IMG/VR virus record: IMGVR_UViG_3300042473_001540
Coordinates: 1-64,000 of that record
Direction: 5' to 3' (one strand)
Length of the DNA: 64,000 nucleotides
A model generated the notes under the pieces. That model was not told where the DNA came from, did no database searches, and was given only the letters and a program-made list of their open reading frames with translations. The translations under genes and the position numbers were made by a program. Positions 1 to 64,000 of this stretch are shown piece after piece; positions within the stretch are counted from its first letter, which is position 1, and every line of letters starts with the position of its first letter.

Positions 1-49
1 TTTTGAAATATTTTTCCAACAAAGCCATTACTTCTTTTTTGTCTACCAT
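1..49 (-). CDS. 5' end of LRR-like cassette protein (runs off window)
   Basis: ATG overlaps the W-stop of 43..687 (AGATGGTAG); reads MVDKKEVMALLEKYFK, nearly identical to the start of 32317..32922. Confidence 0.8.
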   Translation of the reverse strand, partial: MVDKKEVMALLEKYFK

Positions 50-687
50 CTGGCATTTCCTTCAAAGCCTGCATCTTCCAAGTCTTTTTGGCAGTCAAAC
101 ATTGCTCGTTTGCCTTGCCCTGCGTATTTGTTCAAAATATCATGGCATTGAATTACTTTGTCCCAACTTACCTTGGCTTGGCCTGGTGTGAAATCAACAT
201 GAAGTGCTACTAATGTTCGTAGCAGAGGCAAGTCTGGTTCGTAATCCAAACTCATGGTACCAGCAATGTGGTCAGGACAGCCTTCAAGGCTAGTGAGGGG
301 ATTTTTGAACACCATAAATGCACCGCCAACTTTTTTTGGCGCACCAATGAGATTGGTCAGCTTACAACTATAGGCAGTGTAGTCTTCTCCCACCTCAATT
401 GGTCCTCCCTTGAGACTTTCAAGGTTACTGTTGCGTGCCACAGAAAACACCCCAGTAACGCTTGTGGGCGCCCCTTCAAGACTTTTCAATCCCATACTGC
501 TGACATTGAACATGCCTTTGACCTCGCCAAACCTTACATTGAATCCTGATGATCCCATAAGGAATTGTATATCTCCAGTGAGATTCAGCTTGTTTTCATC
601 GTCAAAGCGTATTTGCCTAATACGCGAGGAATCATAATAGAGTTTGAATGTGTTCCAAATCTCTTTTTGTTCAGTGGTTAAGGCCAT
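43..687 (-). CDS. LRR-like repeat protein, cassette family
   Basis: LxSLEGxPxxVxGxF repeats; C-terminus GKRAMFDCQKDLEDAGFEGNARW shared with the 32-38 kb array. Confidence 0.85.
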   Translation of the reverse strand: MALTTEQKEIWNTFKLYYDSSRIRQIRFDDENKLNLTGDIQFLMGSSGFNVRFGEVKGMFNVSSMGLKSLEGAPTSVTGVFSVARNSNLESLKGGPIEVGEDYTAYSCKLTNLIGAPKKVGGAFMVFKNPLTSLEGCPDHIAGTMSLDYEPDLPLLRTLVALHVDFTPGQAKVSWDKVIQCHDILNKYAGQGKRAMFDCQKDLEDAGFEGNARW

Positions 688-708
688 AATGTTCTCAATC
701 TCTAAAAA

Positions 709-725
709 CCTAAATAATATTTAGG
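709..725. promoter_or_regulatory. Palindromic, probably bidirectional late promoter
   Basis: CCTAAATAATATTTAGG carries TAAATA on both strands between divergent genes. Confidence 0.55.
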
Positions 726-734
726 AGAAATCAC

Positions 735-1136
735 ATGTTCGGATTTTTGTCAAATAAGTTGCTGCTGGTTGGAGTAGGTGCCTTTGTGCTGTTGTCTGGC
801 ACTTTTTACATTTATTTCAAACACACACAAACACAACTGCAAATCATGGCTGCTAATGTGGCCAAAGCTGAGATAGCTATTGACTTACAGAAACAAGCTA
901 TCACTCAACTAGAGAACTTTGCACAAGATCAAAAGATCTCCATGGAGATGATGCAAGGACGAATGAGCAAAGCTGAAGCTGATAGAGCCAAACTAGCTAA
1001 AGCTATCAAAGACTTGAATATTGTAGGCAATGCCCAGGTTGATAGGAAACAACTTCAAATCAACTTGAACAATCAATTGAATGAGTTGTTCAACTCAGCT
1101 GTTGAAGGGACAAAAAATGCGCCAACTACCCCTTAA
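735..1136 (+). CDS. Putative inner-membrane spanin (Rz-like)
   Basis: N-terminal TM helix plus coiled coil; overlaps a lipoprotein gene and precedes a holin. Confidence 0.6.
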   Translation: MFGFLSNKLLLVGVGAFVLLSGTFYIYFKHTQTQLQIMAANVAKAEIAIDLQKQAITQLENFAQDQKISMEMMQGRMSKAEADRAKLAKAIKDLNIVGNAQVDRKQLQINLNNQLNELFNSAVEGTKNAPTTP

Positions 1137-1503
1137 ATTTATTACTGCTAGCTTACTTTGTTTGTCTCTAGTGTCTTGTGGACCAAATGTAAAAGAACTG
1201 GAGATCAAAACCAGCAACACAAAAATAACAGTGAGTGAACCTCCATCACCGCGAGAGTTGGTTATCAGCAACTTAAATGTGAATGTAGTTACAGCAGAAA
1301 ATTTCAAAGAACTTGAGGCTCAGTTAAAAGCAGATCCCAAGAGTGTGTTCTTGGTAATGACCCCATCTGATTATGAAAACCTAGCATCAAATATTGCAGA
1401 GATGCGTCGTTATATGCTGCAACAGGGCGCCATTGTGCAATACTATCGCGATATGGTAAAAACCATTACACAAGACACACCCACTCCAGAAAAGACAAAA
1501 TGA
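1117..1503 (+). CDS. Putative outer-membrane spanin lipoprotein (Rz1-like)
   Basis: Start MRQLPLK; lipobox LSLVSC; lysis cassette context. Confidence 0.6.
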   Translation: MRQLPLKFITASLLCLSLVSCGPNVKELEIKTSNTKITVSEPPSPRELVISNLNVNVVTAENFKELEAQLKADPKSVFLVMTPSDYENLASNIAEMRRYMLQQGAIVQYYRDMVKTITQDTPTPEKTK

Positions 1504-1868
1504 GTAATACGCAAGAAAAGTGGTTTGTGAAGTATTGGCGCCCTGCTGCTGCATGGATTTATTTGGCCATATGTGTATTTGATTTTGTAATCATGCCTGT
1601 ATATGTTGCTAAAACTAATTTGAAATTGGAAGACGTAGTCAAAGTTTCCTCAACATTTGAAGGCAGTGAAAAACTGGGCGCACTAACACTCTTAATGAAA
1701 AAGAACACTTGGGAACCCTTGACTGTTATGGAATCCGGAATGTTCCACCTGAGTTTCGGCGCAATACTTGGAGTAGCTGCCTATACTAGGGGCAGAGTAC
1801 AAGAGGCTCAAGTAAATCAACAAAGCACACGCCAGAGCGTTGACAATCCCAATTACTCTCCATCATAA
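1500..1868 (+). CDS. Putative holin (GTA 3TM-holin-like)
   Basis: WRPAAAWIYLAICVFDF motif and hydrophobic segments. Confidence 0.65.
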   Translation: MSNTQEKWFVKYWRPAAAWIYLAICVFDFVIMPVYVAKTNLKLEDVVKVSSTFEGSEKLGALTLLMKKNTWEPLTVMESGMFHLSFGAILGVAAYTRGRVQEAQVNQQSTRQSVDNPNYSPS

Positions 1869-1874
1869 TCACTC

Positions 1875-2250
1875 AACATAGTGGCAACAAATGATGGTGT
1901 TGTGTCCATCCGCAAACGCTCACCGCGAAGGGTGGGAACCTGCGTATCAAGGTCTCTAGTTCAAAAAGCCTTGGCCACAAAATTGAACAAAAAGGATGAA
2001 AAACCTTGAGTTTTTCACCAACTTCTGCCATCAGTTCTGGTGGAGGTTGGGCTTGTTGGATAGGTATATCCAACATAACCGGGCAAAGGCATGATGTGCC
2101 TTGAGTGGTAGATCCTGCGCTGGAAATAGGTGCCCCGCCAGTGCTAGAGGGTCTGAACTGAGACTGTGAAACCGGAATGAGGTTTTTTCCAACCATTCTC
2201 CCCGCAAGGGGAGAAATATGACCGATCCTCCAGAATGAGATGCGTCTTCC
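1875..2250 (+). ncRNA. Candidate large structured RNA
   Basis: About 9 consecutive hairpins with G-U pairs on the + strand and a GCAA tetraloop; no credible ORF. Confidence 0.5.
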
Positions 2251-2262
2251 TGTAAATACTGA

Positions 2263-3390
2263 ATGATGCAAACTAATGAAGCCCAAGATTGGGAACAGAT
2301 AAAAGATCCAGCAAAAAGATGGCTTGGAAGATTCACATATATGAATCAAGGAAAGAATCCCGAAAAGCACGTATTAGATACTCTCATCAAGAAATATCCC
2401 AACAAAGCTGGAGTCATATATCGAGGAATGAATTTCACTCGGGAAGAATCCTATACAGAGTTCATGGAACTGTTCAACAAGTCAAATGGCAAGTTAACGT
2501 TCAATGTGGTCACAAGCTGGAGTGGTGATCCCAGCACTGCTAACCAATTTGCATTGACTCAACCCACTTATCAATTGAATCCTGCTGTGTTAGCCGCTCA
2601 TGACCAACAAATGAAACGTCGAGAAAGGCTTAGTGGTTACAGAGGAGTAATTTTGAAAACCACTGTCTCTGCTGGAGTGGGCATTGATGTTGACGCCACT
2701 GGGGTTGGACATGAGAGTGAAATTGTGTTACCTCCTGGCACTTATCAAACAGAGATTTACCAAGAAGTAAAACAATACAAACACAGTCTTGAGGATGGCG
2801 ACACCTCAGTTGATGATGTGATTTTGAAAACAACAGCAGAGAGCTTACGCAGCCGATCTACAGAGCACAGCTTCTTTGACTATGTGATACATCATCATGG
2901 CCAGGAATTGAGTCCAAAAGCACAGCAGCATTTGTTGAAATTGTTTGGTCCTCAAACTGGTATACCTTTGTTCAAGAGTTCTGTTGATCAGCATACAAAT
3001 TACTTTACCAAAAAACCTGAGGTGACGTTTGACTATCACATACCAAACATACGGCTGTTTGAGTTGGCAGAAAAAGGAATTTTCACTCCTGAAGTAACAA
3101 ATAAGATCAGATTGTTGGGTAAAAAAATCATTAGTCAAGCACTGCCTGTAATAGAGAGTGTTATAGTTGATGCCACTTATTTCAACCCAGCACAGTTGGG
3201 TCTGGTGAGTAGGATTAGTCAGGACAACCGAGTGATTGATGCTATAAGAAAAGCCATTAAGCCAGCAGTAGCCCAATTGAATCAAAAAGTTCAGGACATC
3301 AACAAAATACAAGATCCAAAAGAGAAAAGGCAGGCCATTGAGCATTACAAGGATGAGATGGTGCGCCTGTTAAGCAGATTGGGCATATAG
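2263..3390 (+). CDS. Putative ADP-ribosyltransferase (R-S-E type) domain protein
   Basis: IYRG...TSWS...HESEIVL motifs; TAAATA upstream. Confidence 0.55.
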   Translation: MMQTNEAQDWEQIKDPAKRWLGRFTYMNQGKNPEKHVLDTLIKKYPNKAGVIYRGMNFTREESYTEFMELFNKSNGKLTFNVVTSWSGDPSTANQFALTQPTYQLNPAVLAAHDQQMKRRERLSGYRGVILKTTVSAGVGIDVDATGVGHESEIVLPPGTYQTEIYQEVKQYKHSLEDGDTSVDDVILKTTAESLRSRSTEHSFFDYVIHHHGQELSPKAQQHLLKLFGPQTGIPLFKSSVDQHTNYFTKKPEVTFDYHIPNIRLFELAEKGIFTPEVTNKIRLLGKKIISQALPVIESVIVDATYFNPAQLGLVSRISQDNRVIDAIRKAIKPAVAQLNQKVQDINKIQDPKEKRQAIEHYKDEMVRLLSRLGI

Positions 3391-3465
3391 TAAATACGTC
3401 TATATAACGAAGATCAAGCATGATTACAGGCACACGCAAACTCATCAGCAAGGAAATCCAACAGG

Positions 3466-3729
3466 ATGCTGATGTTTATGTTGGATCCACTGGGGAAGTT
3501 TGGTTCCAAGAAGGCACCCAAACATTACGCTTTGGTGACGATGAAACCCCTGGTGGCATACCACATCACAACTGACAACAGCACCAACAACTGGATTTTT
3601 GCTGTGGTCTACTGGGGAGAAGGGTGGCACAACAATCATCATGCCAATCCTAAAAAATGGAATTTTGGTGAACGCTGGTGGGAAATTGATGTGTCGGGGT
3701 GTATTATACGCCTTGTACAAAAAAGTTGA
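3466..3729 (+). pseudogene. C-terminal fragment of delta-9 fatty acid desaturase
   Basis: Only the third His box (GEGWHNNHH) and WWEID present; first two His boxes absent. Confidence 0.6.
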
Positions 3730-3780
3730 CATAATCCCCATGTCTTGCTATATAAGAGAATAGCCAAAAGGATAGACCTT
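3726..3780 (+). promoter_or_regulatory. Sigma70 promoter plus leader hairpin motif
   Basis: TTGACA-17-TATATA, then AAAAGGATAGACCTT at 3766-3780. Confidence 0.7.
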
Positions 3781-3808
3781 GCGGCAGATTGAGCAAAGGA
3801 TTTTTGCG

Positions 3809-4879
3809 ATGAACAAAGCTGACCTAGGAATCTTTATCGGAAGGTTTTCTCCTTACCATTCAGGTCACCACCATGTGGTAACTGAAGCACTCAAGCACGC
3901 AGACAATTTGGTGATTTTGGTGGGCAGTGCCCGCAGTCCGCGCAGTTATCGTGTGCCGTTTACCTTTCAAGAACGGCGGGACATGATTGAAGGCAGCCTG
4001 CCTGCCGAGCTGAAAAACAGAGTGCGAGTTCTGCCTCTAGAGGACGCCACCTACAACGACAGCAAGTGGATCCACAATGTGCAGACGCTGGCTGCCCAAG
4101 GGGCGACGCTTTTTGGGCTTGACCCAGCCAAAGCCAAGATCACACTAGTGGGCCACAGCCGAGACAACACCAGCTATTACCTGAAACTGTTTCCTCAATG
4201 GAGCAATGTGGAGGTCAGCAGCTTCCGCGACATCAGCGGTACCAACATTCGCAACAGCTACTTCAGCAACATGGGCCACATGTGGGTGAGAGATGCAGAT
4301 GGCCACCAAGCAGGTGACCTGCCTCAGGATGCAGTGGTGACACCCTATGTGCAGAAGTTTCTCAGCAGTTTCCTTGATACTCCCAACCACAAGCTGATCC
4401 GTGACGAGTATGAGTTTGTGCTGAAGTACAAAAGCAGTTGGGCGGCTGCGCCTTACCCTGTGAATCTAGTGTGCGTAGACGCTGTGGTGATCAAAAGCGG
4501 ACATGTGCTAATGGTGGAACGTGGAGCAATGCCAGGGAAAGGCCAGCTTGCACTTCCTGGTGGATACCTAGATGTAACTGAGCGAGTAGTTGACGGGATG
4601 ATCCGTGAGCTGCGTGAGGAAACTCGGTTGAAAGTCCCAGCTCCGGTGCTTAAAGGCAGCATTGTCAAGAAGGAAGTTTTTGACGATCCTAATCGCAGCA
4701 GCCGAGGTCGAGTGCTCACAGTAGCTTATCTCATTGATCTTGGCACAGGTCCACTTGACACAGTCAAGGGCGGAGATGATGCGGCCTCAGCCAAATGGGT
4801 AGCCCTTAAAGATCTTCGGCCAGAAATCTGTTTTGAGGACCACTATCATTTAATCTCTGTACTAGTCGGGGCAATTTAG
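3809..4879 (+). CDS. nadM: Bifunctional NMN adenylyltransferase / ADP-ribose Nudix hydrolase
   Basis: FIGRFSPYHSGH (HxGH), SGTNIR, Nudix box GG...RELREET. Confidence 0.9.
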   Translation: MNKADLGIFIGRFSPYHSGHHHVVTEALKHADNLVILVGSARSPRSYRVPFTFQERRDMIEGSLPAELKNRVRVLPLEDATYNDSKWIHNVQTLAAQGATLFGLDPAKAKITLVGHSRDNTSYYLKLFPQWSNVEVSSFRDISGTNIRNSYFSNMGHMWVRDADGHQAGDLPQDAVVTPYVQKFLSSFLDTPNHKLIRDEYEFVLKYKSSWAAAPYPVNLVCVDAVVIKSGHVLMVERGAMPGKGQLALPGGYLDVTERVVDGMIRELREETRLKVPAPVLKGSIVKKEVFDDPNRSSRGRVLTVAYLIDLGTGPLDTVKGGDDAASAKWVALKDLRPEICFEDHYHLISVLVGAI

Positions 4880-4889
4880 GAAAAAGGTA

Positions 4890-5087
4890 ATGATGACGCG
4901 CATCAAGATTGAAACTTGCACCACCATCAGTAATGTGGACCCCAGCAGTCTCGAGCAGTTGAAACAAACTCTCCGTATCTCACAGAAGCAGGGGTTGATT
5001 AGGCCCACAGGTGATCCCAGTATTGATGCGCCCATCACGGAACAAGAAAATGACAAAGAAAACAAAAAAGAAGATCCCAACAATTGA
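4890..5087 (+). CDS. Hypothetical protein
   Basis: ORF with RBS in operon. Confidence 0.45.
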   Translation: MMTRIKIETCTTISNVDPSSLEQLKQTLRISQKQGLIRPTGDPSIDAPITEQENDKENKKEDPNN

Positions 5088-5199
5088 AGCCGCTCTAGCG
5101 GAATGTTTGGTGCAACAGGCTGGCGAGCTGTGGCAACCTGCTGAGCCAAGCCTGTTGGAACAACTGCTCCGTTACCGCGAAAGGACAGACAGTGAGTGA
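5050..5199 (+). CDS. Hypothetical protein
   Basis: Short ORF MTKKTKKK... overlapping neighbours. Confidence 0.4.
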   Translation: MTKKTKKKIPTIEAALAECLVQQAGELWQPAEPSLLEQLLRYRERTDSE

Positions 5200-5512
5200 C
5201 ACTCCCCAGTTCACAGAAGTTGATCTCAGCAAAACCACACGGCATGGCAGTGATGAGCTAACAGTGGGACCAACCTATATCTGCTTGATTCACGGCAGCT
5301 ATTTCATAGGCACATTCGGCAAGGTATGGTTTGGCTTGAACTTCAATGGTTGGCATGGCTGCGGCTTGCAATACGATCCACCGGGCACTAACTCTAGCCG
5401 TTGGCAGCGGGTGTGGCGGTTTGACAATGCAGAACTCATCAAACAAACTGAATCAGTTGTTGATGCATTGTTGAAAGGCACACCTAATGGGACACTACGA
5501 CGAACAACGTGA
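5192..5512 (+). CDS. Hypothetical protein
   Basis: ORF with AGGA RBS, coupled to neighbours. Confidence 0.6.
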   Translation: MSDTPQFTEVDLSKTTRHGSDELTVGPTYICLIHGSYFIGTFGKVWFGLNFNGWHGCGLQYDPPGTNSSRWQRVWRFDNAELIKQTESVVDALLKGTPNGTLRRTT

Positions 5513-5714
5513 TTTTGACGACTATCAGCAAAGTCTACGGCGAGATAAACAGTTGATTGAAGATGTGAAAAGTGGCAAATTTGGGGTGCTCTTGCATGCT
5601 GCTGACATTGCCAACAGCAATACAGTGATGGTGAACTGTGGCACATTTGCACGCATGATCAGCATCATCTCACGACTTGACCCGAAAACCTACACATACC
5701 CCTGGGAACGATAA
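5487..5714 (+). CDS. Hypothetical protein
   Basis: ORF in operon. Confidence 0.55.
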   Translation: MGHYDEQRDFDDYQQSLRRDKQLIEDVKSGKFGVLLHAADIANSNTVMVNCGTFARMISIISRLDPKTYTYPWER

Positions 5715-5724
5715 GGAAATTTCA

Positions 5725-6282
5725 ATGGTTATGACTGCACGAGCCTACCGGCATTTACGCGATCTCATCTCGGAAAAAAGTTTGATTCAAGATCAAAACT
5801 TCACTCTCAGCAGTGGAGCAGCCAGCAACTACTTCTTCAACATGAAGATCTCCATGTTGGATCCCATGGGCAGCAATCTCATTGCTGATGCTATGCTGGA
5901 TATTCTCGATACATTGGATTTTGACAGCGTAGGAGGGATGGCTGTGGGCAGCGTTCCGTTGGTTACCAGCATTGCCACCAAAAGCTACCTACGCAGTCGC
6001 CATTATCCAGCTTTCTTTGTGCGAAAAGAAGTGAAAGATCACGGCGTGCAAACAAAGATTGATGGCCACTGCACTCCGGGTAGCCGAGTGGTGCTGGTGG
6101 AAGATGTGACTACTACTGGAGGCAGCATCATGCGGGCTGTTGAGGCTGTGCGGGAGATTGGTTGCCAAGTGGACACAGTGCTCACAGTCGTTGACCGACT
6201 GGAAGGTGCGCGAGAGAATCTATCAGCAGAAAAGATTCGCTTGATCCCCCTCTACACACGAGTTGATTTTGAGGATTCATAA
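5725..6282 (+). CDS. pyrE: Orotate phosphoribosyltransferase
   Basis: FTLSSG, RKEVKDHG, PRPP motif VLVEDVTTTGGS. Confidence 0.9.
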   Translation: MVMTARAYRHLRDLISEKSLIQDQNFTLSSGAASNYFFNMKISMLDPMGSNLIADAMLDILDTLDFDSVGGMAVGSVPLVTSIATKSYLRSRHYPAFFVRKEVKDHGVQTKIDGHCTPGSRVVLVEDVTTTGGSIMRAVEAVREIGCQVDTVLTVVDRLEGARENLSAEKIRLIPLYTRVDFEDS

Positions 6283-6285
6283 ATT

Positions 6286-7017
6286 ATGATTATAATTCCT
6301 GACTCTCCCATTGCAGTTACACATCTAAAAAGGCCTATTATTCTCCCAGGAACTCCTTTACCAGATTATGTGGTGGAGAAAATACTCGCAAGTGAACAAG
6401 TTATTGACGATGATGACTCCTCCTTTGAAACAATGTTTTCTGGGGCAAAACCAATTGATTCGTCCGGCTTTACTGGGGCAGTGACTCAGTGGGTTGAAGG
6501 AGAACTTGGAAGTTTAGGGTATCCTATAAATCACAGCAGAGGGATTGACGTACCGCCCTACAGTATCGAGATCAGAACTCGCAGAAAACACGCTACAGCT
6601 CCACAAACTTTTGGGTCTCTCAAACTATCAGATATAATTCAAAACTCATGGCTTACATCTGATATCAAAACAAAGTGTCAACTCCACTATCAAGTGATGT
6701 GGGATGCGCAACACATGGTTGTTTGTGACGATCAAATCGTGGATTTCCGACATCCTTGGAGACAAGAGGCGTTACAAAAAGCTTTTGATAATGCTAGGGA
6801 TGAGCTGATTGCATACTATTCTAGGCCCAATATTACAGTGCCTTTGAAATTCACTTCGACTGCTGGCGGAATTTATCTTGAAAGAACTTCAAGGAAGAAC
6901 AGCAAAAAAAGCTGGTTCTCAGCATTTTACCAGTTTCGAGTACGAAACAATTTGATGGAAAAATGGCATATAGCGGGCAGGAAAAACTCATACGATGAGC
7001 TGTTTTCAAAAATTTAA
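6286..7017 (+). CDS. Hypothetical protein, possible PD-(D/E)xK-like nuclease
   Basis: 243-aa ORF with AT-richer codon use; GID...IEIRTR weakly nuclease-like. Confidence 0.45.
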   Translation: MIIIPDSPIAVTHLKRPIILPGTPLPDYVVEKILASEQVIDDDDSSFETMFSGAKPIDSSGFTGAVTQWVEGELGSLGYPINHSRGIDVPPYSIEIRTRRKHATAPQTFGSLKLSDIIQNSWLTSDIKTKCQLHYQVMWDAQHMVVCDDQIVDFRHPWRQEALQKAFDNARDELIAYYSRPNITVPLKFTSTAGGIYLERTSRKNSKKSWFSAFYQFRVRNNLMEKWHIAGRKNSYDELFSKI

Positions 7018-7020
7018 AAG

Positions 7021-7080
7021 TTGACGTAATTGGGCATCTAGCCTATAAATATGACACAGGAAAAGGATAGACCTTTTCCT
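7021..7080 (+). promoter_or_regulatory. Sigma70/late promoter plus leader hairpin motif
   Basis: TTGACG-17-TATAAATA, then AGGAAAAGG-ATAGA-CCTTTTCCT. Confidence 0.7.
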
Positions 7081-7107
7081 TCACATACTGAACAAGGGAG
7101 ACTTGTT

Positions 7108-8517
7108 ATGTTCAATTACGATAGCGTCATTCTTGACGTCGACAGCTACAAATTCAGCCATCCGTGGCAACTTCCCCCAAACACCACACACATTCACAGC
7201 TACGTAGAAAGTCGCGGCGGACGCTTCCCTCGCACACTGTTTTACGGGCTCCAAATGTGGCTCAAGCGTCGGCTGGTGACTCCAGTGACCATGAGCGACG
7301 TGGACGAGGCTGCTGGATTGGCAGCCGCACACATGGTGCCTTTCCATCGGGAAGGCTGGGAATACATTGTGCGTGAGCACCAGGGCCGGTTGCCAGTAGA
7401 GATTCGAGCAGTGCCCGAAGGCATGGTGATCCCCACTCACAACGTGCTAGCCACTGTGGTGAACACCGATCCCAATGTGCCCTGGCTCACTAGCTTCCTA
7501 GAGACAGCTCTACTCCGTGCTGTTTGGTACCCCACCACAGTGGCCACACTCAGCTGGCATGCCAAGCAGACCATTCGAGCTGCACTGGGGAAGAGCAGCG
7601 ACAACCCCGAAGGCGAGCTTCTGTTTCGACTGCACGACTTTGGCGCTCGTGGCGTCAGCAGCGATGAAAGCGCTCAGCTGGGTGGCAGTGCTCACCTAGT
7701 GAACTTCCGAGGCACCGACACTGTTGCAGCCCTCCTTGCAGCCCGACGCTACTACACCGAGGCCATGGCAGGGTTTAGCATTCCGGCAGCAGAGCACAGC
7801 ACCATCACCAGTTGGGGTCGCGATGGCGAAGCTGAGGCCTATGGCAACATGCTCAAGCAGTTTGCCCGGCCAGGCAGCATCCTTGCAGTGGTGAGCGACA
7901 GCTACGACATCATGAACGCGGTCAACCACATCTGGGGCGAAACACTGCGAGACCGTGTGCTAGACAGTGGGGCCACCCTTGTGATTCGTCCCGACAGCGG
8001 TGATCCAGTTGTGGTGCCAGTTGATGTGGTTGAGGCACTTGGTGAGCGGTTTGGCTACACCGTCAACAGCAAGGGCTACAAGGTGCTGAACAAGAGTGTG
8101 CGTGTGATCCAGGGCGATGGCATGAACATTGACAGCATCAAAACCCTGTATGACAACCTCACAGCACGCGGCTGGAGTGCAGAAAACGTGGCTGTGGGCA
8201 TGGGCGGCCAACTCTTGCAAGGTATTACTCGCGACACCAATCGATTTGCGATGAAAGCTTCAGCTGCCTGTATTGATGGGGAATGGCGCGAGGTATATAA
8301 GGATCCTATTACAGACAAAGGAAAAACATCCAAGAAAGGTAAAGTTACCCTTTGGCAGTCAGGTAACCAATTTCAAACAAGCGTTAACACTCCTCTACGC
8401 GGTCTTGAGAATGGTGTGGTGTGGACCGACGTTCTGCAGACAGTCTACCGGAATGGACGCCTTCTCATTGATCAATCATTCCAGGACATTAGAGATCGAT
8501 CTGAGAAAGTCTTTTAA
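7108..8517 (+). CDS. nadV: Nicotinamide phosphoribosyltransferase (NAMPT)
   Basis: DSYKFSH, LHDFGARG, SIPAAEHS, VSDSYD, IRPDSGDP, IQGDG motifs. Confidence 0.95.
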   Translation: MFNYDSVILDVDSYKFSHPWQLPPNTTHIHSYVESRGGRFPRTLFYGLQMWLKRRLVTPVTMSDVDEAAGLAAAHMVPFHREGWEYIVREHQGRLPVEIRAVPEGMVIPTHNVLATVVNTDPNVPWLTSFLETALLRAVWYPTTVATLSWHAKQTIRAALGKSSDNPEGELLFRLHDFGARGVSSDESAQLGGSAHLVNFRGTDTVAALLAARRYYTEAMAGFSIPAAEHSTITSWGRDGEAEAYGNMLKQFARPGSILAVVSDSYDIMNAVNHIWGETLRDRVLDSGATLVIRPDSGDPVVVPVDVVEALGERFGYTVNSKGYKVLNKSVRVIQGDGMNIDSIKTLYDNLTARGWSAENVAVGMGGQLLQGITRDTNRFAMKASAACIDGEWREVYKDPITDKGKTSKKGKVTLWQSGNQFQTSVNTPLRGLENGVVWTDVLQTVYRNGRLLIDQSFQDIRDRSEKVF

Positions 8518-9611
8518 TAAGACTGTCTCGTCATCGATAACAAGATACACGTCGTAGCCAGCTCTTTGCGCAGCAAAGAGCTTGGCTATATTTTGTTCTA
8601 AGAATGAATTTTTGGGACCAAACAATGTGTATTTTGACTTGACCTCAAAGATTTTGTGTTCAATCCGGAAATCTGCAAAAAAGGTTTTTTCCTTACCGTG
8701 AAACGTGTATTTGATCATTGGTCCTCTTGTGACATTCTCTATGATTCCTACAGCTTTTGCCCGTTCCAAAAAACGCCGTTCATTTGAGTATTGCCAAAAT
8801 ATGCCTTCTATGAAGCCTGAATTTTTAGAGTTGGATTTCCAGTGTGCTCGCTCAAACCCATTTAAGCCAAGTTCATCAATGTTCTGGGATTTGGTTTCTA
8901 CCATAATACTGGCACGTCGCATAGCCTCTGTTTCACCGGTGGCTGGATTAATTACAGTATTCATAGATTTCTGATTTTTTTCGCTTATCTTTGTGATCCA
9001 TTTTTGTCCTTCTTCTGATTTAAGCCATTGTTGGTATTTTTTAGCTGTTAGCTTATGGACATTTAATCCAGTATCGTTGTCAATTTTATTTCTTTTGATG
9101 TTGGCTACTTTTTCAGCATTTCTTTGGTGAGCGTTATTGCCATAGACATCAATATCAGATGCTTTTGTTTTGGCTGCTTTCTGTGATGCAAGAGTCCCCA
9201 AAGTAACTCCTGGAGCTACCTCAATAAATTTTGACTTTCTGATTTTCTGTCCGGCTTGTATCCTTATATGTTCACAATTGGCACTGTTGCGATTACAACA
9301 ATATTTGCTGTTACGGAATTTCCATTTGGCTGTTTTGTTGCACCCGTAATCACATAAATGATCACCATCATACTCAATGGGTTGAATTTTCTTTTTTTGA
9401 GGCTTTCCTTTTGTAGAACAAGCGGGACATTTTGCTGGATTTTGATGACATAGGTGTTTGCCATCCTTAGTTGTATATGTAGCAGGCCCCCCGCATCGGT
9501 GGCAATTCATATTTTATTCTCCTTTTGGTTTATTTATACACTTGAAGGGCTTCACCTATTCTTACTGCTATATAAGTGTCCGTCTTTTCTGCATGACCTA
9601 CCATCAGTATA
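8221..9611. mobile_element. Homing-endonuclease element carrying a replacement NAMPT 3' end (left boundary approximate)
   Basis: Codon style shifts near 8221; displaced original 3' end resumes at 9612. Confidence 0.7.
8476..9510 (-). CDS. Putative free-standing homing endonuclease
   Basis: Cys-rich zinc-binding N-terminus (CHRCG, CDYGC); FADFRIEHKIFEVKS PD-(D/E)xK-like core; TATAAATA (9531-9538, minus strand) and AGGAG RBS. Confidence 0.7.
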   Translation of the reverse strand: MNCHRCGGPATYTTKDGKHLCHQNPAKCPACSTKGKPQKKKIQPIEYDGDHLCDYGCNKTAKWKFRNSKYCCNRNSANCEHIRIQAGQKIRKSKFIEVAPGVTLGTLASQKAAKTKASDIDVYGNNAHQRNAEKVANIKRNKIDNDTGLNVHKLTAKKYQQWLKSEEGQKWITKISEKNQKSMNTVINPATGETEAMRRASIMVETKSQNIDELGLNGFERAHWKSNSKNSGFIEGIFWQYSNERRFLERAKAVGIIENVTRGPMIKYTFHGKEKTFFADFRIEHKIFEVKSKYTLFGPKNSFLEQNIAKLFAAQRAGYDVYLVIDDETVLLKDFLRSISNVLE

Positions 9612-9884
9612 GACACACAGAAGTTTGCAATGAAAGCCTCTGCTGCCAAGATCAATGGTGAGTGGCAGGATGTCTACAAAGACCCTGTGACCGACAAGGG
9701 CAAGACCAGCAAGCGTGGCCGACTGATCCTCACTCGGGAACGTGGCAAGTGGGAAACACTGCCTGTCAACAGTGGATTTGATTGGGCCAACATGCTCCTG
9801 CCAGTCTATCGAAATGGAGAGCTGCTGCGGGACTGGACCTTCCAGGAGGTTCGAGCCAACAGTGACAAGGCTGCACTAGATTAA
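9612..9884 (+). pseudogene. Displaced original 3' end of nadV
   Basis: DTQKFAMKASAAKINGEWQDVYKDPVTDKGKTSK parallels DTNRFAMKASAACIDGEWREVYKDPITDKGKTSK. Confidence 0.85.
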
Positions 9885-9900
9885 GCCGAACGATTGGGAC

Positions 9901-9930
9901 AAAGAGGGGCATTTTTGCCCCTCTTTTCTG
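9901..9930 (+). terminator. Intrinsic terminator
   Basis: AAAGAGGGGCA-TTTT-TGCCCCTCTTT stem followed by T-rich tail. Confidence 0.75.
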
Positions 9931-10008
9931 TTCTGCTTAACACCAAAAGATTTGTCAAAAAAGTGCAAACTATGTTGAAACCCACATAAACTACAACTAT
10001 ATAGTTAT

Positions 10009-10536
10009 ATGAGCGATTTAAAAACACTTACTTGGGCAAATCACAAGCTTGCCGAAAGTACTCCTTTGATGGCTGCTATGCTTTCTGGAGATATAACACC
10101 TGAATGCTACTCTGATCTAGTGTACAGCAAACACTTGTTGTATTCTGTTATTGAAAGCAGACTTGCTTTTGAGTGTGCTGACTTGCCTCGAGCAGGCTGT
10201 GCGTTCCAGGACTGGAAAGAGATGGGGTCCCACAGTCCCACTTTACCTGCCAGTTTTTTTGAATTTCACGAGAGACTGGAAACTGTGTCTGAAAGCCAAT
10301 TGTGGGCGCATGTGTATGTGCACTACCTTGCCCCGCTCTATGGTGGTCAAATCTTGAAGAAGATTTTGAGCCCTCGTTTTCCGGTAAACATGCTGAGTTT
10401 TGAAACACCCAAAGCAGCTATTGCTGAGATTCGCTACAAAACACATGCTGGTTTGGCTGAAGAGGCCAATCTCAGCTTTGAGATGACAACAAGGTACTAT
10501 GACGAACTTCATCAATCTCATCAACCAAACGGCTGA
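10009..10536 (+). CDS. Heme oxygenase
   Basis: LKTLTWANHKLAE (heme-ligand His), AHVYVHYLAPLYGGQIL. Confidence 0.85.
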   Translation: MSDLKTLTWANHKLAESTPLMAAMLSGDITPECYSDLVYSKHLLYSVIESRLAFECADLPRAGCAFQDWKEMGSHSPTLPASFFEFHERLETVSESQLWAHVYVHYLAPLYGGQILKKILSPRFPVNMLSFETPKAAIAEIRYKTHAGLAEEANLSFEMTTRYYDELHQSHQPNG

Positions 10537-11125
10537 TAAATTTGAGCAGCTGATCCAAAACAACACCACTCTCTTGACGGAGATACCAACAGAGGATTTT
10601 GGTTGGACCAATAACCGATGGTATAGCCAACAGTTTCGGCTTGCTCATGTGGAAAGATTTCAGCAACCAAAATTCAGTGTGTTGCACACTGTGATCTTTC
10701 CTCACCTGACTGATCCCAGCCCTATTTTTGGGTTTGATATCATTGCCAGTGACACCAAGGCCACAGGTTTGTTTTTTGATTTCAGTCCCACTGTTGAAAG
10801 TTATGGAATCATATCTAGTCATCTATGGAGTGAGCCACGTGAAAGACCTGAATGGGGAACAATTTTCAGCGAGCATTGGATCGCTTGCAGACCCACATAT
10901 ACGGAAGCTGAAACCATCAGCACATTGGCATGCACACTGTTGGAACAATATCTATCTCAGTTGGGAACAAAAACCACAACAGATGTACCTATGGTCATAA
11001 AGAAGCAAAATCAATACAGTTTGAACCAAAGACAAAACACTCATACTACTAGAGTTCTCATGAAGATACTGGGAGAAGAGCGTGGCCAGTATTTTGTGGA
11101 AAATATTTTATTCCCAACCATATGA
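10499..11125 (+). CDS. Ferredoxin-dependent bilin reductase (PcyA/PcyX-like)
   Basis: VLHTVIFP, PIFGFDII, FDFSP, RERPEWGTIFS, QRQNTHT; overlaps heme oxygenase. Confidence 0.85.
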   Translation: MTNFINLINQTADKFEQLIQNNTTLLTEIPTEDFGWTNNRWYSQQFRLAHVERFQQPKFSVLHTVIFPHLTDPSPIFGFDIIASDTKATGLFFDFSPTVESYGIISSHLWSEPRERPEWGTIFSEHWIACRPTYTEAETISTLACTLLEQYLSQLGTKTTTDVPMVIKKQNQYSLNQRQNTHTTRVLMKILGEERGQYFVENILFPTI

Positions 11126-11181
11126 AGAATTGACACACCCTATACTTGTAGTATCTTTCAGACTGAAGCATGGAGTAGAGT

Positions 11182-12591
11182 ATGACACCCGCTACAACGA
11201 CAGCCAAAACTATTGAAAAATCCAGTGATATGGATGCAACCAAACTGTATCTCAAGCAGGTTGCCAAAAACAAGTTGCTTACACATCAGCAGGAAATTCA
11301 ATTTAGTCAACAAATTGAAAACAGCAAGAAAAACCTGCTCTTGAATCTGTTCTCTATTCCTATGGCAGTATGGCAGTTTGATACCAAGATTCAAGGTGTA
11401 GTAAAAGGGGAAATTGACAGCCACAGCATTTTTGACATTGAAGAAACAGAACTAGCCCCTCTGCTCACAAATCTAGCAAACATTCAACAGGATATTATGC
11501 TGTTAAGCACCAGCCCCAATAGTGAACTCTGTCAACGAGTGGCTGAAACCTGTTCTTCGCTGAGTTTCAAACTCAGCTTTTACGACAGCATGGTTCAGCC
11601 CTTCAACGACATGGTGAAAGACATTATTAGCGCACAAGGAGCTTACCTGCGCTTTGCACAAAGCAAAGGAGTCTCTCGTGAGTTGTTCCTAGCCGCATAC
11701 CAAAGCATGTCACAAGACAAAAATTGGCTGCGGTTCAAAACAGTTCACCAAGCCGAAGTGGAAAAGCATGAGTCGCAACTAGCAAGTTTTGTTGCCAACA
11801 CGGGTATGCCACTTGACACACTCCTTGAAAAATGCCGCCAGATTCGGCAAGAGCAAAAAAACAAGGACGAGGCAGTGGAGATTATGCTCAAGAGCAATCT
11901 TCGACTCGTGGTGAGTGTGGCAAAGAAATACACCAACATCAGTCAAACTCCCATTCTTGATCTCATTCAAGAAGGCAACATTGGTCTCTTGAAAGCTATT
12001 GAGAAGTTTGATTGGAAGATGGGATTTCGTTTCAGCACCTACGCCACTTGGTGGATCAAGCAGTGTGTGCTGAAAGCCTTGAATGAGCATCATCGTATCA
12101 TTCGTATCCCAGCTCACATGAGCGACCTTGCCAAGAAGGTAACGCGAGCACGAGCTGAGTTTGTAAATCACAATGGTTTTGAGCCCAGTGTGCAAGAAAT
12201 TGCAGAGATGCTGGAAATTGATGTGGAAAACGTAGACAAAGTCTACAGTGTTGCGCAGGGCACAATCTCTCTGGAAACGCCAATTGGCGGTGAAGAAGAT
12301 CAAACCATTGCACATCTTATTGAAGACACTGAAGGGGTGAATGCGTTTAACCTCTTGGCTGAGGCTGACAGCGCATATGCAGTGTCAGAGGTCTTGAAAC
12401 ATCTCAGTCCCAAGGAAGAGCGTGTGATCAGGATGCGCTTTGGTATTGGTGTAAACGAACAAAGCACACTGGAAGACATTGGCAACAAATTTGGTGTCAC
12501 TCGTGAGCGTGTGCGCCAGATTGAAAGCAAAGCACTGGAAAAGCTCAAGAGTACGGAACTAGCTCAGAAGCTGCAAGAAGCTTTTACCTAA
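11182..12591 (+). CDS. rpoD: RNA polymerase sigma70 factor (RpoD-like)
   Basis: NLRLVVSVAKKY, DLIQEGNIGLLKAIEKFD, FSTYATWWI, TRERVRQIE. Confidence 0.9.
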   Translation: MTPATTTAKTIEKSSDMDATKLYLKQVAKNKLLTHQQEIQFSQQIENSKKNLLLNLFSIPMAVWQFDTKIQGVVKGEIDSHSIFDIEETELAPLLTNLANIQQDIMLLSTSPNSELCQRVAETCSSLSFKLSFYDSMVQPFNDMVKDIISAQGAYLRFAQSKGVSRELFLAAYQSMSQDKNWLRFKTVHQAEVEKHESQLASFVANTGMPLDTLLEKCRQIRQEQKNKDEAVEIMLKSNLRLVVSVAKKYTNISQTPILDLIQEGNIGLLKAIEKFDWKMGFRFSTYATWWIKQCVLKALNEHHRIIRIPAHMSDLAKKVTRARAEFVNHNGFEPSVQEIAEMLEIDVENVDKVYSVAQGTISLETPIGGEEDQTIAHLIEDTEGVNAFNLLAEADSAYAVSEVLKHLSPKEERVIRMRFGIGVNEQSTLEDIGNKFGVTRERVRQIESKALEKLKSTELAQKLQEAFT

Positions 12592-12596
12592 TCCAC

Positions 12597-12700
12597 TATA
12601 AATAATCTTATGAACAAAACAGCACTGAAACCCAAAACCAAGACAAAGCTGTCAGCTTGCAGGCTCAGTAGAGTCTTGGTTTTGGGTCCGGTGTTTTTCG
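12597..12700 (+). ncRNA. Late-promoter-driven stem-loop RNA (overlaps possible 48-aa ORF 12610-12756)
   Basis: TATAAATA, then perfect 15-bp inverted repeat 12630-12644/12673-12687. Confidence 0.35.
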
Positions 12701-12838
12701 CACTCGTGGGATCCCCCACCTTTGGTATTGGTCCACTGCTTCTTGCAGAAAGCTGACGATATTTCCTTCAAAATATAGAGTTGTTAAGCTTACGCCTGTT
12801 GCATACAGGCGCTATAATTTTTAGGAATGGGAAATCAA

Positions 12839-13513
12839 ATGATTCAATACATTGAAATACGCCAAGCTGAGGGCGGAGAAGACAGTCAACTGTTTGTTGA
12901 TGATTTGGCACGTGCCTATATTCGCATGGCCAGCAAGCTGGGTTGACTCACTACTGTAGTTAAAACGGTCCCAGGCTTCTGTGTTATCAAACTAGAGGGA
13001 CAAGATCTTTCACAGTGGGCACAAGAAGCAGGTGGGCATAGGATACAGAGGGTTCCACCAACTGAAAGACGTGGAAGAGTCCATACCAGTACAGTCACAG
13101 TAGCAGTGCTAGAGTATCCTTCAGAACAAGCCATTGAAATACTTGACAAAGATCTAGTAATAGAGTGGTTTTCTGGCACTGGTCCCGGTGGTCAAAATCG
13201 AAATAAGGTAATGGCCAGTTGTAGATTGCGACACACACCAACTGGGGTAGTCGTTACCGCCCAAACAAGAAGCAGAACCACTAGCTTTGCACAAGCTAGG
13301 CAGGAATTGGAGACACGACTTCAAAACAGGTTCAAGAGCCAAGCAGCCTCTCAAACCAGCCAAGAAAGAAAACATCAGGTTGGTAGCGGCCAGCGCGGAG
13401 ATAAAATACGCACTATCCAAATTCAACATGACTCAGCTGTGGACCATCGCACAGGCAAACGTTGCACTGCGGAAAGTTATCTCAAAGGCGAAATTTACAA
13501 GCTTTGGTTGTGA
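12839..13513 (+). CDS. RF1-like class I peptide release factor lacking domain 1, with in-frame TGA at 12944-12946
   Basis: IEIRQAEGGEDSQLF...KLG*...EAGGHRIQRVPPTERRGRVHTSTVTVAV, GPGGQNRNK, GSGQRGDKIRT all in one frame. Confidence 0.85.
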
Positions 13514-13575
13514 GTTGCATTGTAAATCTAAGTGTGCAATAATACAACTGCACACCAAGATTTTTGTACAGGATC

Positions 13576-13800
13576 ATGACAAAAGAAAAAAAGCTTAAGC
13601 CAAAAAACAAAACGTATGTGGTATGTACTGATACAAATCAACGAGTCAAGGGCCTAATTGTTCAAAAAGATGAACAACAATTGGTCCTTGACTTGCCCAG
13701 TGGGTATCAGATGCACATGGTTCGAAAGCCAAAAAGAAAATTATATATCCATCATGTTGGTATGCTGGAGTTTACTAGCGATGGCTGGGAAGTCAGCTAG
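13576..13800 (+). CDS. Hypothetical protein
   Basis: ORF with AGGA RBS. Confidence 0.55.
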   Translation: MTKEKKLKPKNKTYVVCTDTNQRVKGLIVQKDEQQLVLDLPSGYQMHMVRKPKRKLYIHHVGMLEFTSDGWEVS

Positions 13801-14141
13801 ACTTCGTAAAATTTATTGCCTGTGACATTGATGCTGACAAATCCAAGTTGACTACTGCCAATAATTTGATCCTGTGGGCCCAACCCCACATTTGGCAATA
13901 TAAAGAATTGGTTAGGCAGCAGTTCAGTGTCATAAGCGACCCAATGTTCATCACCCAGCGTACGGCCTGCAGGCAAAACTGCTACTCTAGCAAAATCAAT
14001 AGTTGTACTCGTTACATTTGTAACAATTACATTTACATAATATCCATATTCAGGCCTAGCAACTACAATGACTAGATTTTGTCCTGGAAGTGGTTGACCA
14101 CCTCCCAACAATGCTGGATCGTAAACGGTTTCACTGCACAT
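13797..14141 (-). CDS. Hypothetical, fibre-associated protein
   Basis: Coupled downstream of fibre gene. Confidence 0.6.
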   Translation of the reverse strand: MCSETVYDPALLGGGQPLPGQNLVIVVARPEYGYYVNVIVTNVTSTTIDFARVAVLPAGRTLGDEHWVAYDTELLPNQFFILPNVGLGPQDQIIGSSQLGFVSINVTGNKFYEV

Positions 14142-14457
14142 TTGATGTAACGGGGAAAGTTACCATATAGGTGTCTTGTTGTATTTTGGCCAAAAGTCGT
14201 GATTGCATAGATGCGTTAAGTAATTCAACGTCCAAATTGGCTTCCAGCCAACCAATCAATACGCTTTCTGTTATTTCATCAAAAGGTATGTAGTTGAGAG
14301 GATCAGGTAAAGGTAAAATGCACCGTCCTGTTTCTGACACAGTGTAACCAGCATCTGAACAACTGTATCCCCATAACACTGCCACAATCACATTGTGTAG
14401 GCTACTGTCCTGTCGTTTCACTTGTAAATTTAAAGACGTCCAATTGTATGTTACCAT
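14131..14457 (-). CDS. Putative tail-fibre assembly/associated protein
   Basis: Follows fibre gene; YIPFDEITESVLIGW motif typical of such phage proteins. Confidence 0.55.
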   Translation of the reverse strand: MVTYNWTSLNLQVKRQDSSLHNVIVAVLWGYSCSDAGYTVSETGRCILPLPDPLNYIPFDEITESVLIGWLEANLDVELLNASMQSRLLAKIQQDTYMVTFPVTSNVQ

Positions 14458-14472
14458 TTATATTTCCAATCA

Positions 14473-18564
<4,092 letters not shown>

Positions 18565-18623
18565 TTATAACCAACGTTTTGGATATTTATGCAAGCTACG
18601 ACTATTGTTAAATAGGATTTATA

Positions 18624-19034
18624 ATGTTTGACAAAAGAAGACAACTCACACTATCTCCAACAGACTACTATGAAATTGAAGCCAGCGAAACACTTTGGCA
18701 TCCATTTCAAATCAGCCCCAAAGGCTTTGTGACGTTCACATCTGCTCACACAAAATTTTACAATAACCAAAATTGGACTATTAGATTGTGGGCAAGTGAA
18801 AAGCCATCTGGTATCAGTCTCACAGGAAGCCCGCTGTCAACTCAAAGATTTGTCAGTCCGTTGAAACTGCCCCAAAAATTTGGATTTTATGATGTAACCA
18901 ACGGAATTTTCAAAGACAACACCCTGTTGTTTGCCTATGGATTAGCACCTGATACCACCTATTACATCAACATTGACAACGTTGAAAACAGGAAAAACGG
19001 CTTTTATCTCAAGATAGACTTTGGCGAATTTTAA
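18624..19034 (+). CDS. Hypothetical protein
   Basis: ORF after TAAATA and AGGA. Confidence 0.6.
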   Translation: MFDKRRQLTLSPTDYYEIEASETLWHPFQISPKGFVTFTSAHTKFYNNQNWTIRLWASEKPSGISLTGSPLSTQRFVSPLKLPQKFGFYDVTNGIFKDNTLLFAYGLAPDTTYYINIDNVENRKNGFYLKIDFGEF

Positions 19035-19048
19035 AGTTACAGTTGCGC

Positions 19049-19861
19049 ATGAGCAATTTGAAGACAAGATTCCTAGAGCAAGCCCTTGTTCTTGACACCG
19101 AGACAACAGGACTTGATCCCACGACAGCAGAAATTATTGAATTTGCCACTGCCTTATACCAAGACAGTCAGTGGAAGATCTCAACAAAATTGTTCAATAC
19201 ACCCAATGGCATTCCTCCTGAAAGCAGCGCCAAAAATCAAATCAGCAATAGGATGGTGCAAGGGTCTCCCTATTTTGACCAAAGTGTCTTGTTTGATGTT
19301 TTAGACATGCTGGGTGCACCAAAATATTTTGTAGCTCATTATGCAGAATATGATAGATCAGTTTTGGTCAGCAGTTTTGAAAGAATGAACCAAGGTGATG
19401 TGGCAGCCATGTTTGCCAATCAGGATTTGTGGATCTGCACCTGGCGTGTGGCTAGGCACATTTATTCCCCCACCTTTCAAGACAAAAGTTATGCTCAAAA
19501 CTATCTCAGATATCGCTTGGATCTACCAGTGCCTGATACCATTGGTGTGCACCGAGCTGGCGCTGATGTAGAAGTGTGTGGGGCTTTGATTGAGCGATTG
19601 ATTGAAGATGGAATCAAGCAAGGAGTGTTGGATCCCAATAGAGAAATTGGACCTCAACTTGTGGAGTTGACACAAAAAGCTGTTCCAGTGAAAACCTGGC
19701 CTACAGGCAAGCACAAAGGCCAAGTTCTTGAGAGTATTCCAACAGAATATTATCTATGGAGCATGGAAAACCAGGGTATTCTGCGCGAGAATGACCCTGG
19801 TTATGACTTTGATTTGGCAGAAAGTGTAAGAAAGATTTTGGAGGTTAGGCTCTCTTCTTGA
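19049..19861 (+). CDS. DEDDh 3'-5' exonuclease (ExoX/DnaQ-like)
   Basis: VLDTETTG, VAHYAEYD, HRAGADV, C-terminal GKHKG. Confidence 0.85.
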   Translation: MSNLKTRFLEQALVLDTETTGLDPTTAEIIEFATALYQDSQWKISTKLFNTPNGIPPESSAKNQISNRMVQGSPYFDQSVLFDVLDMLGAPKYFVAHYAEYDRSVLVSSFERMNQGDVAAMFANQDLWICTWRVARHIYSPTFQDKSYAQNYLRYRLDLPVPDTIGVHRAGADVEVCGALIERLIEDGIKQGVLDPNREIGPQLVELTQKAVPVKTWPTGKHKGQVLESIPTEYYLWSMENQGILRENDPGYDFDLAESVRKILEVRLSS

Positions 19862-20390
19862 GCTTGCGACCTTCTTTCAAATGGCGTTGGTTGGGCTCAA
19901 ATCCTTGAGCTATCATCTTCTCAGCCATATCACGGGCTTGCCTGCCAGTTACCCCTGCTTTTGATAATGCCGTTAGCCAACGGGTCATAAGTTCCTTATG
20001 CTCAGCTGCATGTTCTTCAGGACTGCCACGCCAAAATTCCTTAGCGCCTTTTTTCAAACCCTGTAATACATCGCCTATTCCCTCGTTAGTAGCATTGCTC
20101 TCAGCAAGTGTTTGGCTGACCATCTCATACTCGATGTAGTTTTTCACAGCCTCAAGATTTTCAGCAGCAATTGTAATCTTAGCTTGCACCCATCCTTCAA
20201 GTTCGCTAACAAACTTCAACATCTTGTGCAGTTCGATGCTGTTCTTAGCTGCGCGGTAGAGCTGAGATTGGCTCATACGCACTTCATCATCCACATGCTC
20301 TGGTTCTGGCATAGAGGAAGTTGGGGAAGACATGGAGCCCATATCTGGCATGTGCATAGCTGGGGTTGGTGTAGCGAACTCGTCGTTCAT
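19845..20390 (-). CDS. Hypothetical protein
   Basis: Start MNDEF with GGAG RBS and TATAAATA upstream. Confidence 0.65.
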   Translation of the reverse strand: MNDEFATPTPAMHMPDMGSMSSPTSSMPEPEHVDDEVRMSQSQLYRAAKNSIELHKMLKFVSELEGWVQAKITIAAENLEAVKNYIEYEMVSQTLAESNATNEGIGDVLQGLKKGAKEFWRGSPEEHAAEHKELMTRWLTALSKAGVTGRQARDMAEKMIAQGFEPNQRHLKEGRKLKKRA

Positions 20391-20479
20391 TGGTGTCTCC
20401 AAAAGGGGTGCAAATTGTGCATTATTTATATATCTGGGCAATGATGCTATAATGTTTTGTTGAACAAGGAAAAATCTCC

Positions 20480-21208
20480 ATGCCCACACTAGGCATCACA
20501 TGTGTTGACACTAAATTTTATTCAAAAACAAAGGTTGCACTAGAGCGAACCTTGGAAACCTTAAATCATCTTGATATCAAAAAAATCTATTGGTTCAGTG
20601 ATCAGCCATTGCAGATAGACACTAGTGTAACAATACAACATATACAAATTCCTCAGATTGATAACACTCTTGAAGAGGTTTGTTTTCAGAAAGTCTACTC
20701 TGAAGTAATGTTGCGCCAGTGTCCAAAACTGGTGGAAGAAGATTTCAACCTCATAATTCACGCTGATGGCTATGCGGTGAACAAAGATGCCTGGACAGAT
20801 GAGTTCTGGAACTATGATTACACTGGCGCGGTTTGGAAAAAATGGACCTGGTGGTGTGAAAATTTAGTAGGCAATGGCGGTTTTTGCCTTCGCAGTAAAA
20901 AATTGTTATCCGCTCTAGACGCTTTGAATTTACCTACAGATGTTGATGATTATCCTGGCACAGTATTGGAAAAAGACTGGCTGGCCTCACAAGGCTATGC
21001 CAAACAACTTCGTTATATTCCAGAAGACAACATCATCTGTAGATGGTATCGACAAAAATTGGAAAAAGAGTTTGGTATAAAATTTGCACCCCTTGCGCTG
21101 GCTGATCAATTCAGTATCGAAAGAAACTTTGAAAGCCCTTGGCTGGGCAAAAGCTTGGGGTTTCATGGCAAACATGGGGTACATGAATTTTATGGGGTTG
21201 AAATCTAA
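20480..21208 (+). CDS. DUF5672-like putative glycosyltransferase
   Basis: IIHADG, YDYTGAVW, VGNGGFCLRSKK, EDNIIC, GFHG. Confidence 0.7.
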   Translation: MPTLGITCVDTKFYSKTKVALERTLETLNHLDIKKIYWFSDQPLQIDTSVTIQHIQIPQIDNTLEEVCFQKVYSEVMLRQCPKLVEEDFNLIIHADGYAVNKDAWTDEFWNYDYTGAVWKKWTWWCENLVGNGGFCLRSKKLLSALDALNLPTDVDDYPGTVLEKDWLASQGYAKQLRYIPEDNIICRWYRQKLEKEFGIKFAPLALADQFSIERNFESPWLGKSLGFHGKHGVHEFYGVEI

Positions 21209-21224
21209 AAATAATTTTTTTCCG

Positions 21225-21255
21225 TTGACATTTTTTGAACCTTCTCCTATAAATA
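21225..21255 (+). promoter_or_regulatory. Overlapping sigma70 and late promoter
   Basis: TTGACA-17-TATAAATA. Confidence 0.75.
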
Positions 21256-21313
21256 ACTTAAGGTAGCAAACAACAGTATGTTGCCCAAACACAAAAGGAC
21301 TGGAACTATAAAA

Positions 21314-21430
21314 ATGTTTTCAAAACTGATGCATAATATTTGGGAAAGGGATTGCTCATTTAGCAATGAGTATCAGCCCGCCGGTATTGTGCGCAAGCCA
21401 GTCCCAGCACCTGGAGGTGAAAAGATCTAG
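21314..21430 (+). CDS. Attenuator leader peptide (38 aa; alternative in-frame ATG at 21278)
   Basis: MFSKLMHNIWERDCSFSNEYQPAGIVRKPVPAPGGEKI*; last codons form the antiterminator 5' arm. Confidence 0.65.
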   Translation: MFSKLMHNIWERDCSFSNEYQPAGIVRKPVPAPGGEKI

Positions 21431-21465
21431 ATCAACTTTGATATAGACTTTTCAGGACCCTCCAG
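21411..21465 (+). promoter_or_regulatory. Antiterminator hairpin
   Basis: CTGGAGG/CCTCCAG, TGAAAAG/CTTTTCA, TCTA/TAGA, ATCA/TGAT nested pairings. Confidence 0.7.
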
Positions 21466-21491
21466 AGATCACAAGTCTCGGAGGGTTTTTT
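21457..21491 (+). terminator. Intrinsic terminator of attenuator
   Basis: CCCTCC(A)GAGA-loop-TCTCGGAGGG followed by T6. Confidence 0.85.
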
Positions 21492-21555
21492 GTTGGTTGG
21501 ACATTTATGCAAGGAGAGAGGAAAACGAGAAACAAATATGAAAGCACAAACAGAT

Positions 21556-21675
21556 AATCGTAGATGAAACAATTGAGCTAAACGCTCCCAAAGGTCAACT
21601 GGGTGAAAGTCCCCGGTCTAGAGCTGATAATGGTAGACAAATCCATGCAGCCAGTAATATTATTCATCTACGATT
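21556..21675 (+). ncRNA. Candidate structured RNA
   Basis: 13-bp closing stem AATCGTAGATGAA/TTCATCTACGATT enclosing small hairpins. Confidence 0.5.
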
Positions 21676-21700
21676 GTTTTAAGACAAAAGGATAGAATTT

Positions 21701-21775
21701 GGTCAGTTGGCAGAGCGATTATGCAACGGACTGCAAATCCGTTACACGGGGGTTTAAATCCCTCACTGACCTCCA
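21701..21775 (+). tRNA. tRNA-Cys(GCA)
   Basis: Cloverleaf; ACGGA-CTGCAAA-TCCGT; U73, CCA. Confidence 0.9.
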
Positions 21776-21784
21776 AATATTTGT

Positions 21785-21857
21785 GGCGCCATAGTTTAGT
21801 GGTCGAGAACACTCCGTTTTCACCGGAGAGACGGGATTTCAATTATCCCTGGCGCTA
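21785..21857 (+). tRNA. tRNA-Glu(TTC)
   Basis: CTCCG-TTTTCAC-CGGAG anticodon arm; cloverleaf. Confidence 0.85.
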
Positions 21858-21904
21858 TTCACCTATATTGACACCAAGATACATATCCTGTAGATACAAC
21901 TGAT

Positions 21905-21994
21905 GGAGCTGTGGCCGAGAGGCTTAAGGCGACGGTTTGCTAAACCGTTGTACATTGTAAAGGTGTACCGAGGGTTCGAATCCCTCCGGCTCCG
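21905..21994 (+). tRNA. tRNA-Ser(GCT)
   Basis: Long variable arm, TTCGAAT, G73. Confidence 0.92.
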
Positions 21995-22012
21995 GAAATT
22001 TTTGAGAATCAA

Positions 22013-22822
22013 ATGAACAAAGTATATGATTGTTTCAGTTTCAACGGAGAATGGGATTTACTGGAGTTAAGGCTCAATACTCTTGATCCTGTGGTTGATT
22101 ATTTCGTAATTGCTGAAAGCAATCACACACATATGGGCATACCCAAAAAATTACAGTTCAATATTCGTGACAGCAGATTAAGTAAATTCACACGCAAGAT
22201 ACGTTATATCCTGGTTTCAGATATGCCCAATCAAGATGCGTGGGGCAATGATAGATTTCAGCGGAATGCCGCTATGAGAGGCTTGTGGGACGCACAGCCA
22301 CAAGATTTGGTCATTATAAGCGACTGTGACGAACTACCAAGGCGAGAGGCAGTAGGGGTTGCTAGAGATCACAGCTATAACTTGTTTGGTTTTGAACTAG
22401 CTTGGTATTACTGTTACATTAACAATGTGAATGTTCACGGGCATCCTCCAGAAATAGCATCGGTTGGGGTTCGTTTCCAAGAACTCAAAAACCATACGCC
22501 AGATGATTACCGATGGGGTATCCGCGGAGCCAAGTATCAGGGCATTTGGATTTTCACCAACAGTGGTTGGCATTTCAGTTATCTTATGGACAAAGAAAAA
22601 ATAATTGAGAAAGTGCAGAATTTTACTCATCAAGAGTTCAACAACCCAAAAGTTTTGAGCACAATTGATCCAGTTGAAGCTGCATTGGCAGGACGCGACC
22701 TTTTGGGCAGAGACTGGATGAGTTGGAAATTGATGGAAAAAAATCAATTGGACCTACCAGCATATATTTGGAAAAATTGGACCAAATTTGAAAAACACTT
22801 TTTGTCACCAGGATTAGAATGA
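22013..22822 (+). CDS. Glycosyltransferase family 17-like protein
   Basis: VYDCFSFNGEWDLLELRL, FQRNA, ISDCDELP, GWHFSY. Confidence 0.85.
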   Translation: MNKVYDCFSFNGEWDLLELRLNTLDPVVDYFVIAESNHTHMGIPKKLQFNIRDSRLSKFTRKIRYILVSDMPNQDAWGNDRFQRNAAMRGLWDAQPQDLVIISDCDELPRREAVGVARDHSYNLFGFELAWYYCYINNVNVHGHPPEIASVGVRFQELKNHTPDDYRWGIRGAKYQGIWIFTNSGWHFSYLMDKEKIIEKVQNFTHQEFNNPKVLSTIDPVEAALAGRDLLGRDWMSWKLMEKNQLDLPAYIWKNWTKFEKHFLSPGLE

Positions 22823-23625
22823 AAAAGAAAGTTTATGACTGTTTTTGTTTCAATGGTGAATGGAGCATACTCGAGCTACGTTTGAACACACACACCCCTG
22901 TTGTGGACTATTTTGTGATTGTTGAAAGCATTTTCACACATGTGGGTCGCCCCAAGGAATTGAAATTTGATATCTCTGACCCAAGAGTTGCAGATTTTGC
23001 CCACAAAATACGATATATTTTAGTAACGGATTTTCCCAATGAAAGCGTTTGGGGTAACGAAGTCTTTCAAAGAGATGCCATTACCCGAGGATTGTGGGAT
23101 GCAGAGCCCAACAGCTTGATCTTGATATCAGATTGTGATGAAATCATTAGACCTGACTGTATACAAGCCTGTCTTGAAAACCAAGAATACAAGCTTTTTG
23201 GATTTCAACAGTTGAGTTATTTCACGTTTTTAAATAACAAAAATGAAGCAGGCAGTGGTCCTCAAGTTTGGAGTGTGGGGGTATATTTTGAAGAACTCAA
23301 AAATGCCACTCCTACAGAATATCGAATGGGCATTAGAGATGGACATTTCTCTCACATGTGGTGGTGGCACGATGCTGGATGGCATCTCAGCTATATGATG
23401 ACAAAGGAACAAATAATTGAAAAAGTCCAGAACTTTGCTCATCAAGAGTTCAACACTCCTGGCGTTTTGAGCAAGATTGATCCCATCAAACGAGCTAGGG
23501 CTGGGGAAGATATTTTGGGTAGAGAACATTGTCGATGGCAGCTTTTGCCTTTTGACTCTGTGGATTTACCCGCTTACGTGAGGCAAAATCCAGATAAGTA
23601 TCAAAAATACTTTTTAGAGCCTTAA
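22819..23625 (+). CDS. Glycosyltransferase family 17-like protein (tandem paralog)
   Basis: Same motifs as 22013..22822. Confidence 0.85.
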   Translation: MKKKVYDCFCFNGEWSILELRLNTHTPVVDYFVIVESIFTHVGRPKELKFDISDPRVADFAHKIRYILVTDFPNESVWGNEVFQRDAITRGLWDAEPNSLILISDCDEIIRPDCIQACLENQEYKLFGFQQLSYFTFLNNKNEAGSGPQVWSVGVYFEELKNATPTEYRMGIRDGHFSHMWWWHDAGWHLSYMMTKEQIIEKVQNFAHQEFNTPGVLSKIDPIKRARAGEDILGREHCRWQLLPFDSVDLPAYVRQNPDKYQKYFLEP

Positions 23626-23636
23626 CACTACACTAT

Positions 23637-23712
23637 GGGCCTATAGCTCATTTGGGAGAGCGCTTGATTTGCATTCAAGAGGCGCCTGGTTCGAACCCAG
23701 GTAGGTCCACCA
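23637..23712 (+). tRNA. tRNA-Ala(TGC)
   Basis: G3-U70, canonical cloverleaf, CCA. Confidence 0.92.
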
Positions 23713-23726
23713 ATTTAAATAAATGT

Positions 23727-23802
23727 GCCAGCATAGCACAGCGGTAGTTGCATCTGCTTTACACGCAGGATGTCGGGAGTTCAAATCTCTCTGCTGGTAC
23801 CA
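23727..23802 (+). tRNA. tRNA-Val(TAC)
   Basis: Cloverleaf, CCA. Confidence 0.9.
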
Positions 23803-23806
23803 TTAT

Positions 23807-23882
23807 GCCAACCTAGTGATCGTGGTCGACACAAACCGCTGAAGACGGTAAGAGCCTGGTTCAATCCCAGGGGTTGGCACCA
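23807..23882 (+). tRNA. tRNA-Phe(GAA)
   Basis: ACCG-CTGAAGA-CGGT, CCA. Confidence 0.85.
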
Positions 23883-24044
23883 TTTCAAAGATATACCATG
23901 CCTAAAACCCTAATTTCATCATATGCTTAGTCGTAGGGACATGTTGGCAACACAATTGCATCTCGCCACGCAACGTGTTGGGGTAAATCCTCCTCCCCCA
24001 ACCATGGGAATAAATAAGTCAAAAGTCTAATACAGAGGACTAGA

Positions 24045-24506
24045 ATGAGCTCATCTGAATTTTTGAGAAAGCTTTCTCTTTTGATAGAGAACAGTGGGTA
24101 TGATACTAGACTGTTGACTCTTCGAGAAAAGGTTGAGAGAGTCATGAAGCAACCTGACTTAGATTCGTGGAAAGAGTTAACAGAATTTGTGCTGCACTTA
24201 AACACTGACGGCTTGGATGAGCTTGAAAAAATCACTGTTGACAAAATCAAAAATGTGTGTGCCAAAGTTGAAGCCAAACCTCAATTGGCACAAAACATGA
24301 GACTGGTTTTAGATACTCATTATGGGCATTTGGCTTTTTTCACAGGCGGTAAGAAAAGTAACTTCAAGGAAAATGCGCCAACTATTGTGAGTGCTACCAC
24401 CAAAAGTGGAGAAATAGATCGTGCTGTGGCGGACCGGATTGAAGACCCTGAAGGTTATTTCAAAAAGGCGAGCAGTTACTATAGCAAAAAGCGGAAACGG
24501 AAATAA
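24045..24506 (+). CDS. Hypothetical protein
   Basis: TAAATA and GAGGA upstream. Confidence 0.65.
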   Translation: MSSSEFLRKLSLLIENSGYDTRLLTLREKVERVMKQPDLDSWKELTEFVLHLNTDGLDELEKITVDKIKNVCAKVEAKPQLAQNMRLVLDTHYGHLAFFTGGKKSNFKENAPTIVSATTKSGEIDRAVADRIEDPEGYFKKASSYYSKKRKRK

Positions 24507-24591
24507 CGCTTTTTGGAGTTGACAGTGTAAGTTTGCACTGTAAATTTACGATGTTGAGGACCGGTAGTAATTGGTCCTCAACAAAAACTAT

Positions 24592-24670
24592 GGATCACAT
24601 GTACTCACTGGTGTGTACAACGGTCTTTTAAACCGTCCTCTGCGGGGTTCGATTCCCCGGTGATCCTCCA
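24592..24670 (+). tRNA. tRNA-Lys(TTT)
   Basis: ACGGT-CTTTTAA-ACCGT, CCA. Confidence 0.85.
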
Positions 24671-24678
24671 ATACTTTT

Positions 24679-24754
24679 GGACCGTTAACTCAGTGGTAAG
24701 AGTGCCATCCTCTTAAGTTGGAAGTCCTGGGTTCAAATCCCAGACGGTCCTCCA
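24679..24754 (+). tRNA. tRNA-Lys(CTT)
   Basis: Cloverleaf, CTCTTAA loop, CCA. Confidence 0.88.
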
Positions 24755-24760
24755 AATTTT

Positions 24761-24835
24761 GCGCATCTGGCTGAGAAGGGAAGCACACCCTTGATAAGGG
24801 TGGAGAGGCAGGGGCAGTACCTGCGGTGCGCACCA
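24761..24835 (+). tRNA. tRNA-Ile(GAT), atypical T loop
   Basis: CACCC-TTGATAA-GGGTG; T loop GGCAGTA; CCA. Confidence 0.8.
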
Positions 24836-24850
24836 AGTTAAGAATATAAT

Positions 24851-24925
24851 GGGGCATGGGCAAGGTACCCGGAGGATCTTTGCAAGATCCTAGCCTGATC
24901 GGCGCGATACCGATATGCTCCACCA
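24851..24925 (+). tRNA. tRNA-Ala(TGC) second copy, atypical
   Basis: G3-U70; GGATC-TTTGCAA-GATCC; T loop CGCGATA; CCA. Confidence 0.7.
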
Positions 24926-24930
24926 ATTGT

Positions 24931-25004
24931 AGGTCGCTGGTGAATTAGTATCACGTTGAGCTCCAACCTCAAAGTGCCGGGGGCGGTACCTGGGTGGCCT
25001 GCCA
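24931..25004 (+). tRNA. tRNA-Trp(CCA), atypical T loop
   Basis: TTGAG-CTCCAAC-CTCAA; G73; CCA. Confidence 0.8.
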
Positions 25005-25024
25005 ACTATTCTCTCAACCAACAA

Positions 25025-25133
25025 TTGCCATCGAGGTTGGAACAGCCTCCCAACACACCATGAGAATGGTAACTAGCCGGCAGCAATCACCTAGCTGGTG
25101 AAGAAATCCGGAAGTGGCATCCGGCGATGGCGA
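25025..25133 (+). ncRNA. Candidate multibranch RNA
   Basis: TTGCCATCG/CGATGGCGA closing stem with four internal hairpins. Confidence 0.45.
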
Positions 25134-25152
25134 TTTAACGTCAAGACAATAA

Positions 25153-25205
25153 GGGCCTGTAGCTCAACTGAATAGAGCGTGAGACTTTGGATCTCAAGGT
25201 TGAGA
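25153..25205 (+). pseudogene. Truncated tRNA (Arg-like body, TTG anticodon)
   Basis: Intact 5' acceptor strand, D and anticodon arms; no T arm or matching 3' acceptor strand. Confidence 0.55.
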
Positions 25206-25328
25206 TGGTTTACTCCTGTCATACCTGGGGAAATTGTACGCAGATCCTACGGATCAATGTCAGGTTGACTCCACACCCTCTTAAAGCCATGTAAATAAAT
25301 GCAGACAATAAGACAGGAGCAGGGTTAT

Positions 25329-25697
25329 ATGGGAACGCATGACCTTAGAAAATACATCAATATCTTGCAAGAAAATAGCCAAAAGCCTAACGCTCTGTTA
25401 GAATTTGAAGATGACAGAGATGATGGCGACGGAGATGGCGAAGAAGAATATATGGAAGCTAAATTTCGTTTTGTCCTCCGAGGCGTAAAATATGCAGGTA
25501 TAGTACGTGTGTTTCCAGGAGGCAACGAAACAACTGTAGAGTATGATCTTAACGGTAGAAGATATACTAAGACTATGGACTCTAGTTCAGTAGATGACTA
25601 TGATGAATTTATAAGGAATGCCAAAGGATTCATCCAAGAAATCAACATGTTGAAAGGCGATGGCCACCATTCAGTGGAAGATATTCCAACTACCTAA
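25329..25697 (+). CDS. Hypothetical protein
   Basis: TAAATA upstream; HDLRKYINILQE start resembles 41167. Confidence 0.6.
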   Translation: MGTHDLRKYINILQENSQKPNALLEFEDDRDDGDGDGEEEYMEAKFRFVLRGVKYAGIVRVFPGGNETTVEYDLNGRRYTKTMDSSSVDDYDEFIRNAKGFIQEINMLKGDGHHSVEDIPTT

Positions 25698-25782
25698 TAT
25701 AAATCATTTTGGGTAAATCGTATAGCAGCTTTTCAACTGTCTTGGCAAGACAAGTAACGCCTGCGACGTGTACCAAGTTTAT

Positions 25783-25857
25783 GGTGTCTAGAGTCAGCAA
25801 GTGTGGACGCGGGTCTGTGGAACCCGCCAGTCGGGGGCAGTACCCGATAGACACCCA
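25783..25857 (+). tRNA. tRNA-His(GTG)
   Basis: G-1:C73; CGGGT-CTGTGGA-ACCCG; T loop GGCAGTA. Confidence 0.82.
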
Positions 25858-25869
25858 TTAAATATTACT

Positions 25870-26355
25870 ATGAAAATAAGTGAAATCACCTTACCAAAAA
25901 CGCGATGGGATGCACATGGTATTCTTGTAAAAGCTGGATATAAGAGATTGGGCAGCGGAGCATTTGCTTCTGTTTATGAAAAACCTGGCCGCCCATATGT
26001 TATAAAGTTGTTCGGTAGTGAAGACAGTGCATATCGTGCATTTATTGATCTAGCAAGAAAACATCCAAACAAACATTTTCCAAAGTTTTTTGGTAAATTG
26101 ATTCGCTTTCCTGATTTTTATGGTATAAGAATGGAAAAACTCTCACCATATAAAGGAAACTCCAGGTATATCCGAGATTACATCTTGTTTGGAGAAGACG
26201 AGACAGAAGAAATCATGCATCGGCCAGAATTAGCAGAAGCATGCGATTTGATCACGACTTTGCTGGGAAAATACAATCTCGATATCAAGAATGATAATAT
26301 TATGCAGAGAGGAAATACCCTTGTGTTTATTGACCCAGTTTGGGGCAAAGAATAA
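25870..26355 (+). CDS. Minimal protein kinase-like protein
   Basis: LGSGAFASVY, VIK, DIKNDNIM, FIDP. Confidence 0.7.
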   Translation: MKISEITLPKTRWDAHGILVKAGYKRLGSGAFASVYEKPGRPYVIKLFGSEDSAYRAFIDLARKHPNKHFPKFFGKLIRFPDFYGIRMEKLSPYKGNSRYIRDYILFGEDETEEIMHRPELAEACDLITTLLGKYNLDIKNDNIMQRGNTLVFIDPVWGKE

Positions 26356-26379
26356 AAAGCAGACGCCAAGAGATAATAT

Positions 26380-26449
26380 CCCAGGTTGAACCAGCGTTCC
26401 ACCGGCCTTCATACGGCTGAGTGAAAAGGTGCAACTCCTTTGCCTGGGA
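26380..26449 (+). tRNA. tRNA with CAT anticodon (Met-type), atypical
   Basis: CGGCC-TTCATAC-GGCTG; short D arm; T loop TGCAACT. Confidence 0.65.
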
Positions 26450-26537
26450 CTAAAAATATAAGTTGACTGACCCCTCAACGCACTTATAATCTGTGTATTG
26501 ATAGAGAGCGGTGAGGTAGAGACAAAAATAGAGATTA

Positions 26538-26614
26538 TCCCGGACGGGCGCAAGGTGTGCCAGCAGATTGTTAATCTGTTCATCAGGAAAGTTCGATTCT
26601 TTCTCCGGGAGCCA
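26538..26614 (+). tRNA. tRNA-Asn(GTT)
   Basis: GCAGA-TTGTTAA-TCTGT; G73; CCA. Confidence 0.85.
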
Positions 26615-26622
26615 AAAACAAG

Positions 26623-26765
26623 ATAGGACTGACGATGGTCCTCCCTCAAGGGTTCGAGTACATGGTTGGGTTAGCGTCCAACTTGCAGCAATGTGCGAAA
26701 TCACAGCGTCCTCTGGAGCTGGGTGTAATGCCCAGATAGGCAGCCGGTTAAGCCGAACAAGCCGG
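26623..26765 (+). ncRNA. Unknown structured RNA, copy 1
   Basis: Diverged repeat of 26898-27042 with compensatory stem changes. Confidence 0.7.
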
Positions 26766-26897
26766 TATATCATACGCAGACACGGCGCTGCATGGTTGCT
26801 ACAAGGAACATTTTGAGAGAATGGTGTGTAGGGATAGACAAGCGCGACGCCCAGGGTTGGCCAACTTATGAGACGTGAACCGTTTCCGCACCAGCAA

Positions 26898-27042
26898 ATA
26901 GGACTGCCCATGGTCCTCCTGAAAAGGTTTGAGAACATGCCTGGAGTTTATCGCCTAGGTAGTAACAATGTTTGAAATTTACAGAGGTCTCTGGTGCTAC
27001 GTGTAACTCGTAGATAGTCAGCCGGTTAAGACGAAAAGCCGG
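26898..27042 (+). ncRNA. Unknown structured RNA, copy 2
   Basis: See copy 1. Confidence 0.7.
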
Positions 27043-27126
27043 AGTATTTGTTGTTACCTACTCTTTACTGGGGTGTCATTCAAGTCTAGAGACGTGTGCA
27101 GCCAGCGTCAAACTATAAATATCCTT

Positions 27127-27489
27127 ATGTTGATATTTGAAGTTTTGGCGCCAGCGAACACAAGACTGGAATTGGGAAAACAACTACAAAGTATTTTAGA
27201 TGCTGTGCGTGGTCCAGAAAACAGCCGGGTCAAGTTAACCAAACATCTTCTAGATAAAATGTTACAATACAATATTCGTGCCAGTAATGTTGCAGCTATG
27301 GTAAAAAAAGCTTTTCGATTCCACAATCGCCCGTTGGCTGAACTGGGAACAAACAACAGAATCATATTGCGGAAAACAGATAAAACTGGCTTGGTGGTAG
27401 TCAAAAACACACACGGTGATTATGTGCTGGCTACTATTGACCCCAATTTGTATAACGTTAAAAATCCCAGTCCAGAACTGCGTGTGTAG
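27127..27489 (+). CDS. Hypothetical protein
   Basis: TATAAATA immediately upstream. Confidence 0.6.
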   Translation: MLIFEVLAPANTRLELGKQLQSILDAVRGPENSRVKLTKHLLDKMLQYNIRASNVAAMVKKAFRFHNRPLAELGTNNRIILRKTDKTGLVVVKNTHGDYVLATIDPNLYNVKNPSPELRV

Positions 27490-27538
27490 TTGACAGTTTC
27501 CTTCTCTCATATATAATTGAAAATAGATAGATATTTGG

Positions 27539-27657
27539 CCTGCTTTATATGCAGTCCTACAGCAGGTATTGAGTGCTCTGCCCAAAAGCGTTGCACCGTA
27601 CACAAATTCAAATGAATTTGTGGGTTTTGGGCAGGAAGGGGAGTGTGCAACCTCCCT
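27539..27657 (+). ncRNA. Candidate pseudoknotted leader RNA
   Basis: Nested stems plus GTTGCAC/GTGCAAC loop-loop complement, downstream of TTGACA...TATAAT. Confidence 0.45.
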
Positions 27658-27690
27658 GAGAGATTTTTGTTTGAGTGGAAGGAACTCAAA

Positions 27691-27885
27691 ATGACACGAC
27701 TGTTACCAATTGTTGCTTTGTTGGGCCTATTGATTGGCTGTGCACCCGCACCCTACTATTCCGATCACCGATCTGGCTACAGCACATACCCGCGACACTA
27801 TGGTCCTCCAACACCAGTGTGTCATTACACTAGCTATTATGACAGATATCAGCGTCGCCACGTCACTGTCCGACGCTGTCACTAG
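27691..27885 (+). CDS. Small lipoprotein
   Basis: Signal peptide with LLIGC lipobox. Confidence 0.65.
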   Translation: MTRLLPIVALLGLLIGCAPAPYYSDHRSGYSTYPRHYGPPTPVCHYTSYYDRYQRRHVTVRRCH

Positions 27886-27890
27886 ATTTA

Positions 27891-27966
27891 GGGCCATGTT
27901 GGACACCCCACTGGAAAACCCACAGTGGACGATGACGGGGTCTGGGATCATCTCCCAGGTGGTCCA
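27891..27966 (+). ncRNA. tRNA-like RNA with Ala identity (no D or normal anticodon arm)
   Basis: GGGCCAT/GTGGTCC-A with G3-U70; T arm CTGGG-ATCATCT-CCCAG. Confidence 0.45.
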
Positions 27967-27988
27967 CTAAGTTTTCATTTACGAGTTA

Positions 27989-28063
27989 CTGGGTGTAGCT
28001 CAGAAGCAGAGCGCTGGTTTTGGGAACCAGAGGCCAGGATTGCGAAATTCCTCACCCGGACCA
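27989..28063 (+). tRNA. tRNA-Pro(TGG)
   Basis: CTGGT-TTTGGGA-ACCAG; T loop TGCGAAA; CCA. Confidence 0.85.
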
Positions 28064-28075
28064 CTTTTTACCTAT

Positions 28076-28164
28076 GAGCAGCTTCCCCCACACCGGTCTG
28101 TAAAACCGACGCCTTTCAAAACAGTGGGGAATTGAGGCGAGGGGAGAGTTACCCTGGTTGCTCA
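28076..28164 (+). tRNA. Atypical tRNA-Tyr(GTA) lacking a D hairpin
   Basis: GAGCAGC/GTTGCTC-A; CGGT-CTGTAAA-ACCG; long variable arm. Confidence 0.55.
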
Positions 28165-28305
28165 AAACTCTAAATAGCCTTGTAGATAAGGTATCTACAA
28201 ACATTTGAAAAATCAAAGGAAACCTAAAATGCCAAGTGGCAGTATACAGCCGTCAATTTAGGGTTCTCAAGTCTCCTAAGTTGACGGCAATAGTAGGAGA
28301 CAGCT

Positions 28306-28623
28306 ATGCGTAAATTTATCAAGAATAGGTTTGAGATTTTGGCTGAGTGGATCAGCGCCAATTTGGGTCACCCATATGCGTTTTTGAGCGCAGCAGGTTC
28401 AGTTGTATTATGGGCCTTGCTGGGGCCAGTGTTTGGATTCAGTGACACATGGCAGCTGGTAATCAATACCAGCACAACCATTGTTACGTTTTTGATGGTG
28501 TTCCTATTGCAGAACACTGGCAATAGAGGCATCAAAGAAATGGACGAGCGTATCAAAAGTCTGGAGCGGCAAAACAATCAATTGCTGACGGAGATACGTG
28601 CAATGGTTCACACCAAAGTTTAA
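28306..28623 (+). CDS. Low-affinity iron permease family protein
   Basis: GPVFGFSDTWQLVINTSTTIVTFLMVFLLQNT. Confidence 0.85.
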   Translation: MRKFIKNRFEILAEWISANLGHPYAFLSAAGSVVLWALLGPVFGFSDTWQLVINTSTTIVTFLMVFLLQNTGNRGIKEMDERIKSLERQNNQLLTEIRAMVHTKV

Positions 28624-28713
28624 GGAAGTGTGGCAGAGCGGCTCTAATGCACTGGTCTTGAAAACCAGCGAAGGCAGGAATGTCTTCCGTGGGTTCGAAT
28701 CCCACCACTTCCG
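28624..28713 (+). tRNA. tRNA-Ser(TGA)
   Basis: Long variable arm, TTCGAAT, G73. Confidence 0.92.
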
Positions 28714-28752
28714 TTCGTTGACACAGCCTAGTGGACGCCCATATAATTGAGA

Positions 28753-29007
28753 ATGAATATCACTTCTACTAGAGTGGCTCCCACAAGTGAGGAAATCACT
28801 GCTGCAAGAAAATGGGTTCGAAAACAGTTTCCCTATGCACTTGCGCCATCGTATAGTCCAGGACAAGGCCATTTGATGTTCAGGTTCATGGAAGAAACTT
28901 TTGGTCCTTGTGACGTCTGCTGGACCTATCTTGAGCCAGAAGTGTTGTTTAAAACAGAAGAAGATCGAGCAGCATTTTTACTCAGCTGGGGAAAATGGGA
29001 CGAATAG
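28753..29007 (+). CDS. Small hypothetical protein, F-x7-8-F-x-L-x-W family
   Basis: C-terminus FKTEEDRAAFLLSW; sigma70 promoter upstream. Confidence 0.6.
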   Translation: MNITSTRVAPTSEEITAARKWVRKQFPYALAPSYSPGQGHLMFRFMEETFGPCDVCWTYLEPEVLFKTEEDRAAFLLSWGKWDE

Positions 29008-29059
29008 CCTGCATGGATCATTTGCAGCTAGCAAGATGCTGCTATATACTATGTACTGT

Positions 29060-29222
29060 GCCGGATTAGCTCATTTGGTAGAGCAATTGATTTTTCCGTG
29101 GCGGGATAATGCCACCAACTGGTGAATAAATTTACCAGTTGTTTGTGGGCAACACTGGCCTAAAGCCAGTACGCCAAATGGTAATCAATAGGTGGTCAGT
29201 TCGAAACTGACATCCGGCACCA
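29060..29222 (+). tRNA. tRNA-Thr (TGT or GGT) with 87-nt anticodon-loop insertion
   Basis: Perfect 5' and 3' tRNA halves (ATTGA/TCAAT stem, TTCGAAA, ACCA) separated by a structured insert. Confidence 0.8.
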
Positions 29223-29241
29223 TAATTGAAAGGCAGCAACA

Positions 29242-29823
29242 ATGCAACAGCTTCAAACCTACAGCAATCTCATTTGGAGTTTTGATGGGGCTATGAGCGA
29301 CAGTCTTTGCAGTCTGTTACAGGACCACATGAGCCTTTTAAAATTCAGTAATCAACCCAGTATTGATGGTCGCATGCCTTGGGAAGACCAAGACGACTTG
29401 CCTTATAACCAAATACAAGACATCACAGTCAAACGTGCTATAGAGGCGTATCGCTTCACCTGTAGTCAGTTGGTATATCAAGTCACAAGGCAATTTGCCT
29501 ACCCCAACTACACTGACTTAGTGCTGTGGCGGCCTGGACGACAAATGCATGAACACAAAGACAATGGTTACACTGACGACAGCAATCTCCGTCCTCGAGT
29601 TTGGTCATCTGTTACCTATCTCAACGACGACTATCAAGGCGGAGTGACGTTTATAAAAAATGAACGTGGTGAATACTATAGCTCAGCACCTCGTAAGGGG
29701 CGGATAGTGATTTTTGCCAGTGATGACCGTTGCACGCATGGTGTCACACCTGTTGAGGGTGGGAACAGATTTACGTTAAGTATTTGGTTCGCAACTGATC
29801 CCTACGCTCTTGAGCGCACTTGA
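29242..29823 (+). CDS. 2OG-Fe(II) oxygenase (prolyl hydroxylase-like)
   Basis: HKD...TYLNDDYQGG...HGV...RFTLSIW. Confidence 0.85.
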   Translation: MQQLQTYSNLIWSFDGAMSDSLCSLLQDHMSLLKFSNQPSIDGRMPWEDQDDLPYNQIQDITVKRAIEAYRFTCSQLVYQVTRQFAYPNYTDLVLWRPGRQMHEHKDNGYTDDSNLRPRVWSSVTYLNDDYQGGVTFIKNERGEYYSSAPRKGRIVIFASDDRCTHGVTPVEGGNRFTLSIWFATDPYALERT

Positions 29824-29832
29824 CTTCAACTC

Positions 29833-30183
29833 ATGCCACTACGAGACGAGGACAAGAAGCTGTGGCAACAGGTGATGCAAGGGGTTAAGCCATTAACCAC
29901 TGCAACTCAAGTCCCCTTGCCTCAGTCTCTCCCAAAAACAAGTTCGTCATACCATAATCCCCTTCACACTTGGGATTTACATGGCATGACCTTGAGCGAA
30001 GCCTATCAAAGAACTATTGAACAAGTGTCAAACAAACATTTTCCCAGTCTAACCTTCATCACTGGCAAAAGTGGATTGATGCAACAGGAATTTTCACATT
30101 GGTTGGAGAAGAATCCAGCTGTGCAGCGTGTGGAAAGTTTGCCAGGTGGTGGGGCCTTCCGGGTGTATCTCAAGAAAAAATAA
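29833..30183 (+). CDS. Smr-domain protein
   Basis: DLHGMT, ITGKSG, GGGAFRVYL. Confidence 0.85.
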   Translation: MPLRDEDKKLWQQVMQGVKPLTTATQVPLPQSLPKTSSSYHNPLHTWDLHGMTLSEAYQRTIEQVSNKHFPSLTFITGKSGLMQQEFSHWLEKNPAVQRVESLPGGGAFRVYLKKK

Positions 30184-30257
30184 GCAGGTATGGTGTAATA
30201 GGAACTCAGTGCGTTGCCAACGCACAGTCGCCGGAGCGTTACCGGCTACCTGCTCCA
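30184..30257 (+). tRNA. tRNA-Gly(GCC), atypical T loop
   Basis: GTGCG-TTGCCAA-CGCAC; U73; CCA. Confidence 0.8.
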
Positions 30258-30305
30258 AACTTCCTTCTGTAAATATCCCAAACTGTTTACAGAAAGGACA
30301 AAAAA

Positions 30306-30698
30306 ATGGAAATAGTTGTAACGCGTCAACCCTCAGCCAATGGCTGCACAATTGGCACCATGAACATTGACGGAGCATTTGAATGCTACACTCTAGAGGA
30401 TGTGGTTCGTCCCAACGGAGAAAAAGTCTATGGCCAAACTGCTATCCCTGAGGGTCGCTATCAAATCAAGCTGACCATGAGCAACAGATTCAAGATTGTG
30501 TTGCCACTGTTGGAAAACGTACCAAACTTTGAGGGTGTGAGAATACATCCAGGCAACACAGCAGCTGACACTGATGGATGCATATTGGTGGGTCAAACCA
30601 AAACTAGCAACAGCATTGGATCAAGCCGAGTGGCTTTTGACAAGTTGTTTTCACGATTGCAGGCCCACAAGGGAGAAATTTGGCTCACTGTAAAATAA
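30306..30698 (+). CDS. DUF5675-family protein
   Basis: CYTLED, TAIPEGRY, IHPGNT..DTDGCILVG. Confidence 0.75.
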   Translation: MEIVVTRQPSANGCTIGTMNIDGAFECYTLEDVVRPNGEKVYGQTAIPEGRYQIKLTMSNRFKIVLPLLENVPNFEGVRIHPGNTAADTDGCILVGQTKTSNSIGSSRVAFDKLFSRLQAHKGEIWLTVK

Positions 30699-30763
30699 GT
30701 TGGTTGCACGACTCCTTTTGTTTGTTTAGACTTCAACTCTGAACTTACAAAAGGAGAAGTTTT

Positions 30764-31390
30764 TTGTTCAATTTACAAGCTATTGATCGAAGTTTGTTGT
30801 GGAAGCTGGTGTGTTTCCACACATTTGTAATTGCTCTCAGCAATTATCTAGTGACAATCAAATTTTCAATGTTTGGATTGCCGCTAACCTGGGCTGCATT
30901 TACTTTCCCACTTATTGTGGTGGCAACTGACTTAACTGTGCGGTTGGTTAACAAAGAAAATGCACGAGCTATTGTTAGTGCAGCTTTTGTGCCAGCAATT
31001 ATTGCCAGCATTGCTGTTGTGTATCTCAGCGGTGCTCCCTCAAGTGTGGCTTGGCGTATTGGCCTTGCATCTGGTGTTGCTTACCTCTTCAGTAACCTTA
31101 TGGACGTGTTTGTGTTTCAAAAGGTGAGAGAGCGACTTCAAATGTGGTTTTGGGCACCTGCCATCTCAGCTGTGTTTGCCAACATTGTAGACACCTTTGT
31201 GTTCTTTGCTGTAGCCTTTTACAACAGTGCTAACGCCTATATGGCAGCCAACTGGCACATTCTTGCATTGAATCAAACTGGAGCCAAGGTGCTGGTATCA
31301 GCAGCAGTGATTCTGCCCATTTATGGTGTGCTGTTGGCTTGGTTGCAAACCCGAGTTGAACGAGACATTATGGGGCCAACAGGCTCATAA
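30764..31390 (+). CDS. yhhQ: Queuosine precursor transporter (VUT family)
   Basis: SNYLV, TWAAFTFP..ATDLTVRL, DTFVFFAVAF; multi-TM. Confidence 0.8.
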   Translation: MFNLQAIDRSLLWKLVCFHTFVIALSNYLVTIKFSMFGLPLTWAAFTFPLIVVATDLTVRLVNKENARAIVSAAFVPAIIASIAVVYLSGAPSSVAWRIGLASGVAYLFSNLMDVFVFQKVRERLQMWFWAPAISAVFANIVDTFVFFAVAFYNSANAYMAANWHILALNQTGAKVLVSAAVILPIYGVLLAWLQTRVERDIMGPTGS

Positions 31391-31398
31391 AAGGTTTT

Positions 31399-31472
31399 CG
31401 TCCTGTAGCTCAACTGAATAGAGCATTTGAATCCTAGTCAAAAGGTTGCGAGTTTGAATCTCGCCAGGACGT
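31399..31472 (+). tRNA. tRNA-Arg(CCT)
   Basis: TTTGA-ATCCTAG-TCAAA; Arg-type D loop. Confidence 0.75.
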
Positions 31473-31537
31473 TGACACAAACGGAAACTGTGTAATAATA
31501 GTATAGATATCCATTGCAGGAAGGAATTTAAATACCT

Positions 31538-31730
31538 TTGATGCACAGACGCCAGTAACCTGCGTTTGTGAGGGCAAGCTGGGATTTTGAGCTTGTCCTG
31601 TGAGAGTGATCAAATTGTTCTCTCTCCAAAATCAAAATCGAGATTGACAAAAATGTCAACTTCGTATTTTGGCGTGAAAGTCTTGTGCTTTCATGCAAAA
31701 GTTGTCTCTGTCATTTTGACTGCGGCAATC
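31538..31730 (+). ncRNA. Hairpin-chain leader upstream of cell-wall hydrolase
   Basis: About six back-to-back stem-loops with G-U pairs. Confidence 0.4.
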
Positions 31731-31752
31731 CAAGAAAAGAAGGAGCATTGCT

Positions 31753-32301
31753 TTGAAAACTATCTTATGGCTAGCCTTTGCAGGGCTGCTGTTGATCATC
31801 AAGCCAGTAACCGCACAAACATACGGTTTCAACAGTTATACAGCACAACTTACAAGTGTTCAGCCTTTGACAGCTGATCCCAATAGTGTCAAGGAAATCA
31901 TTTGCATGAGCCTCAACATTTACCATGAGGCCCGGGGCACAAGCCTTGCCAATCAAATTGGCGTTGCACATGTAACCAGAAACCGGCACAAACAAAAGAA
32001 AATGAGCATTTGTGACGTAGTGTTTGAAAGAAAAGGGGCGTCAGCTCAATTTTCCTGGAGCAACAAACCAGGTGCCAAACAAAAGCGTCTTGAGATTGAA
32101 AGTTGGGACCGGGCACAAGAAATTGCCTACAGCGTTCTCTACACCAAAACTCACGACATCACAAAAGGTGCAACGTATTTTCACGAAAAAACCATACGTC
32201 CTGTTTGGGCTTCACGAGCTCGGGAAAAAACAGCCATTGGTGCACATGTTTTTATTCGACTGGAAGAAGTTGCTGAGGCTCGGCCAGTAACGTTGCCGTA
32301 A
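31753..32301 (+). CDS. SleB-like cell wall hydrolase
   Basis: CMSLNIYHEARG, QFSW, GATYFH, IGAHVF; signal peptide. Confidence 0.85.
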   Translation: MKTILWLAFAGLLLIIKPVTAQTYGFNSYTAQLTSVQPLTADPNSVKEIICMSLNIYHEARGTSLANQIGVAHVTRNRHKQKKMSICDVVFERKGASAQFSWSNKPGAKQKRLEIESWDRAQEIAYSVLYTKTHDITKGATYFHEKTIRPVWASRAREKTAIGAHVFIRLEEVAEARPVTLP

Positions 32302-32316
32302 GCAACGCTACTGGTC

Positions 32317-32922
32317 TTACCATCTTGCATTATCCTCAAATCCAGCATCTTCTAGTTCTTTTTGACAATCAAACATGGCACGTTTGCCTTGTCCTGCGTA
32401 TTTGTTCAAGATTGTTTCAACAGTCGTGTGATTCATTGCTGACCGCAACGAGATACTTTTGGCTGCCAAACAACGGAGCAGTGGAAGAGTAGGCGTGTAA
32501 GGTATAGCCAAGTAATTGAGCTCTGAAGGCATACCTTGGAGTGAGGTTAATGGGTTGAGGTGACAACTAAAAAGATCACCAACACTGCTGGGAGCACCTT
32601 CCAGTGAAGTCAGTTGGTTGTTGAAGCATACGAAACTTCCAACCACATTCTTGGGTGCAGCTTTAAGTGAAATAAGTTGGTTACTTGAGCCTAAGAAACT
32701 TCCACCAACACTCTCTGGCGCCCCGTCCAGTGTGGTTAGTTGGTTGTAATCGCACTGGAAGTGTCCAAGAACACTCTTGAAACGCACAGGGAACTGGGGT
32801 AATTGTCTTTTAAGTATAACATTACCCTGGCAAGTGATCAACCCCTCAGGATCTATTGTGACTTGGCCTGTTGTTTTGAAATTAGCTTTCAACAAAGCCA
32901 TTACTTCTTTTTTGTCTACCAT
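32317..32922 (-). CDS. LRR-like cassette protein 9
   Basis: LRR-like repeats plus conserved C-terminal block. Confidence 0.85.
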   Translation of the reverse strand: MVDKKEVMALLKANFKTTGQVTIDPEGLITCQGNVILKRQLPQFPVRFKSVLGHFQCDYNQLTTLDGAPESVGGSFLGSSNQLISLKAAPKNVVGSFVCFNNQLTSLEGAPSSVGDLFSCHLNPLTSLQGMPSELNYLAIPYTPTLPLLRCLAAKSISLRSAMNHTTVETILNKYAGQGKRAMFDCQKELEDAGFEDNARW

Positions 32923-33668
32923 CTTGCATTCCCTTCAAATCCAGCATCTTCCAGTTCTTTTTGGCAGTCAAACATGGCACGTTTGCCTTGACCCATATAC
33001 TTTTGCAGAATAGCCCGCACCTCGTGTGGCCATCCCATACCCGACCACAGTTTTTTAGCATTTAAACAACGCAAGAGCGGCAGAGTGGGGCTGTAGTCAA
33101 TCCATAAAACCCTTACTTCAGTAGGCATTCCTTCAAGTGACTCTAGCTGATTACCCCATGCTCTCAACTCGCCAGTGATGGTTTTTGGTGCACCGTGTAG
33201 TGAGACTAGTTTGTTTTCCATGCAAAACAAATCATGCACTTTCTCAGGAACATGTTCCAGTGATGAGAGTTGATTTGTCATACAAGAGAAATTGGCACCA
33301 ACTGATTTGGGACAGTGTTCAAGGCTTTCTATGTTGTTATTATCGCATTTGAAATCTCCGCCCACATGTTGAGGCGAACCCAACAAACTGGTGAGTTGGT
33401 TGTGGCCACACTTGAAATCTCTACCTACCCAAGAGGGTGCGCCTTCTAGACTCACCAGATCGGTATGCTGTACAGCAAAATCGTAGCGTATTTTTCCAAA
33501 CCTTACCCGCAAGGTTTTTATACCTGGCTTACCATCAAGGTAAGATTTCTCCTTGCTCTTGACACTGCCTGTGCAGGATATCAATCCTGTGTTGGGATCA
33601 ACAGAGAGTTTACCTGTGTGAGAGTAATATTTGTCAAAAGTTTTTTTGATCCCGGCTAGATCTACCAT
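32916..33668 (-). CDS. LRR-like cassette protein 8
   Basis: Same; 7-nt ATGGTAG start/stop overlap. Confidence 0.85.
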   Translation of the reverse strand: MVDLAGIKKTFDKYYSHTGKLSVDPNTGLISCTGSVKSKEKSYLDGKPGIKTLRVRFGKIRYDFAVQHTDLVSLEGAPSWVGRDFKCGHNQLTSLLGSPQHVGGDFKCDNNNIESLEHCPKSVGANFSCMTNQLSSLEHVPEKVHDLFCMENKLVSLHGAPKTITGELRAWGNQLESLEGMPTEVRVLWIDYSPTLPLLRCLNAKKLWSGMGWPHEVRAILQKYMGQGKRAMFDCQKELEDAGFEGNARW

Positions 33669-34279
33669 CGTGCATTTCCTTCAAATCCAGAGTCTTCCAA
33701 ATCTTTTTGGCAGTCAAACATGGCAGCTTTGCCTTGACCTGCATATTTGTTCATGATTTCTTGAACCTTCTGGGGTGGCTCCGATTCATCAACCCTATGC
33801 ATGAATACAATTTTTTTGGCAACCAATGCACGTAGCAAAGGCAAAGTGGGCGAATATTGTAACACTAGTCGCCCTAAACCTTCTTGCGGTATGCCTTCAA
33901 GACTTTCAAGTGGATTGCCCACACAACTCAAAGATCCAAGAACTTTTTTGGGTGCACCTTGCAAGCTCTTGAGCTGGTTGAACCCACATAAGTAGTGTTC
34001 GCCAACAGCATCAGGACCGCCTTCAAGAGTTTGTAAATTGTTCTCAGTACAACGAAATTCATTGTAGACATATTTGGGAGATCCTTGAAGGCTTGTGAGC
34101 CCCATGCCCCCCACATCAAATCCTTCCACTTCATAAAAGCCAACTGGCAACTTCTTAACATGCAACATAAGCGTTACGTAACCTTTTGTGCTTATTGTTC
34201 CATCAGAATTGATTACAATGCTTTCATTACATTGAAAATAATCATCAAAAGTTTTTTTGATGTTATCAACGTCTACCAT
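33662..34279 (-). CDS. LRR-like cassette protein 7
   Basis: Same. Confidence 0.85.
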   Translation of the reverse strand: MVDVDNIKKTFDDYFQCNESIVINSDGTISTKGYVTLMLHVKKLPVGFYEVEGFDVGGMGLTSLQGSPKYVYNEFRCTENNLQTLEGGPDAVGEHYLCGFNQLKSLQGAPKKVLGSLSCVGNPLESLEGIPQEGLGRLVLQYSPTLPLLRALVAKKIVFMHRVDESEPPQKVQEIMNKYAGQGKAAMFDCQKDLEDSGFEGNARW

Positions 34280-34911
34280 TTTGCATGATCCTCAAATCCA
34301 GCGTCTTCCAAATCTTTTTGGCAATCAAACATGGCACGTTTGCCTTGGCCAGCATATTTGTTCAAAATTGTCTGCACTTTTCCCTTCTCCACAGTGTGAG
34401 TGTCGTCAGCAGGCTCTAAAAATATATGCCTTGCTGCCAAGGTACGTAAGAGAGGCAAATGTGGTAGATACGGTAACCAAGCTGCATTTTCCACTTTCAA
34501 CGGAAATCCATCCAAGCTTTTCAACGGATTACCAATGCAATTGAAATTATTGGGTATCTGGACAGGTGCCCCCTTCAAATCAACAAGTTGATTATGGTCA
34601 CAGTAGTAGTTCCAACCTACAATTTCTGGCCCCCCACTAAGGCTTTTGAGCATGTTACGTGAACAGTCAAAACTCACGCCCACTTCAGGGGGACAGCCTT
34701 CCAAGGTTACTAGTGCGTTCTCATCTAACGATAGATTTTCAGTTACAGCTTTGAAGGCAACTGGCAGTTTTTCAAAACGTGTATAGTGGAGATTCAACAA
34801 TTGAATATCGCCATTTACTGTTACCAGTCCATCTGATGAAACTTTTGCACTGTTGTAGTCAAAGCTGAAATGGTCTTTCAATAACTGCAAGATTTCTCGT
34901 TTGTTTACCAT
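34273..34911 (-). CDS. LRR-like cassette protein 6
   Basis: Same. Confidence 0.85.
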   Translation of the reverse strand: MVNKREILQLLKDHFSFDYNSAKVSSDGLVTVNGDIQLLNLHYTRFEKLPVAFKAVTENLSLDENALVTLEGCPPEVGVSFDCSRNMLKSLSGGPEIVGWNYYCDHNQLVDLKGAPVQIPNNFNCIGNPLKSLDGFPLKVENAAWLPYLPHLPLLRTLAARHIFLEPADDTHTVEKGKVQTILNKYAGQGKRAMFDCQKDLEDAGFEDHAKW

Positions 34912-35564
34912 CTGGCGTTGTCCTCAAATCCGGCATCTTCCAATTCTTTTTGACAATCAAACATAACACGTTTTCCTTGCCCCAAATATTTTTCCAAAAT
35001 GTATAACACCTTCCAGGCATCGCTGCCCTCGCTTTGATACGGCCAAAAAATAATCTCTGGTGCCACCAATGTGCGCAACAAAGGCAGCTGAGTATCATAA
35101 GTGATATACAAACTATCTCCAATTTTTTGAGGAAAGCCCTGCAAGCTCTCTAGAGGATTGGCTGAACAATTGAACACACTGGGGATTTCTCTAGGTGCCC
35201 CTTCCAAATCCTTCAATTGATTTTTACTGCAATTATAACTGCCGCCAAATGTGGGTGTTTGTGTCGTGCCTATTGTTTTGGGTCCAAACTTCAAACTTTT
35301 GAGTTCATTATTGTCACACTCAAAATTCTTACCAACAGTTTCTGGACAACCCTCTAGTGTCTTGAGTTGGTTGATGCTGAGCATCATACTGCCTTCAATG
35401 TGAGAAAATTTCACCGGTAGTTCTTGAAAAGAACTGTGAAATTTGTTGTATAACACAACGTCTCCCATGACACTGACTTTGCCAGCTGGATCAACAATGG
35501 GGTCCCCATCTACCATGAAATGTTGAGTTAGCGTGTTCAACACATGCTGTTTGACGTCTACCAT
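34905..35564 (-). CDS. LRR-like cassette protein 5
   Basis: Same. Confidence 0.85.
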   Translation of the reverse strand: MVDVKQHVLNTLTQHFMVDGDPIVDPAGKVSVMGDVVLYNKFHSSFQELPVKFSHIEGSMMLSINQLKTLEGCPETVGKNFECDNNELKSLKFGPKTIGTTQTPTFGGSYNCSKNQLKDLEGAPREIPSVFNCSANPLESLQGFPQKIGDSLYITYDTQLPLLRTLVAPEIIFWPYQSEGSDAWKVLYILEKYLGQGKRVMFDCQKELEDAGFEDNARW

Positions 35565-36163
35565 CTTGCATTTCCTTCAAAGCCCGCATCTTCCAGTTCT
35601 TTTTGGCAATCAAACAGGGCACGTTTGCCTTGTCCTGCGTATTTGTAAAATATTCCTTCAATTGTTAGAAGTTTGCTTTGCATAACATTGTGGGCATACA
35701 GCATTAGGCCCTGTTGGCAGTTCAAAGCTCGAAGCAAGGGCAATTTATTGTGATAATTTATGCTCAAGTGTTGGCCTACTCGTTGGGGAAACCCAGCAAG
35801 ACTCAACACTGGAACCTCTTGTCTAAATCCCACACGACCTGAAACCTCAAGGGGCCCACCTGTCATGTCTTTCAAAGGATTTTTGTTGGCAGTGAATCTG
35901 CCTCCCACAATCTGCGGACAACCTTCAAGACTGGAGAGTCCACATCTGTCTAAAATCAAACTGGCATGGCAAACGCCAAATTTTACAGGCAGTTTTCCAT
36001 TGGGAAACGGTCCTTGTATGGCCAAGAGCACACCATATCCTGGTGTGATCTCCTGCACATTTACTATACCACTATCTTCAATTTGAAAGCGCACCCGGTT
36101 GTCTGCCTCACCATTACGAAAATAAGTGTTCAACATGTGCTGAACTTCTTGTTTGTCTACCAT
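35558..36163 (-). CDS. LRR-like cassette protein 4
   Basis: Same. Confidence 0.85.
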   Translation of the reverse strand: MVDKQEVQHMLNTYFRNGEADNRVRFQIEDSGIVNVQEITPGYGVLLAIQGPFPNGKLPVKFGVCHASLILDRCGLSSLEGCPQIVGGRFTANKNPLKDMTGGPLEVSGRVGFRQEVPVLSLAGFPQRVGQHLSINYHNKLPLLRALNCQQGLMLYAHNVMQSKLLTIEGIFYKYAGQGKRALFDCQKELEDAGFEGNARW

Positions 36164-36756
36164 CTTGCATTTCCTTCAAATCCAGCATCCTCTAGATCTT
36201 TTTGACATTCAAACAGGGCACGCTTGCCCTGTCCTTTGTATTTTTCAATTATTTCTTCAATGGGATTAGTGTTAAAGGATGATGAGCTCAATATTACACC
36301 ATCTTGGCAAGCTAACGTGCGCAGCAGCGGCAACTTGTCATGGTAAGGCAGTTTAGCATAGTCACCCACCCTATCAGGAAAACCATCCAAACTCTCTAAT
36401 AGGTTTTTCTGCATCCCAAGCCAAAACCTACCTGTGACTTCTTTGGGCCCACCCTTGAAATTTTTCAATTGATTGCCAAGTGCAACAAAATTGCCTTGGA
36501 TTACAGGGGGACAACCAACCAAGTCCACGATTTGATTCCGGTCCAATTTTAAGCTGGCTTTGAACAAGCCAAATCTCACAGGCAACTGACCTCCAGGGAA
36601 GGGTTTGTCCTTAATAGTGCGGAGATGGCCGCGACCAGGAGTCAGCTCAAGCACATTAACCAAGCCCTCAGGACCTATGTCAAATTTCACAGCGTCATTT
36701 GGCTCAAAGAAAAAATACTCTGCCAACAGTTCCAAAATTTCCCTTTTGTCTACCAT
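36157..36756 (-). CDS. LRR-like cassette protein 3
   Basis: Same. Confidence 0.85.
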   Translation of the reverse strand: MVDKREILELLAEYFFFEPNDAVKFDIGPEGLVNVLELTPGRGHLRTIKDKPFPGGQLPVRFGLFKASLKLDRNQIVDLVGCPPVIQGNFVALGNQLKNFKGGPKEVTGRFWLGMQKNLLESLDGFPDRVGDYAKLPYHDKLPLLRTLACQDGVILSSSSFNTNPIEEIIEKYKGQGKRALFECQKDLEDAGFEGNARW

Positions 36757-37571
36757 TTGGCGTTCCTTTCAAATCCTGCGTCTTCCAATTCTTTTTGACA
36801 GTCAAACAGGGCTCGTTTGCCCTGGCCTGCGTATTTTTTCAAGATGGTTTCCACTTGAATATACTTGCCCCACAGCACAGGCCAAAAATTGACCTTCTGG
36901 GCTACCAAAAGCCGTAACAAGGGCAAATCGGATTTGTAACTGACTTCAATCAAATCAGGAGTTTGGGAGCCTAACCCCTCAAGATTTTCCAAGGGATTGT
37001 GATCAAAAATAAACTGCTTGGAAATATTCAAAGAGGCACCTTTGAGTGTTGTGAGCTTGTTGTTGGTTGCCCAAAAATATTCCACGGTCTGTGGTGCGTC
37101 TTGAAGATCAGTCAAGAGATTTTTACTGACATCAAACATACCACCTATTTGCAGGGGAGCACCTCGCAAACTCACTAAATTGTTGTTGTATGCAATGTAT
37201 TCTTGTGTAAAGTCTCGTGGACTTCCCAACAAATCTGAGAGTTTATTATTCTGGCAAGAATATTGTCCTTTTACTGTTTTTGGGCCACCAACCAAGCTGA
37301 TCAACTGGTTTTCACTGCAATCAAATGTGTCCAAGACAGTGTGAGGACAGCCTTCAAGTGTTTCCAACTTGTTCCTGTGACAGAGAAAATTGCCTTCCAC
37401 CACTCCAAATCTCACAGGCAATCGAGAGGTCTCTTTGCTCAACAAAATTGATCCATGAGCATCTACAACACCTGTATCATGTATAGTGAAAAGGGTACTT
37501 TCCCAACCAAAGTATTCATTCAGTAACTGACGAACAGTTGTTTTGTCTTGTGGGAATTCCTGGTTTACCAT
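36750..37571 (-). CDS. LRR-like cassette protein 2
   Basis: Same; longest member. Confidence 0.85.
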   Translation of the reverse strand: MVNQEFPQDKTTVRQLLNEYFGWESTLFTIHDTGVVDAHGSILLSKETSRLPVRFGVVEGNFLCHRNKLETLEGCPHTVLDTFDCSENQLISLVGGPKTVKGQYSCQNNKLSDLLGSPRDFTQEYIAYNNNLVSLRGAPLQIGGMFDVSKNLLTDLQDAPQTVEYFWATNNKLTTLKGASLNISKQFIFDHNPLENLEGLGSQTPDLIEVSYKSDLPLLRLLVAQKVNFWPVLWGKYIQVETILKKYAGQGKRALFDCQKELEDAGFERNAKW

Positions 37572-38221
37572 CGTGCATTTTCCTCAAAACCCGCATCTTC
37601 CAATTCTTTTTGGCAGTCAAACAAAGCACGTTTGCCTTTGCCTGCATAACTGTTCAAAATTTTATGTAACTGCTGGAATTTTCCTTCGTTTCCTCGCTTA
37701 TATTGCATAGGCACAATAAGGTCCACATGCAAGGCTCCTAATGTTCTCAACAGTGGTATTGTGGGACTATACGTCAATGTTACCCAAGCAATGCTCTTGG
37801 GCAAGTGGTCAAGTGACTCCAGTGGGTTGTCTTGAATCTCCAGATTGTCAGATACTGTGTCCGGCAAACCTTGTAGAGAAGTCAACTTGTTGCTATTGAG
37901 AAGGATACTGCCACTGACCCAATGCGGAAAACTGGTTAACTTTGATAGCAAGTTGAAGCTGGCGTCGAAATCTCCTTCAATCTCAAATGGGCATCCTTCC
38001 AAGGTTCTTAGATTCTTGTTGTTGCAGGTGAAGGTACCATGCACCTTACTGAAACGCAAAGGTAACTGAGATTGAGGCCGCGTTAGGTGTAAGTCACCAG
38101 CCACAACAATCTTACCATCTTGATCAAACATCCAACCAGCTGGATATAAGGCATTGCTCTCTATCTTGAAGTTCTGGCTCAAGATGGTTTTGGTTTGTTC
38201 ATATTCCACATCACTTACCAT
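37565..38221 (-). CDS. LRR-like cassette protein 1
   Basis: Same. Confidence 0.85.
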   Translation of the reverse strand: MVSDVEYEQTKTILSQNFKIESNALYPAGWMFDQDGKIVVAGDLHLTRPQSQLPLRFSKVHGTFTCNNKNLRTLEGCPFEIEGDFDASFNLLSKLTSFPHWVSGSILLNSNKLTSLQGLPDTVSDNLEIQDNPLESLDHLPKSIAWVTLTYSPTIPLLRTLGALHVDLIVPMQYKRGNEGKFQQLHKILNSYAGKGKRALFDCQKELEDAGFEENARW

Positions 38222-38358
38222 CTTGCATGCAGTCCTACGCCAGAGTCTTCCAACTCTTTTTGGCAGGCAAACAAAGCACGTTTGCCACTCTCTGAATCAA
38301 CATTGTAGGTGCCAAAAACATTGAACCAGCTCTCAAAATCTTCAATGGGCTGAGGCAT
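38215..38358 (-). CDS. 47-aa mini cassette made mostly of the conserved C-terminal block
   Basis: MPQPIEDFESWFNVFGTYNVDSESGKRALFACQKELEDSGVGLHARW*; coupled at both ends. Confidence 0.65.
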   Translation of the reverse strand: MPQPIEDFESWFNVFGTYNVDSESGKRALFACQKELEDSGVGLHARW

Positions 38359-38678
38359 TATTTGCCCAACTCATTCAAGGTGTCCACATCCACAAAAGTT
38401 TTGTCTGTGCCTGAGGTCATTATACAAGTGAGGCTCTCACTTTGTCCAGGCACGCTGAGAGTATTTGTTACTAAGATTTCTTTTTGAGGGTTGATCCATA
38501 CTGACACCATCTGGGTTTGAAACTGACTTACAATAACAGGCTGGTAATTTTCCTTCTTAAACATAGCAAAAGCTTGGCTTGTGGTTGTGCAAAGTTTTTT
38601 GCTGTCAACAGGGGTCCAAGCTTGGGCACATGATATGGTTAGCAGAGAAAAAGCTAGAGACAAAATGGGGAGACGCAT
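38358..38678 (-). CDS. Secreted hypothetical protein
   Basis: Signal peptide MRLPILSLAFSLLTISCAQA; TAAATA upstream. Confidence 0.65.
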   Translation of the reverse strand: MRLPILSLAFSLLTISCAQAWTPVDSKKLCTTTSQAFAMFKKENYQPVIVSQFQTQMVSVWINPQKEILVTNTLSVPGQSESLTCIMTSGTDKTFVDVDTLNELGK

Positions 38679-38805
38679 CAGAAAGTCCTTGAGGTTTTTC
38701 CTATTTATCAAAGGTTGACGGTGGCGAAAAAACCGCGTATAACAATGATGTTGAAGCGCACTACACGGTGTGTGGCAAACAAAAGGAGACTATATACTAC
38801 TGGAT

Positions 38806-38891
38806 GCCCTGGTGGCGGAACGGTCTACGCGGATGACTCAAAATCATCTCCTCTTACGAGGTTGGGAGTTCGAATCTCCCCTAGGGCACCA
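38806..38891 (+). tRNA. tRNA-Leu(CAA)
   Basis: Class II cloverleaf, CCA. Confidence 0.92.
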
Positions 38892-38912
38892 AAATTTTGG
38901 AAGTGACTTTGA

Positions 38913-38988
38913 TGGGGAGTAGCTCAATTGGTGGAGCATCCGACTTTGAATCGGAAGGCCGTGGGATCGTACCCCACCTCCCCTACCA
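38913..38988 (+). tRNA. tRNA-Gln(TTG)
   Basis: TCCGA-CTTTGAA-TCGGA; CCA. Confidence 0.85.
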
Positions 38989-39010
38989 ACTTTTAAGACT
39001 TGTACCATGT

Positions 39011-39084
39011 GGCCCTGTATCCCAATTGGCAGAGGAGACAGACTTAAAATCTGTTAGTTGAGGGTTCGAATCCCTCTGGGGCCA
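39011..39084 (+). tRNA. tRNA-Leu(TAA), short variable loop
   Basis: ACAGA-CTTAAAA-TCTGT; TTCGAAT. Confidence 0.85.
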
Positions 39085-39183
39085 TATTCCCTTATAGGAT
39101 AGGTTCTCCGGTTCGGAGATTATATTTTTCAATTATTTTCCCTGTTATTGTGTATGTCTTGGAACACCAGCTATAATTCCTAT

Positions 39184-39873
39184 ATGACATACCTAGATAT
39201 ACAACAACATCACAAGCCAAATCATAAACATCCTTTCAAGAATCTGCTGTTCACCTGGTTCAATGAAGTCTACTCCCGGGAGCTCACAGCTAAGGAATAT
39301 TATCTCCAAATCCCAGGCATGAGTGGAAAAAAGTATCGCTATCTCATGAACAAAATTTCCAGCAGCTTGGAGGAAGCTCGCTACTTGGAAATAGGCAGTT
39401 GGAAAGGCAGCACACTTTGCAGCGTGTTGAGCAACAATAGGGTGCAAGCCACAGCCATTGACAATTGGAGTCAGTTTGATGGCCCCAGGGATGAATTTTT
39501 TGCCAATGTAGACAAGACAATCCAGCTGGGAACCCAACTCACAGTGTTGGAAAAGGATTTTCGTTCAATTGACTATAGCACTCTAGGCAAGTTCAACATG
39601 TATTTGTTTGATGGTCCACACACTGCACAAGATCAATATGATGGCTTGATGATGGCCCAACCCGCTCTAGATCCTGATTATCTTCTTGTGGTAGATGATT
39701 GGAACTGGCCGCCTGCTAGAGAAGGAACACATCGAGCCTTGAGAGAATTGGGGGCTGAGGTCAGCTATATCACAATTATGACCACACCAGATGGCAGTCA
39801 TCCCAACAATCATAGTGAAAACAGTGATTGGCACAATGGGTATTTTCTTGCTGCGGTTTCCAAGAAAGCTTGA
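39184..39873 (+). CDS. Class I SAM-dependent methyltransferase
   Basis: YLEIGSWKGST, FDGPH, VVDDWNW. Confidence 0.8.
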   Translation: MTYLDIQQHHKPNHKHPFKNLLFTWFNEVYSRELTAKEYYLQIPGMSGKKYRYLMNKISSSLEEARYLEIGSWKGSTLCSVLSNNRVQATAIDNWSQFDGPRDEFFANVDKTIQLGTQLTVLEKDFRSIDYSTLGKFNMYLFDGPHTAQDQYDGLMMAQPALDPDYLLVVDDWNWPPAREGTHRALRELGAEVSYITIMTTPDGSHPNNHSENSDWHNGYFLAAVSKKA

Positions 39874-39908
39874 CAGTGTTGATATGATAGTGTAATATAG
39901 ATGTGTAA

Positions 39909-39994
39909 GCGGCGTTAGCTCAGGGGTTAGAGCACAAGTCTTCCAAACTTGAGGCGAATAGGTTCCATCGGTTCGAATCCGATACGCCGCTCCA
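39909..39994 (+). tRNA. tRNA-Gly(TCC), enlarged variable region
   Basis: CAAGT-CTTCCAA-ACTTG; U73; CCA. Confidence 0.85.
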
Positions 39995-40124
39995 TTTAAA
40001 CTTACTAACAGTTTTTGAGACGCATACTATCGTGTTTGTTTTTGATTGTGTTAAACTTAAAATTACTACAAACATTCGTAGTTGACGTTGCAGAAAAGAT
40101 CAATATAGTAAAACTACAAGTTAA

Positions 40125-40248
40125 GGATCCGTGGTCTAATTGGATAAGGCAAGAGCCTTCCGGTCCCGCAGGTAGCATTCAAGGTTCGAATCCTTGGGGA
40201 CCGCTCCTAAGCTCTTCGATGGGGGTTCGAATCCCTCCGGGTCCGCCA
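40125..40248 (+). tRNA. tRNA-Arg (probably TCT) with 47-nt tRNA-mimic insertion in anticodon
   Basis: GGATCCG/CGGGTCC-GCCA; AGAGC/GCTCT stem; two TTCGAAT T arms. Confidence 0.8.
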
Positions 40249-40280
40249 CTTACTACACTCTTATAAAAGAACCCAACCTA

Positions 40281-41072
40281 ATGCAACCACTCACCCCCGA
40301 TCAAACCCAACGCATAAAAGAATTATGGCATCAAGCCGAAGGAATTGTGATCTTGGCTGGTGCCGGCATGAGTGTAGACAGTGGCTTGCCAGATTTTCGA
40401 GGCGCCACAGGCTTGTGGACCGAGGCCAAAGAAAACTTTCTCAAGAAAGCTACAGCCAAAAGTTTTGACACCAATCCCCTTGAGGCTTGGAACTTTTACG
40501 TTGGCCGCATGATTAAATATCAAGACACTGTCCCACATGAGGGTTACAAGATCCTCCTGGATCTCCTACAATCACACAACAAAAAAAGTTTTGTAGTAAC
40601 CAGTAATGTTGATGGCCATTTTTTGAAAGCTGGTTATGACCCACAATATCTCTATGAGATACATGGCAATCTGCGAAAAATTCAGTGCACTCAACCCTGT
40701 TGCCGAAACTTACCCTCTATGCCAAAATTTTCTTCCCTGCTCACCTCAGAACAGGAAATCCCCAAATGCCCCTACTGCAACAAGAATGCTCGACCAAATG
40801 TGCTGATGTTCAACGACCCAGGGATTGTTTGGACACAAATTGATCAAGGTCAAGAAAATTTTCGGAATTGGGCAGCATCAAAGATGGAGGTTTTGGGTAT
40901 TGAAATTGGTGCAGGAACTGGAATCCCCAGCATTAGGATCTTTGGTCAAGAACGCACCACTAACTTGATTCGCATCAATCCACATGAGTTTGAAACTTCA
41001 CGTACAAGTGATTTAGGAATCTCTGCCGGTGGGTTAGAAGGGATACGGGCCCTAGAGAGGGCTGTGGGCTAG
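40281..41072 (+). CDS. Sir2-family NAD-dependent deacylase
   Basis: GAGMSVDSGLPDFRG, TSNVDG, EIHG, CxxC pairs, RPNVLMF. Confidence 0.9.
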   Translation: MQPLTPDQTQRIKELWHQAEGIVILAGAGMSVDSGLPDFRGATGLWTEAKENFLKKATAKSFDTNPLEAWNFYVGRMIKYQDTVPHEGYKILLDLLQSHNKKSFVVTSNVDGHFLKAGYDPQYLYEIHGNLRKIQCTQPCCRNLPSMPKFSSLLTSEQEIPKCPYCNKNARPNVLMFNDPGIVWTQIDQGQENFRNWAASKMEVLGIEIGAGTGIPSIRIFGQERTTNLIRINPHEFETSRTSDLGISAGGLEGIRALERAVG

Positions 41073-41166
41073 CCTTACGCCCTCGCTATCTCTTGCTGAT
41101 GTTGCATATGGTTATTTAAAGAATCTCCTAGAGATATAAATAATTTAAAATCTTAAGGAATACTCT

Positions 41167-41412
41167 ATGAGCGACGACATCAAAAAATACAGAGCCATTG
41201 TGGAACAATCACACGCTAATGTATCAGGCAAAAAGAGGTTGACAGAAAATACCCAATCAACAGCACAAATGATTCTAGAGAGCCTACAAGGACAAAAGGT
41301 CAGCAAGGACCAATTGTTTGGCGCGCTAATCAACAATCCTCGCATTCGCTCTAGTTCTGCTGCTGTGCGTGTGTTGCAGGAAATGAAGGCTGGTCTCAAA
41401 AAGTCTGTGTGA
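41167..41412 (+). CDS. Hypothetical protein
   Basis: TATAAATA and AAGGA upstream. Confidence 0.6.
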   Translation: MSDDIKKYRAIVEQSHANVSGKKRLTENTQSTAQMILESLQGQKVSKDQLFGALINNPRIRSSSAAVRVLQEMKAGLKKSV

Positions 41413-41439
41413 AACACAACTGATTATAGTCAATAATTT

Positions 41440-41476
41440 AGTCCTGACCTGGAAACTCTGGGTCAGGACTTTCTTT
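41440..41476 (+). terminator. Probable intrinsic terminator
   Basis: AGTCCTGACC/GGTCAGGACT stem then TTCTTT. Confidence 0.6.
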
Positions 41477-41507
41477 GGTTAAATACTCGACCTAGGAGAC
41501 GTAGAGA

Positions 41508-42464
41508 ATGCAACTGGATCAAGTATTAGCACAAGAAAATCAAAACCTTACAGAGGCATTGGGCAAGTGGGGCACGCTGGGGGCACTGGGCTTGAGTGCA
41601 GCTTTGGGTGCCTATGGTGGCTCTGCTCAAGGAAGTGCATTAGCCAAAAGCCTTTTGGGCAAAAGTGCACCTGGCCAAGAGCGAGTGGTTTCTCCATCAA
41701 TTCCTCCACTGGCTGTGCCACCAACAGCATCCACACCACAAACCGTTGCGCCCAAGCCCGCAACCGACCTTCCCCTGCCCCCAATTCCGCCAAAAGCTGT
41801 GCCAACAGTGAAACCCAGTGGCAAAGATGTGCATCCCAATTTTCCGCCAGCCCTACAATCTCAGCCTACAGCAGCTCCTGGCGACAAAATCAACAGCTTT
41901 GTACAAAACTTGTTGCCTAGTATTCGTGAGATAAATCAAGAAATATTACGTGACAGGACGACGTTGAAATCTATTATGCAGAGGCAAAGTCTCACACCAG
42001 CACAACAAACATGGCTGGAAGACAAGATGACCCGTTACAGAGCTAGTAATGTTCGTGAGCTGTTGCAAAAGATGGATGTGATTCCTCCCAGCTTGGTATT
42101 GAGCCAAGCAGGCTTGGAAAGCGGCTGGGGAACATCAGACATTGCCCGCCAATTCAATGCCTTTTTTGGTCAAAAAACTTGGGGAGACAAAAATGCTGTT
42201 ATTGCACCTGGTGGTGAACGCTATCAAACCTTTGACAATCCCGCCCAAAGCATACGAAGTTACATTCAAAATTTGAACAGTCATCCTGCTTATCAAAGTT
42301 TGCGACAAACTCGAGCACAGCTTAGGAAAGCCAACAAGCCCTTGACAGGCGATGTATTGGCTACTGGGTTGGAAAAATACAGCACCAAGGGCAAGGATTA
42401 TGTACGCCAAGTTCAAGGCATGATCCGGGGCAGACAGTGGACAGATTTGGATAAAAATCACTAG
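41508..42464 (+). CDS. GH73 glucosaminidase (Bax-like) peptidoglycan hydrolase
   Basis: QAGLESGWGTS, FFGQ, YIQNLNSHPAY, LEKYST. Confidence 0.85.
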   Translation: MQLDQVLAQENQNLTEALGKWGTLGALGLSAALGAYGGSAQGSALAKSLLGKSAPGQERVVSPSIPPLAVPPTASTPQTVAPKPATDLPLPPIPPKAVPTVKPSGKDVHPNFPPALQSQPTAAPGDKINSFVQNLLPSIREINQEILRDRTTLKSIMQRQSLTPAQQTWLEDKMTRYRASNVRELLQKMDVIPPSLVLSQAGLESGWGTSDIARQFNAFFGQKTWGDKNAVIAPGGERYQTFDNPAQSIRSYIQNLNSHPAYQSLRQTRAQLRKANKPLTGDVLATGLEKYSTKGKDYVRQVQGMIRGRQWTDLDKNH

Positions 42465-42501
42465 TATTGTATACTCCAACTAAAAATTTGGAGAACTAGA
42501 G

Positions 42502-43881
42502 TTGAGTTACAAAGGTAAAATTGTTATTTTGGGATTTGGCAGCATTGGCAGTGGACTTTTACCATTGTTGCTCAAACATTTTCAGCCGGAAAAGATTTTA
42601 GTTATTGGTGCTGATGACCGAAACATCAACATCTCCGCCAAATACAGTGTGGCTCACATTATTGAGCCAGTGCTTCCTGGTAATTATCAAAGTGTGCTGG
42701 CTCGCTATACTCAACCGGGTGATTTTTTGGTCAATCTCAGTGTAAATGTGAGTAGCAAGGCCCTAGTTGAGTGGTGCCAACTGAACCAAGTTCTCTACCA
42801 AGACACTTGTATTGAGCCCTGGGAAGGTTTTTATACTGACACAAGCCTTCCAGTAGAGCGTAGGAGCAATTATGCACTACGCCAAGAGATGTTGGACTAC
42901 AGAGCCAACCTGCCCAACGGAAACAAAGGCCCTACAGCCATTATGGCACACGGTGCCAATCCAGGCCTAGTGAATCATTTTGTGAAGCGTGCGCTTTTGA
43001 ACATTGCATACAAACTGGGAAGCAACCTAAACCCAAAAACACGAGCTGATTGGACCACTCTCTCCCAAACACTGGGCTTGAAAGTGATCCACATTGCTGA
43101 ACGCGATACTCAAACTCCCAAGAGTCCAAAAGCTCGCGGCGAGTTTGTGAACACCTGGAGTGTGGATGGCTTTGTGAGTGAGGGCTTGCAACCCAGTGAG
43201 TTGGGCTGGGGAACTCATGAGAAAAGTTTACCCCAGGATGCCCAACGTTTCAGCTTTGGTTGTCAGTCTGCGATCTACTTGAACCGACCAGGTTGTGTTA
43301 CCAAGGTACGGAGTTGGACACCTGGCGAAGGGGCGTATCAAGGTTGGTTGGTAACACACAATGAAAGCATCAGCATCTCTGACTACTTCAGCAACAGTGA
43401 GTATCGTCCCACAGTGCATTACGCATATCATCCCTGTGACTCAGCAGTAATGAGCATGCACGAGCTGGCTGGCAAAAACTACACTCAACAAACCTCTCAA
43501 AGACTCATTGTGGATGAAGTAGAAAGTGGGGTAGATGAGCTGGGGGTGTTGCTCATGGGAACATTTGGGGCCTATTGGTATGGCAGCCATCTCAGCATTC
43601 AAGAGGCAAGGAAACTGGCTCCCCACAACAATGCCACAAGCTTGCAAGTGGTGGCACCAGTGCTGGCAGGAATTTTGTGGGCCATTGAGCATCCCAATGA
43701 GGGCATCCTGGAAGCTGATGAGCTGCCTTTCCAAGAGATTACCAAGGTCACTGATCCCTATATGGGAAATTTGGTTGGCGCCTACACAAACTGGACTCCA
43801 CTGGAGGATCGCGGACTTTTGTTTCCGGAAGAGGTTGACTCAAGTGATCCTTGGCAGTTCCTAAACTTTAGAGTCAGTTGA
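42502..43881 (+). CDS. hss: Homospermidine synthase
   Basis: GFGSIG, HGANPG, HIAERD, NTWSVDGF, HNE, NATSLQV, DPWQF. Confidence 0.93.
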   Translation: MSYKGKIVILGFGSIGSGLLPLLLKHFQPEKILVIGADDRNINISAKYSVAHIIEPVLPGNYQSVLARYTQPGDFLVNLSVNVSSKALVEWCQLNQVLYQDTCIEPWEGFYTDTSLPVERRSNYALRQEMLDYRANLPNGNKGPTAIMAHGANPGLVNHFVKRALLNIAYKLGSNLNPKTRADWTTLSQTLGLKVIHIAERDTQTPKSPKARGEFVNTWSVDGFVSEGLQPSELGWGTHEKSLPQDAQRFSFGCQSAIYLNRPGCVTKVRSWTPGEGAYQGWLVTHNESISISDYFSNSEYRPTVHYAYHPCDSAVMSMHELAGKNYTQQTSQRLIVDEVESGVDELGVLLMGTFGAYWYGSHLSIQEARKLAPHNNATSLQVVAPVLAGILWAIEHPNEGILEADELPFQEITKVTDPYMGNLVGAYTNWTPLEDRGLLFPEEVDSSDPWQFLNFRVS

Positions 43882-43926
43882 CAGACAGCCAATGCATGTT
43901 ATGCTCTATTATTAGAGGAGTAGCAG

Positions 43927-44727
43927 ATGCATTGGATTATTCAGGACAACCTGCTCAATGAGCGCAACTATAGCAGCCTTCTGGAAGCTCTAGTTCGTCT
44001 TCAAATCCCTCATGACATTGTCAAGGTGATTCCGTTCACAAGTGGGTTGCCATGGGAAGAGCGAATTACTCCCCTGGTAGACCCTCAAGGACACGTGATG
44101 GTGAGTGGGAGCATCAGCCTGGCTACACTGGCTACTGATCGTGGTTGGACCCCAGGCAGCTTTCACAATGAGAACCATGACTTTCAAGTGTGGCGTGAAC
44201 ACATGAAAGGTCATCTCCTCAATGAGGAGGCAGTGGTGTGCAAGTTTGGTGATGTGCCCCATTTGTGGGATCGCTTTTTTATCCGACCCACAGAAGACAC
44301 CAAGAGCTTCAACGGGCAGATAATAGACTGGCAGGCGTTCCTATCTTGGCAACGTAAGGTGATTGGATTGCGTGAGACCTATACTACTCTTGATGAGAAC
44401 ACTCCAGTTGTGGTGAGTGAACTCAAACAGATATATCGGGAGGCCCGATTTTTTGTAGTAGATGGAGAAGTCATCACAGGCAGCACCTACAAGATTGGAA
44501 GCCGCGTTTGTCCAACAGCAGAAGTGCCACCCACAATGTGGGAATATGCTCAACGCATGGCTGGAAAGTGGGGACCAGCTCGAGCCTATGTGATTGACCT
44601 GGCTCTTACTGACGATGCTGATGATGGATACAACAAGATTATTGAATACAACTGCTGCAATTGTGCAGGGTTTTATGAGATTGATGTGCAGAAATGGATT
44701 ATGGCCATTGAAAACATGGAGTTTTAG
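43927..44727 (+). CDS. ATP-grasp domain protein (DUF4343-like)
   Basis: FIRPTEDTKSFNG, EARFFVVDG, YVIDLA, IIEYN. Confidence 0.7.
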   Translation: MHWIIQDNLLNERNYSSLLEALVRLQIPHDIVKVIPFTSGLPWEERITPLVDPQGHVMVSGSISLATLATDRGWTPGSFHNENHDFQVWREHMKGHLLNEEAVVCKFGDVPHLWDRFFIRPTEDTKSFNGQIIDWQAFLSWQRKVIGLRETYTTLDENTPVVVSELKQIYREARFFVVDGEVITGSTYKIGSRVCPTAEVPPTMWEYAQRMAGKWGPARAYVIDLALTDDADDGYNKIIEYNCCNCAGFYEIDVQKWIMAIENMEF

Positions 44728-45336
44728 GTGTTCAAGTTGCTGGCCAAGTTGCCTCGAGAACTGGGGGTAGCGTGTAGCGGTGGTGTAGACAGCATGGCGG
44801 TGCTGGATTTTTTGCGCCTCCGGCACAACGTCACTGTGTGTTTTTTTCATCATGACACCGAAACAAGTTCAAAAGCGTTGAGCTTTCTCAGCACATACTG
44901 TTATGAGAACTCCATTCCCATGCGAGTGGATTTTTTGGTTGATGCGTGCCCCAAAGGGGTTTCAATGGAAGAACATTGGCGCAACAGTCGATATGAGTTT
45001 TTGCACAGCATCGAAGGAGTTGTGGTAACAGGGCATCATCTAGATGATTGTGTGGAGACCTATCTCTTCAACTGTTTGCATGGGAAAACACACACCATTC
45101 CCATGTGGCGGAACAATGTGGTGCGACCCTTTCTCACCACACCCAAGAGTGTGTTTGAAAGTTGGTGTGTGAGACATGAGGTGCCTTGGGTTGAGGATGA
45201 GAGCAATAAAGATTTGAAGTATATGCGGAATCACATTCGTCATAAGATTGTACCGGAGGCACTCAAGGTCAATCCAGGCTTGAGGAAGGTGGTCAAGCGG
45301 CTGGTTCTTCAAAGCATGCAAACAGAAAATAGTTGA
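44728..45336 (+). CDS. tilS: tRNA(Ile)-lysidine synthetase (catalytic domain only)
   Basis: SGGVDS PP-loop, GHHLDDCVET, VRPFL, EDESN, RNHIRH. Confidence 0.9.
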   Translation: MFKLLAKLPRELGVACSGGVDSMAVLDFLRLRHNVTVCFFHHDTETSSKALSFLSTYCYENSIPMRVDFLVDACPKGVSMEEHWRNSRYEFLHSIEGVVVTGHHLDDCVETYLFNCLHGKTHTIPMWRNNVVRPFLTTPKSVFESWCVRHEVPWVEDESNKDLKYMRNHIRHKIVPEALKVNPGLRKVVKRLVLQSMQTENS

Positions 45337-45376
45337 CAGACTGCGATTTAGCGCATATTATATGAGCAGTTGATAA

Positions 45377-45450
45377 GGACGCATAGCTCAATTGGTTAGA
45401 GTCGGCCGCTCATAACGGTCTTGTTCCAGGTTCGAGCCCTGGTGTGTCCA
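45377..45450 (+). tRNA. tRNA-Ile2(CAT)
   Basis: GGCCG-CTCATAA-CGGTC; adjacent to tilS. Confidence 0.8.
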
Positions 45451-45501
45451 GTAACCCCCTAACATTTTGACCTCCGTCTCCTGCACCATTATAATCAGCC
45501 T

Positions 45502-46089
45502 ATGCAGCCTCCATTTGAATTCAAGGTGACTGATGTAGTCACCGCACAAACACTTATTAAAAACCAATGGCCAACAAAAATCATCACTCTCTTGGGGCAA
45601 GAATATCCCAATGGTGTGCCCAGCGAGGGAAGTCATCATCTCACTGTCTCTGTTGATGACATCACCTATCCTGCTCCTGGCTGGAACACACCTTCAACAT
45701 TCCATGTTGATACTATTTTGAAATTCTCAAAAGGTTTTGAGCCAACTGATCGAGTGTTGTTTCATTGTTTCGCCGGAATAAGCAGAAGCACTGCAACAGC
45801 AATTGGGGTATTATGCCAACATCAAATCTCTCCAACTGATGCAGTTGTGTTGGTTGAACAAGCTACCGCAGGGTTAGATCCAAATGAACTGATTCTATTT
45901 CACTTTGACAGCCTGTTGGGATTGAAGTTGGGTTTGATGGACAGTTATCGGAGCTGGAGTGTGACTCAAAACGGAAGGCTGGTGAATCGCATGCCACGAA
46001 ACTTCTCAGCTGAGCTTGAGCGCAATGCTCGAGAGTATTACTCTCAAATGAGTCAGCGCAAGAGCATCAAAAATATGGATCTGTTATAA
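45502..46089 (+). CDS. Protein tyrosine/dual-specificity phosphatase-like
   Basis: HCFAGISRS (CX5R). Confidence 0.8.
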   Translation: MQPPFEFKVTDVVTAQTLIKNQWPTKIITLLGQEYPNGVPSEGSHHLTVSVDDITYPAPGWNTPSTFHVDTILKFSKGFEPTDRVLFHCFAGISRSTATAIGVLCQHQISPTDAVVLVEQATAGLDPNELILFHFDSLLGLKLGLMDSYRSWSVTQNGRLVNRMPRNFSAELERNAREYYSQMSQRKSIKNMDLL

Positions 46090-46645
46090 CCCAAACCGTT
46101 CCGCGTCGCATGATGTTGAGGGGATGCAGGTCCAGTCTAGGACCAATCTTTTTCAATTGGCGTGTCATCAGCTGAACCACTTCCTCTGCATCTCTGCTGA
46201 GAGATGAACACTCAATAACGTCTTTGTCTATGTTTGTCCAATATAATGTTTGGCCAAGATTAGCATACAGTTGTTTGGCCACACAAAATGCCTCAGGCAT
46301 TTCAATTTTTATATCAAATTCAGTCACTCGGGCTAGTTTTTCCATTCTCACATAACTGAAAAGCGTGCCAGGAATCTTTCTCTGCTCTCTACTGAATTTG
46401 GGAAAATGTGGGTTTTGAGGCACTCTTTGCGCCAAATCCACAAACTTGGTGTAGAGGCTCCCTGTGGGGTAGATTTTCAGCACATAAAGCTTGCTGGGAT
46501 GCTCGGCCACAGCCGCCTCACTTCCTCTACCCAACACAGTCCAGCCACGCTCTCGCAACAGGTTTGACAGTTCTGTTCCAAACCCATAATTCAATTTGCC
46601 AATGGCTTTGAGCTCACGCTTCAGTTGTAGTTCAGCTAATTGCAT
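46067..46645 (-). CDS. Minimal protein kinase-like protein (paralog of 25870)
   Basis: LGRGSEAAV, VLK, NPHFPKF, RMEKL, DLHPLNIM, ITDP. Confidence 0.7.
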   Translation of the reverse strand: MQLAELQLKRELKAIGKLNYGFGTELSNLLRERGWTVLGRGSEAAVAEHPSKLYVLKIYPTGSLYTKFVDLAQRVPQNPHFPKFSREQRKIPGTLFSYVRMEKLARVTEFDIKIEMPEAFCVAKQLYANLGQTLYWTNIDKDVIECSSLSRDAEEVVQLMTRQLKKIGPRLDLHPLNIMRRGTVWVITDPYF

Positions 46646-46715
46646 ATGATATTTACTGATTTGTGATGAAAATTCTGTTTAAATAAACTAGCTGCTTTAT
46701 TTTGGGAGACAGAGT

Positions 46716-47156
46716 TTGATCGTTGTGCTCAACACGCCACACAGTCCATTAGCCGAGCTCATCCTGGGAGATCCTGTTCGACCTCATATTCCAATTGAAA
46801 CTCGATTCACCAATGGCGAAGTTTGGATGCTGTGCAATGAGCAAGATGATGTTGCGGCTGTGTTGTGTGTAAGTTGGCAGGATTTTGTGCCCGAGAGTGA
46901 AAGTGAGTTGTTCCAATGCAGTGGAGTGAGCCCAAGTGTGGCTGTGTTTTACACGGTGTGGAGTCTCTCACCAGGCGCCGGGCAAAAGATGATCCAGGAA
47001 GCGCAAAAACGTTTGAAACACGCTTATCCACATATTCAGCGTGCAGTAACACTCAGTCCGCCCACAGCTATGGCACGCAAGTTTCATCTCCGGAATGGGG
47101 CATTTGAATTGCAAGTAAATTCCACAACTGTGAATTTTGAATACGCCCTCTCTTGA
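46716..47156 (+). CDS. Hypothetical protein (possible GNAT-like fold)
   Basis: FYTVWS..GAG, TLSP..MARKFHLRNGA. Confidence 0.55.
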   Translation: MIVVLNTPHSPLAELILGDPVRPHIPIETRFTNGEVWMLCNEQDDVAAVLCVSWQDFVPESESELFQCSGVSPSVAVFYTVWSLSPGAGQKMIQEAQKRLKHAYPHIQRAVTLSPPTAMARKFHLRNGAFELQVNSTTVNFEYALS

Positions 47157-47192
47157 CGTTGTGTTTCGAGTCTGCTATACAATGTCTAGTAC

Positions 47193-47266
47193 GGCCCCAT
47201 AAGACAAAGGTAGTCAGCTGGACTCTAAATCCAGTGGTGTGAGTTCAAATCTCACTGGTGCCACCA
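47193..47266 (+). tRNA. Amber suppressor tRNA (CTA)
   Basis: CTGGA-CTCTAAA-TCCAG; TTCAAAT; ACCA; own TTGACG-17-TATACA promoter. Confidence 0.85.
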
Positions 47267-47400
47267 AAAGTTTACAAAAAGGTTTTCAAACAAAATAATG
47301 ACCTAGGTTTCACACAAGTTTGAACTTTTCTTTGACCCGCAAGCGGCCTCTGTGCCCTTGCGGGTTTCTTCATATCAACTCAACAAGAAGGAACAAAAAC

Positions 47401-47949
47401 ATGACTGAGATTTTCTGCGAAGAAATTGTCTTCCATTTTAACAAAAAGAACTTGGAAGATCCCGCTGTACCAATGTGGACCTTGAAAACCAAGGGCCAGT
47501 CACTATATGTGAGCCACGTTAGTTGCGAGTGTCCTTGGACCACCAAGGAAACACCTGATAACCAATCTACTAAAGGATCAATAAAAGTTAAGAACGCACT
47601 ACTAATCATCAATGATTTCAATGAGGCAACCTTGCGACCAGCGACCTCAGCGGACAAGGCACGTTTGAAAGGAGAATGCCTGGTTAGAGTGGGCTGGTTG
47701 GGATTGGACCACAATGTGATGAAGGAGTTTTTGCAGAAGAATGAAATTGCTACCACCGAATGGAAAAATCTCCTTGGAGGATGTGGCAGCAGCTATTGGA
47801 TAACTGATGTGTTGAGCAATAGTGATGTAGTGCAGATGGAATTGGCACTTTGGGGAAAATTCAGAAGGCTACAGCCCAACGAGCCATTGTATAGAGGTTA
47901 TGATAGCGCAGGGAATGAATGGATTGACGATGATGACGAGGGCGGTTAA
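47401..47949 (+). CDS. Hypothetical phage protein
   Basis: FHFNKK...TKETPDN...KGSIK; AAGGA RBS. Confidence 0.65.
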   Translation: MTEIFCEEIVFHFNKKNLEDPAVPMWTLKTKGQSLYVSHVSCECPWTTKETPDNQSTKGSIKVKNALLIINDFNEATLRPATSADKARLKGECLVRVGWLGLDHNVMKEFLQKNEIATTEWKNLLGGCGSSYWITDVLSNSDVVQMELALWGKFRRLQPNEPLYRGYDSAGNEWIDDDDEGG

Positions 47950-48152
47950 CTCATCCAAGCCAGCATGAACGCTGTTTTCAACTCATTGTTAGGAAAGTAT
48001 ATCAAAAAGTTGCCAGTGGGGGTTTTGATAGCCTTAGCCTCATAGAGGTCAAACAACCAATCGTGTGCGTCGTTCCAACTGACAAATCCCTGCGAGCGCC
48101 AGAGAAGGGGCCACCAAAGGCTGTTGCGAGTCACTAATACTGAGTCTGTCAT
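47946..48152 (-). CDS. Small F-x-L-x-W family protein
   Basis: FPNNELKTAFMLAW. Confidence 0.6.
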   Translation of the reverse strand: MTDSVLVTRNSLWWPLLWRSQGFVSWNDAHDWLFDLYEAKAIKTPTGNFLIYFPNNELKTAFMLAWMS

Positions 48153-48379
48153 TCACTTGCCCACGAGAGTTGAAATTGAACTTTGGTATCAGCATCAGGA
48201 AAACACAAGATCAACACATCCGAATGCTCTACCATAGCCACACCGTATTTTTCCTGCAGAAAATTTCTCAAGCCTTCATACGTGCTGGCGTCAACAGTGG
48301 CAATAAAGTCTCGCCACCAATTGCTGCGCGGCACAACAAAAAGACAACACGCATGAGTCATAGGTAGGCTAGCACTCAT
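48149..48379 (-). CDS. Small F-x-L-x-W family protein
   Basis: FPDADTKVQFQLSW. Confidence 0.6.
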   Translation of the reverse strand: MSASLPMTHACCLFVVPRSNWWRDFIATVDASTYEGLRNFLQEKYGVAMVEHSDVLILCFPDADTKVQFQLSWASE

Positions 48380-48443
48380 AGAGTGTGCGATTCTTGGAGA
48401 GTGATGGGTTCAAAAGATTCACATTCTGTTGCTTAAATAGAGT

Positions 48444-49409
48444 ATGCTAATACGTGAACTTTTGAGTGAAGTCAAGCGGCCTCTAACCGTAGTTGACCTT
48501 CGATATGAAGAACCCGCTGACCCCAAGAAAGTGCTAAAGCACTGGGGGAGTGAGCCCAAAGAGTATATTCATCCTCAAGATGGATATTTTTGGCACTGGA
48601 GTGAAGGCAAACTTTTGCTACACAGTGAGAGAAATGAGCACTACAGTTGGAAAATGACCCAATTGTTGGGCTTGCGCGACTCAACGGAAACAAAGCAGCC
48701 TTTGGGAGAACTTTGGAACACCTTAAATGGCAAGGTGGATTTCAATAATCGTACAGTTACCATACTCAAGGAATATACAAATAACACGTCACGCCAAAGA
48801 GCCATCAGCAATCTTAAAGAATTACAAGATGCATTCATAGTTTTGATGCGTTATGGTTTAGGTGAAGATTTCAAGGTAGCTGGAGTTCCATCACATGTTG
48901 CTAAAACTGTAGGCAAAGTATTGGCCCAAACAGATCCCACTAGTATTGTGCTCAGAGGAGACTCTCCTGTCATGTATCACGGCACAAGTAGTGACAGGTG
49001 GGAACAAATACAACAAAAGGGGTTGCAGCCAGGACACACTGGAGAAGCTTATGCGGATCTGCGTCCTGGATATAGTGAACACAATGTTTATTTGGCAACT
49101 AATCCCAAAGTAGCAGAGTTTTATGCCAAAAGACAGGCCAAGAAAGATGGCAGTTCGTCAGGTGTAATACTTAAAGTAACAGTGCCTGATCCTGCTAGGT
49201 TACTGAGCGATGATGAGTGGATCCCTTCTGGCCAATGGAGCGAGAAAGAACAAAGAGTGATACCGCCTAGCCCCAGTGCTCAATTGCGGCGAGGAGGCAG
49301 TCAACAAGCCTTACGCAGCAGTGGGAGGCAGTTGGGCAGTTTTGCATACCGCGGGCGTATTCCCAGTTCAAGAATTGAACTTGTGCGGAATGTGGCTGTG
49401 AAAAGTTAG
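48444..49409 (+). CDS. Putative ADP-ribosyltransferase-fold (H-Y type) protein
   Basis: MYHGTS...IQQKGLQP...VYLAT...AEFYA. Confidence 0.55.
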   Translation: MLIRELLSEVKRPLTVVDLRYEEPADPKKVLKHWGSEPKEYIHPQDGYFWHWSEGKLLLHSERNEHYSWKMTQLLGLRDSTETKQPLGELWNTLNGKVDFNNRTVTILKEYTNNTSRQRAISNLKELQDAFIVLMRYGLGEDFKVAGVPSHVAKTVGKVLAQTDPTSIVLRGDSPVMYHGTSSDRWEQIQQKGLQPGHTGEAYADLRPGYSEHNVYLATNPKVAEFYAKRQAKKDGSSSGVILKVTVPDPARLLSDDEWIPSGQWSEKEQRVIPPSPSAQLRRGGSQQALRSSGRQLGSFAYRGRIPSSRIELVRNVAVKS

Positions 49410-49413
49410 CTGG

Positions 49414-49611
49414 TTATAGATAAGTCAAAACAAACTGGGTTTTTTCTTCCAAAGAAGGGAATGAGATGGTGATAGACCCGTTCCCAAAATACACTCCTGC
49501 TGCATGATCATTCTCCAATTTCAAAAGCAGCATTGATGGCACAATTTTAGCATCACGTGACATTTCATACCATTTGCTCCATGGAATGGAAATAGAGCAG
49601 TTCATAGCCAA
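49414..49611 (-). CDS. Small F-x-L-x-W family protein
   Basis: FPSLEEKTQFVLTY. Confidence 0.55.
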   Translation of the reverse strand: MAMNCSISIPWSKWYEMSRDAKIVPSMLLLKLENDHAAGVYFGNGSITISFPSLEEKTQFVLTYL

Positions 49612-49757
49612 GTCAGTACAAATTCTGAGTAGTGTTCACTATTCTCAAACTCAATCAAAAATGTGCGCTCGTTAGTGTACTCGAACCTATTAAGTGGTAT
49701 GCTCATCAACCAGGTATAGACCTTCCCTGAGATCTGCAACCAACGCTGTTCGCTCAT
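49602..49757 (-). CDS. Small F-x-L-x-W family protein (51 aa, not in ORF track)
   Basis: MSEQRWLQ...FENSEHYSEFVLTWL*. Confidence 0.55.
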   Translation of the reverse strand: MSEQRWLQISGKVYTWLMSIPLNRFEYTNERTFLIEFENSEHYSEFVLTWL

Positions 49758-49758
49758 C

Positions 49759-49974
49759 TCAATAGTGTTGCTCATTGTCAACCCAAACTAGGCGAAAGGC
49801 TATAGCATCTGATTGATGTTTGAAATAGAAGTTGGCACCAGCACTTCTCCATAGATGCCTAGTGGGGCCAGGATCGCCCAGCGTGCGTAGGCACCACCAA
49901 TAGGCTCCGTAGACGTCTCTAGTGACTCTTACTAAATGAGGCCTGTGAGGATCAGCTGCTGGCGTGCTCATCAC
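49759..49974 (-). CDS. Small F-x-L-x-W family protein
   Basis: FKHQSDAIAFRLVW. Confidence 0.6.
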   Translation of the reverse strand: MMSTPAADPHRPHLVRVTRDVYGAYWWCLRTLGDPGPTRHLWRSAGANFYFKHQSDAIAFRLVWVDNEQHY

Positions 49975-50213
49975 TTTTGTTCCAACACATGTTGCTCATC
50001 AAGGCAAGTCTCCCAGAATTGGAGACAGCAAACGTTTCACATCAGCACGTAGGAGTAGCCTTCATCGTTTTTCATACTTCACATATAGCATGCCTTCCGA
50101 ATTGACGCAAGGTAAATTACCCAGTTGCAGCCCTAGAAAAAATTGTTGACACCAATTTTTTTGGTGCTATATTGCACACATAGCTGAAACAGAAAACGGG
50201 AGTTTATTCTCAA

Positions 50214-50477
50214 ATGACTGAAAAGACTTTCACCTATGTGGGCATTGCCACAATGAAAAATCGCACCAAGTTCAAATATGCCAACGGCAGCATTGATGCG
50301 CGGGTCAAGAGCATGCAGCGGCTGGGTTTCACAAACATTGAGTTTGTGGGGCTTCCAGGTCCCATGACCAAAGCTGATGCCAAGAATTCAATTGCGGCAC
50401 AGGAAATGGCTCAACGCCATAACTTTTCCTTGCCCAAGGCACCTGTGAGTCAAGAGGCTGAGGAAACTGAGGCTTAA
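50214..50477 (+). CDS. Hypothetical protein
   Basis: TTGACA promoter and GGGAG RBS upstream. Confidence 0.7.
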   Translation: MTEKTFTYVGIATMKNRTKFKYANGSIDARVKSMQRLGFTNIEFVGLPGPMTKADAKNSIAAQEMAQRHNFSLPKAPVSQEAEETEA

Positions 50478-50541
50478 AAGCCTTTGACATACGTCTCCCT
50501 GTGTATAGACTTTGAACTAGCATATACACAGGGAGACACTT

Positions 50542-50769
50542 ATGCTGACGCAAACTGAAAAGGTTTTTAACTATCTTGAGGCTGGTCGCACGCTAACTGC
50601 TCCAGAAGCTCGAGCTCGCTTTGGTATTCAAAATCTTCGTGCTCGAGTACATGAGCTGCGTGAAGATGGGGCTAATATTACCACTGTTCCTTATATTCGA
50701 AAGAATGGTCAGCGAGCAGTAAAATATCAACTCATTACCCGCGCCACAAAGCGTGTTTCTCGAGCTTGA
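50542..50769 (+). CDS. Winged helix-turn-helix DNA-binding protein
   Basis: LTAPEARARFGIQNLRARVHELREDG. Confidence 0.75.
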   Translation: MLTQTEKVFNYLEAGRTLTAPEARARFGIQNLRARVHELREDGANITTVPYIRKNGQRAVKYQLITRATKRVSRA

Positions 50770-50859
50770 TAGCTAAATAGGCAGTTGCACAAATAGACTG
50801 TCTAATTAAATTACAGCTGGTGTCACTTACACTGAACACTGGTTTTTTAAAAATAACTG

Positions 50860-50897
50860 GGTGGGTTGAGAGTTTTTCTCAACCCACTTTTTTGTTT
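50860..50897 (+). terminator. Intrinsic terminator
   Basis: GTGGGTTGAGA/TCTCAACCCAC stem plus T run. Confidence 0.75.
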
Positions 50898-50929
50898 GAC
50901 GGGTGGGAAGGATAGTGTATAGTTGATTT

Positions 50930-51352
50930 ATGACAATGCATCTTCTCCCTGCCTTCATCAACACAAATGGCAACACCAAGCGGAAGAAAACACCGCAGCA
51001 GGTGAAAGCTCAACAGGAACATGAAAAGTGGCTGAAAAAGAATGGCGTTCACCCTGAACAATTGGCCAGCAAGACTCAAACTAAAAGCCGCAAGCTGAAG
51101 CTAGATCTTGTCAAGGACAAGAGCAGTGCTAAATGCAGCAATGGTTTTGCCCCAGGTGGCGCCAAGCGGTCAGTGTTTGATAACGAATGGCAAAATCGTT
51201 ATGATAATGATCCTGCTATGGCTGAACGCGAGAAGGCGGCACTTCGTGCTGCTCAAGAAAAGAAGAATCGTGTGATGCCCCTTTTCAACAAAGGCGGTCT
51301 TCAATATTCAGGCAATCTCAAGATGACAGAGCTGGGTAAGCGTCGTCCATGA
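50930..51352 (+). CDS. Hypothetical basic protein
   Basis: ORF after TTGACG promoter; PLFNKGGLQY. Confidence 0.7.
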   Translation: MTMHLLPAFINTNGNTKRKKTPQQVKAQQEHEKWLKKNGVHPEQLASKTQTKSRKLKLDLVKDKSSAKCSNGFAPGGAKRSVFDNEWQNRYDNDPAMAEREKAALRAAQEKKNRVMPLFNKGGLQYSGNLKMTELGKRRP

Positions 51353-51356
51353 CGCT

Positions 51357-53024
<1,668 letters not shown>

Positions 53025-53045
53025 CTACAACCACTTGGGCCCACA

Positions 53046-53249
53046 ATGCATTTACTACACGAACTCAAAGAGACTTTCTCTCAACAAAATTGGATCAAAA
53101 AGGTCTATGATTGTTGGCTTGTTGTTTGTTTTGTTTTGGCAATTCTTGCATTGTTTGGAGAAATCTCTCTACAAGCAATGAGTGTCTTGATGTTGCCTAT
53201 GGTTGTAGTAGGCTACTTTGTAAGGCTAGTAGTTTATTTGAAGGGTTAA
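53046..53249 (+). CDS. Small membrane protein
   Basis: Two hydrophobic segments. Confidence 0.45.
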   Translation: MHLLHELKETFSQQNWIKKVYDCWLVVCFVLAILALFGEISLQAMSVLMLPMVVVGYFVRLVVYLKG

Positions 53250-53295
53250 CTATCCAAAAGGCAAGGATAGTGAACTGGTAGTGTAGGAATAGTCA

Positions 53296-53332
53296 AAAAA
53301 AGTTGGCTTGGAATCTAGTTCTCCAAGCCAAC
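53296..53332. terminator. Terminator between convergent genes
   Basis: A run, then GTTGGCTTGGA/TCCAAGCCAAC stem. Confidence 0.65.
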
Positions 53333-53359
53333 ATATCCTGGTCTTGAGTCCTAGCTGGG

Positions 53360-53824
53360 TTATTCTCTGTTTTGTTTTGTTGTCGCACGTAACATCCAAC
53401 CGTGCTTGGCATGCCTCTCTAGACGTCCTCCTAGGAAGTTGATAAGACCTTCATCATTGGAGATTTTGGCTTGCTCAACAGCTTTTTTCAGGCTGTCAAT
53501 TACACGATCGTTGGTTTCCAGCAACTTGCTGACCATAGCACTGCTGGTGGGAATCTTGCTGTCATCTTCAACTGTAGCCAATTCTCCCAAACGACCAAAA
53601 TTGAATGGCACATATTCATCTAGTGCACGGATCTTTTCAGCAATATCATCCACTGATGCCCAAAGCTCTTCGTAGATTTTTTGAAACAACTTGTGGTATT
53701 CATAAAAATCTCTGCCTTCCACATTGAAATGATACTTGTGTGCTATCATATACATGGTGAAAGTGTCGGCCAATACAACTTTCATTGCGTTGCCTAAATC
53801 GCTCATTTGGTTTTCCTCAGTCAT
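53360..53824 (-). CDS. dps: Dps ferritin-like protein
   Basis: HKYHFNVEG..F.EYHKLF...DDIAEKIRAL, KHGWML. Confidence 0.9.
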   Translation of the reverse strand: MTEENQMSDLGNAMKVVLADTFTMYMIAHKYHFNVEGRDFYEYHKLFQKIYEELWASVDDIAEKIRALDEYVPFNFGRLGELATVEDDSKIPTSSAMVSKLLETNDRVIDSLKKAVEQAKISNDEGLINFLGGRLERHAKHGWMLRATTKQNRE

Positions 53825-54290
53825 CGTTTTCCCTATTTATAAGGGTTGTTTCATAGTTCACACCCGCAGCCTTGAGCATGCTTTGACTGACTTGAATTTG
53901 TTCACTCCATTTGGTAAAGAATATTCCTGTGGAGTCTAAACAAGCTTGGTCCACAATCAAGTGTGTTATGCCGCTTTGGATGATTGCTCGAGTGCAATCA
54001 CAACAGGGCCAGTGTGTTACAACCAATGTACAATCGTCACAACTGATGCCGTTGCGTGCACACGCATAAACTACATTCCTCTCCGCATGCTCAAACAGCC
54101 AGTTCTTTTGAGGTTTTTGCCACACATGGGGGTCACTGTCATCAATGTTGCGTGGTGGGCCATTGTAACCAAAGCCACGAGGATTGCGATTCTTGTCAAA
54201 AATTACAGCGCCAACTTTGATCTCATCTTTGCTCCAGCTGGCTACCTCATGTGCCAACCTTAACCATCTTTGATTCCATTTATGTGACAT
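53817..54290 (-). CDS. dCMP deaminase-like protein
   Basis: GYNG, HAERN, PCCDC. Confidence 0.85.
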   Translation of the reverse strand: MSHKWNQRWLRLAHEVASWSKDEIKVGAVIFDKNRNPRGFGYNGPPRNIDDSDPHVWQKPQKNWLFEHAERNVVYACARNGISCDDCTLVVTHWPCCDCTRAIIQSGITHLIVDQACLDSTGIFFTKWSEQIQVSQSMLKAAGVNYETTLINRENDD

Positions 54291-54355
54291 AACGCAAATA
54301 TCCCTATATCATATGAGCTTAACTTAAATACGTCCCTAGTGCAAGGCCCTTTGAG

Positions 54356-54847
54356 ATGACCAAGATAGTGTTTTTAGACTTTGACGGCGTGTTATTACCT
54401 GATCCTGATGCTAGAGAGCAAGCAGAGCAGGGACTGACTACCAATAACTATCTCTCTAAAGTTGTATTCAATCCCAGTTGTGTGAAAAATTTGAATGCCT
54501 TGCTCAAGGCAACTCATGCTGAAATAGTTCTCAGCACAAGTTGGGCTGAGGGACACAGTGTTAGTGAAGTCAGCAATTGTCTCATGCGCAATGGTATTGA
54601 TCCTTCCTGTATATTTGAATACGATGATCCCAGTGAAGGCAATTACATGACTCCTAGACAGCAAGGGTCAAATCGGGGTCAAGAAGTTTTGAACTGGATT
54701 GCTGATCATCCTGAGATTGACACTTGGGTAGCAATAGATGACAACCCAGCCATCTTGTATTTGAAAACCAATTATGTGAGAACACATCCTGATCATGGTT
54801 TTGACAAAGCCAGCTTAGCAAAAGCCTTGAGCATTTTGAACAAATAA
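54356..54847 (+). CDS. HAD phosphatase (RNA-repair-associated type)
   Basis: FLDFDGVL, VLSTSW, RGQEV..W, VAIDD. Confidence 0.75.
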   Translation: MTKIVFLDFDGVLLPDPDAREQAEQGLTTNNYLSKVVFNPSCVKNLNALLKATHAEIVLSTSWAEGHSVSEVSNCLMRNGIDPSCIFEYDDPSEGNYMTPRQQGSNRGQEVLNWIADHPEIDTWVAIDDNPAILYLKTNYVRTHPDHGFDKASLAKALSILNK

Positions 54848-54893
54848 TCTACTTAAATAATAACTGTAAATTATCCTAGGGAAAGCAGGCATT

Positions 54894-55307
54894 ATGGTAG
54901 GGTTTGTAACAAACAATGGTATTTCATATGCAGGACAGCATCTTTTGATTGACTTGTATGACTGTCAACAGCATGGTACCCTTAACGAAATTCAAGAAGT
55001 TATGGAAGACAGTTGTAAGGCTACAGGCGCAACTGTGCTGTTTTCATATCTGCACCCCTTTGATGGAGGAGGGGTAAGTGGTGCTGTGATATTAGCTGAA
55101 TCCCATGAATCCATCCATACCTGGCCTGAATCAAAATTCGTTAGCTTGGATATTTTTGTGTGCGGCAATTGTGATCCGCATCAGGCAGTACCTATACTAC
55201 AGAAATGGTTCAAGCCAGCATATTCTTCAATCAAGATGGAATTGCGGGGCATTGTGAAGCCAAATAAACTGCCTGTTGACATAAAGCAGTTTTGTCCTCA
55301 TACATAA
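54894..55307 (+). CDS. speD: S-adenosylmethionine decarboxylase proenzyme
   Basis: GQHLLID, GVSGAVILAESH.SIHTWPE, DIFVCG. Confidence 0.9.
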   Translation: MVGFVTNNGISYAGQHLLIDLYDCQQHGTLNEIQEVMEDSCKATGATVLFSYLHPFDGGGVSGAVILAESHESIHTWPESKFVSLDIFVCGNCDPHQAVPILQKWFKPAYSSIKMELRGIVKPNKLPVDIKQFCPHT

Positions 55308-55309
55308 TT

Positions 55310-55621
55310 ATGTTTGAATCAATAACGTTTTTGGAAGTATTGCAGTTCAGAGAGGAACGAAGTGACAAACTGTGGGGTCGTTTTCAACTTGACGATGATA
55401 CTTGGCATGTATTCTGGTGTGCCTGGAAAGGCAGCAGCAGTTTCAAAACACATGGTGTTGGCTGGGAAGGTATGATTGGCTCACAGCGATCCAAAAACAC
55501 TAAGTTGAAAAAAGGTTACAAAACAATTGACTACCAGGAAGTTGTCAAAGACTGGCCTGAATTTCCCACTATGATGTTGGAAAGATTCACTTGGCACAAA
55601 TTGCTGAGCTCTGCAATTTAA
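55310..55621 (+). CDS. Hypothetical protein (WGR-like)
   Basis: SDKLWG...KLKKGY. Confidence 0.55.
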   Translation: MFESITFLEVLQFREERSDKLWGRFQLDDDTWHVFWCAWKGSSSFKTHGVGWEGMIGSQRSKNTKLKKGYKTIDYQEVVKDWPEFPTMMLERFTWHKLLSSAI

Positions 55622-55641
55622 ATACAAGAAAAGGATACCCC

Positions 55642-56187
55642 ATGAGCTTACGAAATCATATTTGTTTAGTAGAGGCTGCATCTCTCATAGAGCCTATCAA
55701 GATCACTAAGCTGCCTTATGGATTGAAAGATCTTGAACCAGCAATGAGTGAGCACAGCGTAGATGTGCATTACAATATTTTAACAAAAAACTACTTCAAG
55801 AAGTACAAAGCCACTGGTGACTTGTTTCAAAAAGCAGGTGCCCTATTACACAATGACTTCTTTTGGCCACTAATGCAACCTTATTCAAAAAACAACCAAC
55901 CCGGTAATGCATTGGAAAAAAAGATCTCATCAACGCACGGAACCTTAGATGCGTTCAAGAAAGCTGTGGTAGATGCAGCGTTGACTATCCAAGGCAATGG
56001 TTGGGTATTGATAATGGAAGATTTACAAATACAAACCATCCAGAACCATGTTTTGAAACCTGGAATTGCCATGGCAATAGACCTTTGGGAACACACTACA
56101 GTTGATTACGATTTCAATCGGGAAAAGTTTTTCACGGAGTTTTGGAATGTAGTGAACTGGGATCACTTGGAACTCAAAATCAAATGA
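55642..56187 (+). CDS. Fe/Mn superoxide dismutase
   Basis: LPY..LEP.MS...HY, HNDFFW, QGNGW, DLWEH, FWNVVNW. Confidence 0.85.
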   Translation: MSLRNHICLVEAASLIEPIKITKLPYGLKDLEPAMSEHSVDVHYNILTKNYFKKYKATGDLFQKAGALLHNDFFWPLMQPYSKNNQPGNALEKKISSTHGTLDAFKKAVVDAALTIQGNGWVLIMEDLQIQTIQNHVLKPGIAMAIDLWEHTTVDYDFNREKFFTEFWNVVNWDHLELKIK

Positions 56188-56516
56188 AATCTGTAATAAA
56201 CTTAACACCATCAGCTGAGCAGCACATAGATCTCATATTGTCTGAGGCAGTCCAAACAGTGTTCGTAATAGGCCTTGACAACAAAGGCTGTTCCGGACAT
56301 AGTTACGTTTATGAACTGTGTAATAATGATCAACTATCTAAATTTGATGAAACTATTGAAATTACAAATGGCACTATTGCCATCAAAGCTGATAGTGTAA
56401 TGAAATTATTGGGCAGCACATTGGGCTTGGAAAGCGATTTATTTGGCAAAAAGTTTGTTTGGACCAATCCTCATGTATCTAACACCTGTGGCTGTGGCAA
56501 AAGTGTGAGTTTTTAA
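56184..56516 (+). CDS. IscA/HesB Fe-S assembly protein
   Basis: GCSGHSY, NP...CGCGKSVSF. Confidence 0.88.
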   Translation: MKSVINLTPSAEQHIDLILSEAVQTVFVIGLDNKGCSGHSYVYELCNNDQLSKFDETIEITNGTIAIKADSVMKLLGSTLGLESDLFGKKFVWTNPHVSNTCGCGKSVSF

Positions 56517-56521
56517 CTTAG

Positions 56522-57127
56522 ATGATCAAAACAAACTATTCCAGTAAACTGTTTTTTGGAAAGTATAGCACCAAAATTACGGTGTCAACTGTTGTACCCA
56601 GCAAAAAAAGATATAATTATGGATATCCAAAACCACCTGAGGTTTTTGTTATACACGACTGGTGCAAAGATAACTTTGAAGAAAGCTATCTAATAAAAGA
56701 TCATTTCATCAAGACCACCAATGATCTTCAATATCATCAAATGGTTTATACGTCTAGCCTTGTGGACAAAAACAAATTAATTTTGGAATTTGGAACCAGG
56801 ATACTTGAAATAACACAACCGTTGAACTTGGATCACGAAAAATCTCTCGATGTAAGAAATCTTGTGGTAGTCAGAAAAAATCTCCTGTTCAACAAATACA
56901 AATATAGTGTCTACTTCAAATATGACCCAACTCATGAAACTTGGGACTGGCTCAAAAACTTTTTCCAAGATGAAACTGATTACAAGCTTGTGCCTAGCTC
57001 TAATGATATAACCTCATACCCAGTTTGGCCCCGAATTTATTTGACTGATGACACTCACCTCATGAGTTTGAAACTCATGTGGCAGGAACGCATTGATTAC
57101 ATCAAATCTGTAGAGTTACTGCCCTAA
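56522..57127 (+). CDS. Hypothetical protein
   Basis: 201-aa ORF in operon. Confidence 0.65.
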   Translation: MIKTNYSSKLFFGKYSTKITVSTVVPSKKRYNYGYPKPPEVFVIHDWCKDNFEESYLIKDHFIKTTNDLQYHQMVYTSSLVDKNKLILEFGTRILEITQPLNLDHEKSLDVRNLVVVRKNLLFNKYKYSVYFKYDPTHETWDWLKNFFQDETDYKLVPSSNDITSYPVWPRIYLTDDTHLMSLKLMWQERIDYIKSVELLP

Positions 57128-57180
57128 ACCTGTTTTCACAATAGCCTTAAATATTGGTAATCAAAAATAATGGATTACCA

Positions 57181-60100
57181 ATGACGTCTTATCCTTTTTG
57201 GGTTACAGAAGGTCTGCTACCAAGCAGAAGTGAGGGCTATAGCTACAGCAGTAACCCAGAAATACTGTCTTATGGAGAAACTCTAGATCTTCCCTGCAAT
57301 GTAAGCATTCCTCCAATAAATGGAAGTTTGCCTCCTGGCACACGTTTGGAATTTATCAACAGTCAAATTGAGATTTTAGGACAGATTTCAGGAGTTGTGG
57401 GCACACAAACTTTTAGTTTTACACTCCGACTAAACAACGGCACATTTTCAACTGATCGCACATTTTACATAACTGCTACAAATAGTGTTGACATTCTGGA
57501 ATGGCAGACCACCAATACAAGTGTTTTGGGCTACTATTATCAATCTGAACCACAAGAATTCGTAGTGGCTGCCCAAAATACACCTTTGAAATCCATTACC
57601 TACAGCTTTCCTCCTGTTATTACCTGGAGCCAAGGAGTTTCTATTGAAGCGCAAACAGGCTTGGTCACTGTTGACCTGTCTTGGAAACCCACTTCGTTGT
57701 ATTCAATAATTGATTATGTTTTTAACAATGGCTATTTGTATAAGTGTACAGTGCCTGGAAAGAGCGGGATAGCCAATGGTCCTTATGTTTCTGGACTGAA
57801 TATAGTAGACAGCATTGACCCGCCTTGGCAGCCCAATACTTATTATGTAATAAACCAAATTGTGTCAAATGACACTGGAAAACTCTACGTGTGTTTGGCA
57901 AGTGGGTTCAGTGCACCTGCTGGTGGTCCCACAGGCACAGGAGGATATATTCCTGACGGATACCCTACTGCCTGGCAATACATTGCCCAAGCTGCTGTGT
58001 GGGACCAAGTAACACCTGGCACAATTGACTCGCTTGATTTCACAATTATTGCATCAACCAACACTAAAACCATTTCTCAGGTGTTTTCAGTAGGGTTGAT
58101 AAGTCCCCCACATGCGCCTATTTGGATTACTCCCTCAGGAAGCTTAGGCACTATTGCGCCTGGCACTAATTTTAATTTTCCTTTGATAGTATTTGAACCA
58201 GACTTGCAGAGCGTAGCTTTCTCTAGCGTAAACCTGCCTCCTTGGTTAAATCTCAGCATTCTTGGAGAGCTCTGGGGGCAGGCGCCTAATGTCTCTATTA
58301 CCACTGTGTATTCGTTTACAGTGATTGCAAGTGATGGTACAAATGCAATACCGCAAAACTTTTTTGTTACAGTGGCACAAGATGCCAAACAAATCACTTG
58401 GATAACACCAAATGATTTGGGCTCCGTAAATGACGGTGAATTCAGTAGCATACAATTTCAAGCCATTACAACTAGGCCTGGAGCTAGCATACAATACGGT
58501 CTCAGGGGTGGCAATATACCTCCCTACACTATAGTAGTGAGTGAAACCGGCATGCTAAGTGGTTTTGTGGAGTATCATGCTGTTTCCAAAACATATTATT
58601 TTGAAGTAAGTGCTGGAGACGGTGTAGATGTAGCTATTCAATGGTTCCGTCTAACAGTCCAAAGTCAGAATCTTGAACATTATATGAGCATACAGATTCC
58701 CATAACAGGCACAAACAAACTGGACTTTATTATCAATAACAGCACCAGCCTAATGCCACCTGAATATCTGTTTAGAGAGGCTGATAAAAATTGGAGTCGA
58801 AATGACAGTCCAGCAGTCTCTATTATAAATGGTTTAAATTATCAAAATGTTTCAACTGTTAGAGATGCTATTAGCAATTATTTGACAGAGTTTAAGCTGG
58901 GTTATGGCAACGTTTATGTAAGTGAAGGCAATCAACTGCCGTATCAAACATTATTTGTTGCTGTAAAAGATGCGAACAGTAATAGGACTTGGACTCCCTT
59001 TTCATTTTATCATAGTAATGAAAGAGTAAGCACTAGCACCGGACTGCAACTTGTAGCTAGTGTTAGTGGAAAGAGTGGAGATTTTCCTGAACCCACCACA
59101 CCTGGTGCTGATGGATCAGTAGTTTGGCAGCTGGTTGCCTTCCCTAACATCGCTACTAGCCGTTTGTTACCATTGCCTTGGTATCCCCAGCACAGATATC
59201 AAACACAACAAACAATTGTAAATCAAGACCTACTTTTGACTGCACAAACCACTGGTTGGTCAGCAGGTGGGCTAGGACCTTCAGGAACAGCCATTCCCAT
59301 AATAGATAATCAAGTTGTTTGGCTCAAACAAAACAAACAAGGTCCTAATCAAGCTTTTCCAGCCAGTGTCTATAATATCCGGCAAACAACAGAAAGATTG
59401 TTTGGGTTTTCCAACGCCAAAGGCTCTGGGGCACAAGCAACTGCATCAGTGAACTTGAGCAGTGGTGCATTGACAAACATAGCAGTAAATTCCTCTGGAA
59501 CAGGATATTATAGTCAACCCAAAATCTCTGTTATTGGACAAGGCTCGGGCGCACAAGTAGTGGGATATCTAGGTTTGCAGAGCGGTACTATTGAAAGCTC
59601 AACACCTGGATTCTTAGCTGACCAAGAGTTTGAAGTGAAAGTCGGCTCAGCAGTAAATCAACAATTTGGCAAAATAAAAATAGTCAGCGTAAACAACATA
59701 GGTGTAGTAACCAGTATTCAAGTAACAGTTCCTGGACTTTTTTCGCATTTTCCCAAAGGGAACATTACATTTTTCAATGGTACAAAAAACTTTGCAGTAT
59801 TATTTGATTTAGGGGTATCAACAGTCTCTATATTGAGCCCTGGGCAAGGATATCAGTCAGGAGCATTTATTGATTTTTCAGGAACAGAATTACTGCCTTC
59901 TTGGCAAGAAGTTTGGGCAGACAATTTTGTATTATCAGTTCCGTTGGCGGAAGTCTCAGATTCTGGAGCAGAGTGGTTTAAAAACAATCCTTTTCCTGTA
60001 AATCCTTACGATGGTAACTTGATTGAAGTCAAACAAGTGGAGTTGACTGTTCAAGGCATTGTTTGGACTGGATCTACAACTTTTGATGAGGATACTATGA

Positions 60101-60363
60101 CTTGGGATGTTGGCCAAACAGCCTTGGTAGAGTATGAACCCGCTAGCGAGACAGTGTTTGATAACAATACAACTTATTTTGACGAGTTTACAACTGAGTT
60201 TGACTTTGTGAACAACACTAATATTCCCTTTAGCCAGGTAATATTTGATGAAAACAAGACTATTTTTGATTATTATAGCACTGTGTTCAATCAAAGGGCC
60301 TCAGTGACAGCAAGCAGGTTCTCTAGGACATGGGTTTTGAATTTTGGGAAACCTTGGCAATAA
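57181..60363 (+). CDS. Large virion structural protein (baseplate/tail, Ig-like repeats)
   Basis: Repeated WITP.G.LG / LPP Ig-like modules; acidic TxFD tail; TAAATA upstream. Confidence 0.65.
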   Translation: MTSYPFWVTEGLLPSRSEGYSYSSNPEILSYGETLDLPCNVSIPPINGSLPPGTRLEFINSQIEILGQISGVVGTQTFSFTLRLNNGTFSTDRTFYITATNSVDILEWQTTNTSVLGYYYQSEPQEFVVAAQNTPLKSITYSFPPVITWSQGVSIEAQTGLVTVDLSWKPTSLYSIIDYVFNNGYLYKCTVPGKSGIANGPYVSGLNIVDSIDPPWQPNTYYVINQIVSNDTGKLYVCLASGFSAPAGGPTGTGGYIPDGYPTAWQYIAQAAVWDQVTPGTIDSLDFTIIASTNTKTISQVFSVGLISPPHAPIWITPSGSLGTIAPGTNFNFPLIVFEPDLQSVAFSSVNLPPWLNLSILGELWGQAPNVSITTVYSFTVIASDGTNAIPQNFFVTVAQDAKQITWITPNDLGSVNDGEFSSIQFQAITTRPGASIQYGLRGGNIPPYTIVVSETGMLSGFVEYHAVSKTYYFEVSAGDGVDVAIQWFRLTVQSQNLEHYMSIQIPITGTNKLDFIINNSTSLMPPEYLFREADKNWSRNDSPAVSIINGLNYQNVSTVRDAISNYLTEFKLGYGNVYVSEGNQLPYQTLFVAVKDANSNRTWTPFSFYHSNERVSTSTGLQLVASVSGKSGDFPEPTTPGADGSVVWQLVAFPNIATSRLLPLPWYPQHRYQTQQTIVNQDLLLTAQTTGWSAGGLGPSGTAIPIIDNQVVWLKQNKQGPNQAFPASVYNIRQTTERLFGFSNAKGSGAQATASVNLSSGALTNIAVNSSGTGYYSQPKISVIGQGSGAQVVGYLGLQSGTIESSTPGFLADQEFEVKVGSAVNQQFGKIKIVSVNNIGVVTSIQVTVPGLFSHFPKGNITFFNGTKNFAVLFDLGVSTVSILSPGQGYQSGAFIDFSGTELLPSWQEVWADNFVLSVPLAEVSDSGAEWFKNNPFPVNPYDGNLIEVKQVELTVQGIVWTGSTTFDEDTMTWDVGQTALVEYEPASETVFDNNTTYFDEFTTEFDFVNNTNIPFSQVIFDENKTIFDYYSTVFNQRASVTASRFSRTWVLNFGKPWQ

Positions 60364-60395
60364 TGATCCGTTAAATAGCGCAGATATTTTTGTGA

Positions 60396-62638
<2,243 letters not shown>

Positions 62639-62639
<1 letters not shown>

Positions 62640-63064
62640 TGGCAGTAATCAGCAGAGTAAATCCCAATTTTCCAGTTCCTGGTATTGATCAAAGCTCAAA
62701 AGGCTTTCGAGACAATTTCTCCACTATCAAAACAGAGATTGAAAATCTTCAAGGCAAAACAATCTTGATTACTGGCGATGTAGTATCTGGACCAGTGCTT
62801 ATTGATTCAGGCACAAGTCCAGTAATTATCTCCACAGTGGGTTTGGTGTTTCGTCAAAGTTTTGTAGCTGCGGACTTAGTGGGAGGTGTGCTCCCAGTAG
62901 CTCATAACCTGGGACAGAAAATAGTTTTGGTGCAGGTAAGCAACAATTTGAGCCAAGTAATAACACCTGATAGCATTACGCTCACAAGTACCAGCGCATG
63001 TTCAATTGATTTAACAAGTTTTCTGCCACTTGTGGGTAATTGGAACTTGATAGTGAGGGCTTAG
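62639..63064 (+). CDS. Structural protein sharing the FPV...GFRDNF N-terminal domain
   Basis: N-terminus paralogous to 60402. Confidence 0.7.
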
Positions 63065-64000
63065 CCCTCATTTGCCACACTGCTGAGTTCAATCAAACAT
63101 GCTGAAAAATTGATCTCAGGATCAGCACACATGGCATGGTCTCTCAGCCGGTTAGCAATGATAACAATCGCTGCATTCTGTTGTTTATCACTTGGACCCC
63201 ACCAGTTGAGATTTTGATACAAAAGTCGATAAGCTTCTTCAAATTCAGCACCTTGCAGCTTGGGTGCCAACAGCTTTCTGGCTTCTTGAATCTTGCCTTC
63301 GCGGAACAGTCCAACAGCTTGCACGATGTAGTCGCTTGTGGCGCTAGCAGTGCCTTCACCTGGTCGTTGTAGTGTTTTGTTGATGCAGTTTTGTTGCAGC
63401 ATGTTGATACACTTGCGTAGATCAGGATAGCATGCTGATACGTAATCATCCAGAATCTCAAAATTATGTTCAGTGAGATCAATGCCTTCGCTCATAAGAA
63501 CTGTAGCAATGCGCTCTACAAACTGATCGCGTTCAAGGCTTTGGATTTCAAATGTTTGGCACCTGCTCTTGAGTGCTGGAATGATTTTGTGACCATAATT
63601 AGCAGTGAGAATGAAACGTGCCCCATCACTGTAGGTCTCAACCATGTTGCGCAATCCTGATTGCGCTGCGACAGTTAGACCGTCAGCTTCGTCGATAATC
63701 ACATAACGAAACTCGCCCATGGGCATAGTAGACACAAAGTTTTCAAGATCACGTACAAAGTCGATACCATTTGTTGTAGATCCATTTACAAACTTGATAT
63801 CTGAATTATCTACATCCAGCTCTCTCATCAGCATCATAGCTAGTGCAGTCTTACCAATTCCTGGATGCCCAATTAGCAATAGATTAGGCAGATGGCGCTC
63901 AGCTACCCAAGTTTCCACTTGGGCTTTCTGAGCACTGTTACTCCAAACATACTCACTAAGTTGGCTTGGTCGATATTGTTGTACCCAAAGCTTTTTGCTC
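63061..64000 (-). CDS. Clamp loader subunit (gp44/RFC small), 5' end outside window
   Basis: LWVQQYRP, GHPGIGKT, DEAD, SRC motifs. Confidence 0.9.
   Translation of the reverse strand, partial: SKKLWVQQYRPSQLSEYVWSNSAQKAQVETWVAERHLPNLLLIGHPGIGKTALAMMLMRELDVDNSDIKFVNGSTTNGIDFVRDLENFVSTMPMGEFRYVIIDEADGLTVAAQSGLRNMVETYSDGARFILTANYGHKIIPALKSRCQTFEIQSLERDQFVERIATVLMSEGIDLTEHNFEILDDYVSACYPDLRKCINMLQQNCINKTLQRPGEGTASATSDYIVQAVGLFREGKIQEARKLLAPKLQGAEFEEAYRLLYQNLNWWGPSDKQQNAAIVIIANRLRDHAMCADPEINFSACLIELSSVANEG

Follow-up and report, generated by a model that had tools for sequence, protein, structure and literature searches.

A conserved RNA leader precedes the NAD-salvage genes nadM and nadV in phages and bacteria

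The NAD-recycling genes nadM and nadV of many phages and bacteria are directly preceded by a small two-hairpin RNA structure that matches no family in Rfam 15 and most likely controls how much of these enzymes is made. The element was found in a 64,000-nt window (IMGVR_UViG_3300042473_001540:1-64000) of a 180,697-bp virus record, in which the 15-mer AAAAGGATAGACCTT occurs in the leaders of both genes and forms the tip of the first hairpin. The original prediction, that an identical 15-nt hairpin motif lies at the same position in both leaders, is confirmed. Its interpretation as a phage NAD-regulon element, either a protein operator or a small ligand-sensing RNA, is only partly supported. The element is regulatory in all likelihood, specific to the NAD-salvage genes and of the RNA kind, but it is not a phage invention, its conserved unit is not the 15-mer, and the second conserved block, TGA(G/A)CAA(A/G)GGA, belongs to a separate hairpin that holds the ribosome-binding site.

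Organization of the two leaders

Both copies of the 15-mer are on the + strand, at 3766-3780 and 7061-7075, and each lies 11 nt after the -10 box of a sigma70-like promoter. In the nadM leader, the promoter (3726-3754) consists of TTGACA (3726-3731), a 17-nt spacer and TATATA (3749-3754), with a predicted start at about 3760-3762, and the ATG at 3809 follows the 15-mer by 28 nt. In the nadV leader, the promoter (7021-7049) consists of TTGACG (7021-7026), a 17-nt spacer and TATAAA (7044-7049), with a predicted start at about 7055-7057, and the ATG at 7108 follows the 15-mer by 32 nt. Only three TTGAC-N17-19-TATAWA sites exist in the window. Both start sites are inferred from sequence alone, and although 20 lake-water DNA runs hold the phage, no RNA run was found to hold it.

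The first gene (3809-4879, +) encodes a bifunctional NMN adenylyltransferase/Nudix hydrolase (nadM-Nudix) of 356 aa, identified by the Pfam domains CTP_transf_like and NUDIX and by NCBIfam NF003786 (406 bits, cut-off 397). The second gene (7108-8517, +) is nadV, encoding a nicotinamide phosphoribosyltransferase of 469 aa (Pfam NAMPT_N plus NAPRTase, 211 bits). The cassette also contains a pyrE-like type I phosphoribosyltransferase gene (5725-6282, +; TIGR00336, 154.8 bits, cut-off 106.8), which has no leader of this type.

Each leader folds into two hairpins, termed P1 and P2. In the nadM leader, P1 (3763-3785) is formed by GCC/GGC, a 2x2 internal loop and AAGG/CCUU, closing the loop AUAGA (3772-3776), and P2 (3793-3807) is GCAAA-GGAUU-UUUGC, with the Shine-Dalgarno GGA at 3798-3800 and a stem that ends 1 nt before the ATG. 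In the nadV leader, P1 (7058-7080) has a 9-bp stem, AGGAAAAGG/CCUUUUCCU, and the loop AUAGA (7067-7071; z = -3.4), and P2 (7091-7107) is AACAAG-GGAGA-CUUGUU, with the Shine-Dalgarno GGAG at 7097-7100 and a stem that abuts the ATG. The repeated TGA(G/A)CAA(A/G)GGA is the 5' arm and loop of P2. P1 and P2 are the minimum-energy fold in all five leaders that were folded.

With up to one mismatch, the two copies of the 15-mer are the only ones in the virus record; the 11-mer core gives the same result, and the 9-mer GGATAGACC has only these two copies in a near-identical 309,756-bp contig. A repeated exact 15-mer is nevertheless not improbable by itself, since about two such pairs are expected by chance in 64 kb, and the 84 viral contigs that hold the exact 15-mer are judged, by a rough estimate that assumes the size of the collection, to be about what chance would give. 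The only loci with two copies are near-identical phages, apart from one in which both copies lie in coding sequence of unrelated genes. A copy with two mismatches at 21686 lies just before tRNA-Cys, has no stem and is not hit by the covariance model described below. The significance of the motif comes from its position, the hairpin and the comparative data.

Conservation and distribution of the element

The conserved unit is a 7-nt apex, the loop AUAGA closed by a G-C pair, on a P1 stem of 7-9 bp whose sequence is free but stays paired. An alignment anchored only on GATAGAC shows 80.9% paired cells against 47.9% in shuffles and a covariation score of 0.795 against 0.19, whereas slid controls reach at most 0.25. 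When P2 is included, helix 1 is 82% paired and helix 2 is 93% paired, with a score of 0.858 against 0.204. Eight of 9 P1 pairs and 5 of 5 P2 pairs change on both sides, and none of 500 shuffles reaches the observed score. P1 is followed by an A-rich, G-poor linker, and P2, about 12 nt downstream, presents the Shine-Dalgarno sequence in its loop and ends at, or overlaps, the AUG. The distance from the apex to GGA is 29.8 +/- 3.0 nt in 98 unique leaders, and the whole leader is roughly 52 nt.

A covariance model of the leader (R1) finds only the nadM and nadV leaders in phage genomes of 150-450 kb. It gives two hits in the 180-kb record (50.5 bits for nadV and 46.1 bits for nadM; the next hit is 10 bits), two in the 310-kb contig, two in a complete 354-kb phage (next hit 18 bits) and two in the isolate DSS3_MAL1, a roseophage. 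The motif does not precede unrelated genes in these genomes; its occurrence before many unrelated genes had been named beforehand as an outcome that would refute the original prediction. In some other phages, the leader also precedes a few small ORFs, for which Pfam is silent and only PHROGs of unknown function were found, so that they offer no regulator candidate. All 85 hits in 100 phage loci are on the gene strand and end at start codons of NadV, NadM or small ORFs, and the same is true of all bacterial hits.

The same leader precedes nadM and nadV in many Proteobacteria (alpha, beta and gamma), where it often starts a few nucleotides after the upstream stop codon, and it was also found in a cyanobacterial MAG. 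In a sample of 151 Gammaproteobacteria, searched with strict filters, there were two hits, which says only that the motif is not ubiquitous. In bacteria and in DSS3_MAL1, P1 begins 4-30 nt after the upstream stop codon, which leaves no room for a promoter, and the element therefore acts on RNA and is not specific to phages.

The apex differs between lineages. Besides G[AUAGA]C, it occurs as C[AGAGA]G or C[AGUGA]G, as G[GUUGA]C, and as AGGGA or ACGGA in phage RSP15. It changes in concert in both leaders of a genome: 17 loci are all G-C, 11 are all C-G and none is mixed. However, the C-G class is mostly one NadM clade (11 of 13), so the concerted change may be a single event.

No Rfam family matched the leaders, either in permissive searches of the leaders and related loci or in a scan of the whole window at gathering cut-offs; a 12-bit look-alike (cow-rumen-4) is far below its gathering score of 48.5 bits. 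Neither P1 is listed by a terminator scan, and no consistent U tract follows P1, as an intrinsic terminator would require. In the literature that could be searched, no RNA motif of nadV or nadM and no third NAD riboswitch class was found.

Possible mechanisms

The two-hairpin structure, its conserved apex, its attachment cistron by cistron to nadM and nadV and its occurrence in Proteobacteria and in phages carrying this cassette are established by the analysis, whereas the mechanism, including any binding of a protein or ligand and any effect on translation, is inferred. The reading tentatively favored here, at somewhat less than even odds, is a translational operator whose P1 apex is read by a dedicated protein. 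Bound at a fixed distance of about 30 nt from the Shine-Dalgarno sequence, such a partner would stabilize or occlude P2 and so set ribosome access, tying the synthesis of NadM and NadV to NAD status. The partner would most likely be a protein that travels with the cassette (NadM-Nudix or NadV acting on their own mRNAs) or a conserved host protein. In this phage, each leader sits right behind a host-type sigma70 promoter, so P1 would also form the 5' end of the transcript. A protein is preferred over a ligand because only 7 nt plus the Shine-Dalgarno sequence are conserved, and a sequence-specific loop on a free stem is the usual form of a protein-binding site (MS2, boxB, IRE). The concerted change of the apex points in the same direction, and the restriction of the regulon to the cassette rules out global RNA binders. 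Conversely, no partner protein was identified, and the cassette proteins show only enzyme domains. The main apex is identical across alpha- and gamma-proteobacteria and phages of unrelated hosts, and the element moves with the genes, both of which are typical of riboswitches. P2 also occurs without P1 in many nadV leaders and may work independently.

A small riboswitch is possible, although less likely. In this view, the P1 apex, perhaps docking on the P2 loop or the A-rich linker as the two hairpins of guanidine-II do, binds an NAD-related metabolite (NAD+, NMN, nicotinamide, ADP-ribose or PRPP) and changes access to the Shine-Dalgarno sequence held in P2. This reading is favored by the strict association with one pathway across diverse bacteria and phages of different hosts, by the portability of an element that needs no extra gene, by the lack of NrtR in the phages searched, by the tight P1-to-P2 spacing, by P2 being a typical translational expression platform, and by a size that matches the smallest known riboswitches. 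Against it, there are too few conserved nucleotides for a selective pocket, and the apex varies between lineages and its closing pair flips, whereas ligand pockets are normally invariant. The P1 and P2 loops differ (AUAGA against GGAGU), unlike those of guanidine-II, and are not complementary, no conserved complement to AUAGA was found by eye in the leaders, including the linker, and no Rfam riboswitch model matches.

A constitutive structural module with no regulator is unlikely. P1 would then be a 5' or intercistronic stabilizer and insulator and P2 would present the Shine-Dalgarno sequence, together giving robust, context-independent translation of a horizontally mobile cassette. P1 does lie at the predicted 5' end of the phage transcript, P2-like hairpins with the Shine-Dalgarno sequence in the loop occur before a few other genes in the window, and the cassette has a higher G+C than the phage (0.52-0.55 against 0.45), which fits a mobile unit that brings its own leader. 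However, a stabilizer does not need an invariant loop sequence and closing pair kept over proteins that are only 45-60% identical, and this reading does not explain the fixed distance to the Shine-Dalgarno sequence or the restriction to this one cassette in 350-450 kb genomes. A double-stranded DNA operator for NrtR or another NAD regulator, overlapping the transcription start, is very unlikely, as the arms vary freely even within one genome around an invariant, non-palindromic center, every hit is on the sense strand, and in bacteria the element lies inside operons just after stop codons.

The route formed by nadV and nadM-Nudix is nicotinamide salvage, which phages use to rebuild NAD+ when host defense systems destroy it, and only DNA-binding regulators (NrtR, NadR and NiaR) have been described for these genes in bacteria. 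The element found here is a compact and highly specific RNA leader shared by bacteria and phages. It would add a post-transcriptional layer to NAD homeostasis, it offers a clear marker for the cassette in metagenomes, and the choice between ligand and protein is directly testable with 55-nt RNAs and a cultivable system (DSS3_MAL1). A more far-reaching possibility, which remains doubtful, is that the leader is a new, very small riboswitch class or a self-contained RNA-enzyme feedback loop that senses NAD status (NAD+, NMN, nicotinamide or ADP-ribose). Bacteria would use it for NAD homeostasis, and jumbo and other phages would have captured it together with nadM and nadV, so that their NAD-reconstitution pathway is translated when infection or NAD-degrading defense systems deplete NAD. 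If it senses a metabolite, it would be a third NAD-related riboswitch class and the first tied to phage counter-defense.

Comparison with known systems

The NAD+-I (nadA) and NAD+-II (pnuC) riboswitches are also cis-acting leaders of NAD-metabolism genes that act on the ribosome-binding site, but they differ in architecture, genes and taxa (Acidobacteria nadA and Streptococcus pnuC; PMC6859854, PMC7749635). Their Rfam models gave no hit at E up to 10 in searches of 86-3,700 nt; in those of 86-91 nt, no Rfam model of any kind matched at that cut-off.

NrtR, the Nudix-related transcriptional regulator of NAD genes, controls the same genes (nadM, nadV and prs) through a 21-23 bp dyad, similar in overall size to P1, and in both phage promoters the motif has a fixed position 11 nt after the -10 box. 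Published NrtR sites are DNA palindromes with conserved arms and a free center (core GT-N7-AC or TG-N7-CA; in Mycobacterium, GTTTTCGA-N7-TCGAAAAC; PMC2330246, PMC6800001), whereas P1 has free arms, which differ between the two or three sites of one genome, and a fixed asymmetric center, GATAGAC. nrtR lies next to nadM in 3 of 5 motif-bearing bacteria tested, but no NrtR winged-helix domain (PF21906) was found in the five phage genomes or contigs searched, two of them complete by CheckV, or in the isolate DSS3_MAL1, a search that does not extend to an NrtR of the host.

Two-site translational repression by CsrA/RsmA similarly involves an upstream hairpin loop plus a second site over the Shine-Dalgarno sequence, 10-60 nt apart, and the P2 loop (A)AGGAG and the RSP15 P1 loops AGGGA and ACGGA look like A(N)GGA sites. 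However, the main P1 loop, AUAGA, lacks GGA, which occurs only in P2 and in a few lineages. The regulon is one cassette and not global, and the motif occurs in alpha- and beta-proteobacteria, which generally are not known to have CsrA.

Hairpin-loop protein operators (lambda boxB-N, T4 gp43 and RegA, MS2 coat protein and the PyrR binding loop) share a sequence-specific terminal loop on a stem of free sequence, placed next to a ribosome-binding site or regulatory signal, but no binding protein is known for P1. The AGAGA variant closed by C-G, with AGUCC..GG flanks, resembles the PyrR loop consensus, and PyrR is itself a phosphoribosyltransferase-fold protein. A PyrR site was rejected because the Rfam PyrR model (RF00515) gave no hit in 15 loci that include the AGAGA-loop class, nor in a 76-nt search, and because the phosphoribosyltransferase in the window is PyrE-like, not PyrR, and is absent from most loci that carry the motif.

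The guanidine-II riboswitch (mini-ykkC) likewise has two small tandem hairpins joined by a short linker, conservation confined to the loops and closing pairs, involvement of the ribosome-binding site and a total size of about 50 nt. Its two loops are identical ACGR tetraloops that kiss around guanidine, whereas those of the leader are pentaloops of different sequence (AUAGA and GGAGU or GGAUU), and the genes that follow belong to NAD salvage.

The repeated motif and its genes

The motif AAAAGGATAGACCTT is found at 3766-3780 and 7061-7075 on the + strand, and with up to one mismatch these are the only copies in the 180,697-bp virus record that holds the window. The 11-mer core gives the same two sites, and the 9-mer GGATAGACC has only these two copies in a near-identical 309,756-bp contig. 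The geometry described in the original prediction is correct: the nadM leader contains TTGACA at 3726, a spacer of 17 nt, TATATA at 3749-3754, a further 11 nt, the 15-mer, and the ATG at 3809, whereas the nadV leader contains TTGACG at 7021, 17 nt, TATAAA at 7044-7049, 11 nt, the 15-mer, and the ATG at 7108. An exact repeated 15-mer is not unlikely in 64 kb (about two pairs by our arithmetic), and the 84 viral contigs that hold the 15-mer are judged to be about chance level. The case therefore rests on context and comparison.

The gene at 3809-4879 encodes a bifunctional NMN adenylyltransferase/Nudix protein (NadM-Nudix), and the gene at 7108-8517 encodes nicotinamide phosphoribosyltransferase (NadV). 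Between them lie three small ORFs, a PyrE-like orotate phosphoribosyltransferase (5725-6282, + strand) and an AT-richer ORF without relatives (6286-7017, + strand). The PyrE-like protein, for which the related phage has a 184-aa ORF at the corresponding place, has no evident role in an NAD cassette and may use a different substrate. The ORF at 6286-7017 lies between the pyrE-like gene and the nadV promoter, encodes 243 aa, has a G+C of 0.41 (against 0.45 for the window and 0.55 for nadV) and has no Pfam, NCBIfam or PHROG match; the related phage has different genes at this place, so it may be an insertion. Just upstream of the nadM promoter, an 87-aa ORF (3466-3729, + strand) matches only the C-terminal part of the fatty-acid desaturase profile (positions 194-225 of 253) and looks like a gene fragment.

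Conservation and structure of the leader

A related phage contig (NadV 83% identical) keeps only AGGATAGACCT in both leaders, with different flanks that are still complementary. A search with a promoter-plus-core pattern found more phages. In a complete 354-kb phage, the nadV leader has the same core, whereas the operon that contains nadM has a 9-bp stem of unrelated sequence around the same loop ATAGA; another relative has GGG-ATAGA-CCC. To examine conservation without reference to the motif, 160 viral loci were collected through alignments of NadV and NadM. GATAGAC lies 35-60 nt before the gene in 33 of 72 unique nadV leaders and in 37 of 71 unique nadM leaders. A hairpin census that ignores loop sequence shows G[ATAGA]C as by far the commonest apex, with C[AGAGA]G, C[AGTGA]G and G[AAAGA]C as minor classes.

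In 60 sequences aligned only on GATAGAC, nine flanking pairs (hairpin P1) are 80.9% paired, compared with 47.9% in shuffles, and eight of the nine pairs change on both sides. The covariation score is 0.795 against 0.19, slid controls reach at most 0.25, and all 94 unique sequences give the same picture. A second hairpin, P2, follows after a linker of about 12 nt that is A-rich (40% A) and G-poor (11% G). The loop of P2 is GGAGU, GGAUU or GGAGA, which is the Shine-Dalgarno sequence, and its 3' arm ends 0-3 nt before the AUG or overlaps it. P2 is 93% paired, and all five pairs covary. The block TGA(G/A)CAA(A/G)GGA that the original prediction had placed after the 15-mer is the 5' arm and loop of P2. 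The distance from the P1 apex to the GGA is 29.8 +/- 3.0 nt in 98 unique leaders, and P1 plus P2 is the minimum-energy fold of both window leaders, both leaders of the isolate roseophage DSS3_MAL1 and a Cellvibrio leader.

Specificity in phage genomes

A covariance model of the leader (R1; 52 positions, 14 pairs) gave two hits in the 180-kb record (50.5 and 46.1 bits; the next hit is 10 bits), two in the 310-kb contig, two in the complete 354-kb phage (45.8 and 45.6 bits; the next hit is 18 bits), one in a complete 453-kb phage and two in DSS3_MAL1. The window's own leaders were in the set used to train the model, although the hits in the 354-kb phage and DSS3_MAL1 and most bacterial nadM leaders were not, and E-values from the shortened calibration are rough. 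In 100 phage loci, all 85 hits are on the gene strand, and each of the 25 hits away from the expected position ends at the start of NadV, NadM or one of a few small ORF families of unknown function. These small ORFs (81-152 aa) belong to at least three or four families and lie in other phages, in the collected loci L177 (532-882), L211 (1028-1483), L178 (1184-1426), L227 (782-1078 and 1139-1486), L182 (2996-3346) and L184 (3071-3394). Pfam is silent on them and PHROGs lists them only as unknown function. They appear to be co-regulated with nadM and nadV. The model is silent in the KVP40-like, Klebsiella Slopekvirus and Caulobacter phage loci that also carry nadV. Occurrence before many unrelated genes, which had been named beforehand as the observation that would count against the motif, was therefore not found.

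The record is about 44% of a jumbo phage (CheckV estimate) that recurs in lake-water metagenomes. Only three strong sigma70-like promoters of this form exist in the 64 kb, and two of them drive the NAD leaders. The third (21225-21254, + strand; TTGACA-N17-TATAAA) lies upstream of a short ORF and the first tRNA cluster, and shares the extended -35 and -10 context with the two NAD promoters. The two NAD promoters suggest transcription by host RNA polymerase, with P1 at the very 5' end of the RNA, although the start sites are inferred from sequence alone. nadM and nadV have a higher G+C (0.52 and 0.55) than the window (0.45), which fits acquisition of the genes from bacteria together with their leaders. 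Elsewhere in the window, 18 tRNA genes occur in clusters (21701-47266, + strand), including one with anticodon CTA at 47193-47266 that is of an amber-suppressor type, is labelled tRNA-Pyl by ARAGORN and also scores 58.5 bits as a tRNA in Rfam; it may point to TAG recoding in part of this jumbo phage. The tRNA region also contains a match to the orphan 'skipping-rope' RNA family (RF02924) at 25026-25132 on the + strand (44.5 bits against a gathering score of 36.7). A 121-nt Rfam tRNA match at 40125-40245 on the + strand (43.8 bits) was not called by ARAGORN and could be a tRNA with an insert or intron.

Occurrence in bacteria

The leader is not phage-specific. Eighty bacterial nadV loci, from Thiothrix, Cellvibrio, Microbulbifer, Hahella, Marinobacter, Moraxellaceae, Acetobacteraceae, Budvicia and a Gloeomargaritaceae MAG, among others, gave 64 model hits. 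The hits lie before nadV and, about 1.1 kb upstream, before nadM, whereas one hit (28.6 bits), in Dasania phycosphaerae, lies before an SPFH/Band 7 gene downstream of nadV (locus L331, 3011-4107). In these operons, and in DSS3_MAL1, P1 starts 4-30 nt after the upstream stop codon, and the element therefore works inside polycistronic RNA. All five motif-bearing genomes tested have nadM next to nadV. In a Cellvibrio sp. MAG (loci L384 and L375; G013:C1:620119-627205), the locus reads nrtR (divergent), nadM, ADP-ribosylglycohydrolase, NADAR, LRR protein and nadV, with the RNA leader before nadM and nadV.

Possible mechanisms of control

The original prediction of a phage NAD-regulon element, either a protein operator or a small ligand-sensing RNA, is partly supported: the association with the NAD genes held, but the element is shared with bacteria. 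The analysis establishes that the element is an RNA attached cistron by cistron, that the ribosome-binding site sits in P2, that P1 has a loop under strong sequence constraint at a fixed distance from P2, and that the regulon is one cassette. Translational control, and the binding of any partner, are inferred from these features, which point to a dedicated partner that reads the P1 apex. A protein-read operator is tentatively favored. The information content is very small and has the hairpin-loop form typical of protein sites, and the apex differs by lineage and changes in concert in both leaders of a genome: among loci with two or more leaders, 17 are all G-C closed, 11 are all C-G closed, and none is mixed. 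The C-G class is, however, mainly one NadM clade, so this may be a single event. In addition, Comamonadaceae use GUUGA, and phage RSP15 uses AGGGA and ACGGA. Global binders such as CsrA are excluded by the narrow regulon and by the lack of GGA in the main loop. A riboswitch is possible but somewhat less likely; in its support, the distribution is cross-class and cross-host, the element is portable, and it is as small as the smallest riboswitches. A regulator-free stabilizer or translation module is unlikely, and a DNA operator is very unlikely.

Comparison with known elements

Scans against Rfam 15, including searches of 76-91 nt at E up to 10, give no family for the leaders, which covers the NAD+-I, NAD+-II, PyrR-site and guanidine-II models. 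Literature searches found no description of the element, although these did not extend to subscription journals or motif supplements, so it can only provisionally be called undescribed. NrtR sites are palindromes with conserved arms and a free center (PMC2330246; PMC6800001). P1 is the reverse, and no NrtR winged-helix domain was found in the five phage genomes or contigs searched. In three of five bacteria, namely Cellvibrio, Hahella and Budvicia, nrtR lies next to nadM, so the two layers of control can coexist.

Follow-up and report, generated by a model that had tools for sequence, protein, structure and literature searches.

We examined the nadV region of a 64,000-nucleotide stretch of viral DNA (positions 1 to 64,000 of IMG/VR record IMGVR_UViG_3300042473_001540; hereafter, the window). 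In this large phage, nadV, the NAD+ salvage gene for nicotinamide phosphoribosyltransferase (NAMPT), is followed by an antisense open reading frame (ORF), a second, stranded nadV 3' end and an intrinsic terminator (Table 1). An initial annotation, made from the sequence alone, described this arrangement as an intron-less homing element that swapped the NAMPT C-terminus, and each element it described is present at or very near the positions it gave; its observation is confirmed.

Table 1. Features of the nadV locus in the window (L numbers denote phage loci or lineages; L035 is a relative that lacks the element)
Position	Strand	Feature	Properties
7051-8517	+	Chimeric nadV, 488 aa, intact reading frame	Pfam NAMPT_N and NAPRTase; phrog_448, E 6.6e-154
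7051-8208	+	Native nadV body	GC 0.57; GC3 0.63; 91% aa and 84.6% nt identity to L035
8209-8517	+	Imported replacement 3' end, about 97 codons	GC3 0.40 (8221-8514); includes a short inferred co-conversion tract (8209-8232) upstream of the point where the remnant begins; identity to L035 drops from 0.8-0.95 to below 0.7 and then below 0.5
8221-8253	+	Target-equivalent codons of the resident allele	ITRDTNRFAMK; differs from the RDTQKFAMK of naive genes and remnants; presumed resistant site
8476-9510	-	Free-standing predicted nuclease gene, 344 aa	GC3 0.35; two N-terminal Cys-rich modules, a helical middle, a C-terminal PD-(D/E)xK domain (about residues 211-344)
8476-8517	.	Tail-to-tail antisense overlap of the ORF with the new nadV end	42 nt; 42-45 nt in 6 of 8 loci, 90 nt in L002, 6 nt in L010
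9511-9611	-	Upstream region of the ORF	AAGGAG at 9519-9524; TATAAATA at 9531-9538, 21 nt upstream of the ATG
9612-9884	+	Stranded original nadV 3' end (DTQKFAMKAS...LD*)	GC3 0.61; in-frame stop codons upstream, no proper start; first 107 nt 81.3% identical to L035
9901-9926	+	Intrinsic terminator of the original nadV	11-bp stem, 6 G-C pairs, T-rich tail; 17 nt after the remnant's stop

Chimeric structure of nadV

The switch in composition within nadV is real. GC content in 200-nt windows is 0.53-0.61 from 7100 to 8299 (0.58-0.61 over 7200-7999) and 0.45 thereafter, and the remnant shares the codon style of the body rather than that of the current 3' end. The initial annotation placed the switch at 8221-8233, whereas the break in relatedness to L035 begins at 8209, about 12-24 nt farther upstream. 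Over the first 107 nt, the current end is only 64.5% identical to L035, so that the stranded piece, not the current end, resembles this relative. However, the C-terminus of L035 resembles the remnant only over these ~107 nt (59% aa overall), and L035 is therefore not the exact ancestor. Among the C-termini compared, the nearest relative of the current end is another ORF-linked nadV end, that of L002 (65%).

The stranded piece matches NAPRTase at E 8.5e-5 and the current C-terminus, by tblastn, at E about 2e-23; considered as a direct repeat, 8245-8334 and 9624-9713 are 71% identical. In a tree of C-termini, which is poorly resolved, the new end and the remnant fall on opposite sides of the one moderately supported split (84/97), and the ORF-linked label is clustered, with 3 changes against a shuffled mean of 7.3 (matched by 0 of 500 shuffles). 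An AU test on the 89-column alignment did not formally reject placement of the new end with L035 (p 0.08, against p 0.42 for the remnant).

No intron was found by an Rfam search at E up to 1 within 6900-10100, and nadV is one continuous frame of normal length, without an intein. Thus, an intron reading was rejected. We also considered a transposon-type element using a TnsA-like nuclease. TnsA is the best structural match of the ORF product (see below), and its relatives give weak Pfam hits to Tn7_TnsA-like_N. However, the cassette holds a single ORF with no transposase partner, no terminal inverted repeats or target-site duplication were found, the element is found only at one site in one gene, and the apparent duplication is a diverged homologous gene end, not a copy. 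We regard this possibility as very unlikely.

The antisense ORF and its relatives

The ORF product itself is below threshold for every Pfam, PHROG and NCBIfam model, gives no hit to PADLOC defence-system models, and has no match in a profile search against PDB sequences, in a tblastn search of 50,697 cultured phage records, or in a scan of 185,579 bacterial and archaeal genomes. Its relatives hit Pfam DUF7487 (PF24308; gathering threshold, 27 bits). The window protein gives no hit to this model even at E up to 10, but its 94% identical relative P0001 scores 33.5 bits, the homologs P0012, P0014 and P0015 score 28-32 bits, and distant relatives score 54-148 bits. The distant DUF7487 relatives sit in classic homing-endonuclease positions: between nrdB and nrdA, between Hint/intein pieces, and after the tail sheath gene.

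The AlphaFold model of the ORF product (pLDDT 86.9) has a C-terminal restriction-endonuclease-like domain. Foldseek on the whole model gave only weak rows (E at least 0.017), all of them nucleases, and structural alignment with VIA-align was needed to see the domain. Residues 197-343 align to TnsA (Z 8.0), Vsr (6.2), Hjc (5.8), VRR-NUC and the I-Bth0305I catalytic domain (5.3; Foldseek probability 0.93), with Z scores of 5.2-8.0 overall. Such scores are in the range that can be non-specific, although all the matches are nucleases of one fold. Residues E244, D280, E289 and K291 are invariant, and D280-x8-E289-x-K291 lies on predicted strands. Thus, the ORF encodes a predicted PD-(D/E)xK nuclease; no LAGLIDADG or GIY-YIG hits were found.

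In seven of eight loci (all but L005), an ATAAATA-like box (exact in six, TAAATA in L008) and a Shine-Dalgarno sequence sit upstream of the ORF at the same spacing. The motif read as a late promoter in the initial annotation is present, but its late character rests only on this conserved box. An inverted repeat between the ORF upstream region and the nadV junction was looked for in the window and not found; it is present only in the L006, L008, L015 and L016 group.

Recurrence across phage lineages

In 11 diverged phage lineages, all of those examined, the ORF or its homologs lie tail-to-tail with nadV: the window and, at 40-65% identity, L002, L005, L006, L008, L010, L015, L016, L135, L136 and L137, whose flanks differ. 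Eight of these, namely the window, L005, L006, L010, L015, L135, L136 and L137, keep a stranded nadV 3' piece. In L006, L010, L015 and L135, the remnant starts at the identical codon, the V of V(D/N)RDTQKFAMK, and in the window, it starts 9 nt later. Comparison of L010 with L042 shows homologous flanks with the right boundary exactly at that codon, whereas the left boundary is at the start of the gene, that is, the whole nadV is replaced. Together with the foreign tract in the window, which begins 24 nt before the remnant-equivalent point, this indicates co-conversion of flanking sequence with variable tract length. Many lineages may descend from one insertion, so these counts are not independent, and only two events, in the window and in L010, are clearly separate.

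None of the 10 ORF-linked functional genes reads RDTQKFAMK. Five of the six remnants that reach the site keep DTQKFAMK, whereas that of L135 reads SDILRFAQK; five of 13 element-free genes found without using the site as a search pattern have the motif. The contrast between linked genes and remnants fits a resident allele that differs at the presumed target. The distribution of the ORF is patchy: only one of 77 further IMG/VR nadV loci screened has it, and L035 lacks it. The initial annotation had named, as grounds for rejection, the occurrence of the 8233-8517 end in relatives without the nuclease; no relative was found to carry a closely similar end of this type without the ORF. In pairwise identities, the ORF of L010 (64% to L006) does not track its nadV (43%), so the ORF and the new end do not always travel together. 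A relic of a nadV tail under the end of the L010 ORF was looked for and not found.

These data bear on two further alternatives. Ordinary illegitimate or homeologous recombination between two phages could have duplicated the nadV 3' end, with the ORF an unrelated moron that played no part in its own insertion. Indeed, phage nadV genes are visibly mosaic, with identity between the window and L035 ranging from 0.65 to 0.97 along the body, and the spacers between the ORF and the remnant differ in length and sequence among loci. We consider this unlikely, given the recurrence of the three-part layout and of the boundary codon in diverged lineages, the location of the ORF beside nadV in 11 of 11 lineages, the predicted nuclease fold with an intact catalytic motif, and the positions of the wider family. 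Alternatively, the ORF could be a conserved accessory gene of the NAD-salvage module, for example, a regulator or a nuclease acting on host DNA, as might be suggested by the strict tail-to-tail linkage across 40-94% identical homologs and the conserved promoter-like box. This also appears improbable because most phage nadV loci lack the ORF (76 of the 77 additional loci), including the closest relative of the window's gene; because the ORF persists beside a decayed nadV in L137 and is itself frameshifted in L136; because there is no hit to defence-system models; and because co-function does not explain the duplicated and replaced gene end.

A proposed homing cassette with a replacement gene end

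The explanation that we favour, with considerable confidence, is that a free-standing homing endonuclease cassette, spanning about 8209-9611, has invaded nadV. It would consist of the replacement 3' end and, convergent with it, the gene for a modular nuclease with a Cys-rich and helical, putatively DNA-binding part and a C-terminal catalytic domain. In the inferred mechanism, the nuclease cuts nadV alleles that lack the cassette at or near the V(D/N)-RDTQKFAMK codons (in the window, the 8220/8221-equivalent position, about 9 nt before the start of the remnant), and the break is repaired from a cassette-bearing genome. On the left, recombination would occur within the nadV body, with co-conversion tracts of variable length. 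On the right, the broken end itself would be kept, leaving the recipient's own 3' end as a promoter-less remnant in front of the old terminator, which could then serve as the right homology arm for later homing events. The imported end would restore a full-length NadV with different target codons (TNR here instead of TQK), so the resident allele should escape re-cutting. The element does not always keep its target functional, as the decayed nadV beside an intact ORF in L137 shows.

The analysis itself establishes the chimerism, the presence/absence polymorphism, the recurrence of the layout, the shared remnant boundary and the predicted nuclease fold with its motif, whereas nuclease activity and specificity, cleavage and its position near the RDTxxFAMK codons, homing, immunity and late expression are inferred. 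With these qualifications, the interpretation in the initial annotation, including its view that the element carries a replacement gene end, is supported by the comparison with other phages.

A more far-reaching possibility, which we put forward only tentatively, is that DUF7487 proteins are a previously unrecognised family of modular PD-(D/E)xK homing endonucleases, of which the nadV-specific branch travels as a self-contained "cut-and-patch" cassette. The nuclease gene would be physically interlocked, by the conserved antisense overlap, with a portable replacement end for the gene it cuts, and the stranded native end would serve as the right homology arm, so that the cassette could invade nadV in phages that share no flanking synteny. 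In one subclade, an inverted copy of the target's upstream AFGMGG codons beside the nuclease promoter would be an autoregulatory operator, as in I-TevI.

If correct, the favoured reading would carry the C-terminal swap mode of endonuclease-driven gene invasion from fungal mitochondria over to bacteriophages. It gives DUF7487 a concrete, testable function, with a predicted target of about 30-40 bp in a conserved stretch of an enzyme gene, and shows how an auxiliary metabolic gene becomes mosaic between unrelated phages. A modular zinc-module plus PD-(D/E)xK enzyme with a natural target would be a candidate for studying long-target recognition, and the roughly 11 lineages provide natural replicates of intact, frameshifted (L136) and target-decayed (L137) stages of the homing cycle. 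Literature searches found no paper linking nadV with a homing endonuclease and none naming DUF7487, although, given incomplete coverage, this is weak evidence of novelty.

The closest parallel is with the mobile ORF elements of fungal mitochondria, in Allomyces macrogynus atp6 and in Glomus atp6, atp9, cox2 and nad3 (PMC3630166 and its ref. 48). There, an endonuclease ORF inserted in the 3' part of a protein gene brings a foreign in-frame C-terminus that replaces the native one, and the native C*-terminus stays downstream and resembles the closest ORF-less relative more than the inserted copy does; the window has the same order of parts. In contrast, the host here is a bacteriophage, the target is nadV, the predicted nuclease is PD-(D/E)xK (DUF7487) rather than LAGLIDADG or GIY-YIG, and the ORF is antisense and overlapping rather than on the same strand or in phase.

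The free-standing Seg and Mob homing endonucleases of T4-like phages (PMC2988022) resemble the cassette as inferred here: they are encoded next to the gene they cut, spread by break repair with co-conversion of flanking markers, and have resistant resident alleles and, commonly, late-type promoters. However, they are GIY-YIG and HNH enzymes, and the in-gene insertions listed in that review (Aeh1 nrdA, T4 gene 39/60, phage 25 gene 43) split the gene into two polypeptides, whereas nadV is kept whole by a carried replacement end. In HEG islands of ICP1-like and other phages (Barth et al. 2023, PMC10055350), fragments of the neighbouring essential gene lie beside homing endonuclease genes and are proposed to act as recombination substrates, and the endonucleases have "beads-on-a-string" zinc-module DNA-binding regions (DUF723/DUF4379), also seen in the DUF7487 relative L017. 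Those endonucleases are mainly T5orf172 and HNH types, and we found no description there of a defined 3'-end swap with a fixed boundary codon. Finally, the homing endonucleases I-Bth0305I (EDxHD family) and I-Ssp6803I (PD-(D/E)xK) have catalytic domains with a restriction-endonuclease-like or Vsr-like fold, that of I-Bth0305I aligning with the ORF product at 23% identity. These enzymes are encoded in introns, no sequence-level relationship to them was detected in the profile search against PDB sequences, and the motif here is E...D-x8-E-x-K, not EDxHD.

Genomic setting of the nadV locus

The window comprises the last 64 kb (reverse strand) of a 180.7-kb IMG/VR viral contig that is estimated by CheckV to be 44% complete. 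Three other IMG/VR contigs, up to 310 kb, carry the same locus, with 100% identical matches to the open reading frame (ORF) antisense to nadV, the nadV body and both nadV ends. nadV belongs to an NAD+ salvage module that also includes an uncharacterized 243-aa ORF and is followed by a heme-oxygenase-like gene, a bilin-reductase-like gene and a sigma-70 gene. The nadV body (GC 0.57) is much richer in GC than its surroundings (about 0.38-0.46), and its closest relative, L035, is found in a non-syntenic phage, which suggests that nadV is itself horizontally mobile. The heme-oxygenase-like and ferredoxin-dependent bilin-reductase-like genes are auxiliary genes typical of cyanophages. Elsewhere in the window, 18 tRNA genes were identified, including a potential amber suppressor that raises the possibility of TAG recoding, along with a tandem array of paralogous genes with no assigned function and three large ORFs that may encode fibre proteins. 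The coordinates of these features, and of those discussed below, are collected in the following table.

Features of the window and of related loci
Location	Strand	Feature	Observations
3779-8517		NAD+ salvage module	NatV-like gene, phosphoribosyltransferase-like gene, 243-aa ORF, nadV
3779-4879		Cytidylyltransferase-NUDIX (NatV-like) gene	
5677-6282		Phosphoribosyltransferase-like gene	
7051-8517		nadV, 488 aa	NAMPT_N and NAPRTase domains
8221-8514		Resident nadV 3' end, portion used for codon composition	GC3 0.40
8245-8334		Direct repeat with the stranded fragment	71% identical
8476-9510	antisense to nadV	Predicted nuclease ORF, 344 aa	Overlaps the nadV stop by 42 nt; GC3 0.35
8560-8582		Perfect 10-bp hairpin, 3-nt loop	43 nt after the new nadV stop, inside the antisense ORF; T-rich run a few bases further on; not called by the terminator scan
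9612-9884		Stranded nadV 3' fragment, DTQKFAMKAS...	Stop at 9882-9884; in-frame stops just upstream and no proper start; GC3 0.61
9901-9926		Terminator	11-bp stem
10009-11125		Heme-oxygenase-like and ferredoxin-dependent bilin-reductase-like genes	Overlap by 38 nt
14473-18555	-	Large ORF	Long collagen triple-helix repeats
32317-38221	-	Nine consecutive, slightly overlapping ORFs of 199-273 aa	Paralogs (31-52% identical) with leucine-rich-repeat-like NQLTSL motifs
47193-47266		tRNA, anticodon CTA	Called by ARAGORN and labelled tRNA-Pyl
51357-53015	-	Large ORF	Long collagen triple-helix repeats
60402-62639	+	Large ORF	Long collagen triple-helix repeats
L006:4900-5000	ORF sense	Conserved block with inverted copy of AFGMGG codons	13-14 of 16 nt; shuffle p 0.003-0.01 (range for L006, L008 and L016)
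L008:4900-5000	ORF sense	Conserved block with inverted copy of AFGMGG codons	As for L006
L016:3894-3994	ORF sense	Conserved block with inverted copy of AFGMGG codons	As for L006
L015:1391-1491	ORF sense	Conserved block with inverted copy of AFGMGG codons	12 of 16 nt; p 0.12
L137:2600-4760		Intact nuclease ORF beside fragmented nadV	Found on 10 contigs
L136:3095-4091		Nuclease ORF split over two frames	
L135:1-8023		Syntenic relative of the window phage	Sigma-70, bilin reductase, heme oxygenase, nuclease ORF, nadV
L020:2283-6551		Distant DUF7487 nuclease gene	Between two ORFs with Hint/intein-splicing pieces
L017:1945-6130		Distant DUF7487 nuclease gene	Between nrdB and an intein-bearing nrdA

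The chimeric nadV gene and its stranded 3' end

The initial annotation described a switch to AT-richer codons near the 3' end of nadV, an antisense endonuclease gene overlapping the new stop and an older 3' end stranded just before the terminator, and this description proved to be accurate. GC content in 200-nt windows is 0.53-0.61 from 7100 to 8299 (0.58-0.61 over 7200-7999) and 0.45 after that, and GC3 in the nadV body is 0.63, close to that of the downstream fragment but well above that of the resident end and the antisense ORF. The fragment matches NAPRTase (E 8.5e-5) and residues 392-487 of the resident NadV (50.5% aa; E about 2e-23).

A search of IMG/VR with the body alone identified a locus, L035, that has no ORF homolog nearby and whose nadV body is 91% identical at the amino acid level and 84.6% identical at the nucleotide level. 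Sliding identity to L035 is 0.8-0.97 over most of the body, falls to 0.68 across 8191-8310 and is below 0.5 beyond, with the mismatches, base by base, beginning at 8209. Over the first 107 nt after the junction, L035 is 81.3% identical to the stranded fragment but 64.5% to the resident end; the 107 nt before the junction are also 81.3% identical. L035 is not the exact ancestor, however, because beyond the first ~107 nt its C-terminus differs from the remnant as well. Among the C-termini compared, the closest relative of the resident end is the ORF-linked end of locus L002 (65% aa), whereas the closest relatives of the fragment are the element-free genes of L061 (70-72%), L058 (65%) and L035 (59-61%). 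In a C-terminus tree built without the target codons, the two window pieces fall on opposite sides of the only moderately supported deep split (84/97), and the ORF-linked label is clustered, with 3 changes against 7.3 expected, matched by 0 of 500 shuffles. An AU test is only suggestive: placing the resident end with L035 costs 23.2 lnL (p 0.08), whereas placing the remnant there costs 3.6 lnL (p 0.42). Taken together, these observations indicate that the gene is a chimera and that the fragment is its original end.

Several alternative readings of the locus were excluded. No group I or group II intron was found, nadV is of normal length, so there is no intein, there are no terminal inverted repeats or target duplication, and there is no match to defence-system models.

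The predicted nuclease and the recurrence of the layout

The antisense ORF has no significant hit in Pfam, PHROGs, NCBIfam, PADLOC, cultured phage records or PDB sequences. A word search recovered 17 relatives at 44-94% identity, several of which pass the threshold for Pfam DUF7487, an uncharacterized family, and one of which gives a weak TnsA-like hit. The alignment shows two N-terminal Cys-rich modules, a helical middle and a C-terminal block with invariant E244, D280, E289 and K291, that is, D-x8-E-x-K. The AlphaFold model is confident (pLDDT 86.9). All Foldseek matches are weak but correspond to PD-(D/E)xK enzymes, including the catalytic domain of the I-Bth0305I homing endonuclease (probability 0.93), and exhaustive structural alignment places residues 197-343 on TnsA (Z 8.0), Vsr (6.2), Hjc (5.8), I-Bth0305I (5.3) and VRR-NUC (5.2). 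These Z values are moderate, and the assignment as a predicted nuclease rests on the consistency of the fold together with the invariant motif. More distant DUF7487 proteins, 36-45% identical over the catalytic core, are encoded in classic homing-endonuclease positions, namely, between nrdB and an intein-bearing nrdA (L017), between Hint/intein pieces (L020) and directly after a tail sheath gene (L025); L017 also carries DUF723/DUF4379 zinc modules.

Every homolog of the ORF whose context could be read lies tail-to-tail with nadV. These loci, L002, L005, L006, L008, L010, L015, L016, L135, L136 and L137, are located in otherwise different gene neighbourhoods. L135 is a syntenic relative of the window phage; its cassette is 51% identical, and it carries a second homing-endonuclease-like gene with DUF723/DUF4379 zinc modules near the natV-like gene. 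The overlap is 42-45 nt in six loci, where the conserved tail of the ORF, ...SISN(L/V)LE, is encoded antisense to the conserved SFQ(D/E)IRDR of NadV. A stranded nadV 3' piece lies beyond the ORF in the window, L005, L006, L010, L015 and L135, and relics of its tail remain in L136 and L137. In L006, L010, L015 and L135 the remnant begins at the same codon, the V of V(D/N)RDTQKFAMK, whereas it begins 9 nt later in the window and about 45 nt later in L005. L010 is informative in that its flanks and remnant are homologous to the element-free locus L042 (about 69% nt; remnant 84% aa), with the right boundary exactly at that codon, but its whole nadV is a very different allele (about 43% aa), so that the replaced tract runs back to the gene start. 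The window (24-nt tract) and L010 (about 1.1-kb tract) therefore record at least two separate events with a common right boundary.

The distribution of the ORF is patchy: only one of 77 further IMG/VR nadV loci has it, and no relative was found in 185,579 bacterial and archaeal genomes. Relatives carrying the new end without the nuclease would, according to the initial annotation, have refuted its reading, but no close relative of the window's new end was found without the nuclease. The family shows the stages expected of a homing cycle. In most loci the ORF is intact beside an intact nadV, in L136 it is frameshifted, and in L137 it is intact beside a nadV reduced to fragments (body residues 65-156, the overlapping tail and a remnant tail). 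The latter two cases look like decay stages of the element and of its target, and the cassette does not always preserve the target gene.

Putative target, expression signals and comparison with known systems

The putative target lies in a conserved stretch of NadV; in human NAMPT, RDTQKFAMK corresponds to R392...K400, which carry phosphate-binding residues. None of the 10 ORF-linked functional genes reads RDTQKFAMK; they read TNR, DFR, TMKW, DQK (three times), DQKW, DQQ, TFK..Q and TMK. By contrast, five of the six remnants that reach the site keep DTQKFAMK, that of L135 having drifted to SDILRFAQK, and five of 13 element-free genes found with body-only patterns have the exact motif. The pattern DTQKFAMK also retrieved 165 viral stretches. 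This distribution fits a recognition or cleavage site on these codons with a resistant resident allele. Given that the lineages are related and that the evidence comes from sequence comparison alone, both the site and the resistance remain inferences, as does the nuclease activity predicted from the fold, whereas the chimeric gene, its stranded original end and the recurring layout follow directly from the comparisons. With this qualification, the interpretation put forward in the initial annotation, an intron-less homing element that exchanged the NadV C-terminus, is supported.

The octamer TATAAATA lies 21 nt upstream of the ATG of the nuclease ORF, with AAGGAG between them. An ATAAATA-like box (exact in six loci, TAAATA in L008) and a Shine-Dalgarno sequence occur at the same spacing in all loci but L005. 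The octamer occurs 8 times in the window against 1.5 expected, but not consistently upstream of genes. It matches the T4 late-promoter consensus, although late timing in this phage, which encodes its own sigma-70-type factor, remains an inference. In L006, L008, L015 and L016, about 45 conserved nt just upstream of the ATAAATA box contain an inverted copy of the nadV codons AFGMGG, which lie 27-36 nt upstream of the insertion point in the same locus. This copy, which is absent in the window, L002, L005 and L010, could be an autoregulatory operator or a scar of the founding insertion. The new nadV end has no terminator of its own that the scan recognizes, and transcripts presumably run antisense through the ORF to the terminator beyond the fragment; the hairpin downstream of the new stop might attenuate such read-through.

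The architecture is that of the fungal mitochondrial mobile ORFs first described for Allomyces atp6 and later for Glomus atp6, atp9, cox2 and nad3, which have an inserted foreign C-terminus, the endonuclease ORF and a native C*-terminus that resembles the ORF-less relative (PMC3630166). We found no paper on a nadV-targeting endonuclease or on DUF7487, albeit in an incomplete body of literature. In phages, a review of the T4 family lists in-gene insertions that split the host gene, not end swaps (PMC2988022), and Barth et al. noted fragments of cargo genes beside homing endonuclease genes and proposed that they serve as recombination substrates (PMC10055350). The present case differs in three ways, namely, the nuclease family, the antisense interlocked arrangement and the target gene.

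What the first reader, a model, noticed from the sequence alone, without database searches (positions are those of the whole stretch)
12839..13513. RF1-like release factor gated by an in-frame UGA at a conserved Trp
Seen: the ORF track shows only 13106-13513, but RF homology starts at ATG 12839 and continues in the same frame through GGT-TGA-CTC (codon 36). The PxT (PPT) and GGQ motifs are intact and domain 1 is absent. Established: this position aligns with the Trp of RF1 (YxRYAxxxxW); PxT factors read UAA/UAG; UGA is read only by RF2; UGA-C is a leaky context; prfB autoregulation uses a +1 shift instead. Inference: full-length protein appears only on UGA readthrough, so the gene senses low RF2 activity and supplies a backup termination or rescue factor.
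Basis: partly seen in the sequence, partly recalled or inferred. Interest (0 to 1): 0.8.

Follow-up and report, generated by a model that had tools for sequence, protein, structure and literature searches.

The report
Stop-codon-gated short release factor gene
A lake jumbo phage carries a shortened RF1-type release-factor gene that can only be made in full by reading through a conserved internal UGA; hundreds of phages share this gate, and bacterial relatives replace it with a prfB-style +1 frameshift, which I could not find described in print.

Summary
ATG 12839 opens a 35-codon piece that matches RF1 residues ~107-139. GGT-TGA-CTC follows at 12944-12946, and the same frame continues for 188 codons with PPT and GGQ intact. 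There is no domain 1.

The TGA is present in every independent assembly examined. It is also present in 70 of 70 distinct relatives from IMG/VR (49-61% identity), never as TGG, TAA or TAG. dN/dS is 0.09 before the TGA and 0.17 after it. The "Trp" versions in protein databases are TGA codons that gene callers translated with code 4.

TGA is an ordinary terminator in this phage. No tRNA(UCA) was found, and no conserved restart codon follows the gate.

Bacterial relatives of the same short RF1-like family carry, at the same spot, CTT-TGA (39 loci) or CTT-TAG (8 loci) with the rest of the gene in the +1 frame, often behind a GGAGG-like stretch. That is the prfB cassette. Other members place the stop elsewhere. 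Only one ungated member turned up.

Best reading: synthesis is gated by termination efficiency at a weak stop, probably with Trp inserted by tRNA-Trp. The product would be an RF1-type termination or rescue factor that lacks the RF3/stalk-binding domain. The gate is strongly supported. The sensing role and the protein's function remain inference. I found no published description.

The parts
12793..12838 (+). Upstream untranslated region: terminator-like or operator-like hairpin (12793-12811) overlapping TATAAT, then AGGA...ATG. There is no coding continuity with anything upstream.
   Evidence: in-frame stops upstream are shown.
12839..12943 (+). N piece, 35 codons: start of RF1 domain 2 (strand plus helix alpha5) with the AEGGEDS motif (12866-12886), which in RF1 contacts the first base of the stop codon.
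   Evidence: Always 35 codons in 63 of 70 relatives. dN/dS 0.09 and 70% mean amino-acid identity.
12944..12946 (+). Gate: in-frame TGA (context GGT TGA C) at the position of the conserved RF1 Trp.
   Evidence: TGA in 70 of 70 relatives. Kept in independent assemblies.
12947..13510 (+). C piece, 188 codons: rest of domains 2/4 with QRVPPTE (13046-13066) and VHTS (13079-13090), domain 3 with GGQ (13187-13195), and GSGQRGDK (13382-13405).
   Evidence: dN/dS 0.17. A family model superposes on ribosome-bound RF1 at TM 0.85.
13511..13513 (+). True terminator, TGA in this copy; 67 of 70 relatives use TAA.

Best explanation
The locus is one gene for a shortened RF1-type class-I release factor (domains 2, 3 and 4; no domain 1). 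Its synthesis is gated by a programmed in-frame UGA at codon 36.

Most ribosomes should terminate there through host RF2 and release a 35-residue peptide. A fraction decode UGA, most likely with near-cognate tRNA-Trp(CCA). That would restore the ancestral Trp and allow the 224-residue factor to be completed.

The yield depends on the competition between RF2 and tRNA at a weak stop. The gate therefore couples production of the factor to termination capacity, the same logic as the prfB frameshift. Bacterial members of the family implement it with a genuine prfB-type +1 cassette.

Shown: the gate, its conservation, translation of both pieces in one frame, and the equivalent frameshift gate in relatives.

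Inferred: Trp insertion, responsiveness to RF2 level, and the activity of the product. I expect the product to be a UAA/UAG-type peptide-release or rescue factor that works without the RF3/L7-L12-binding domain. In many phages it is part of a tRNA / tmRNA / RNA-repair module.
For: Gate and coding:
- TGA in 70 of 70 relatives, never TGG, TAA or TAG.
- dN/dS 0.09 and 0.17; third-position entropy 1.43 against 0.47-0.68 at the other positions.
- syntenic relatives keep 35 codons plus GGT TGA CTN.
- the database 'W' forms are really TGA.

Not a code change:
- TGA ends 18 of 74 window ORFs.
- other same-frame ORF pairs are separate genes.
- no anticodon TCA among the 18 window tRNAs or the ~200 tRNAs in relatives' loci.

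Not reinitiation:
- the first in-frame start codon lies a median of 36 codons downstream, and in 29 of 68 genes it is beyond PPT.

Sensor logic:
- 47 of 47 cellular relatives have CTT + TGA/TAG with the C piece in the +1 frame, and 30 of 47 have an SD-like stretch 3 nt upstream.
- other members place the gate at other positions.
- L092, nested in the phage clade, regained TGG but acquired a CTT TAG shift site.
- TAA is never the gate.
- T never follows the gate (0 of 70, against 4 of 18 true TGA terminators; p=0.0013).
- extra synonymous constraint and a covarying helix just 3' of the UGA in the main phage subclade.

Protein:
- RF1-type motifs and fold.

Context:
-.
Against: - No direct evidence of readthrough, of the inserted residue, or of any activity.
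- By its motifs the factor should read UAA/UAG, so making it when RF2 is short does not obviously compensate at UGA.
- Eight relatives are gated by TAG, so the gate is not a dedicated RF2 sensor across the family.
- One relative (L167) has no gate, so gating is not indispensable.
- The window's lineage lacks the 3' sequence constraint seen in the main subclade, and its local fold is not significant (z -1.4).
- Only 64 kb of a 310-kb genome was visible, so a tRNA(UCA) elsewhere cannot be excluded.
- The window copy is not next to the RNA-repair genes seen in other phages.
Confidence: 0.62

Rival explanations
1. The gate is a constitutive attenuator. The internal stop only keeps the dose of a potentially toxic release factor very low, at a fixed few per cent readthrough or frameshift, and does not respond to release-factor levels.
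For: Over-expressed RFs are harmful (PMC12421855, read). Gates of different kinds and positions, and both TGA and TAG, would all serve as throttles. One member has lost the gate.
Against: A weak promoter or RBS would achieve the same result more simply. Bacterial relatives keep the complete prfB cassette (CTT, stop, C/G, SD-like stretch at a 3-nt spacing), and the efficiency of that cassette is known to depend on RF level. TAA, the tightest stop, is never used.
Confidence: 0.2
2. Timed code switch. A phage-encoded opal suppressor tRNA (anticodon UCA), located outside the window, decodes the TGA late in infection, as in TGA-recoded phages. The RF1-like factor would then be part of a code-change programme.
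For: TGA-recoded phages carry RF1 and suppressor tRNAs (Borges et al. preprint, read). The window holds 18 tRNAs including an amber-suppressor-like tRNA(CTA). Only 64 of 310 kb was seen.
Against: TGA is a normal terminator here (18 of 74 ORFs) and no other gene needs it read. No TCA anticodon occurs among the 18 window tRNAs or the ~200 tRNAs in 41 related loci. Published code-change modules are written in the standard code. The frameshift-gated bacterial relatives cannot work this way.
Confidence: 0.08
3. Split protein. The 35-residue N peptide and a separately initiated C protein are made as two chains and assemble.
For: Gene callers report two ORFs.
Against: There is no conserved start codon after the gate: median distance 36 codons, an ATG within 10 codons in 1 of 68 genes, and in the window none before 13106, which is beyond the PPT motif. 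Yet the stretch in between is under purifying selection. The frameshift-type relatives have no restart either.
Confidence: 0.03
4. Decaying pseudogene or sequencing error.
For: An in-frame stop is the usual mark of a pseudogene.
Against: The gene is identical in independent assemblies. TGA is kept in 70 of 70 diverged homologs, with dN/dS of 0.09 and 0.17 and no other stop in any C piece.
Confidence: 0.01
5. Selenocysteine insertion at the UGA.
For: UGA followed by a downstream helix in the main subclade.
Against: The position is a conserved Trp in RF1. The helix closes a 26-nt variable coding loop, unlike a SECIS. No SECIS family reached its Rfam gathering score in the window. The +1 frameshift and TAG-gated relatives argue for termination-coupled recoding.
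Confidence: 0.02

Closest known systems
prfB (RF2) autoregulatory +1 programmed frameshift
   Same: A class-I release-factor gene interrupted by a premature stop, whose bypass depends on slow termination. Bacterial relatives of this gene use the same cassette (SD-like stretch, 3-nt spacer, CTT, TGA, C).
   Different: The window gene stays in frame, so it needs readthrough, not a shift. The gate lies in domain 2 at codon 36 of a protein without domain 1, not at codon 26 of domain 1. The factor is RF1-type by its motifs while the gate is mostly UGA, so this is cross-regulation and not proven autoregulation. TAG gates occur here, whereas none was found among 8,164 prfB genes (PMC12421855).
Mimivirus/Megavirus eRF1 homologue (R726/mg280), made through a UGA-C readthrough plus a CUU-UAG/UAA-C frameshift (Jeudy et al. 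2012, PMC3521657)
   Same: A virus-encoded release factor gated by a conserved UGA that is probably read as Trp, with CUU-stop-C shifty sites in the same gene family.
   Different: Those are eukaryotic/archaeal-type eRF1 proteins of amoeba viruses, with both events in one gene. Here the factor is a bacterial RF1-type protein of phages and bacteria, with one event per gene.
PrfH (RFH), partner of RtcB2
   Same: A class-I RF paralogue without domain 1 that keeps a codon-recognition-like domain and GGQ, and is linked to repair of a damaged translation apparatus.
   Different: The window protein scores 52 bits against the PrfH model (cut-off 167) and groups with RF1. It keeps RF1 decoding motifs, has no rtcB neighbour, and is recoded, which PrfH is not.
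Phage RF1 in 'code-change modules' of TGA-recoded (code 4) phages (Borges et al.)
   Same: A phage-borne RF1-type gene associated with tRNA genes.
   Different: Those phages carry in-frame TGA in many late genes and a tRNA(UCA), and their RF1 is written in the standard code. Here the phage uses the standard code, and the RF gene is the only gene in the window that contains an internal TGA.
Q-beta A1 read-through protein (leaky UGA read by tRNA-Trp; from my own knowledge)
   Same: Programmed low-level decoding of UGA by near-cognate tRNA-Trp in a bacterial virus.
   Different: Q-beta makes a C-terminally extended second product. Here the short product is probably inert, and only the read-through product is a complete protein.

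Membership tests
Canonical RF1 (prfA) | Full four-domain architecture with N-terminal domain 1 | tested here: not met
   Homology starts at RF1 residue ~107; stops and hairpins lie upstream; the model covers domains 2-4 only.
Canonical RF1 (prfA) | Reaches the NCBIfam prfA equivalog cut-off | tested here: not met
   154 bits for the C piece and 184 bits for a full-length family member, against cut-offs of 400 and 423.
Canonical RF1 (prfA) | PxT tripeptide, the Q and H-T recognition residues, and GGQ | tested here: met
   QRVPPTE...VHTS and GPGGQ are present and family-wide. The middle residue is Pro; in the solved RF1 aligned it is Val.
Canonical RF1 (prfA) | UAA/UAG-specific peptide release | not testable with these tools
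   Needs in vitro release assays.
PrfH (RFH) | Reaches the TIGR03072 cut-off | tested here: not met
   52 bits against a cut-off of 167; relatives score 39-84 bits; PrfH structures are not among the top 50 fold matches.
PrfH (RFH) | Operon with the RtcB ligase | tested here: not met
   Neighbours are sigma-70 and small ORFs. There is no conserved partner in 47 bacterial loci. Phage neighbours are phosphatase, phosphoesterase, kinase and HD proteins.
ArfB / ICT1 | GGQ domain plus a basic C-terminal tail, with no codon-recognition domain | tested here: not met
   25 bits against a cut-off of 100, and domains 2/4 are present.
Recoding-gated release-factor genes (prfB type) | Conserved premature stop inside the RF coding sequence | tested here: met
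   TGA in 70 of 70 phage relatives; TGA or TAG in 47 of 47 frameshift-type relatives.
Recoding-gated release-factor genes (prfB type) | +1 shift on CUU-U with an upstream SD-like stimulator | tested here: not met
   The window gene continues in frame 0. The feature is met only in bacterial relatives.
Recoding-gated release-factor genes (prfB type) | The gate stop is the one read by the encoded factor (autoregulation) | tested here: inconclusive
   The motifs predict UAA/UAG reading while the gate is UGA. TAG-gated relatives exist. The motifs do not covary with the gate.
Programmed stop-codon readthrough genes | Conserved leaky stop with purifying selection on the downstream in-frame sequence and no restart | tested here: met
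Programmed stop-codon readthrough genes | Read-through product demonstrated | not testable with these tools
   Needs a reporter assay, western blot or mass spectrometry.
Code-4 (TGA=Trp) phage code-change module | Many genes with in-frame TGA, plus a tRNA(UCA) | tested here: not met
   The remaining 246 kb of the genome was not visible.

The most novel reading that the evidence does not exclude
This would be a previously unrecognised third lineage of bacterial-type class-I release factors. It is RF1-derived, lacks domain 1 and has a PPT motif. Its synthesis is almost always controlled by stop-codon recoding: UGA readthrough in hundreds of large phages, and a prfB-like +1 frameshift on UGA or UAG in Myxococcota, Planctomycetota and other bacteria. 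It would act as a termination-stress-induced release or rescue factor. Phages would deploy it alongside tRNAs, tmRNA and RNA-repair enzymes to keep ribosomes running when host termination or decoding is failing or under attack. It would also be the first natural bacterial-type case of the long-hypothesised release-factor gene regulated by readthrough of its own internal stop.
Probability: 0.45. Interest if true: 0.9.

Novelty: new variant of a known kind. Interest (0 to 1): 0.85.

Why it matters
Regulation of a release-factor gene by a premature stop is a textbook case, but it is known only for prfB, by frameshift. The readthrough version was proposed decades ago, and a 2016 review still described it as unknown for RF2 and RF1 genes (PMC5009743). 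A 2025 survey of more than 12,000 genomes concluded that prfA is not recoded (PMC12421855).

Here a whole RF1-derived family uses both solutions, readthrough and +1 frameshift, at the same codon. That gives a natural comparison of the two mechanisms and a new candidate termination or rescue factor.

In practical terms:
- Annotation pipelines split or truncate these genes. They call them at about 135-190 aa, or mistranslate them with code 4.
- The 35-codon leader plus UGA is a compact candidate sensor of termination capacity.
- The gene adds a component to the translation toolkit of jumbo phages.

Tried and rejected
- **Whole-window recoding.** ORF coverage under the alternative codes was uninformative. 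The stop-usage and extension test showed the standard code. Four same-frame ORF pairs proved to be separate genes.
- **'W' forms as evidence for TGG.** Rejected; the DNA has TGA.
- **PrfH/RtcB idea.** I first suspected this from the missing domain 1. It was rejected: the upstream gene is sigma-70 and the PrfH score is low.
- **Covariation between decoding motifs and gate identity.** None found.
- **Conserved partner gene in bacteria.** None found.
- **Known phage genomes.** No nucleotide match in the phage collection. The protein matches there are ordinary RF genes or contaminants.
- **Special tRNA-Trp.** All eight examined have a normal CCA anticodon loop. Four of the eight have T11:A24, which is only a lead.
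- **Fold of the window's own gate region.** Not significant.
- **A first regular expression with the wrong spacing** produced nonsense. It was corrected.
- **Literature.** Eight searches and ten papers read; no description of the family was found. Subscription-only papers are not in the library.

Full report
**1. The observation**

The sequence is as described. ATG 12839 opens a frame that reads 35 codons and meets TGA at 12944-12946 (GGT TGA CTC). It then continues for 188 codons to the terminator at 13511-13513.

The mechanical ORF list begins only at GTG 13106. The 53 codons after the gate include QRVPPTE (13046-13066). They therefore have no in-frame ATG, GTG or TTG from which they could be started.

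- The 35-residue N piece matches Pfam PCRF and the NCBIfam prfA models at positions ~107-136.
- The C piece matches the end of PCRF plus the RF-1 domain, best to prfA (154 bits), then prfB (88), PrfH (52) and ArfB (25). All of these are far below their cut-offs.
- Against solved structures, the N piece aligns to T. thermophilus RF1 residues 109-139.
- A family member aligns end to end with T. maritima RF1, with the gate opposite the Trp of '…ERKGW'.
- Upstream of the ATG there are in-frame stops and terminator-like hairpins, so no domain 1 is encoded.

**2. The TGA is neither an error nor a recent mutation**

The window is the first 64 kb of a 309,756-bp IMG/VR contig. Three other IMG/VR assemblies carry the identical gene, TGA included.

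The stretch is held by at least 20 lake-water metagenome runs from 2020-2024. Contigs of four runs from different samples carry it with 0-2 differences, none at the gate.

Three syntenic relatives from other samples share the order heme oxygenase, bilin reductase, sigma-70, then this gene. At 75-83% protein identity they keep exactly 35 codons, GGT TGA CTN and a 675-nt gene. Substitutions are concentrated at third codon positions on both sides, for example 3/2/18 in the N piece and 31/15/91 in the C piece.

**3. The gate is a family trait**

A pattern search of IMG/VR, built only from C-piece motifs, found 419 relatives. The 80 fetched loci, together with the four, gave 70 distinct gene sequences at 49-61% identity to the window.

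- All 70 have TGA at the aligned position. None has TGG, TAA or TAG.
- 63 have an N piece of exactly 35 codons.
- No C piece contains another stop.
- The gene's own terminator is TAA in 67 of 70.

Over 57 unsaturated pairs, dN/dS is 0.09 for the N piece and 0.17 for the C piece. Mean pairwise identity is 70% and 62%. Nucleotide entropy in the N piece is 0.68, 0.47 and 1.43 at codon positions 1, 2 and 3.

The protein database holds 222-237-residue 'Trp' versions, all on contigs of 1-4 kb. For the two I checked, the DNA has TGA, so the gene callers had used code 4.

**4. Alternatives to readthrough**

- *Code 4.* TGA ends 18 of the 74 ORFs called in the window, with short in-frame extensions. 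The four long same-frame pairs are unrelated genes.
- *Opal suppressor tRNA.* None of the 18 window tRNAs, and none of the ~200 tRNAs in 41 related loci, has anticodon TCA. The other 246 kb of this genome could not be read.
- *Reinitiation.* The first in-frame start codon after the gate lies a median of 36 codons downstream (range 4-148). In 29 of 68 genes it is beyond PPT. An ATG occurs within 10 codons in only 1 of 68.
- *Frameshift or hop.* The frame does not change, and the gate aligns with a residue of RF1.
- *Selenocysteine.* No SECIS family reached its Rfam gathering score in the window, and the ancestral residue at this position is Trp.

**5. The unexpected part: relatives in cellular genomes**

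The same C-piece patterns found 86 relatives in the GTDB species genomes, of which 80 were fetched. They fall into classes.

(a) Full-length RF1 genes with TGG or another sense codon and a long N-terminal extension (CPR bacteria, Armatimonadota, Planctomycetota). The twelve TGG genes form one clade (100/99).

(b) In-frame TGA at the same position as in the phages (Rhodovibrio, Thalassospira, Sphingomonas, Sphingobium and two MAG contigs).

(c) 47 distinct loci, mainly Myxococcota (Nannocystis, Polyangiaceae, Archangium, Pyxidicoccus), also Pirellulaceae, Acidobacteriota, Lentisphaerota and several Proteobacteria.
- The N piece ends CTT plus a stop, and the C piece continues in the +1 frame.
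- CTT is present in 47 of 47.
- The stop is TGA in 39, TAG in 8 and TAA in none.
- The next base is C in 36, G in 10 and T in 1.
- 30 of the 47 have an SD-like stretch (GGAGG, GGGAG, GGGGG and similar) upstream of the CTT, ending 3 nt before it in most.
- This is the architecture of the prfB +1 frameshift site as described in PMC3711429 and PMC12421855.

(d) In-frame TGA about 15 codons further downstream (L111, L118, L137, L151), and +1 sites at other nearby positions (L092, L166).

L092 (Hahella) is nested within the phage clade. It has TGG restored at the Trp codon but carries a CTT TAG +1 site five codons later.

On the tree, the phage in-frame-TGA type forms one clade (100/99). TGA and TAG gates have interchanged at least four times.

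Two loci (L104, L128) have extra frame breaks and are unresolved. Among 120 database proteins related to the Nannocystis gene, only one carries both pieces in one chain, and its DNA is genuinely uninterrupted (L167). The gate is therefore near-universal in the short family but not absolute.

NCBI labels these genes 'peptide chain release factor-like protein' or 'PCRF domain-containing protein' and calls them at about 190 residues, without the N piece. NCBIfam has no model for the family.

**6. Signals around the phage gate**

- The codon before the gate is Gly (GGN) in 68 of 70.
- The base after it is A in 50, C in 10, G in 10 and T in 0. True TGA terminators in the window have T at that position in 4 of 18 (Fisher p=0.0013). 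The next codon is also constrained by the protein, which weakens this comparison.
- In the main phage subclade (32 representatives below 85% nucleotide identity), the seven codons after the gate show synonymous codon identity of 0.815 against a mean of 0.467. This is the highest of 175 windows. The consensus is GGC UGA ACU ACC CGC CUG AU.
- An 11-pair interrupted helix starts 12 nt after the UGA. It is 90% paired (33-45% when partners are slid), and seven pairs show changes on both sides. No shuffle in 500 reaches the observed covariation score.

I treat the helix as tentative, because the structure was derived from these same related sequences. The window's lineage has a different 3' sequence, and its local fold is not significant.

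**7. The protein**

An AlphaFold model of a family member has mean pLDDT 86. It superposes best on ribosome-bound RF1 (TM 0.85, rmsd 2.6-3.0 Å, 32-34% identity). RF2 matches less well, and PrfH is not among the top 50 matches.

The elements that in RF1 read the stop codon and hydrolyse peptidyl-tRNA are conserved across the family, whichever stop gates the gene. These are GG-x-[DE] at the start of helix alpha5, Q-R-[VI]-P-P-T-E, H-[TS]-S and GGQ. That assignment of roles is from my own knowledge of the RF1-ribosome structures.

The N piece contains the first of these elements, so a protein lacking it should not decode. The expected specificity is therefore UAA/UAG. The invariant Pro in PPT is a family signature whose effect is unknown.

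**8. Context**

33 of the 41 scanned phage loci have tRNA or tmRNA genes within 4 kb. A tmRNA lies close downstream of the gene in five of them.

Recurrent same-strand neighbours:
- a DSP/PTP-like phosphatase (39 loci);
- a calcineurin-like phosphoesterase (33);
- an AAA_33, polynucleotide-kinase-like protein (15);
- an HD_4 protein (13).

This resembles the RNA-repair and ribosome-rescue modules described for jumbo phages (PMC7824862). It also fits the idea that domain-1-less RF paralogues serve in conflicts over the translation apparatus (PMC6514570).

The window copy is not in such a module. It sits after sigma-70 and before small ORFs. Bacterial frameshift-type genes have no conserved partner.

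**9. How it most likely works**

*Shown:*
- One gene.
- Both pieces are translated in one frame.
- A conserved UGA separates them.
- TGA otherwise terminates in this phage.
- Relatives replace the UGA by a prfB-type shift site.

*Inferred:*
- RF2 terminates most ribosomes at codon 36.
- Near-cognate tRNA-Trp, the classical reader of leaky UGA, carries a fraction through and restores the ancestral Trp.
- The fraction rises when termination is slow.
- The gate has been invented repeatedly in different forms and places within one family, and the tightest stop (TAA) is never used. This argues that what is selected is coupling to termination efficiency, not the identity of one residue.
- What the factor then does remains open. 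The possibilities are ordinary UAA/UAG termination when host factors run down, or release on stalled or damaged complexes.
- A UAA/UAG reader made when RF2 is short is not an obvious compensation. This is the weakest link in the account.

**10. Comparison with what is known**

The closest systems are the following:
- prfB: the same logic and, in the relatives, the same cassette.
- The Mimivirus/Megavirus eRF1 gene, with a UGA-C readthrough plus a CUU-stop-C shift.
- PrfH: the same loss of domain 1, but a different family and a different partner.
- RF1 genes of TGA-recoded phages: a different situation.

[quoted passage not shown] The 2025 prfB survey found no programmed frameshift in prfA. The GeneTack survey, the release-factor evolution survey, the huge-phage paper and the jumbo-phage overview do not mention this family.

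Within the limits of the library searched, the family and its recoding appear to be undescribed. I file it as a new variant of a known kind: recoding-gated release-factor genes.

Noticed in passing
window 47193-47266 (also L029 8031-8107): A tRNA with anticodon CTA, amber-suppressor-like (ARAGORN calls it tRNA-Pyl; Rfam tRNA at 58.5 bits), with an encoded CCA end. TAG still ends 22 of 74 window ORFs, so the phage is not obviously TAG-recoded. An amber suppressor and an RF1-type factor in one genome would work against each other at UAG.
   Followed up: partly
L015, L029, L038, L040, L049 (downstream of the RF gene); L072 (upstream): tmRNA genes lie beside the gated RF1-like gene in several related phages. 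In two of them they start within a few bases of its stop codon.
   Followed up: partly
L067 1397-1984, L055 1061-1690, L082 1103-1618, L021 6864-7421 and their homologues in 13-39 phage loci: Recurrent same-strand neighbours of the gene in other phages: a DSP/PTP-like phosphatase, a calcineurin-like phosphoesterase (phrog_547), an AAA_33 polynucleotide-kinase-like protein and an HD_4 protein. Together they look like an RNA-repair set. They are absent next to the window copy.
   Followed up: partly
window 29833-30183 and 44728-45336: An Smr-domain ORF (the family of ribosome-collision nucleases) and a PP-loop ORF of the family that includes TilS. The PP-loop ORF follows an R2K ATP-grasp ORF (43927-44727) in the same frame, across a TAG. 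These are further translation-related genes in the window.
   Followed up: no
window 10009-12591; L168-L170: Heme oxygenase, an overlapping ferredoxin-dependent bilin reductase and a 469-residue sigma-70 factor lie directly upstream. The order is conserved in three relatives from other samples. NAMPT (7051-8517) and a phosphoribosyltransferase (5677-6282) lie further upstream.
   Followed up: partly
window 32317-38221, minus strand: A run of about ten back-to-back ORFs of 199-273 residues, each overlapping the next by a few bases. They look like a tandem paralogue array.
   Followed up: no
window 14473-18555 (-), 51357-53015 (-), 60402-62639 (+): Three large proteins with collagen triple-helix repeats; one is 1,360 residues long.
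   Followed up: no
window 25026-25132 and 40125-40245: Rfam finds a skipping-rope RNA (RF02924, 44.5 bits). It also finds a 121-nt tRNA match that ARAGORN did not report, possibly a tRNA with an insertion.
   Followed up: no
L030, L041, L047, L057 (two copies), L065, L069, L083: Phage tRNA-Trp(CCA) genes lie near the gated gene. Four of the eight have T11:A24 in the D stem, the pair created by the Hirsh UGA-suppressor mutation. No baseline frequency was determined.
   Followed up: partly
L020-L084, main phage subclade: gate +1 to +66: Unusually strong synonymous constraint in the seven codons after the UGA, and a covarying 11-pair helix starting 12 nt downstream. The role is unexplained, and neither feature is seen in the window's own lineage.
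   Followed up: partly

Follow-up and report, generated by a model that had tools for sequence, protein, structure and literature searches.

Short leader ORFs that control transcription by attenuation are known from the amino-acid biosynthetic operons of enterobacteria (trpL, hisL, pheL, leuL, thrL and ilvL). In these systems, a promoter-proximal ORF precedes an intrinsic terminator whose 5' arm can instead pair with an upstream strand, the antiterminator, and the stop codon is placed so that a terminating ribosome removes this antiterminator. The terminator is thermodynamically stronger than the antiterminator, and the ribosome-binding site of the trp leader can be paired away. A second system is the whiB7 uORF attenuator of mycobacteria, where efficient uORF translation gives a Rho-independent terminator and stalling gives an antiterminator (PMC10274678). 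The whiB7 uORF varies in length and sequence between species, is enriched in alanine (25-40%), encodes 19 of the 20 amino acids in M. smegmatis, and is described as a sensor of general translation stress that is activated by depletion of many amino acids, tRNAs and tRNA synthetases (PMC10274678). Third, in antibiotic-responsive attenuators of Firmicutes such as the vmlR leader of Bacillus subtilis, stalling on a short uORF switches a terminator off in response to slowed translation rather than to one amino acid (PMC9226507). Finally, the tRNA region of phage T4 also encodes stable small RNAs of unknown function (species 1 and 2), apparently co-transcribed with tRNAs, although no leader-peptide attenuator is known to have been described upstream of them.

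Here, we analysed a locus in an uncultivated jumbo cyanophage (IMG/VR record IMGVR_UViG_3300042473_001540, positions 1 to 64,000; this 64,000-nt stretch is referred to as the window). A preliminary description had proposed that a leader ORF sampling almost every amino acid controls the phage tRNA region through an attenuator, and that no equivalent had been described. The promoter, 38-codon ORF, long hairpin and intrinsic terminator it reported are present where it placed them. Its interpretation is only partly supported: the attenuator architecture is conserved, whereas the sampling of every amino acid by design is weakly supported, control of the tRNA cluster as such is not, and whiB7 is a described equivalent.

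Like the enterobacterial leaders, the phage locus has a promoter-proximal ORF, competing terminator and antiterminator strands, a stop codon in the corresponding position, a stronger terminator fold and a ribosome-binding site that can be paired away. It differs from them in lacking a run of codons for one amino acid and a convincing 1:2 hairpin, in its longer leader (38-40 codons), and in its position in a phage before genes that encode RNAs rather than biosynthetic enzymes. Compared with whiB7, it shares the proposed logic and an ORF of mixed composition that varies between relatives, but no residue is enriched and the downstream genes encode phage RNAs instead of a bacterial transcription factor; no sequence relationship is expected. 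The Firmicutes uORFs are much shorter, respond to particular drug-ribosome complexes and control resistance factors. The RNAs downstream of the phage leader fit the description of the T4 species, but no sequence or Rfam relationship was found.

Anatomy of the leader region

The features of the locus, all on the plus strand, are as follows.

21225-21255 (+), promoter: TTGACA (21225-21230), a 17-nt spacer and TATAAATA (21248-21255)
21262-21285 (+), predicted hairpin at the start of the transcript
21295-21299 (+), AAGGA, a ribosome-binding-site-like motif 14 nt before the ATG
21297-21303 (+), 5' strand (GGACUGG) of a predicted long-range helix that covers the ribosome-binding site
21314-21430 (+), leader ORF, 38 codons plus TAG (21428-21430)
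21353-21372 (+), predicted hairpin inside the ORF (codons 14-20)
21398-21404 (+), 3' strand (CCAGUCC) of the long-range helix
21411-21417 (+), antiterminator 5' strand, CUGGAGG (codons for Pro-Gly-Gly)
21418-21454 (+), inner hairpin holding the leader stop codon in its 5' arm
21459-21465 (+), CCUCCAG, shared by the antiterminator (3' strand) and the terminator (5' arm)
21458-21491 (+), intrinsic terminator: 5' arm 21458-21468, loop 21469-21475, 3' arm 21476-21485, T6 21486-21491
21553-21679 (+), RNA-1, a conserved 127-nt structured RNA with four helices
21701-21775 (+), tRNA-Cys (GCA), found by ARAGORN and Rfam
21784-21858 (+), tRNA-Glu (UUC), found by ARAGORN and Rfam
21868-21896 (+), next promoter-like site (TTGACA-17-TAGATA), the likely end of the unit that would depend on read-through

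The promoter, the ORF and the site at 21868-21896 were read directly from the sequence. TATAAATA occurs 8 times in the window against 1.5 expected. A scan confirmed further promoter-like sites at 24519 and 26463, as had been suggested in the preliminary description. The consensus terminator scan missed the leader terminator because of its bulged A.

CTGGAGG (21411-21417) can pair with CCTCCAG (21459-21465), which extends the inner hairpin across a 4-nt bulge. The preliminary description regarded this long hairpin and the terminator as mutually exclusive, which requires one qualification: only the 7-bp base helix competes with the terminator, whereas the inner hairpin and the terminator coexist in the minimum-energy fold (-36.0 kcal/mol). 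RNA ending in the terminator loop folds into the long hairpin (-24.8 kcal/mol).

The first 26 codons of the ORF encode 19 residue types, with only Thr missing. The chance of this diversity, which had been named beforehand as a check, is 7e-5 against 26-residue windows of the phage's own proteins, 7e-4 for independent draws from its amino-acid composition, and 0.004 against the fairer null of dinucleotide shuffles of the ORF that stay open. The in-frame ATG at 21278, proposed to supply the missing Thr, exists but was rejected as the start because it is not conserved, and the related locus L011 (related loci are referred to with L and a number) has an in-frame stop just upstream of its leader ATG region. 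The proposed number of about 27 tRNAs was not confirmed, as ARAGORN found 18 in the window and Rfam one more.

Conservation of the module in related jumbo cyanophages

The same module occurs in nine sequence variants from six diverged lineages of uncultivated jumbo cyanophages, whose flanking exonuclease proteins are 48-85% identical to that of the window. The promoter pattern TTGACA-17-TATAAATA matches upstream of the leader in eight variants and, by reading, in L033. AAGGA lies 10-15 nt upstream of the leader ATG in the same eight variants, whereas L033 has only AGGAA, 16 nt upstream. This spacing is longer than is typical for this phage, whose genes often carry AAGGA 7-10 nt upstream of their start. 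The 5' hairpin is present in the window, L011 and L005 but absent from the short 5' leaders of L030 and L031. Each of the five lineages folded pairs its ribosome-binding site or start codon with codons about 28-33, using different sequences. At the ORF offset of the hairpin at codons 14-20, L005 has a different hairpin, and the one substitution here among close variants falls in the loop.

The ORF is open in all six lineages at 38-40 codons. The chance of staying open is 0.07-0.23 per lineage, with a product of 9e-5, and the other two frames carry 1-4 stops everywhere. In contrast, pN/pS of the ORF is 0.75-1.16, with one close pair at 1.82, against 0.17-0.42 for the neighbouring exonuclease gene, and peptides of different lineages match at only 6-9 positions. 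So the frame is selected and the protein is not.

GGAGG, CCUCC and GGAGG(G) are essentially invariant in the nine variants, while the rest of the ORF diverges to about 50% nucleotide identity. The flanking pairs differ but stay complementary: CU:AG in the window, UC:GA in L027, U:A in L031 and G:C in L033. The inner hairpin is present in all lineages with unrelated sequences, and substitutions among close variants fall in its loop and bulge. In all nine variants, the nascent RNA folds into the antiterminator (-20 to -33 kcal/mol), whereas the complete RNA folds into the inner hairpin plus terminator (-32 to -41 kcal/mol); the terminator stem energy is -17 to -23 kcal/mol and a T run follows. 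On the nine-sequence alignment, 90.5% of cells in the antiterminator base helix are paired, but formal covariation is weak because the core is invariant: only two pairs show a compensatory change, both in L027, and the shuffle controls are not exceeded. The stop codon always lies in the 5' arm of the hairpin, 7-10 nt after GGAGG, and the terminator starts 26-33 nt after the stop. In E. coli, more than 27 nt is the distance at which a ribosome parked on the stop no longer blocks terminator folding (PMC4824070).

The six lineages encode 19, 19, 19, 19, 16 and 20 residue types, and different residues are missing in different lineages. There is no codon run. Neutral open frames already give 17.0 +/- 1.3 types; the excess has P = 0.005 with the window and P = 0.02 without it, and P = 0.13 for the first 26 codons alone without the window. 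This supports the pan-amino-acid idea only weakly.

The partner that most consistently follows the terminator is a structured RNA and not the tRNA cluster. RNA-1, whose presence had been noted in the preliminary description, shows compensatory changes in all four helices over seven sequences, and each locus that carries it has exactly one copy, always after the leader terminator. In L025 and L033, a second, unrelated structured RNA (RNA-2) takes its place. In L031 no tRNA follows for 2.7 kb, and L028 starts its tRNA array with no leader at all. At most RNA-1, tRNA-Cys and tRNA-Glu lie before the next promoter-like site, and L005 has TTGACA-17-TATAGT at the same place, after tRNA-Glu. No conserved sigma-70-type promoter lies between the terminator and RNA-1. 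RNA-1 therefore depends on read-through, unless a phage-specific promoter was missed.

A proposed ribosome-dependent attenuator and its alternatives

We consider a ribosome-dependent transcription attenuator the best explanation, with moderate confidence. In this view, host-type RNA polymerase starts at the TTGACA-17-TATAAATA promoter and transcribes a 38-codon ORF for which the act of translation matters and the product does not. As the RNA emerges, the inner hairpin would form and CUGGAGG would pair with CCUCCAG at its base, withholding the 5' arm of the terminator. A ribosome that follows closely and reaches the stop codon would unwind and cover CUGGAGG, so that CCUCC is free to pair with the downstream GGAGGG and transcription ends at the T run. 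If the ribosome is slow, stalled anywhere in roughly the first 29 codons, or absent, the antiterminator would persist and the polymerase would read into RNA-1 and tRNA-Cys/Glu. As the leader has no run of one codon and uses 16-20 residue types, it would report general elongation capacity, i.e., shortage of many different charged tRNAs or translation inhibition. Our analysis establishes the sequence anatomy, its conservation, the neutral evolution of the peptide in a frame that is kept open, and the alternative folds; translation of the ORF, conditional termination and its response to the rate of translation, the direction of the switch, the signal and any pause that couples polymerase and ribosome are inferred from these.

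Several points weigh against this model. The spacing between AAGGA and the ATG (10-15 nt) is longer than the 7-10 nt common in this phage, formal covariation in the antiterminator base helix is weak, and a promoter, about 230 structured nucleotides and a terminator are also the anatomy of a stand-alone small RNA gene. The terminator fold is about 11 kcal/mol more stable than the antiterminator fold, and in the window a 4-bp toehold (GAGA:UCUC) is left free, so strand displacement might defeat the antiterminator. For an upstream 1:2 hairpin, only weak candidates were seen (CCAG:CUGG in the window and UCCAC:GUGGA in L031), and the hairpin at codons 14-20 could act as a polymerase pause site, although this role is inference only. 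Without translation, the default would be read-through.

If the model is correct, it would give phages a direct way to couple transcription of RNA genes to the state of the host's translation apparatus. Phage tRNA genes are now discussed as countermeasures against host defences that cut tRNAs (PMC10264068, PMC11555353), while how phages regulate them is largely unknown. As far as our full-text literature searches show, this compact element (about 270 nt) would be the first conserved leader-peptide attenuator reported in a phage upstream of non-coding genes. The placement of RNA-1 and RNA-2, two unclassified structured RNAs, behind a putative translation sensor suggests a role in translation or tRNA biology.

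A more far-reaching but unlikely possibility is that the leader is a built-in translation meter that samples nearly every charged tRNA, with all 20 amino acids in one lineage and 19 in four others. Depletion of almost any tRNA, by starvation of the cyanobacterial host or by a tRNA-cleaving defence nuclease, would then stall the pioneer ribosome and switch on a new structured RNA and the first phage tRNAs as a countermeasure. The conserved GGAGG, 7-10 nt before the stop codon, would in addition bind the anti-Shine-Dalgarno end of the terminating ribosome, so that ribosome and terminator arm compete for the same five bases.

The alternative that survives best, although we consider it unlikely, is a stand-alone small RNA gene, in which the roughly 230-nt transcript is itself the product and possibly acts by base pairing. 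In this case, the terminator would be constitutive, the long hairpin only a folding intermediate, and RNA-1 and the tRNAs would be made by leak-through or from an unrecognised phage promoter. A strong promoter and a strong terminator bracket a highly structured RNA (z = -5.05), there is no protein-level constraint, substitutions among close variants avoid stems, and attenuator-derived small RNAs that act in trans are known, for example rnTrpL (PMC6614838). However, this does not explain why one frame stays open in six lineages with ATG and AAGGA kept while the other frames carry stops, why the stop codon always sits in the hairpin arm, at a fixed distance from GGAGG and 26-33 nt before the terminator, or why a structured RNA without a conserved promoter of its own always follows.

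A leader that senses a ligand, protein or tRNA (a riboswitch, a T-box-like element or the target of an RNA-binding antiterminator) is very unlikely. In every lineage folded, a closing long-range helix with nested helices directly precedes the antiterminator strand, resembling an aptamer followed by an expression platform, and binding to the long irregular hairpin over 21297-21404 would decide between the two folds, with the ORF incidental. However, the presumed aptamer has no conserved core, as the window and L005 are 50% identical across it, in short blocks only. In 20500-24500, no Rfam family other than tRNA-related ones matches at E <= 1, T-box included, and the 4-nt antiterminator bulge varies (GGAC, AGAC, GAAC) instead of carrying a T-box-type sequence. 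Retention of the open frame is also left unexplained.

An attenuator of opposite sign is very unlikely as well. Ribosomes near a terminator are known to suppress it (PMC4824070), and in pyrBI a closely following ribosome prevents terminator folding, so that active translation gives read-through. Here, the ORF does not run into the terminator but ends 26-33 nt before its stem in every lineage, at or beyond the distance at which that suppression disappears, and a ribosome at the stop would instead destroy the structure that competes with the terminator. Least likely is an ordinary gene for a 38-residue protein with its own terminator, in which the peptide is the functional product and the alternative hairpin has no regulatory role: phages encode many small early proteins and a gene caller annotated the ORF in one metagenome, but pN/pS is about 1, lineages match at only 6-9 of 38-40 positions, there is no Pfam match, and only nucleotides that belong to RNA structure are conserved.

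Database searches and further observations

A DNA search of GenBank phages found only tRNA matches, and a protein search with the exonuclease found only 33-37% identical jumbo phages of Pseudomonas, Vibrio and Escherichia; there is no cultured close relative. IMG/VR contained only four identical copies of the window phage, and more distant IMG/VR relatives (L018 and L019) have no tRNAs or module near the exonuclease gene. Species-representative genomes gave no match to the RNA-1 core. RNA-1 has no match in Rfam 15; the best hit on 21540-21700 is ctRNA_pGA1 on the opposite strand, at 13.6 bits and E = 1.8. Resemblances of RNA-1 to the RNase P P4 strand, SRP RNA and the hammerhead ribozyme were not borne out, as Rfam gave no hit and the U of the AGUCC-like block is A in L005.

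No similar leader modules were seen before other tRNA sub-clusters of the window, in 23600-24700 or 26350-28750. The presence of a CUA-anticodon tRNA and the TAG stop of the window's leader raised the possibility of TAG recoding, which was rejected because TAG ends 18 of 54 long ORFs and other lineages end the leader with TAA. A search with a 50-residue version of the leader alignment found one cluster, which gave L023. Contigs of sample 3300059473 carry a 78%-identical DUF5672 protein (P0002) and the exonuclease (P0129); in the contig of P0002, an as yet unexplained gene is called 122 nt downstream and runs 59 codons to the contig end.

Anatomy of the leader and the phage that carries it

The region of interest lies directly after a DUF5672-family gene (20480-21208). 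In order, it contains the following features:
21225-21255, a promoter consisting of TTGACA, a 17-nt spacer and TATAAATA
21262-21285, a 5' hairpin
21295-21299, an AAGGA motif
21314-21430, an ORF of 38 codons with stop codon TAG
a long hairpin
21458-21485, an intrinsic terminator
21486-21491, the T6 run of the terminator

The coordinates and pairings in the preliminary description are correct. CUGGAGG (21411-21417) can pair with CCUCCAG (21459-21465), which is part of the 5' arm of the terminator. However, an inner hairpin (21418-21454) is compatible with both states, and only the 7-bp base helix competes with the terminator. RNA ending in the terminator loop folds into the long hairpin (-24.8 kcal/mol), whereas the complete RNA folds into the inner hairpin plus the terminator (-36.0 kcal/mol). 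The whole leader is far more structured than shuffled controls (z = -5.05). The preliminary description had also counted about 27 tRNAs, but ARAGORN finds 18 tRNA genes in the window and Rfam one more.

The -10 box of the leader promoter, TATAAATA, is used in all lineages. It occurs eight times in the window against 1.5 expected, at 7044, 9538 (-), 12597, 20430 (-), 21248, 27114, 41135 and 53841 (-). It is the same sequence as the T4 late-promoter consensus and may be a phage promoter element.

The window is identical to four IMG/VR contigs of up to 310 kb. It encodes a NAMPT-type phosphoribosyltransferase, heme oxygenase, a ferredoxin-dependent bilin reductase and a full-length sigma-70 factor (7051-8517 and 10009-12591, +). 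These genes point to a jumbo cyanophage, the cyanobacterial host being inferred from gene content alone. No cultured relative is close. Ten tandem ORFs of about 200-270 residues, most with near-identical upstream sequences, lie at 32317-38221 (-). The two that were tested have no Pfam match, and together the ten look like a paralogue array.

Conservation of the open frame and the RNA architecture

To find relatives of the module, we used the neighbouring DUF5672 and RNase T-like exonuclease genes, the core of a structured RNA downstream of the terminator (RNA-1) and the leader peptide. This recovered nine sequence variants in six lineages, where L numbers denote the contigs of related phages: the window lineage with its close variants L011, L023 and L025, and the lineages of L030, L005, L027, L031 and L033. 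The exonuclease proteins of these contigs are 48-85% identical to that of the window. Some relatives lack the module: L028 starts its tRNA array directly from a promoter, and L018, L019, L034 and L035 have nothing comparable near the exonuclease gene.

The block at 21335-21694 of the window is 95-100% identical to L011, whereas the flanking genes are about 78% identical. This suggests recent exchange of the leader and RNA-1 module between phages. The gene next to the leader is a hotspot for mobile elements. In L005 (8138-10016) the DUF5672 gene is truncated, with a resolvase gene and a 439-residue ORF directly upstream of it, and in L023 (2034-2999) and L033 (9291-10109) a NUMOD3 homing-endonuclease-like gene occupies the position. 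Two large proteins with collagen triple-helix repeats are encoded at 14473-18555 (-) and 60402-62639 (+), the first of which is conserved upstream of the module in the relatives.

All lineages have an ATG-started frame of 38-40 codons that ends inside the hairpin. Dinucleotide shuffles stay open with a probability of 0.07-0.23 per lineage, and the product over five lineages is 9e-5. Frames 2 and 3 contain 1-4 stops in every lineage. In contrast, the protein is not conserved. The pN/pS within the leader is 0.75-1.16, with one close pair at 1.82, while the adjacent exonuclease gene gives 0.17-0.42. The window and L005 are 50% identical in an ungapped nucleotide alignment, with no third-position excess of change, and peptides of different lineages match at only 6-9 of 38-40 positions. 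A frame that is preserved while its product drifts is what one expects of a regulatory leader ORF, and argues against a functional small protein. The ATG at 21278, which the preliminary description had offered as an alternative start, is not conserved. AAGGA lies 10-15 nt before the leader ATG in eight variants, somewhat further than the 7-10 nt seen before many genes of this phage.

In every variant, the nascent RNA folds with GGAGG paired to CCUCC at the base of an inner hairpin, and the complete RNA folds into that inner hairpin plus the terminator. The inner hairpins of the lineages share no sequence, yet all contain the stop codon of the leader in their 5' arm. GGAGG ends 10 nt before the stop codon (7 nt in L027), and the terminator stem begins 26-33 nt after the stop. 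GGAGG, CCUCC and the GGAG(G)G of the terminator are essentially invariant, although the surrounding ORF is about 50% diverged. The pairs flanking GGAGG:CCUCC differ between lineages but remain complementary (CU:AG, UC:GA, U:A and G:C). On a nine-sequence alignment, 90.5% of cells in the base helix pair and two pairs show compensatory change, but because the core never varies the shuffle controls are not exceeded. This helix is therefore supported by conservation and context more than by covariation statistics. Among the close variants, substitutions fall in the predicted loops and bulges. Upstream, each of the five lineages folded pairs its ribosome-binding site or start codon with codons about 28-33, using different sequences, which would restrict initiation to the time before this segment is transcribed.

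Proposed attenuation mechanism and residue diversity of the leader

The feature described at the outset is real and conserved, and we consider with moderate confidence that it is most likely a ribosome-dependent attenuator. In this view, a ribosome that reaches the stop codon unwinds and covers GGAGG and the 5' arm of the hairpin, so that CCUCC is free for the terminator. The terminator lies at or just beyond the distance at which a ribosome parked on a stop codon ceases to hinder terminator folding, which is more than 27 nt in E. coli (PMC4824070). A ribosome stalled within roughly the first 29 codons, or no ribosome at all, would leave the antiterminator intact and the polymerase would read through. 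As in the trp attenuator, the terminator is more stable than the antiterminator. Translation of the ORF, the sign of the switch and the way in which ribosome and polymerase are synchronised are inferred and have not been demonstrated, although a hairpin at codons 14-20 could be a pause site. A further inference concerns spacing: as GGAGG sits where a Shine-Dalgarno sequence would sit relative to the P site of a terminating ribosome, the CCUCC end of the ribosome itself may compete with the terminator arm for it. The main alternative, a stand-alone structured small RNA, remains possible but appears unlikely.

The preliminary interpretation is only partly upheld. Its striking claim of a leader built to sample all amino acids is weakly supported. 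The 19 residue types in 26 codons of the window are rare against protein-based nulls (7e-5 and 7e-4). However, the right null is a neutrally evolving open frame. Dinucleotide shuffles that remain open give 14.7 +/- 1.4 types in 26 codons, against which the 19 of the window has P = 0.004, and 17.0 +/- 1.3 types in the whole leader, where P(19 or more) is 0.12-0.13.

Table. Residue types encoded by the whole leader (lineage; number of types; missing residues).
window; 19; Thr
L030; 19; Gln
L005; 19; Leu
L027; 19; Ala
L031; 16; Ala, Cys, Asp, Leu
L033; 20; none

Table. Combined excess of residue types over the open-frame null (measure; with the window; without the window).
Whole leader; P = 0.005; P = 0.02
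All but the last nine codons; P = 0.005; P = 0.06
First 26 codons; P = 0.009; P = 0.13

The window is the most extreme member of the family for the first 26 codons, which is presumably why it attracted attention. The data therefore hint at selection for diverse codons but do not establish it. No lineage needs a special design to behave as a broad sensor, because any mixed leader would respond to shortage of whichever residues it contains. Exactly this has been shown for the whiB7 uORF (PMC10274678), so that the general principle is already known.

Mechanistically, the element would be a leader-peptide attenuator, but it lacks the run of regulatory codons that defines the amino-acid-operon type, and it would control RNA genes. 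Its closest functional analogue is the whiB7 uORF attenuator and, more loosely, antibiotic-sensing uORF attenuators such as the vmlR leader. It is not a T-box and not a pyrBI-type coupling attenuator. Literature searches found no leader-peptide attenuator in front of phage tRNA or small-RNA genes, although the absence of a report in the literature searched is not proof that none exists. What is new is the setting, a jumbo cyanophage, and the putatively regulated genes, namely an unclassified structured RNA and tRNAs.

Structured RNAs and tRNAs downstream of the terminator

Sixty nucleotides after the terminator comes RNA-1 (21553-21679, +), a conserved four-helix RNA of about 127 nt. Every helix shows compensatory changes over seven sequences, and the RNA has an invariant core and no match in Rfam 15. 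A covariance model finds exactly one copy in each locus that carries it, always just after the leader terminator. In L025 (2925-3200) and L033 (about 10520-10800), a different conserved stretch of about 270 nt, RNA-2, takes its place between the leader terminator and tRNA-Cys. RNA-2 also has no Rfam match and does not occur in the window.

The tRNAs follow at varying distance: tRNA-Cys and tRNA-Glu follow in the window, whereas no tRNA follows for 2.7 kb in L031. We found no conserved sigma-70-type promoter between the terminator and RNA-1. A promoter-like site follows tRNA-Glu at 21868 and is conserved in L005. The unit that depends on read-through would therefore be RNA-1 plus one or two tRNAs, not the tRNA cluster. 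The other sub-clusters examined have their own promoter-like sites and show no comparable leader.

The tRNA region also contains a match to the skipping-rope RNA family (RF02924) at 25026-25132 (+), with 44.5 bits against a gathering score of 36.7. A tRNA with anticodon CUA, the amber-suppressor type, is encoded at 47193-47266 (+) and is labelled Pyl by ARAGORN. TAG still ends 18 of 54 long ORFs, so there is no sign of recoding, and while the leader of the window ends in TAG, those of L011 and L005 end in TAA. Finally, a conserved non-coding stretch (around ...CCCCCACACCGGTCTGT...) that was not called as a tRNA recurs near tRNA genes in both the window (28080-28150) and L031 (13012-13120).
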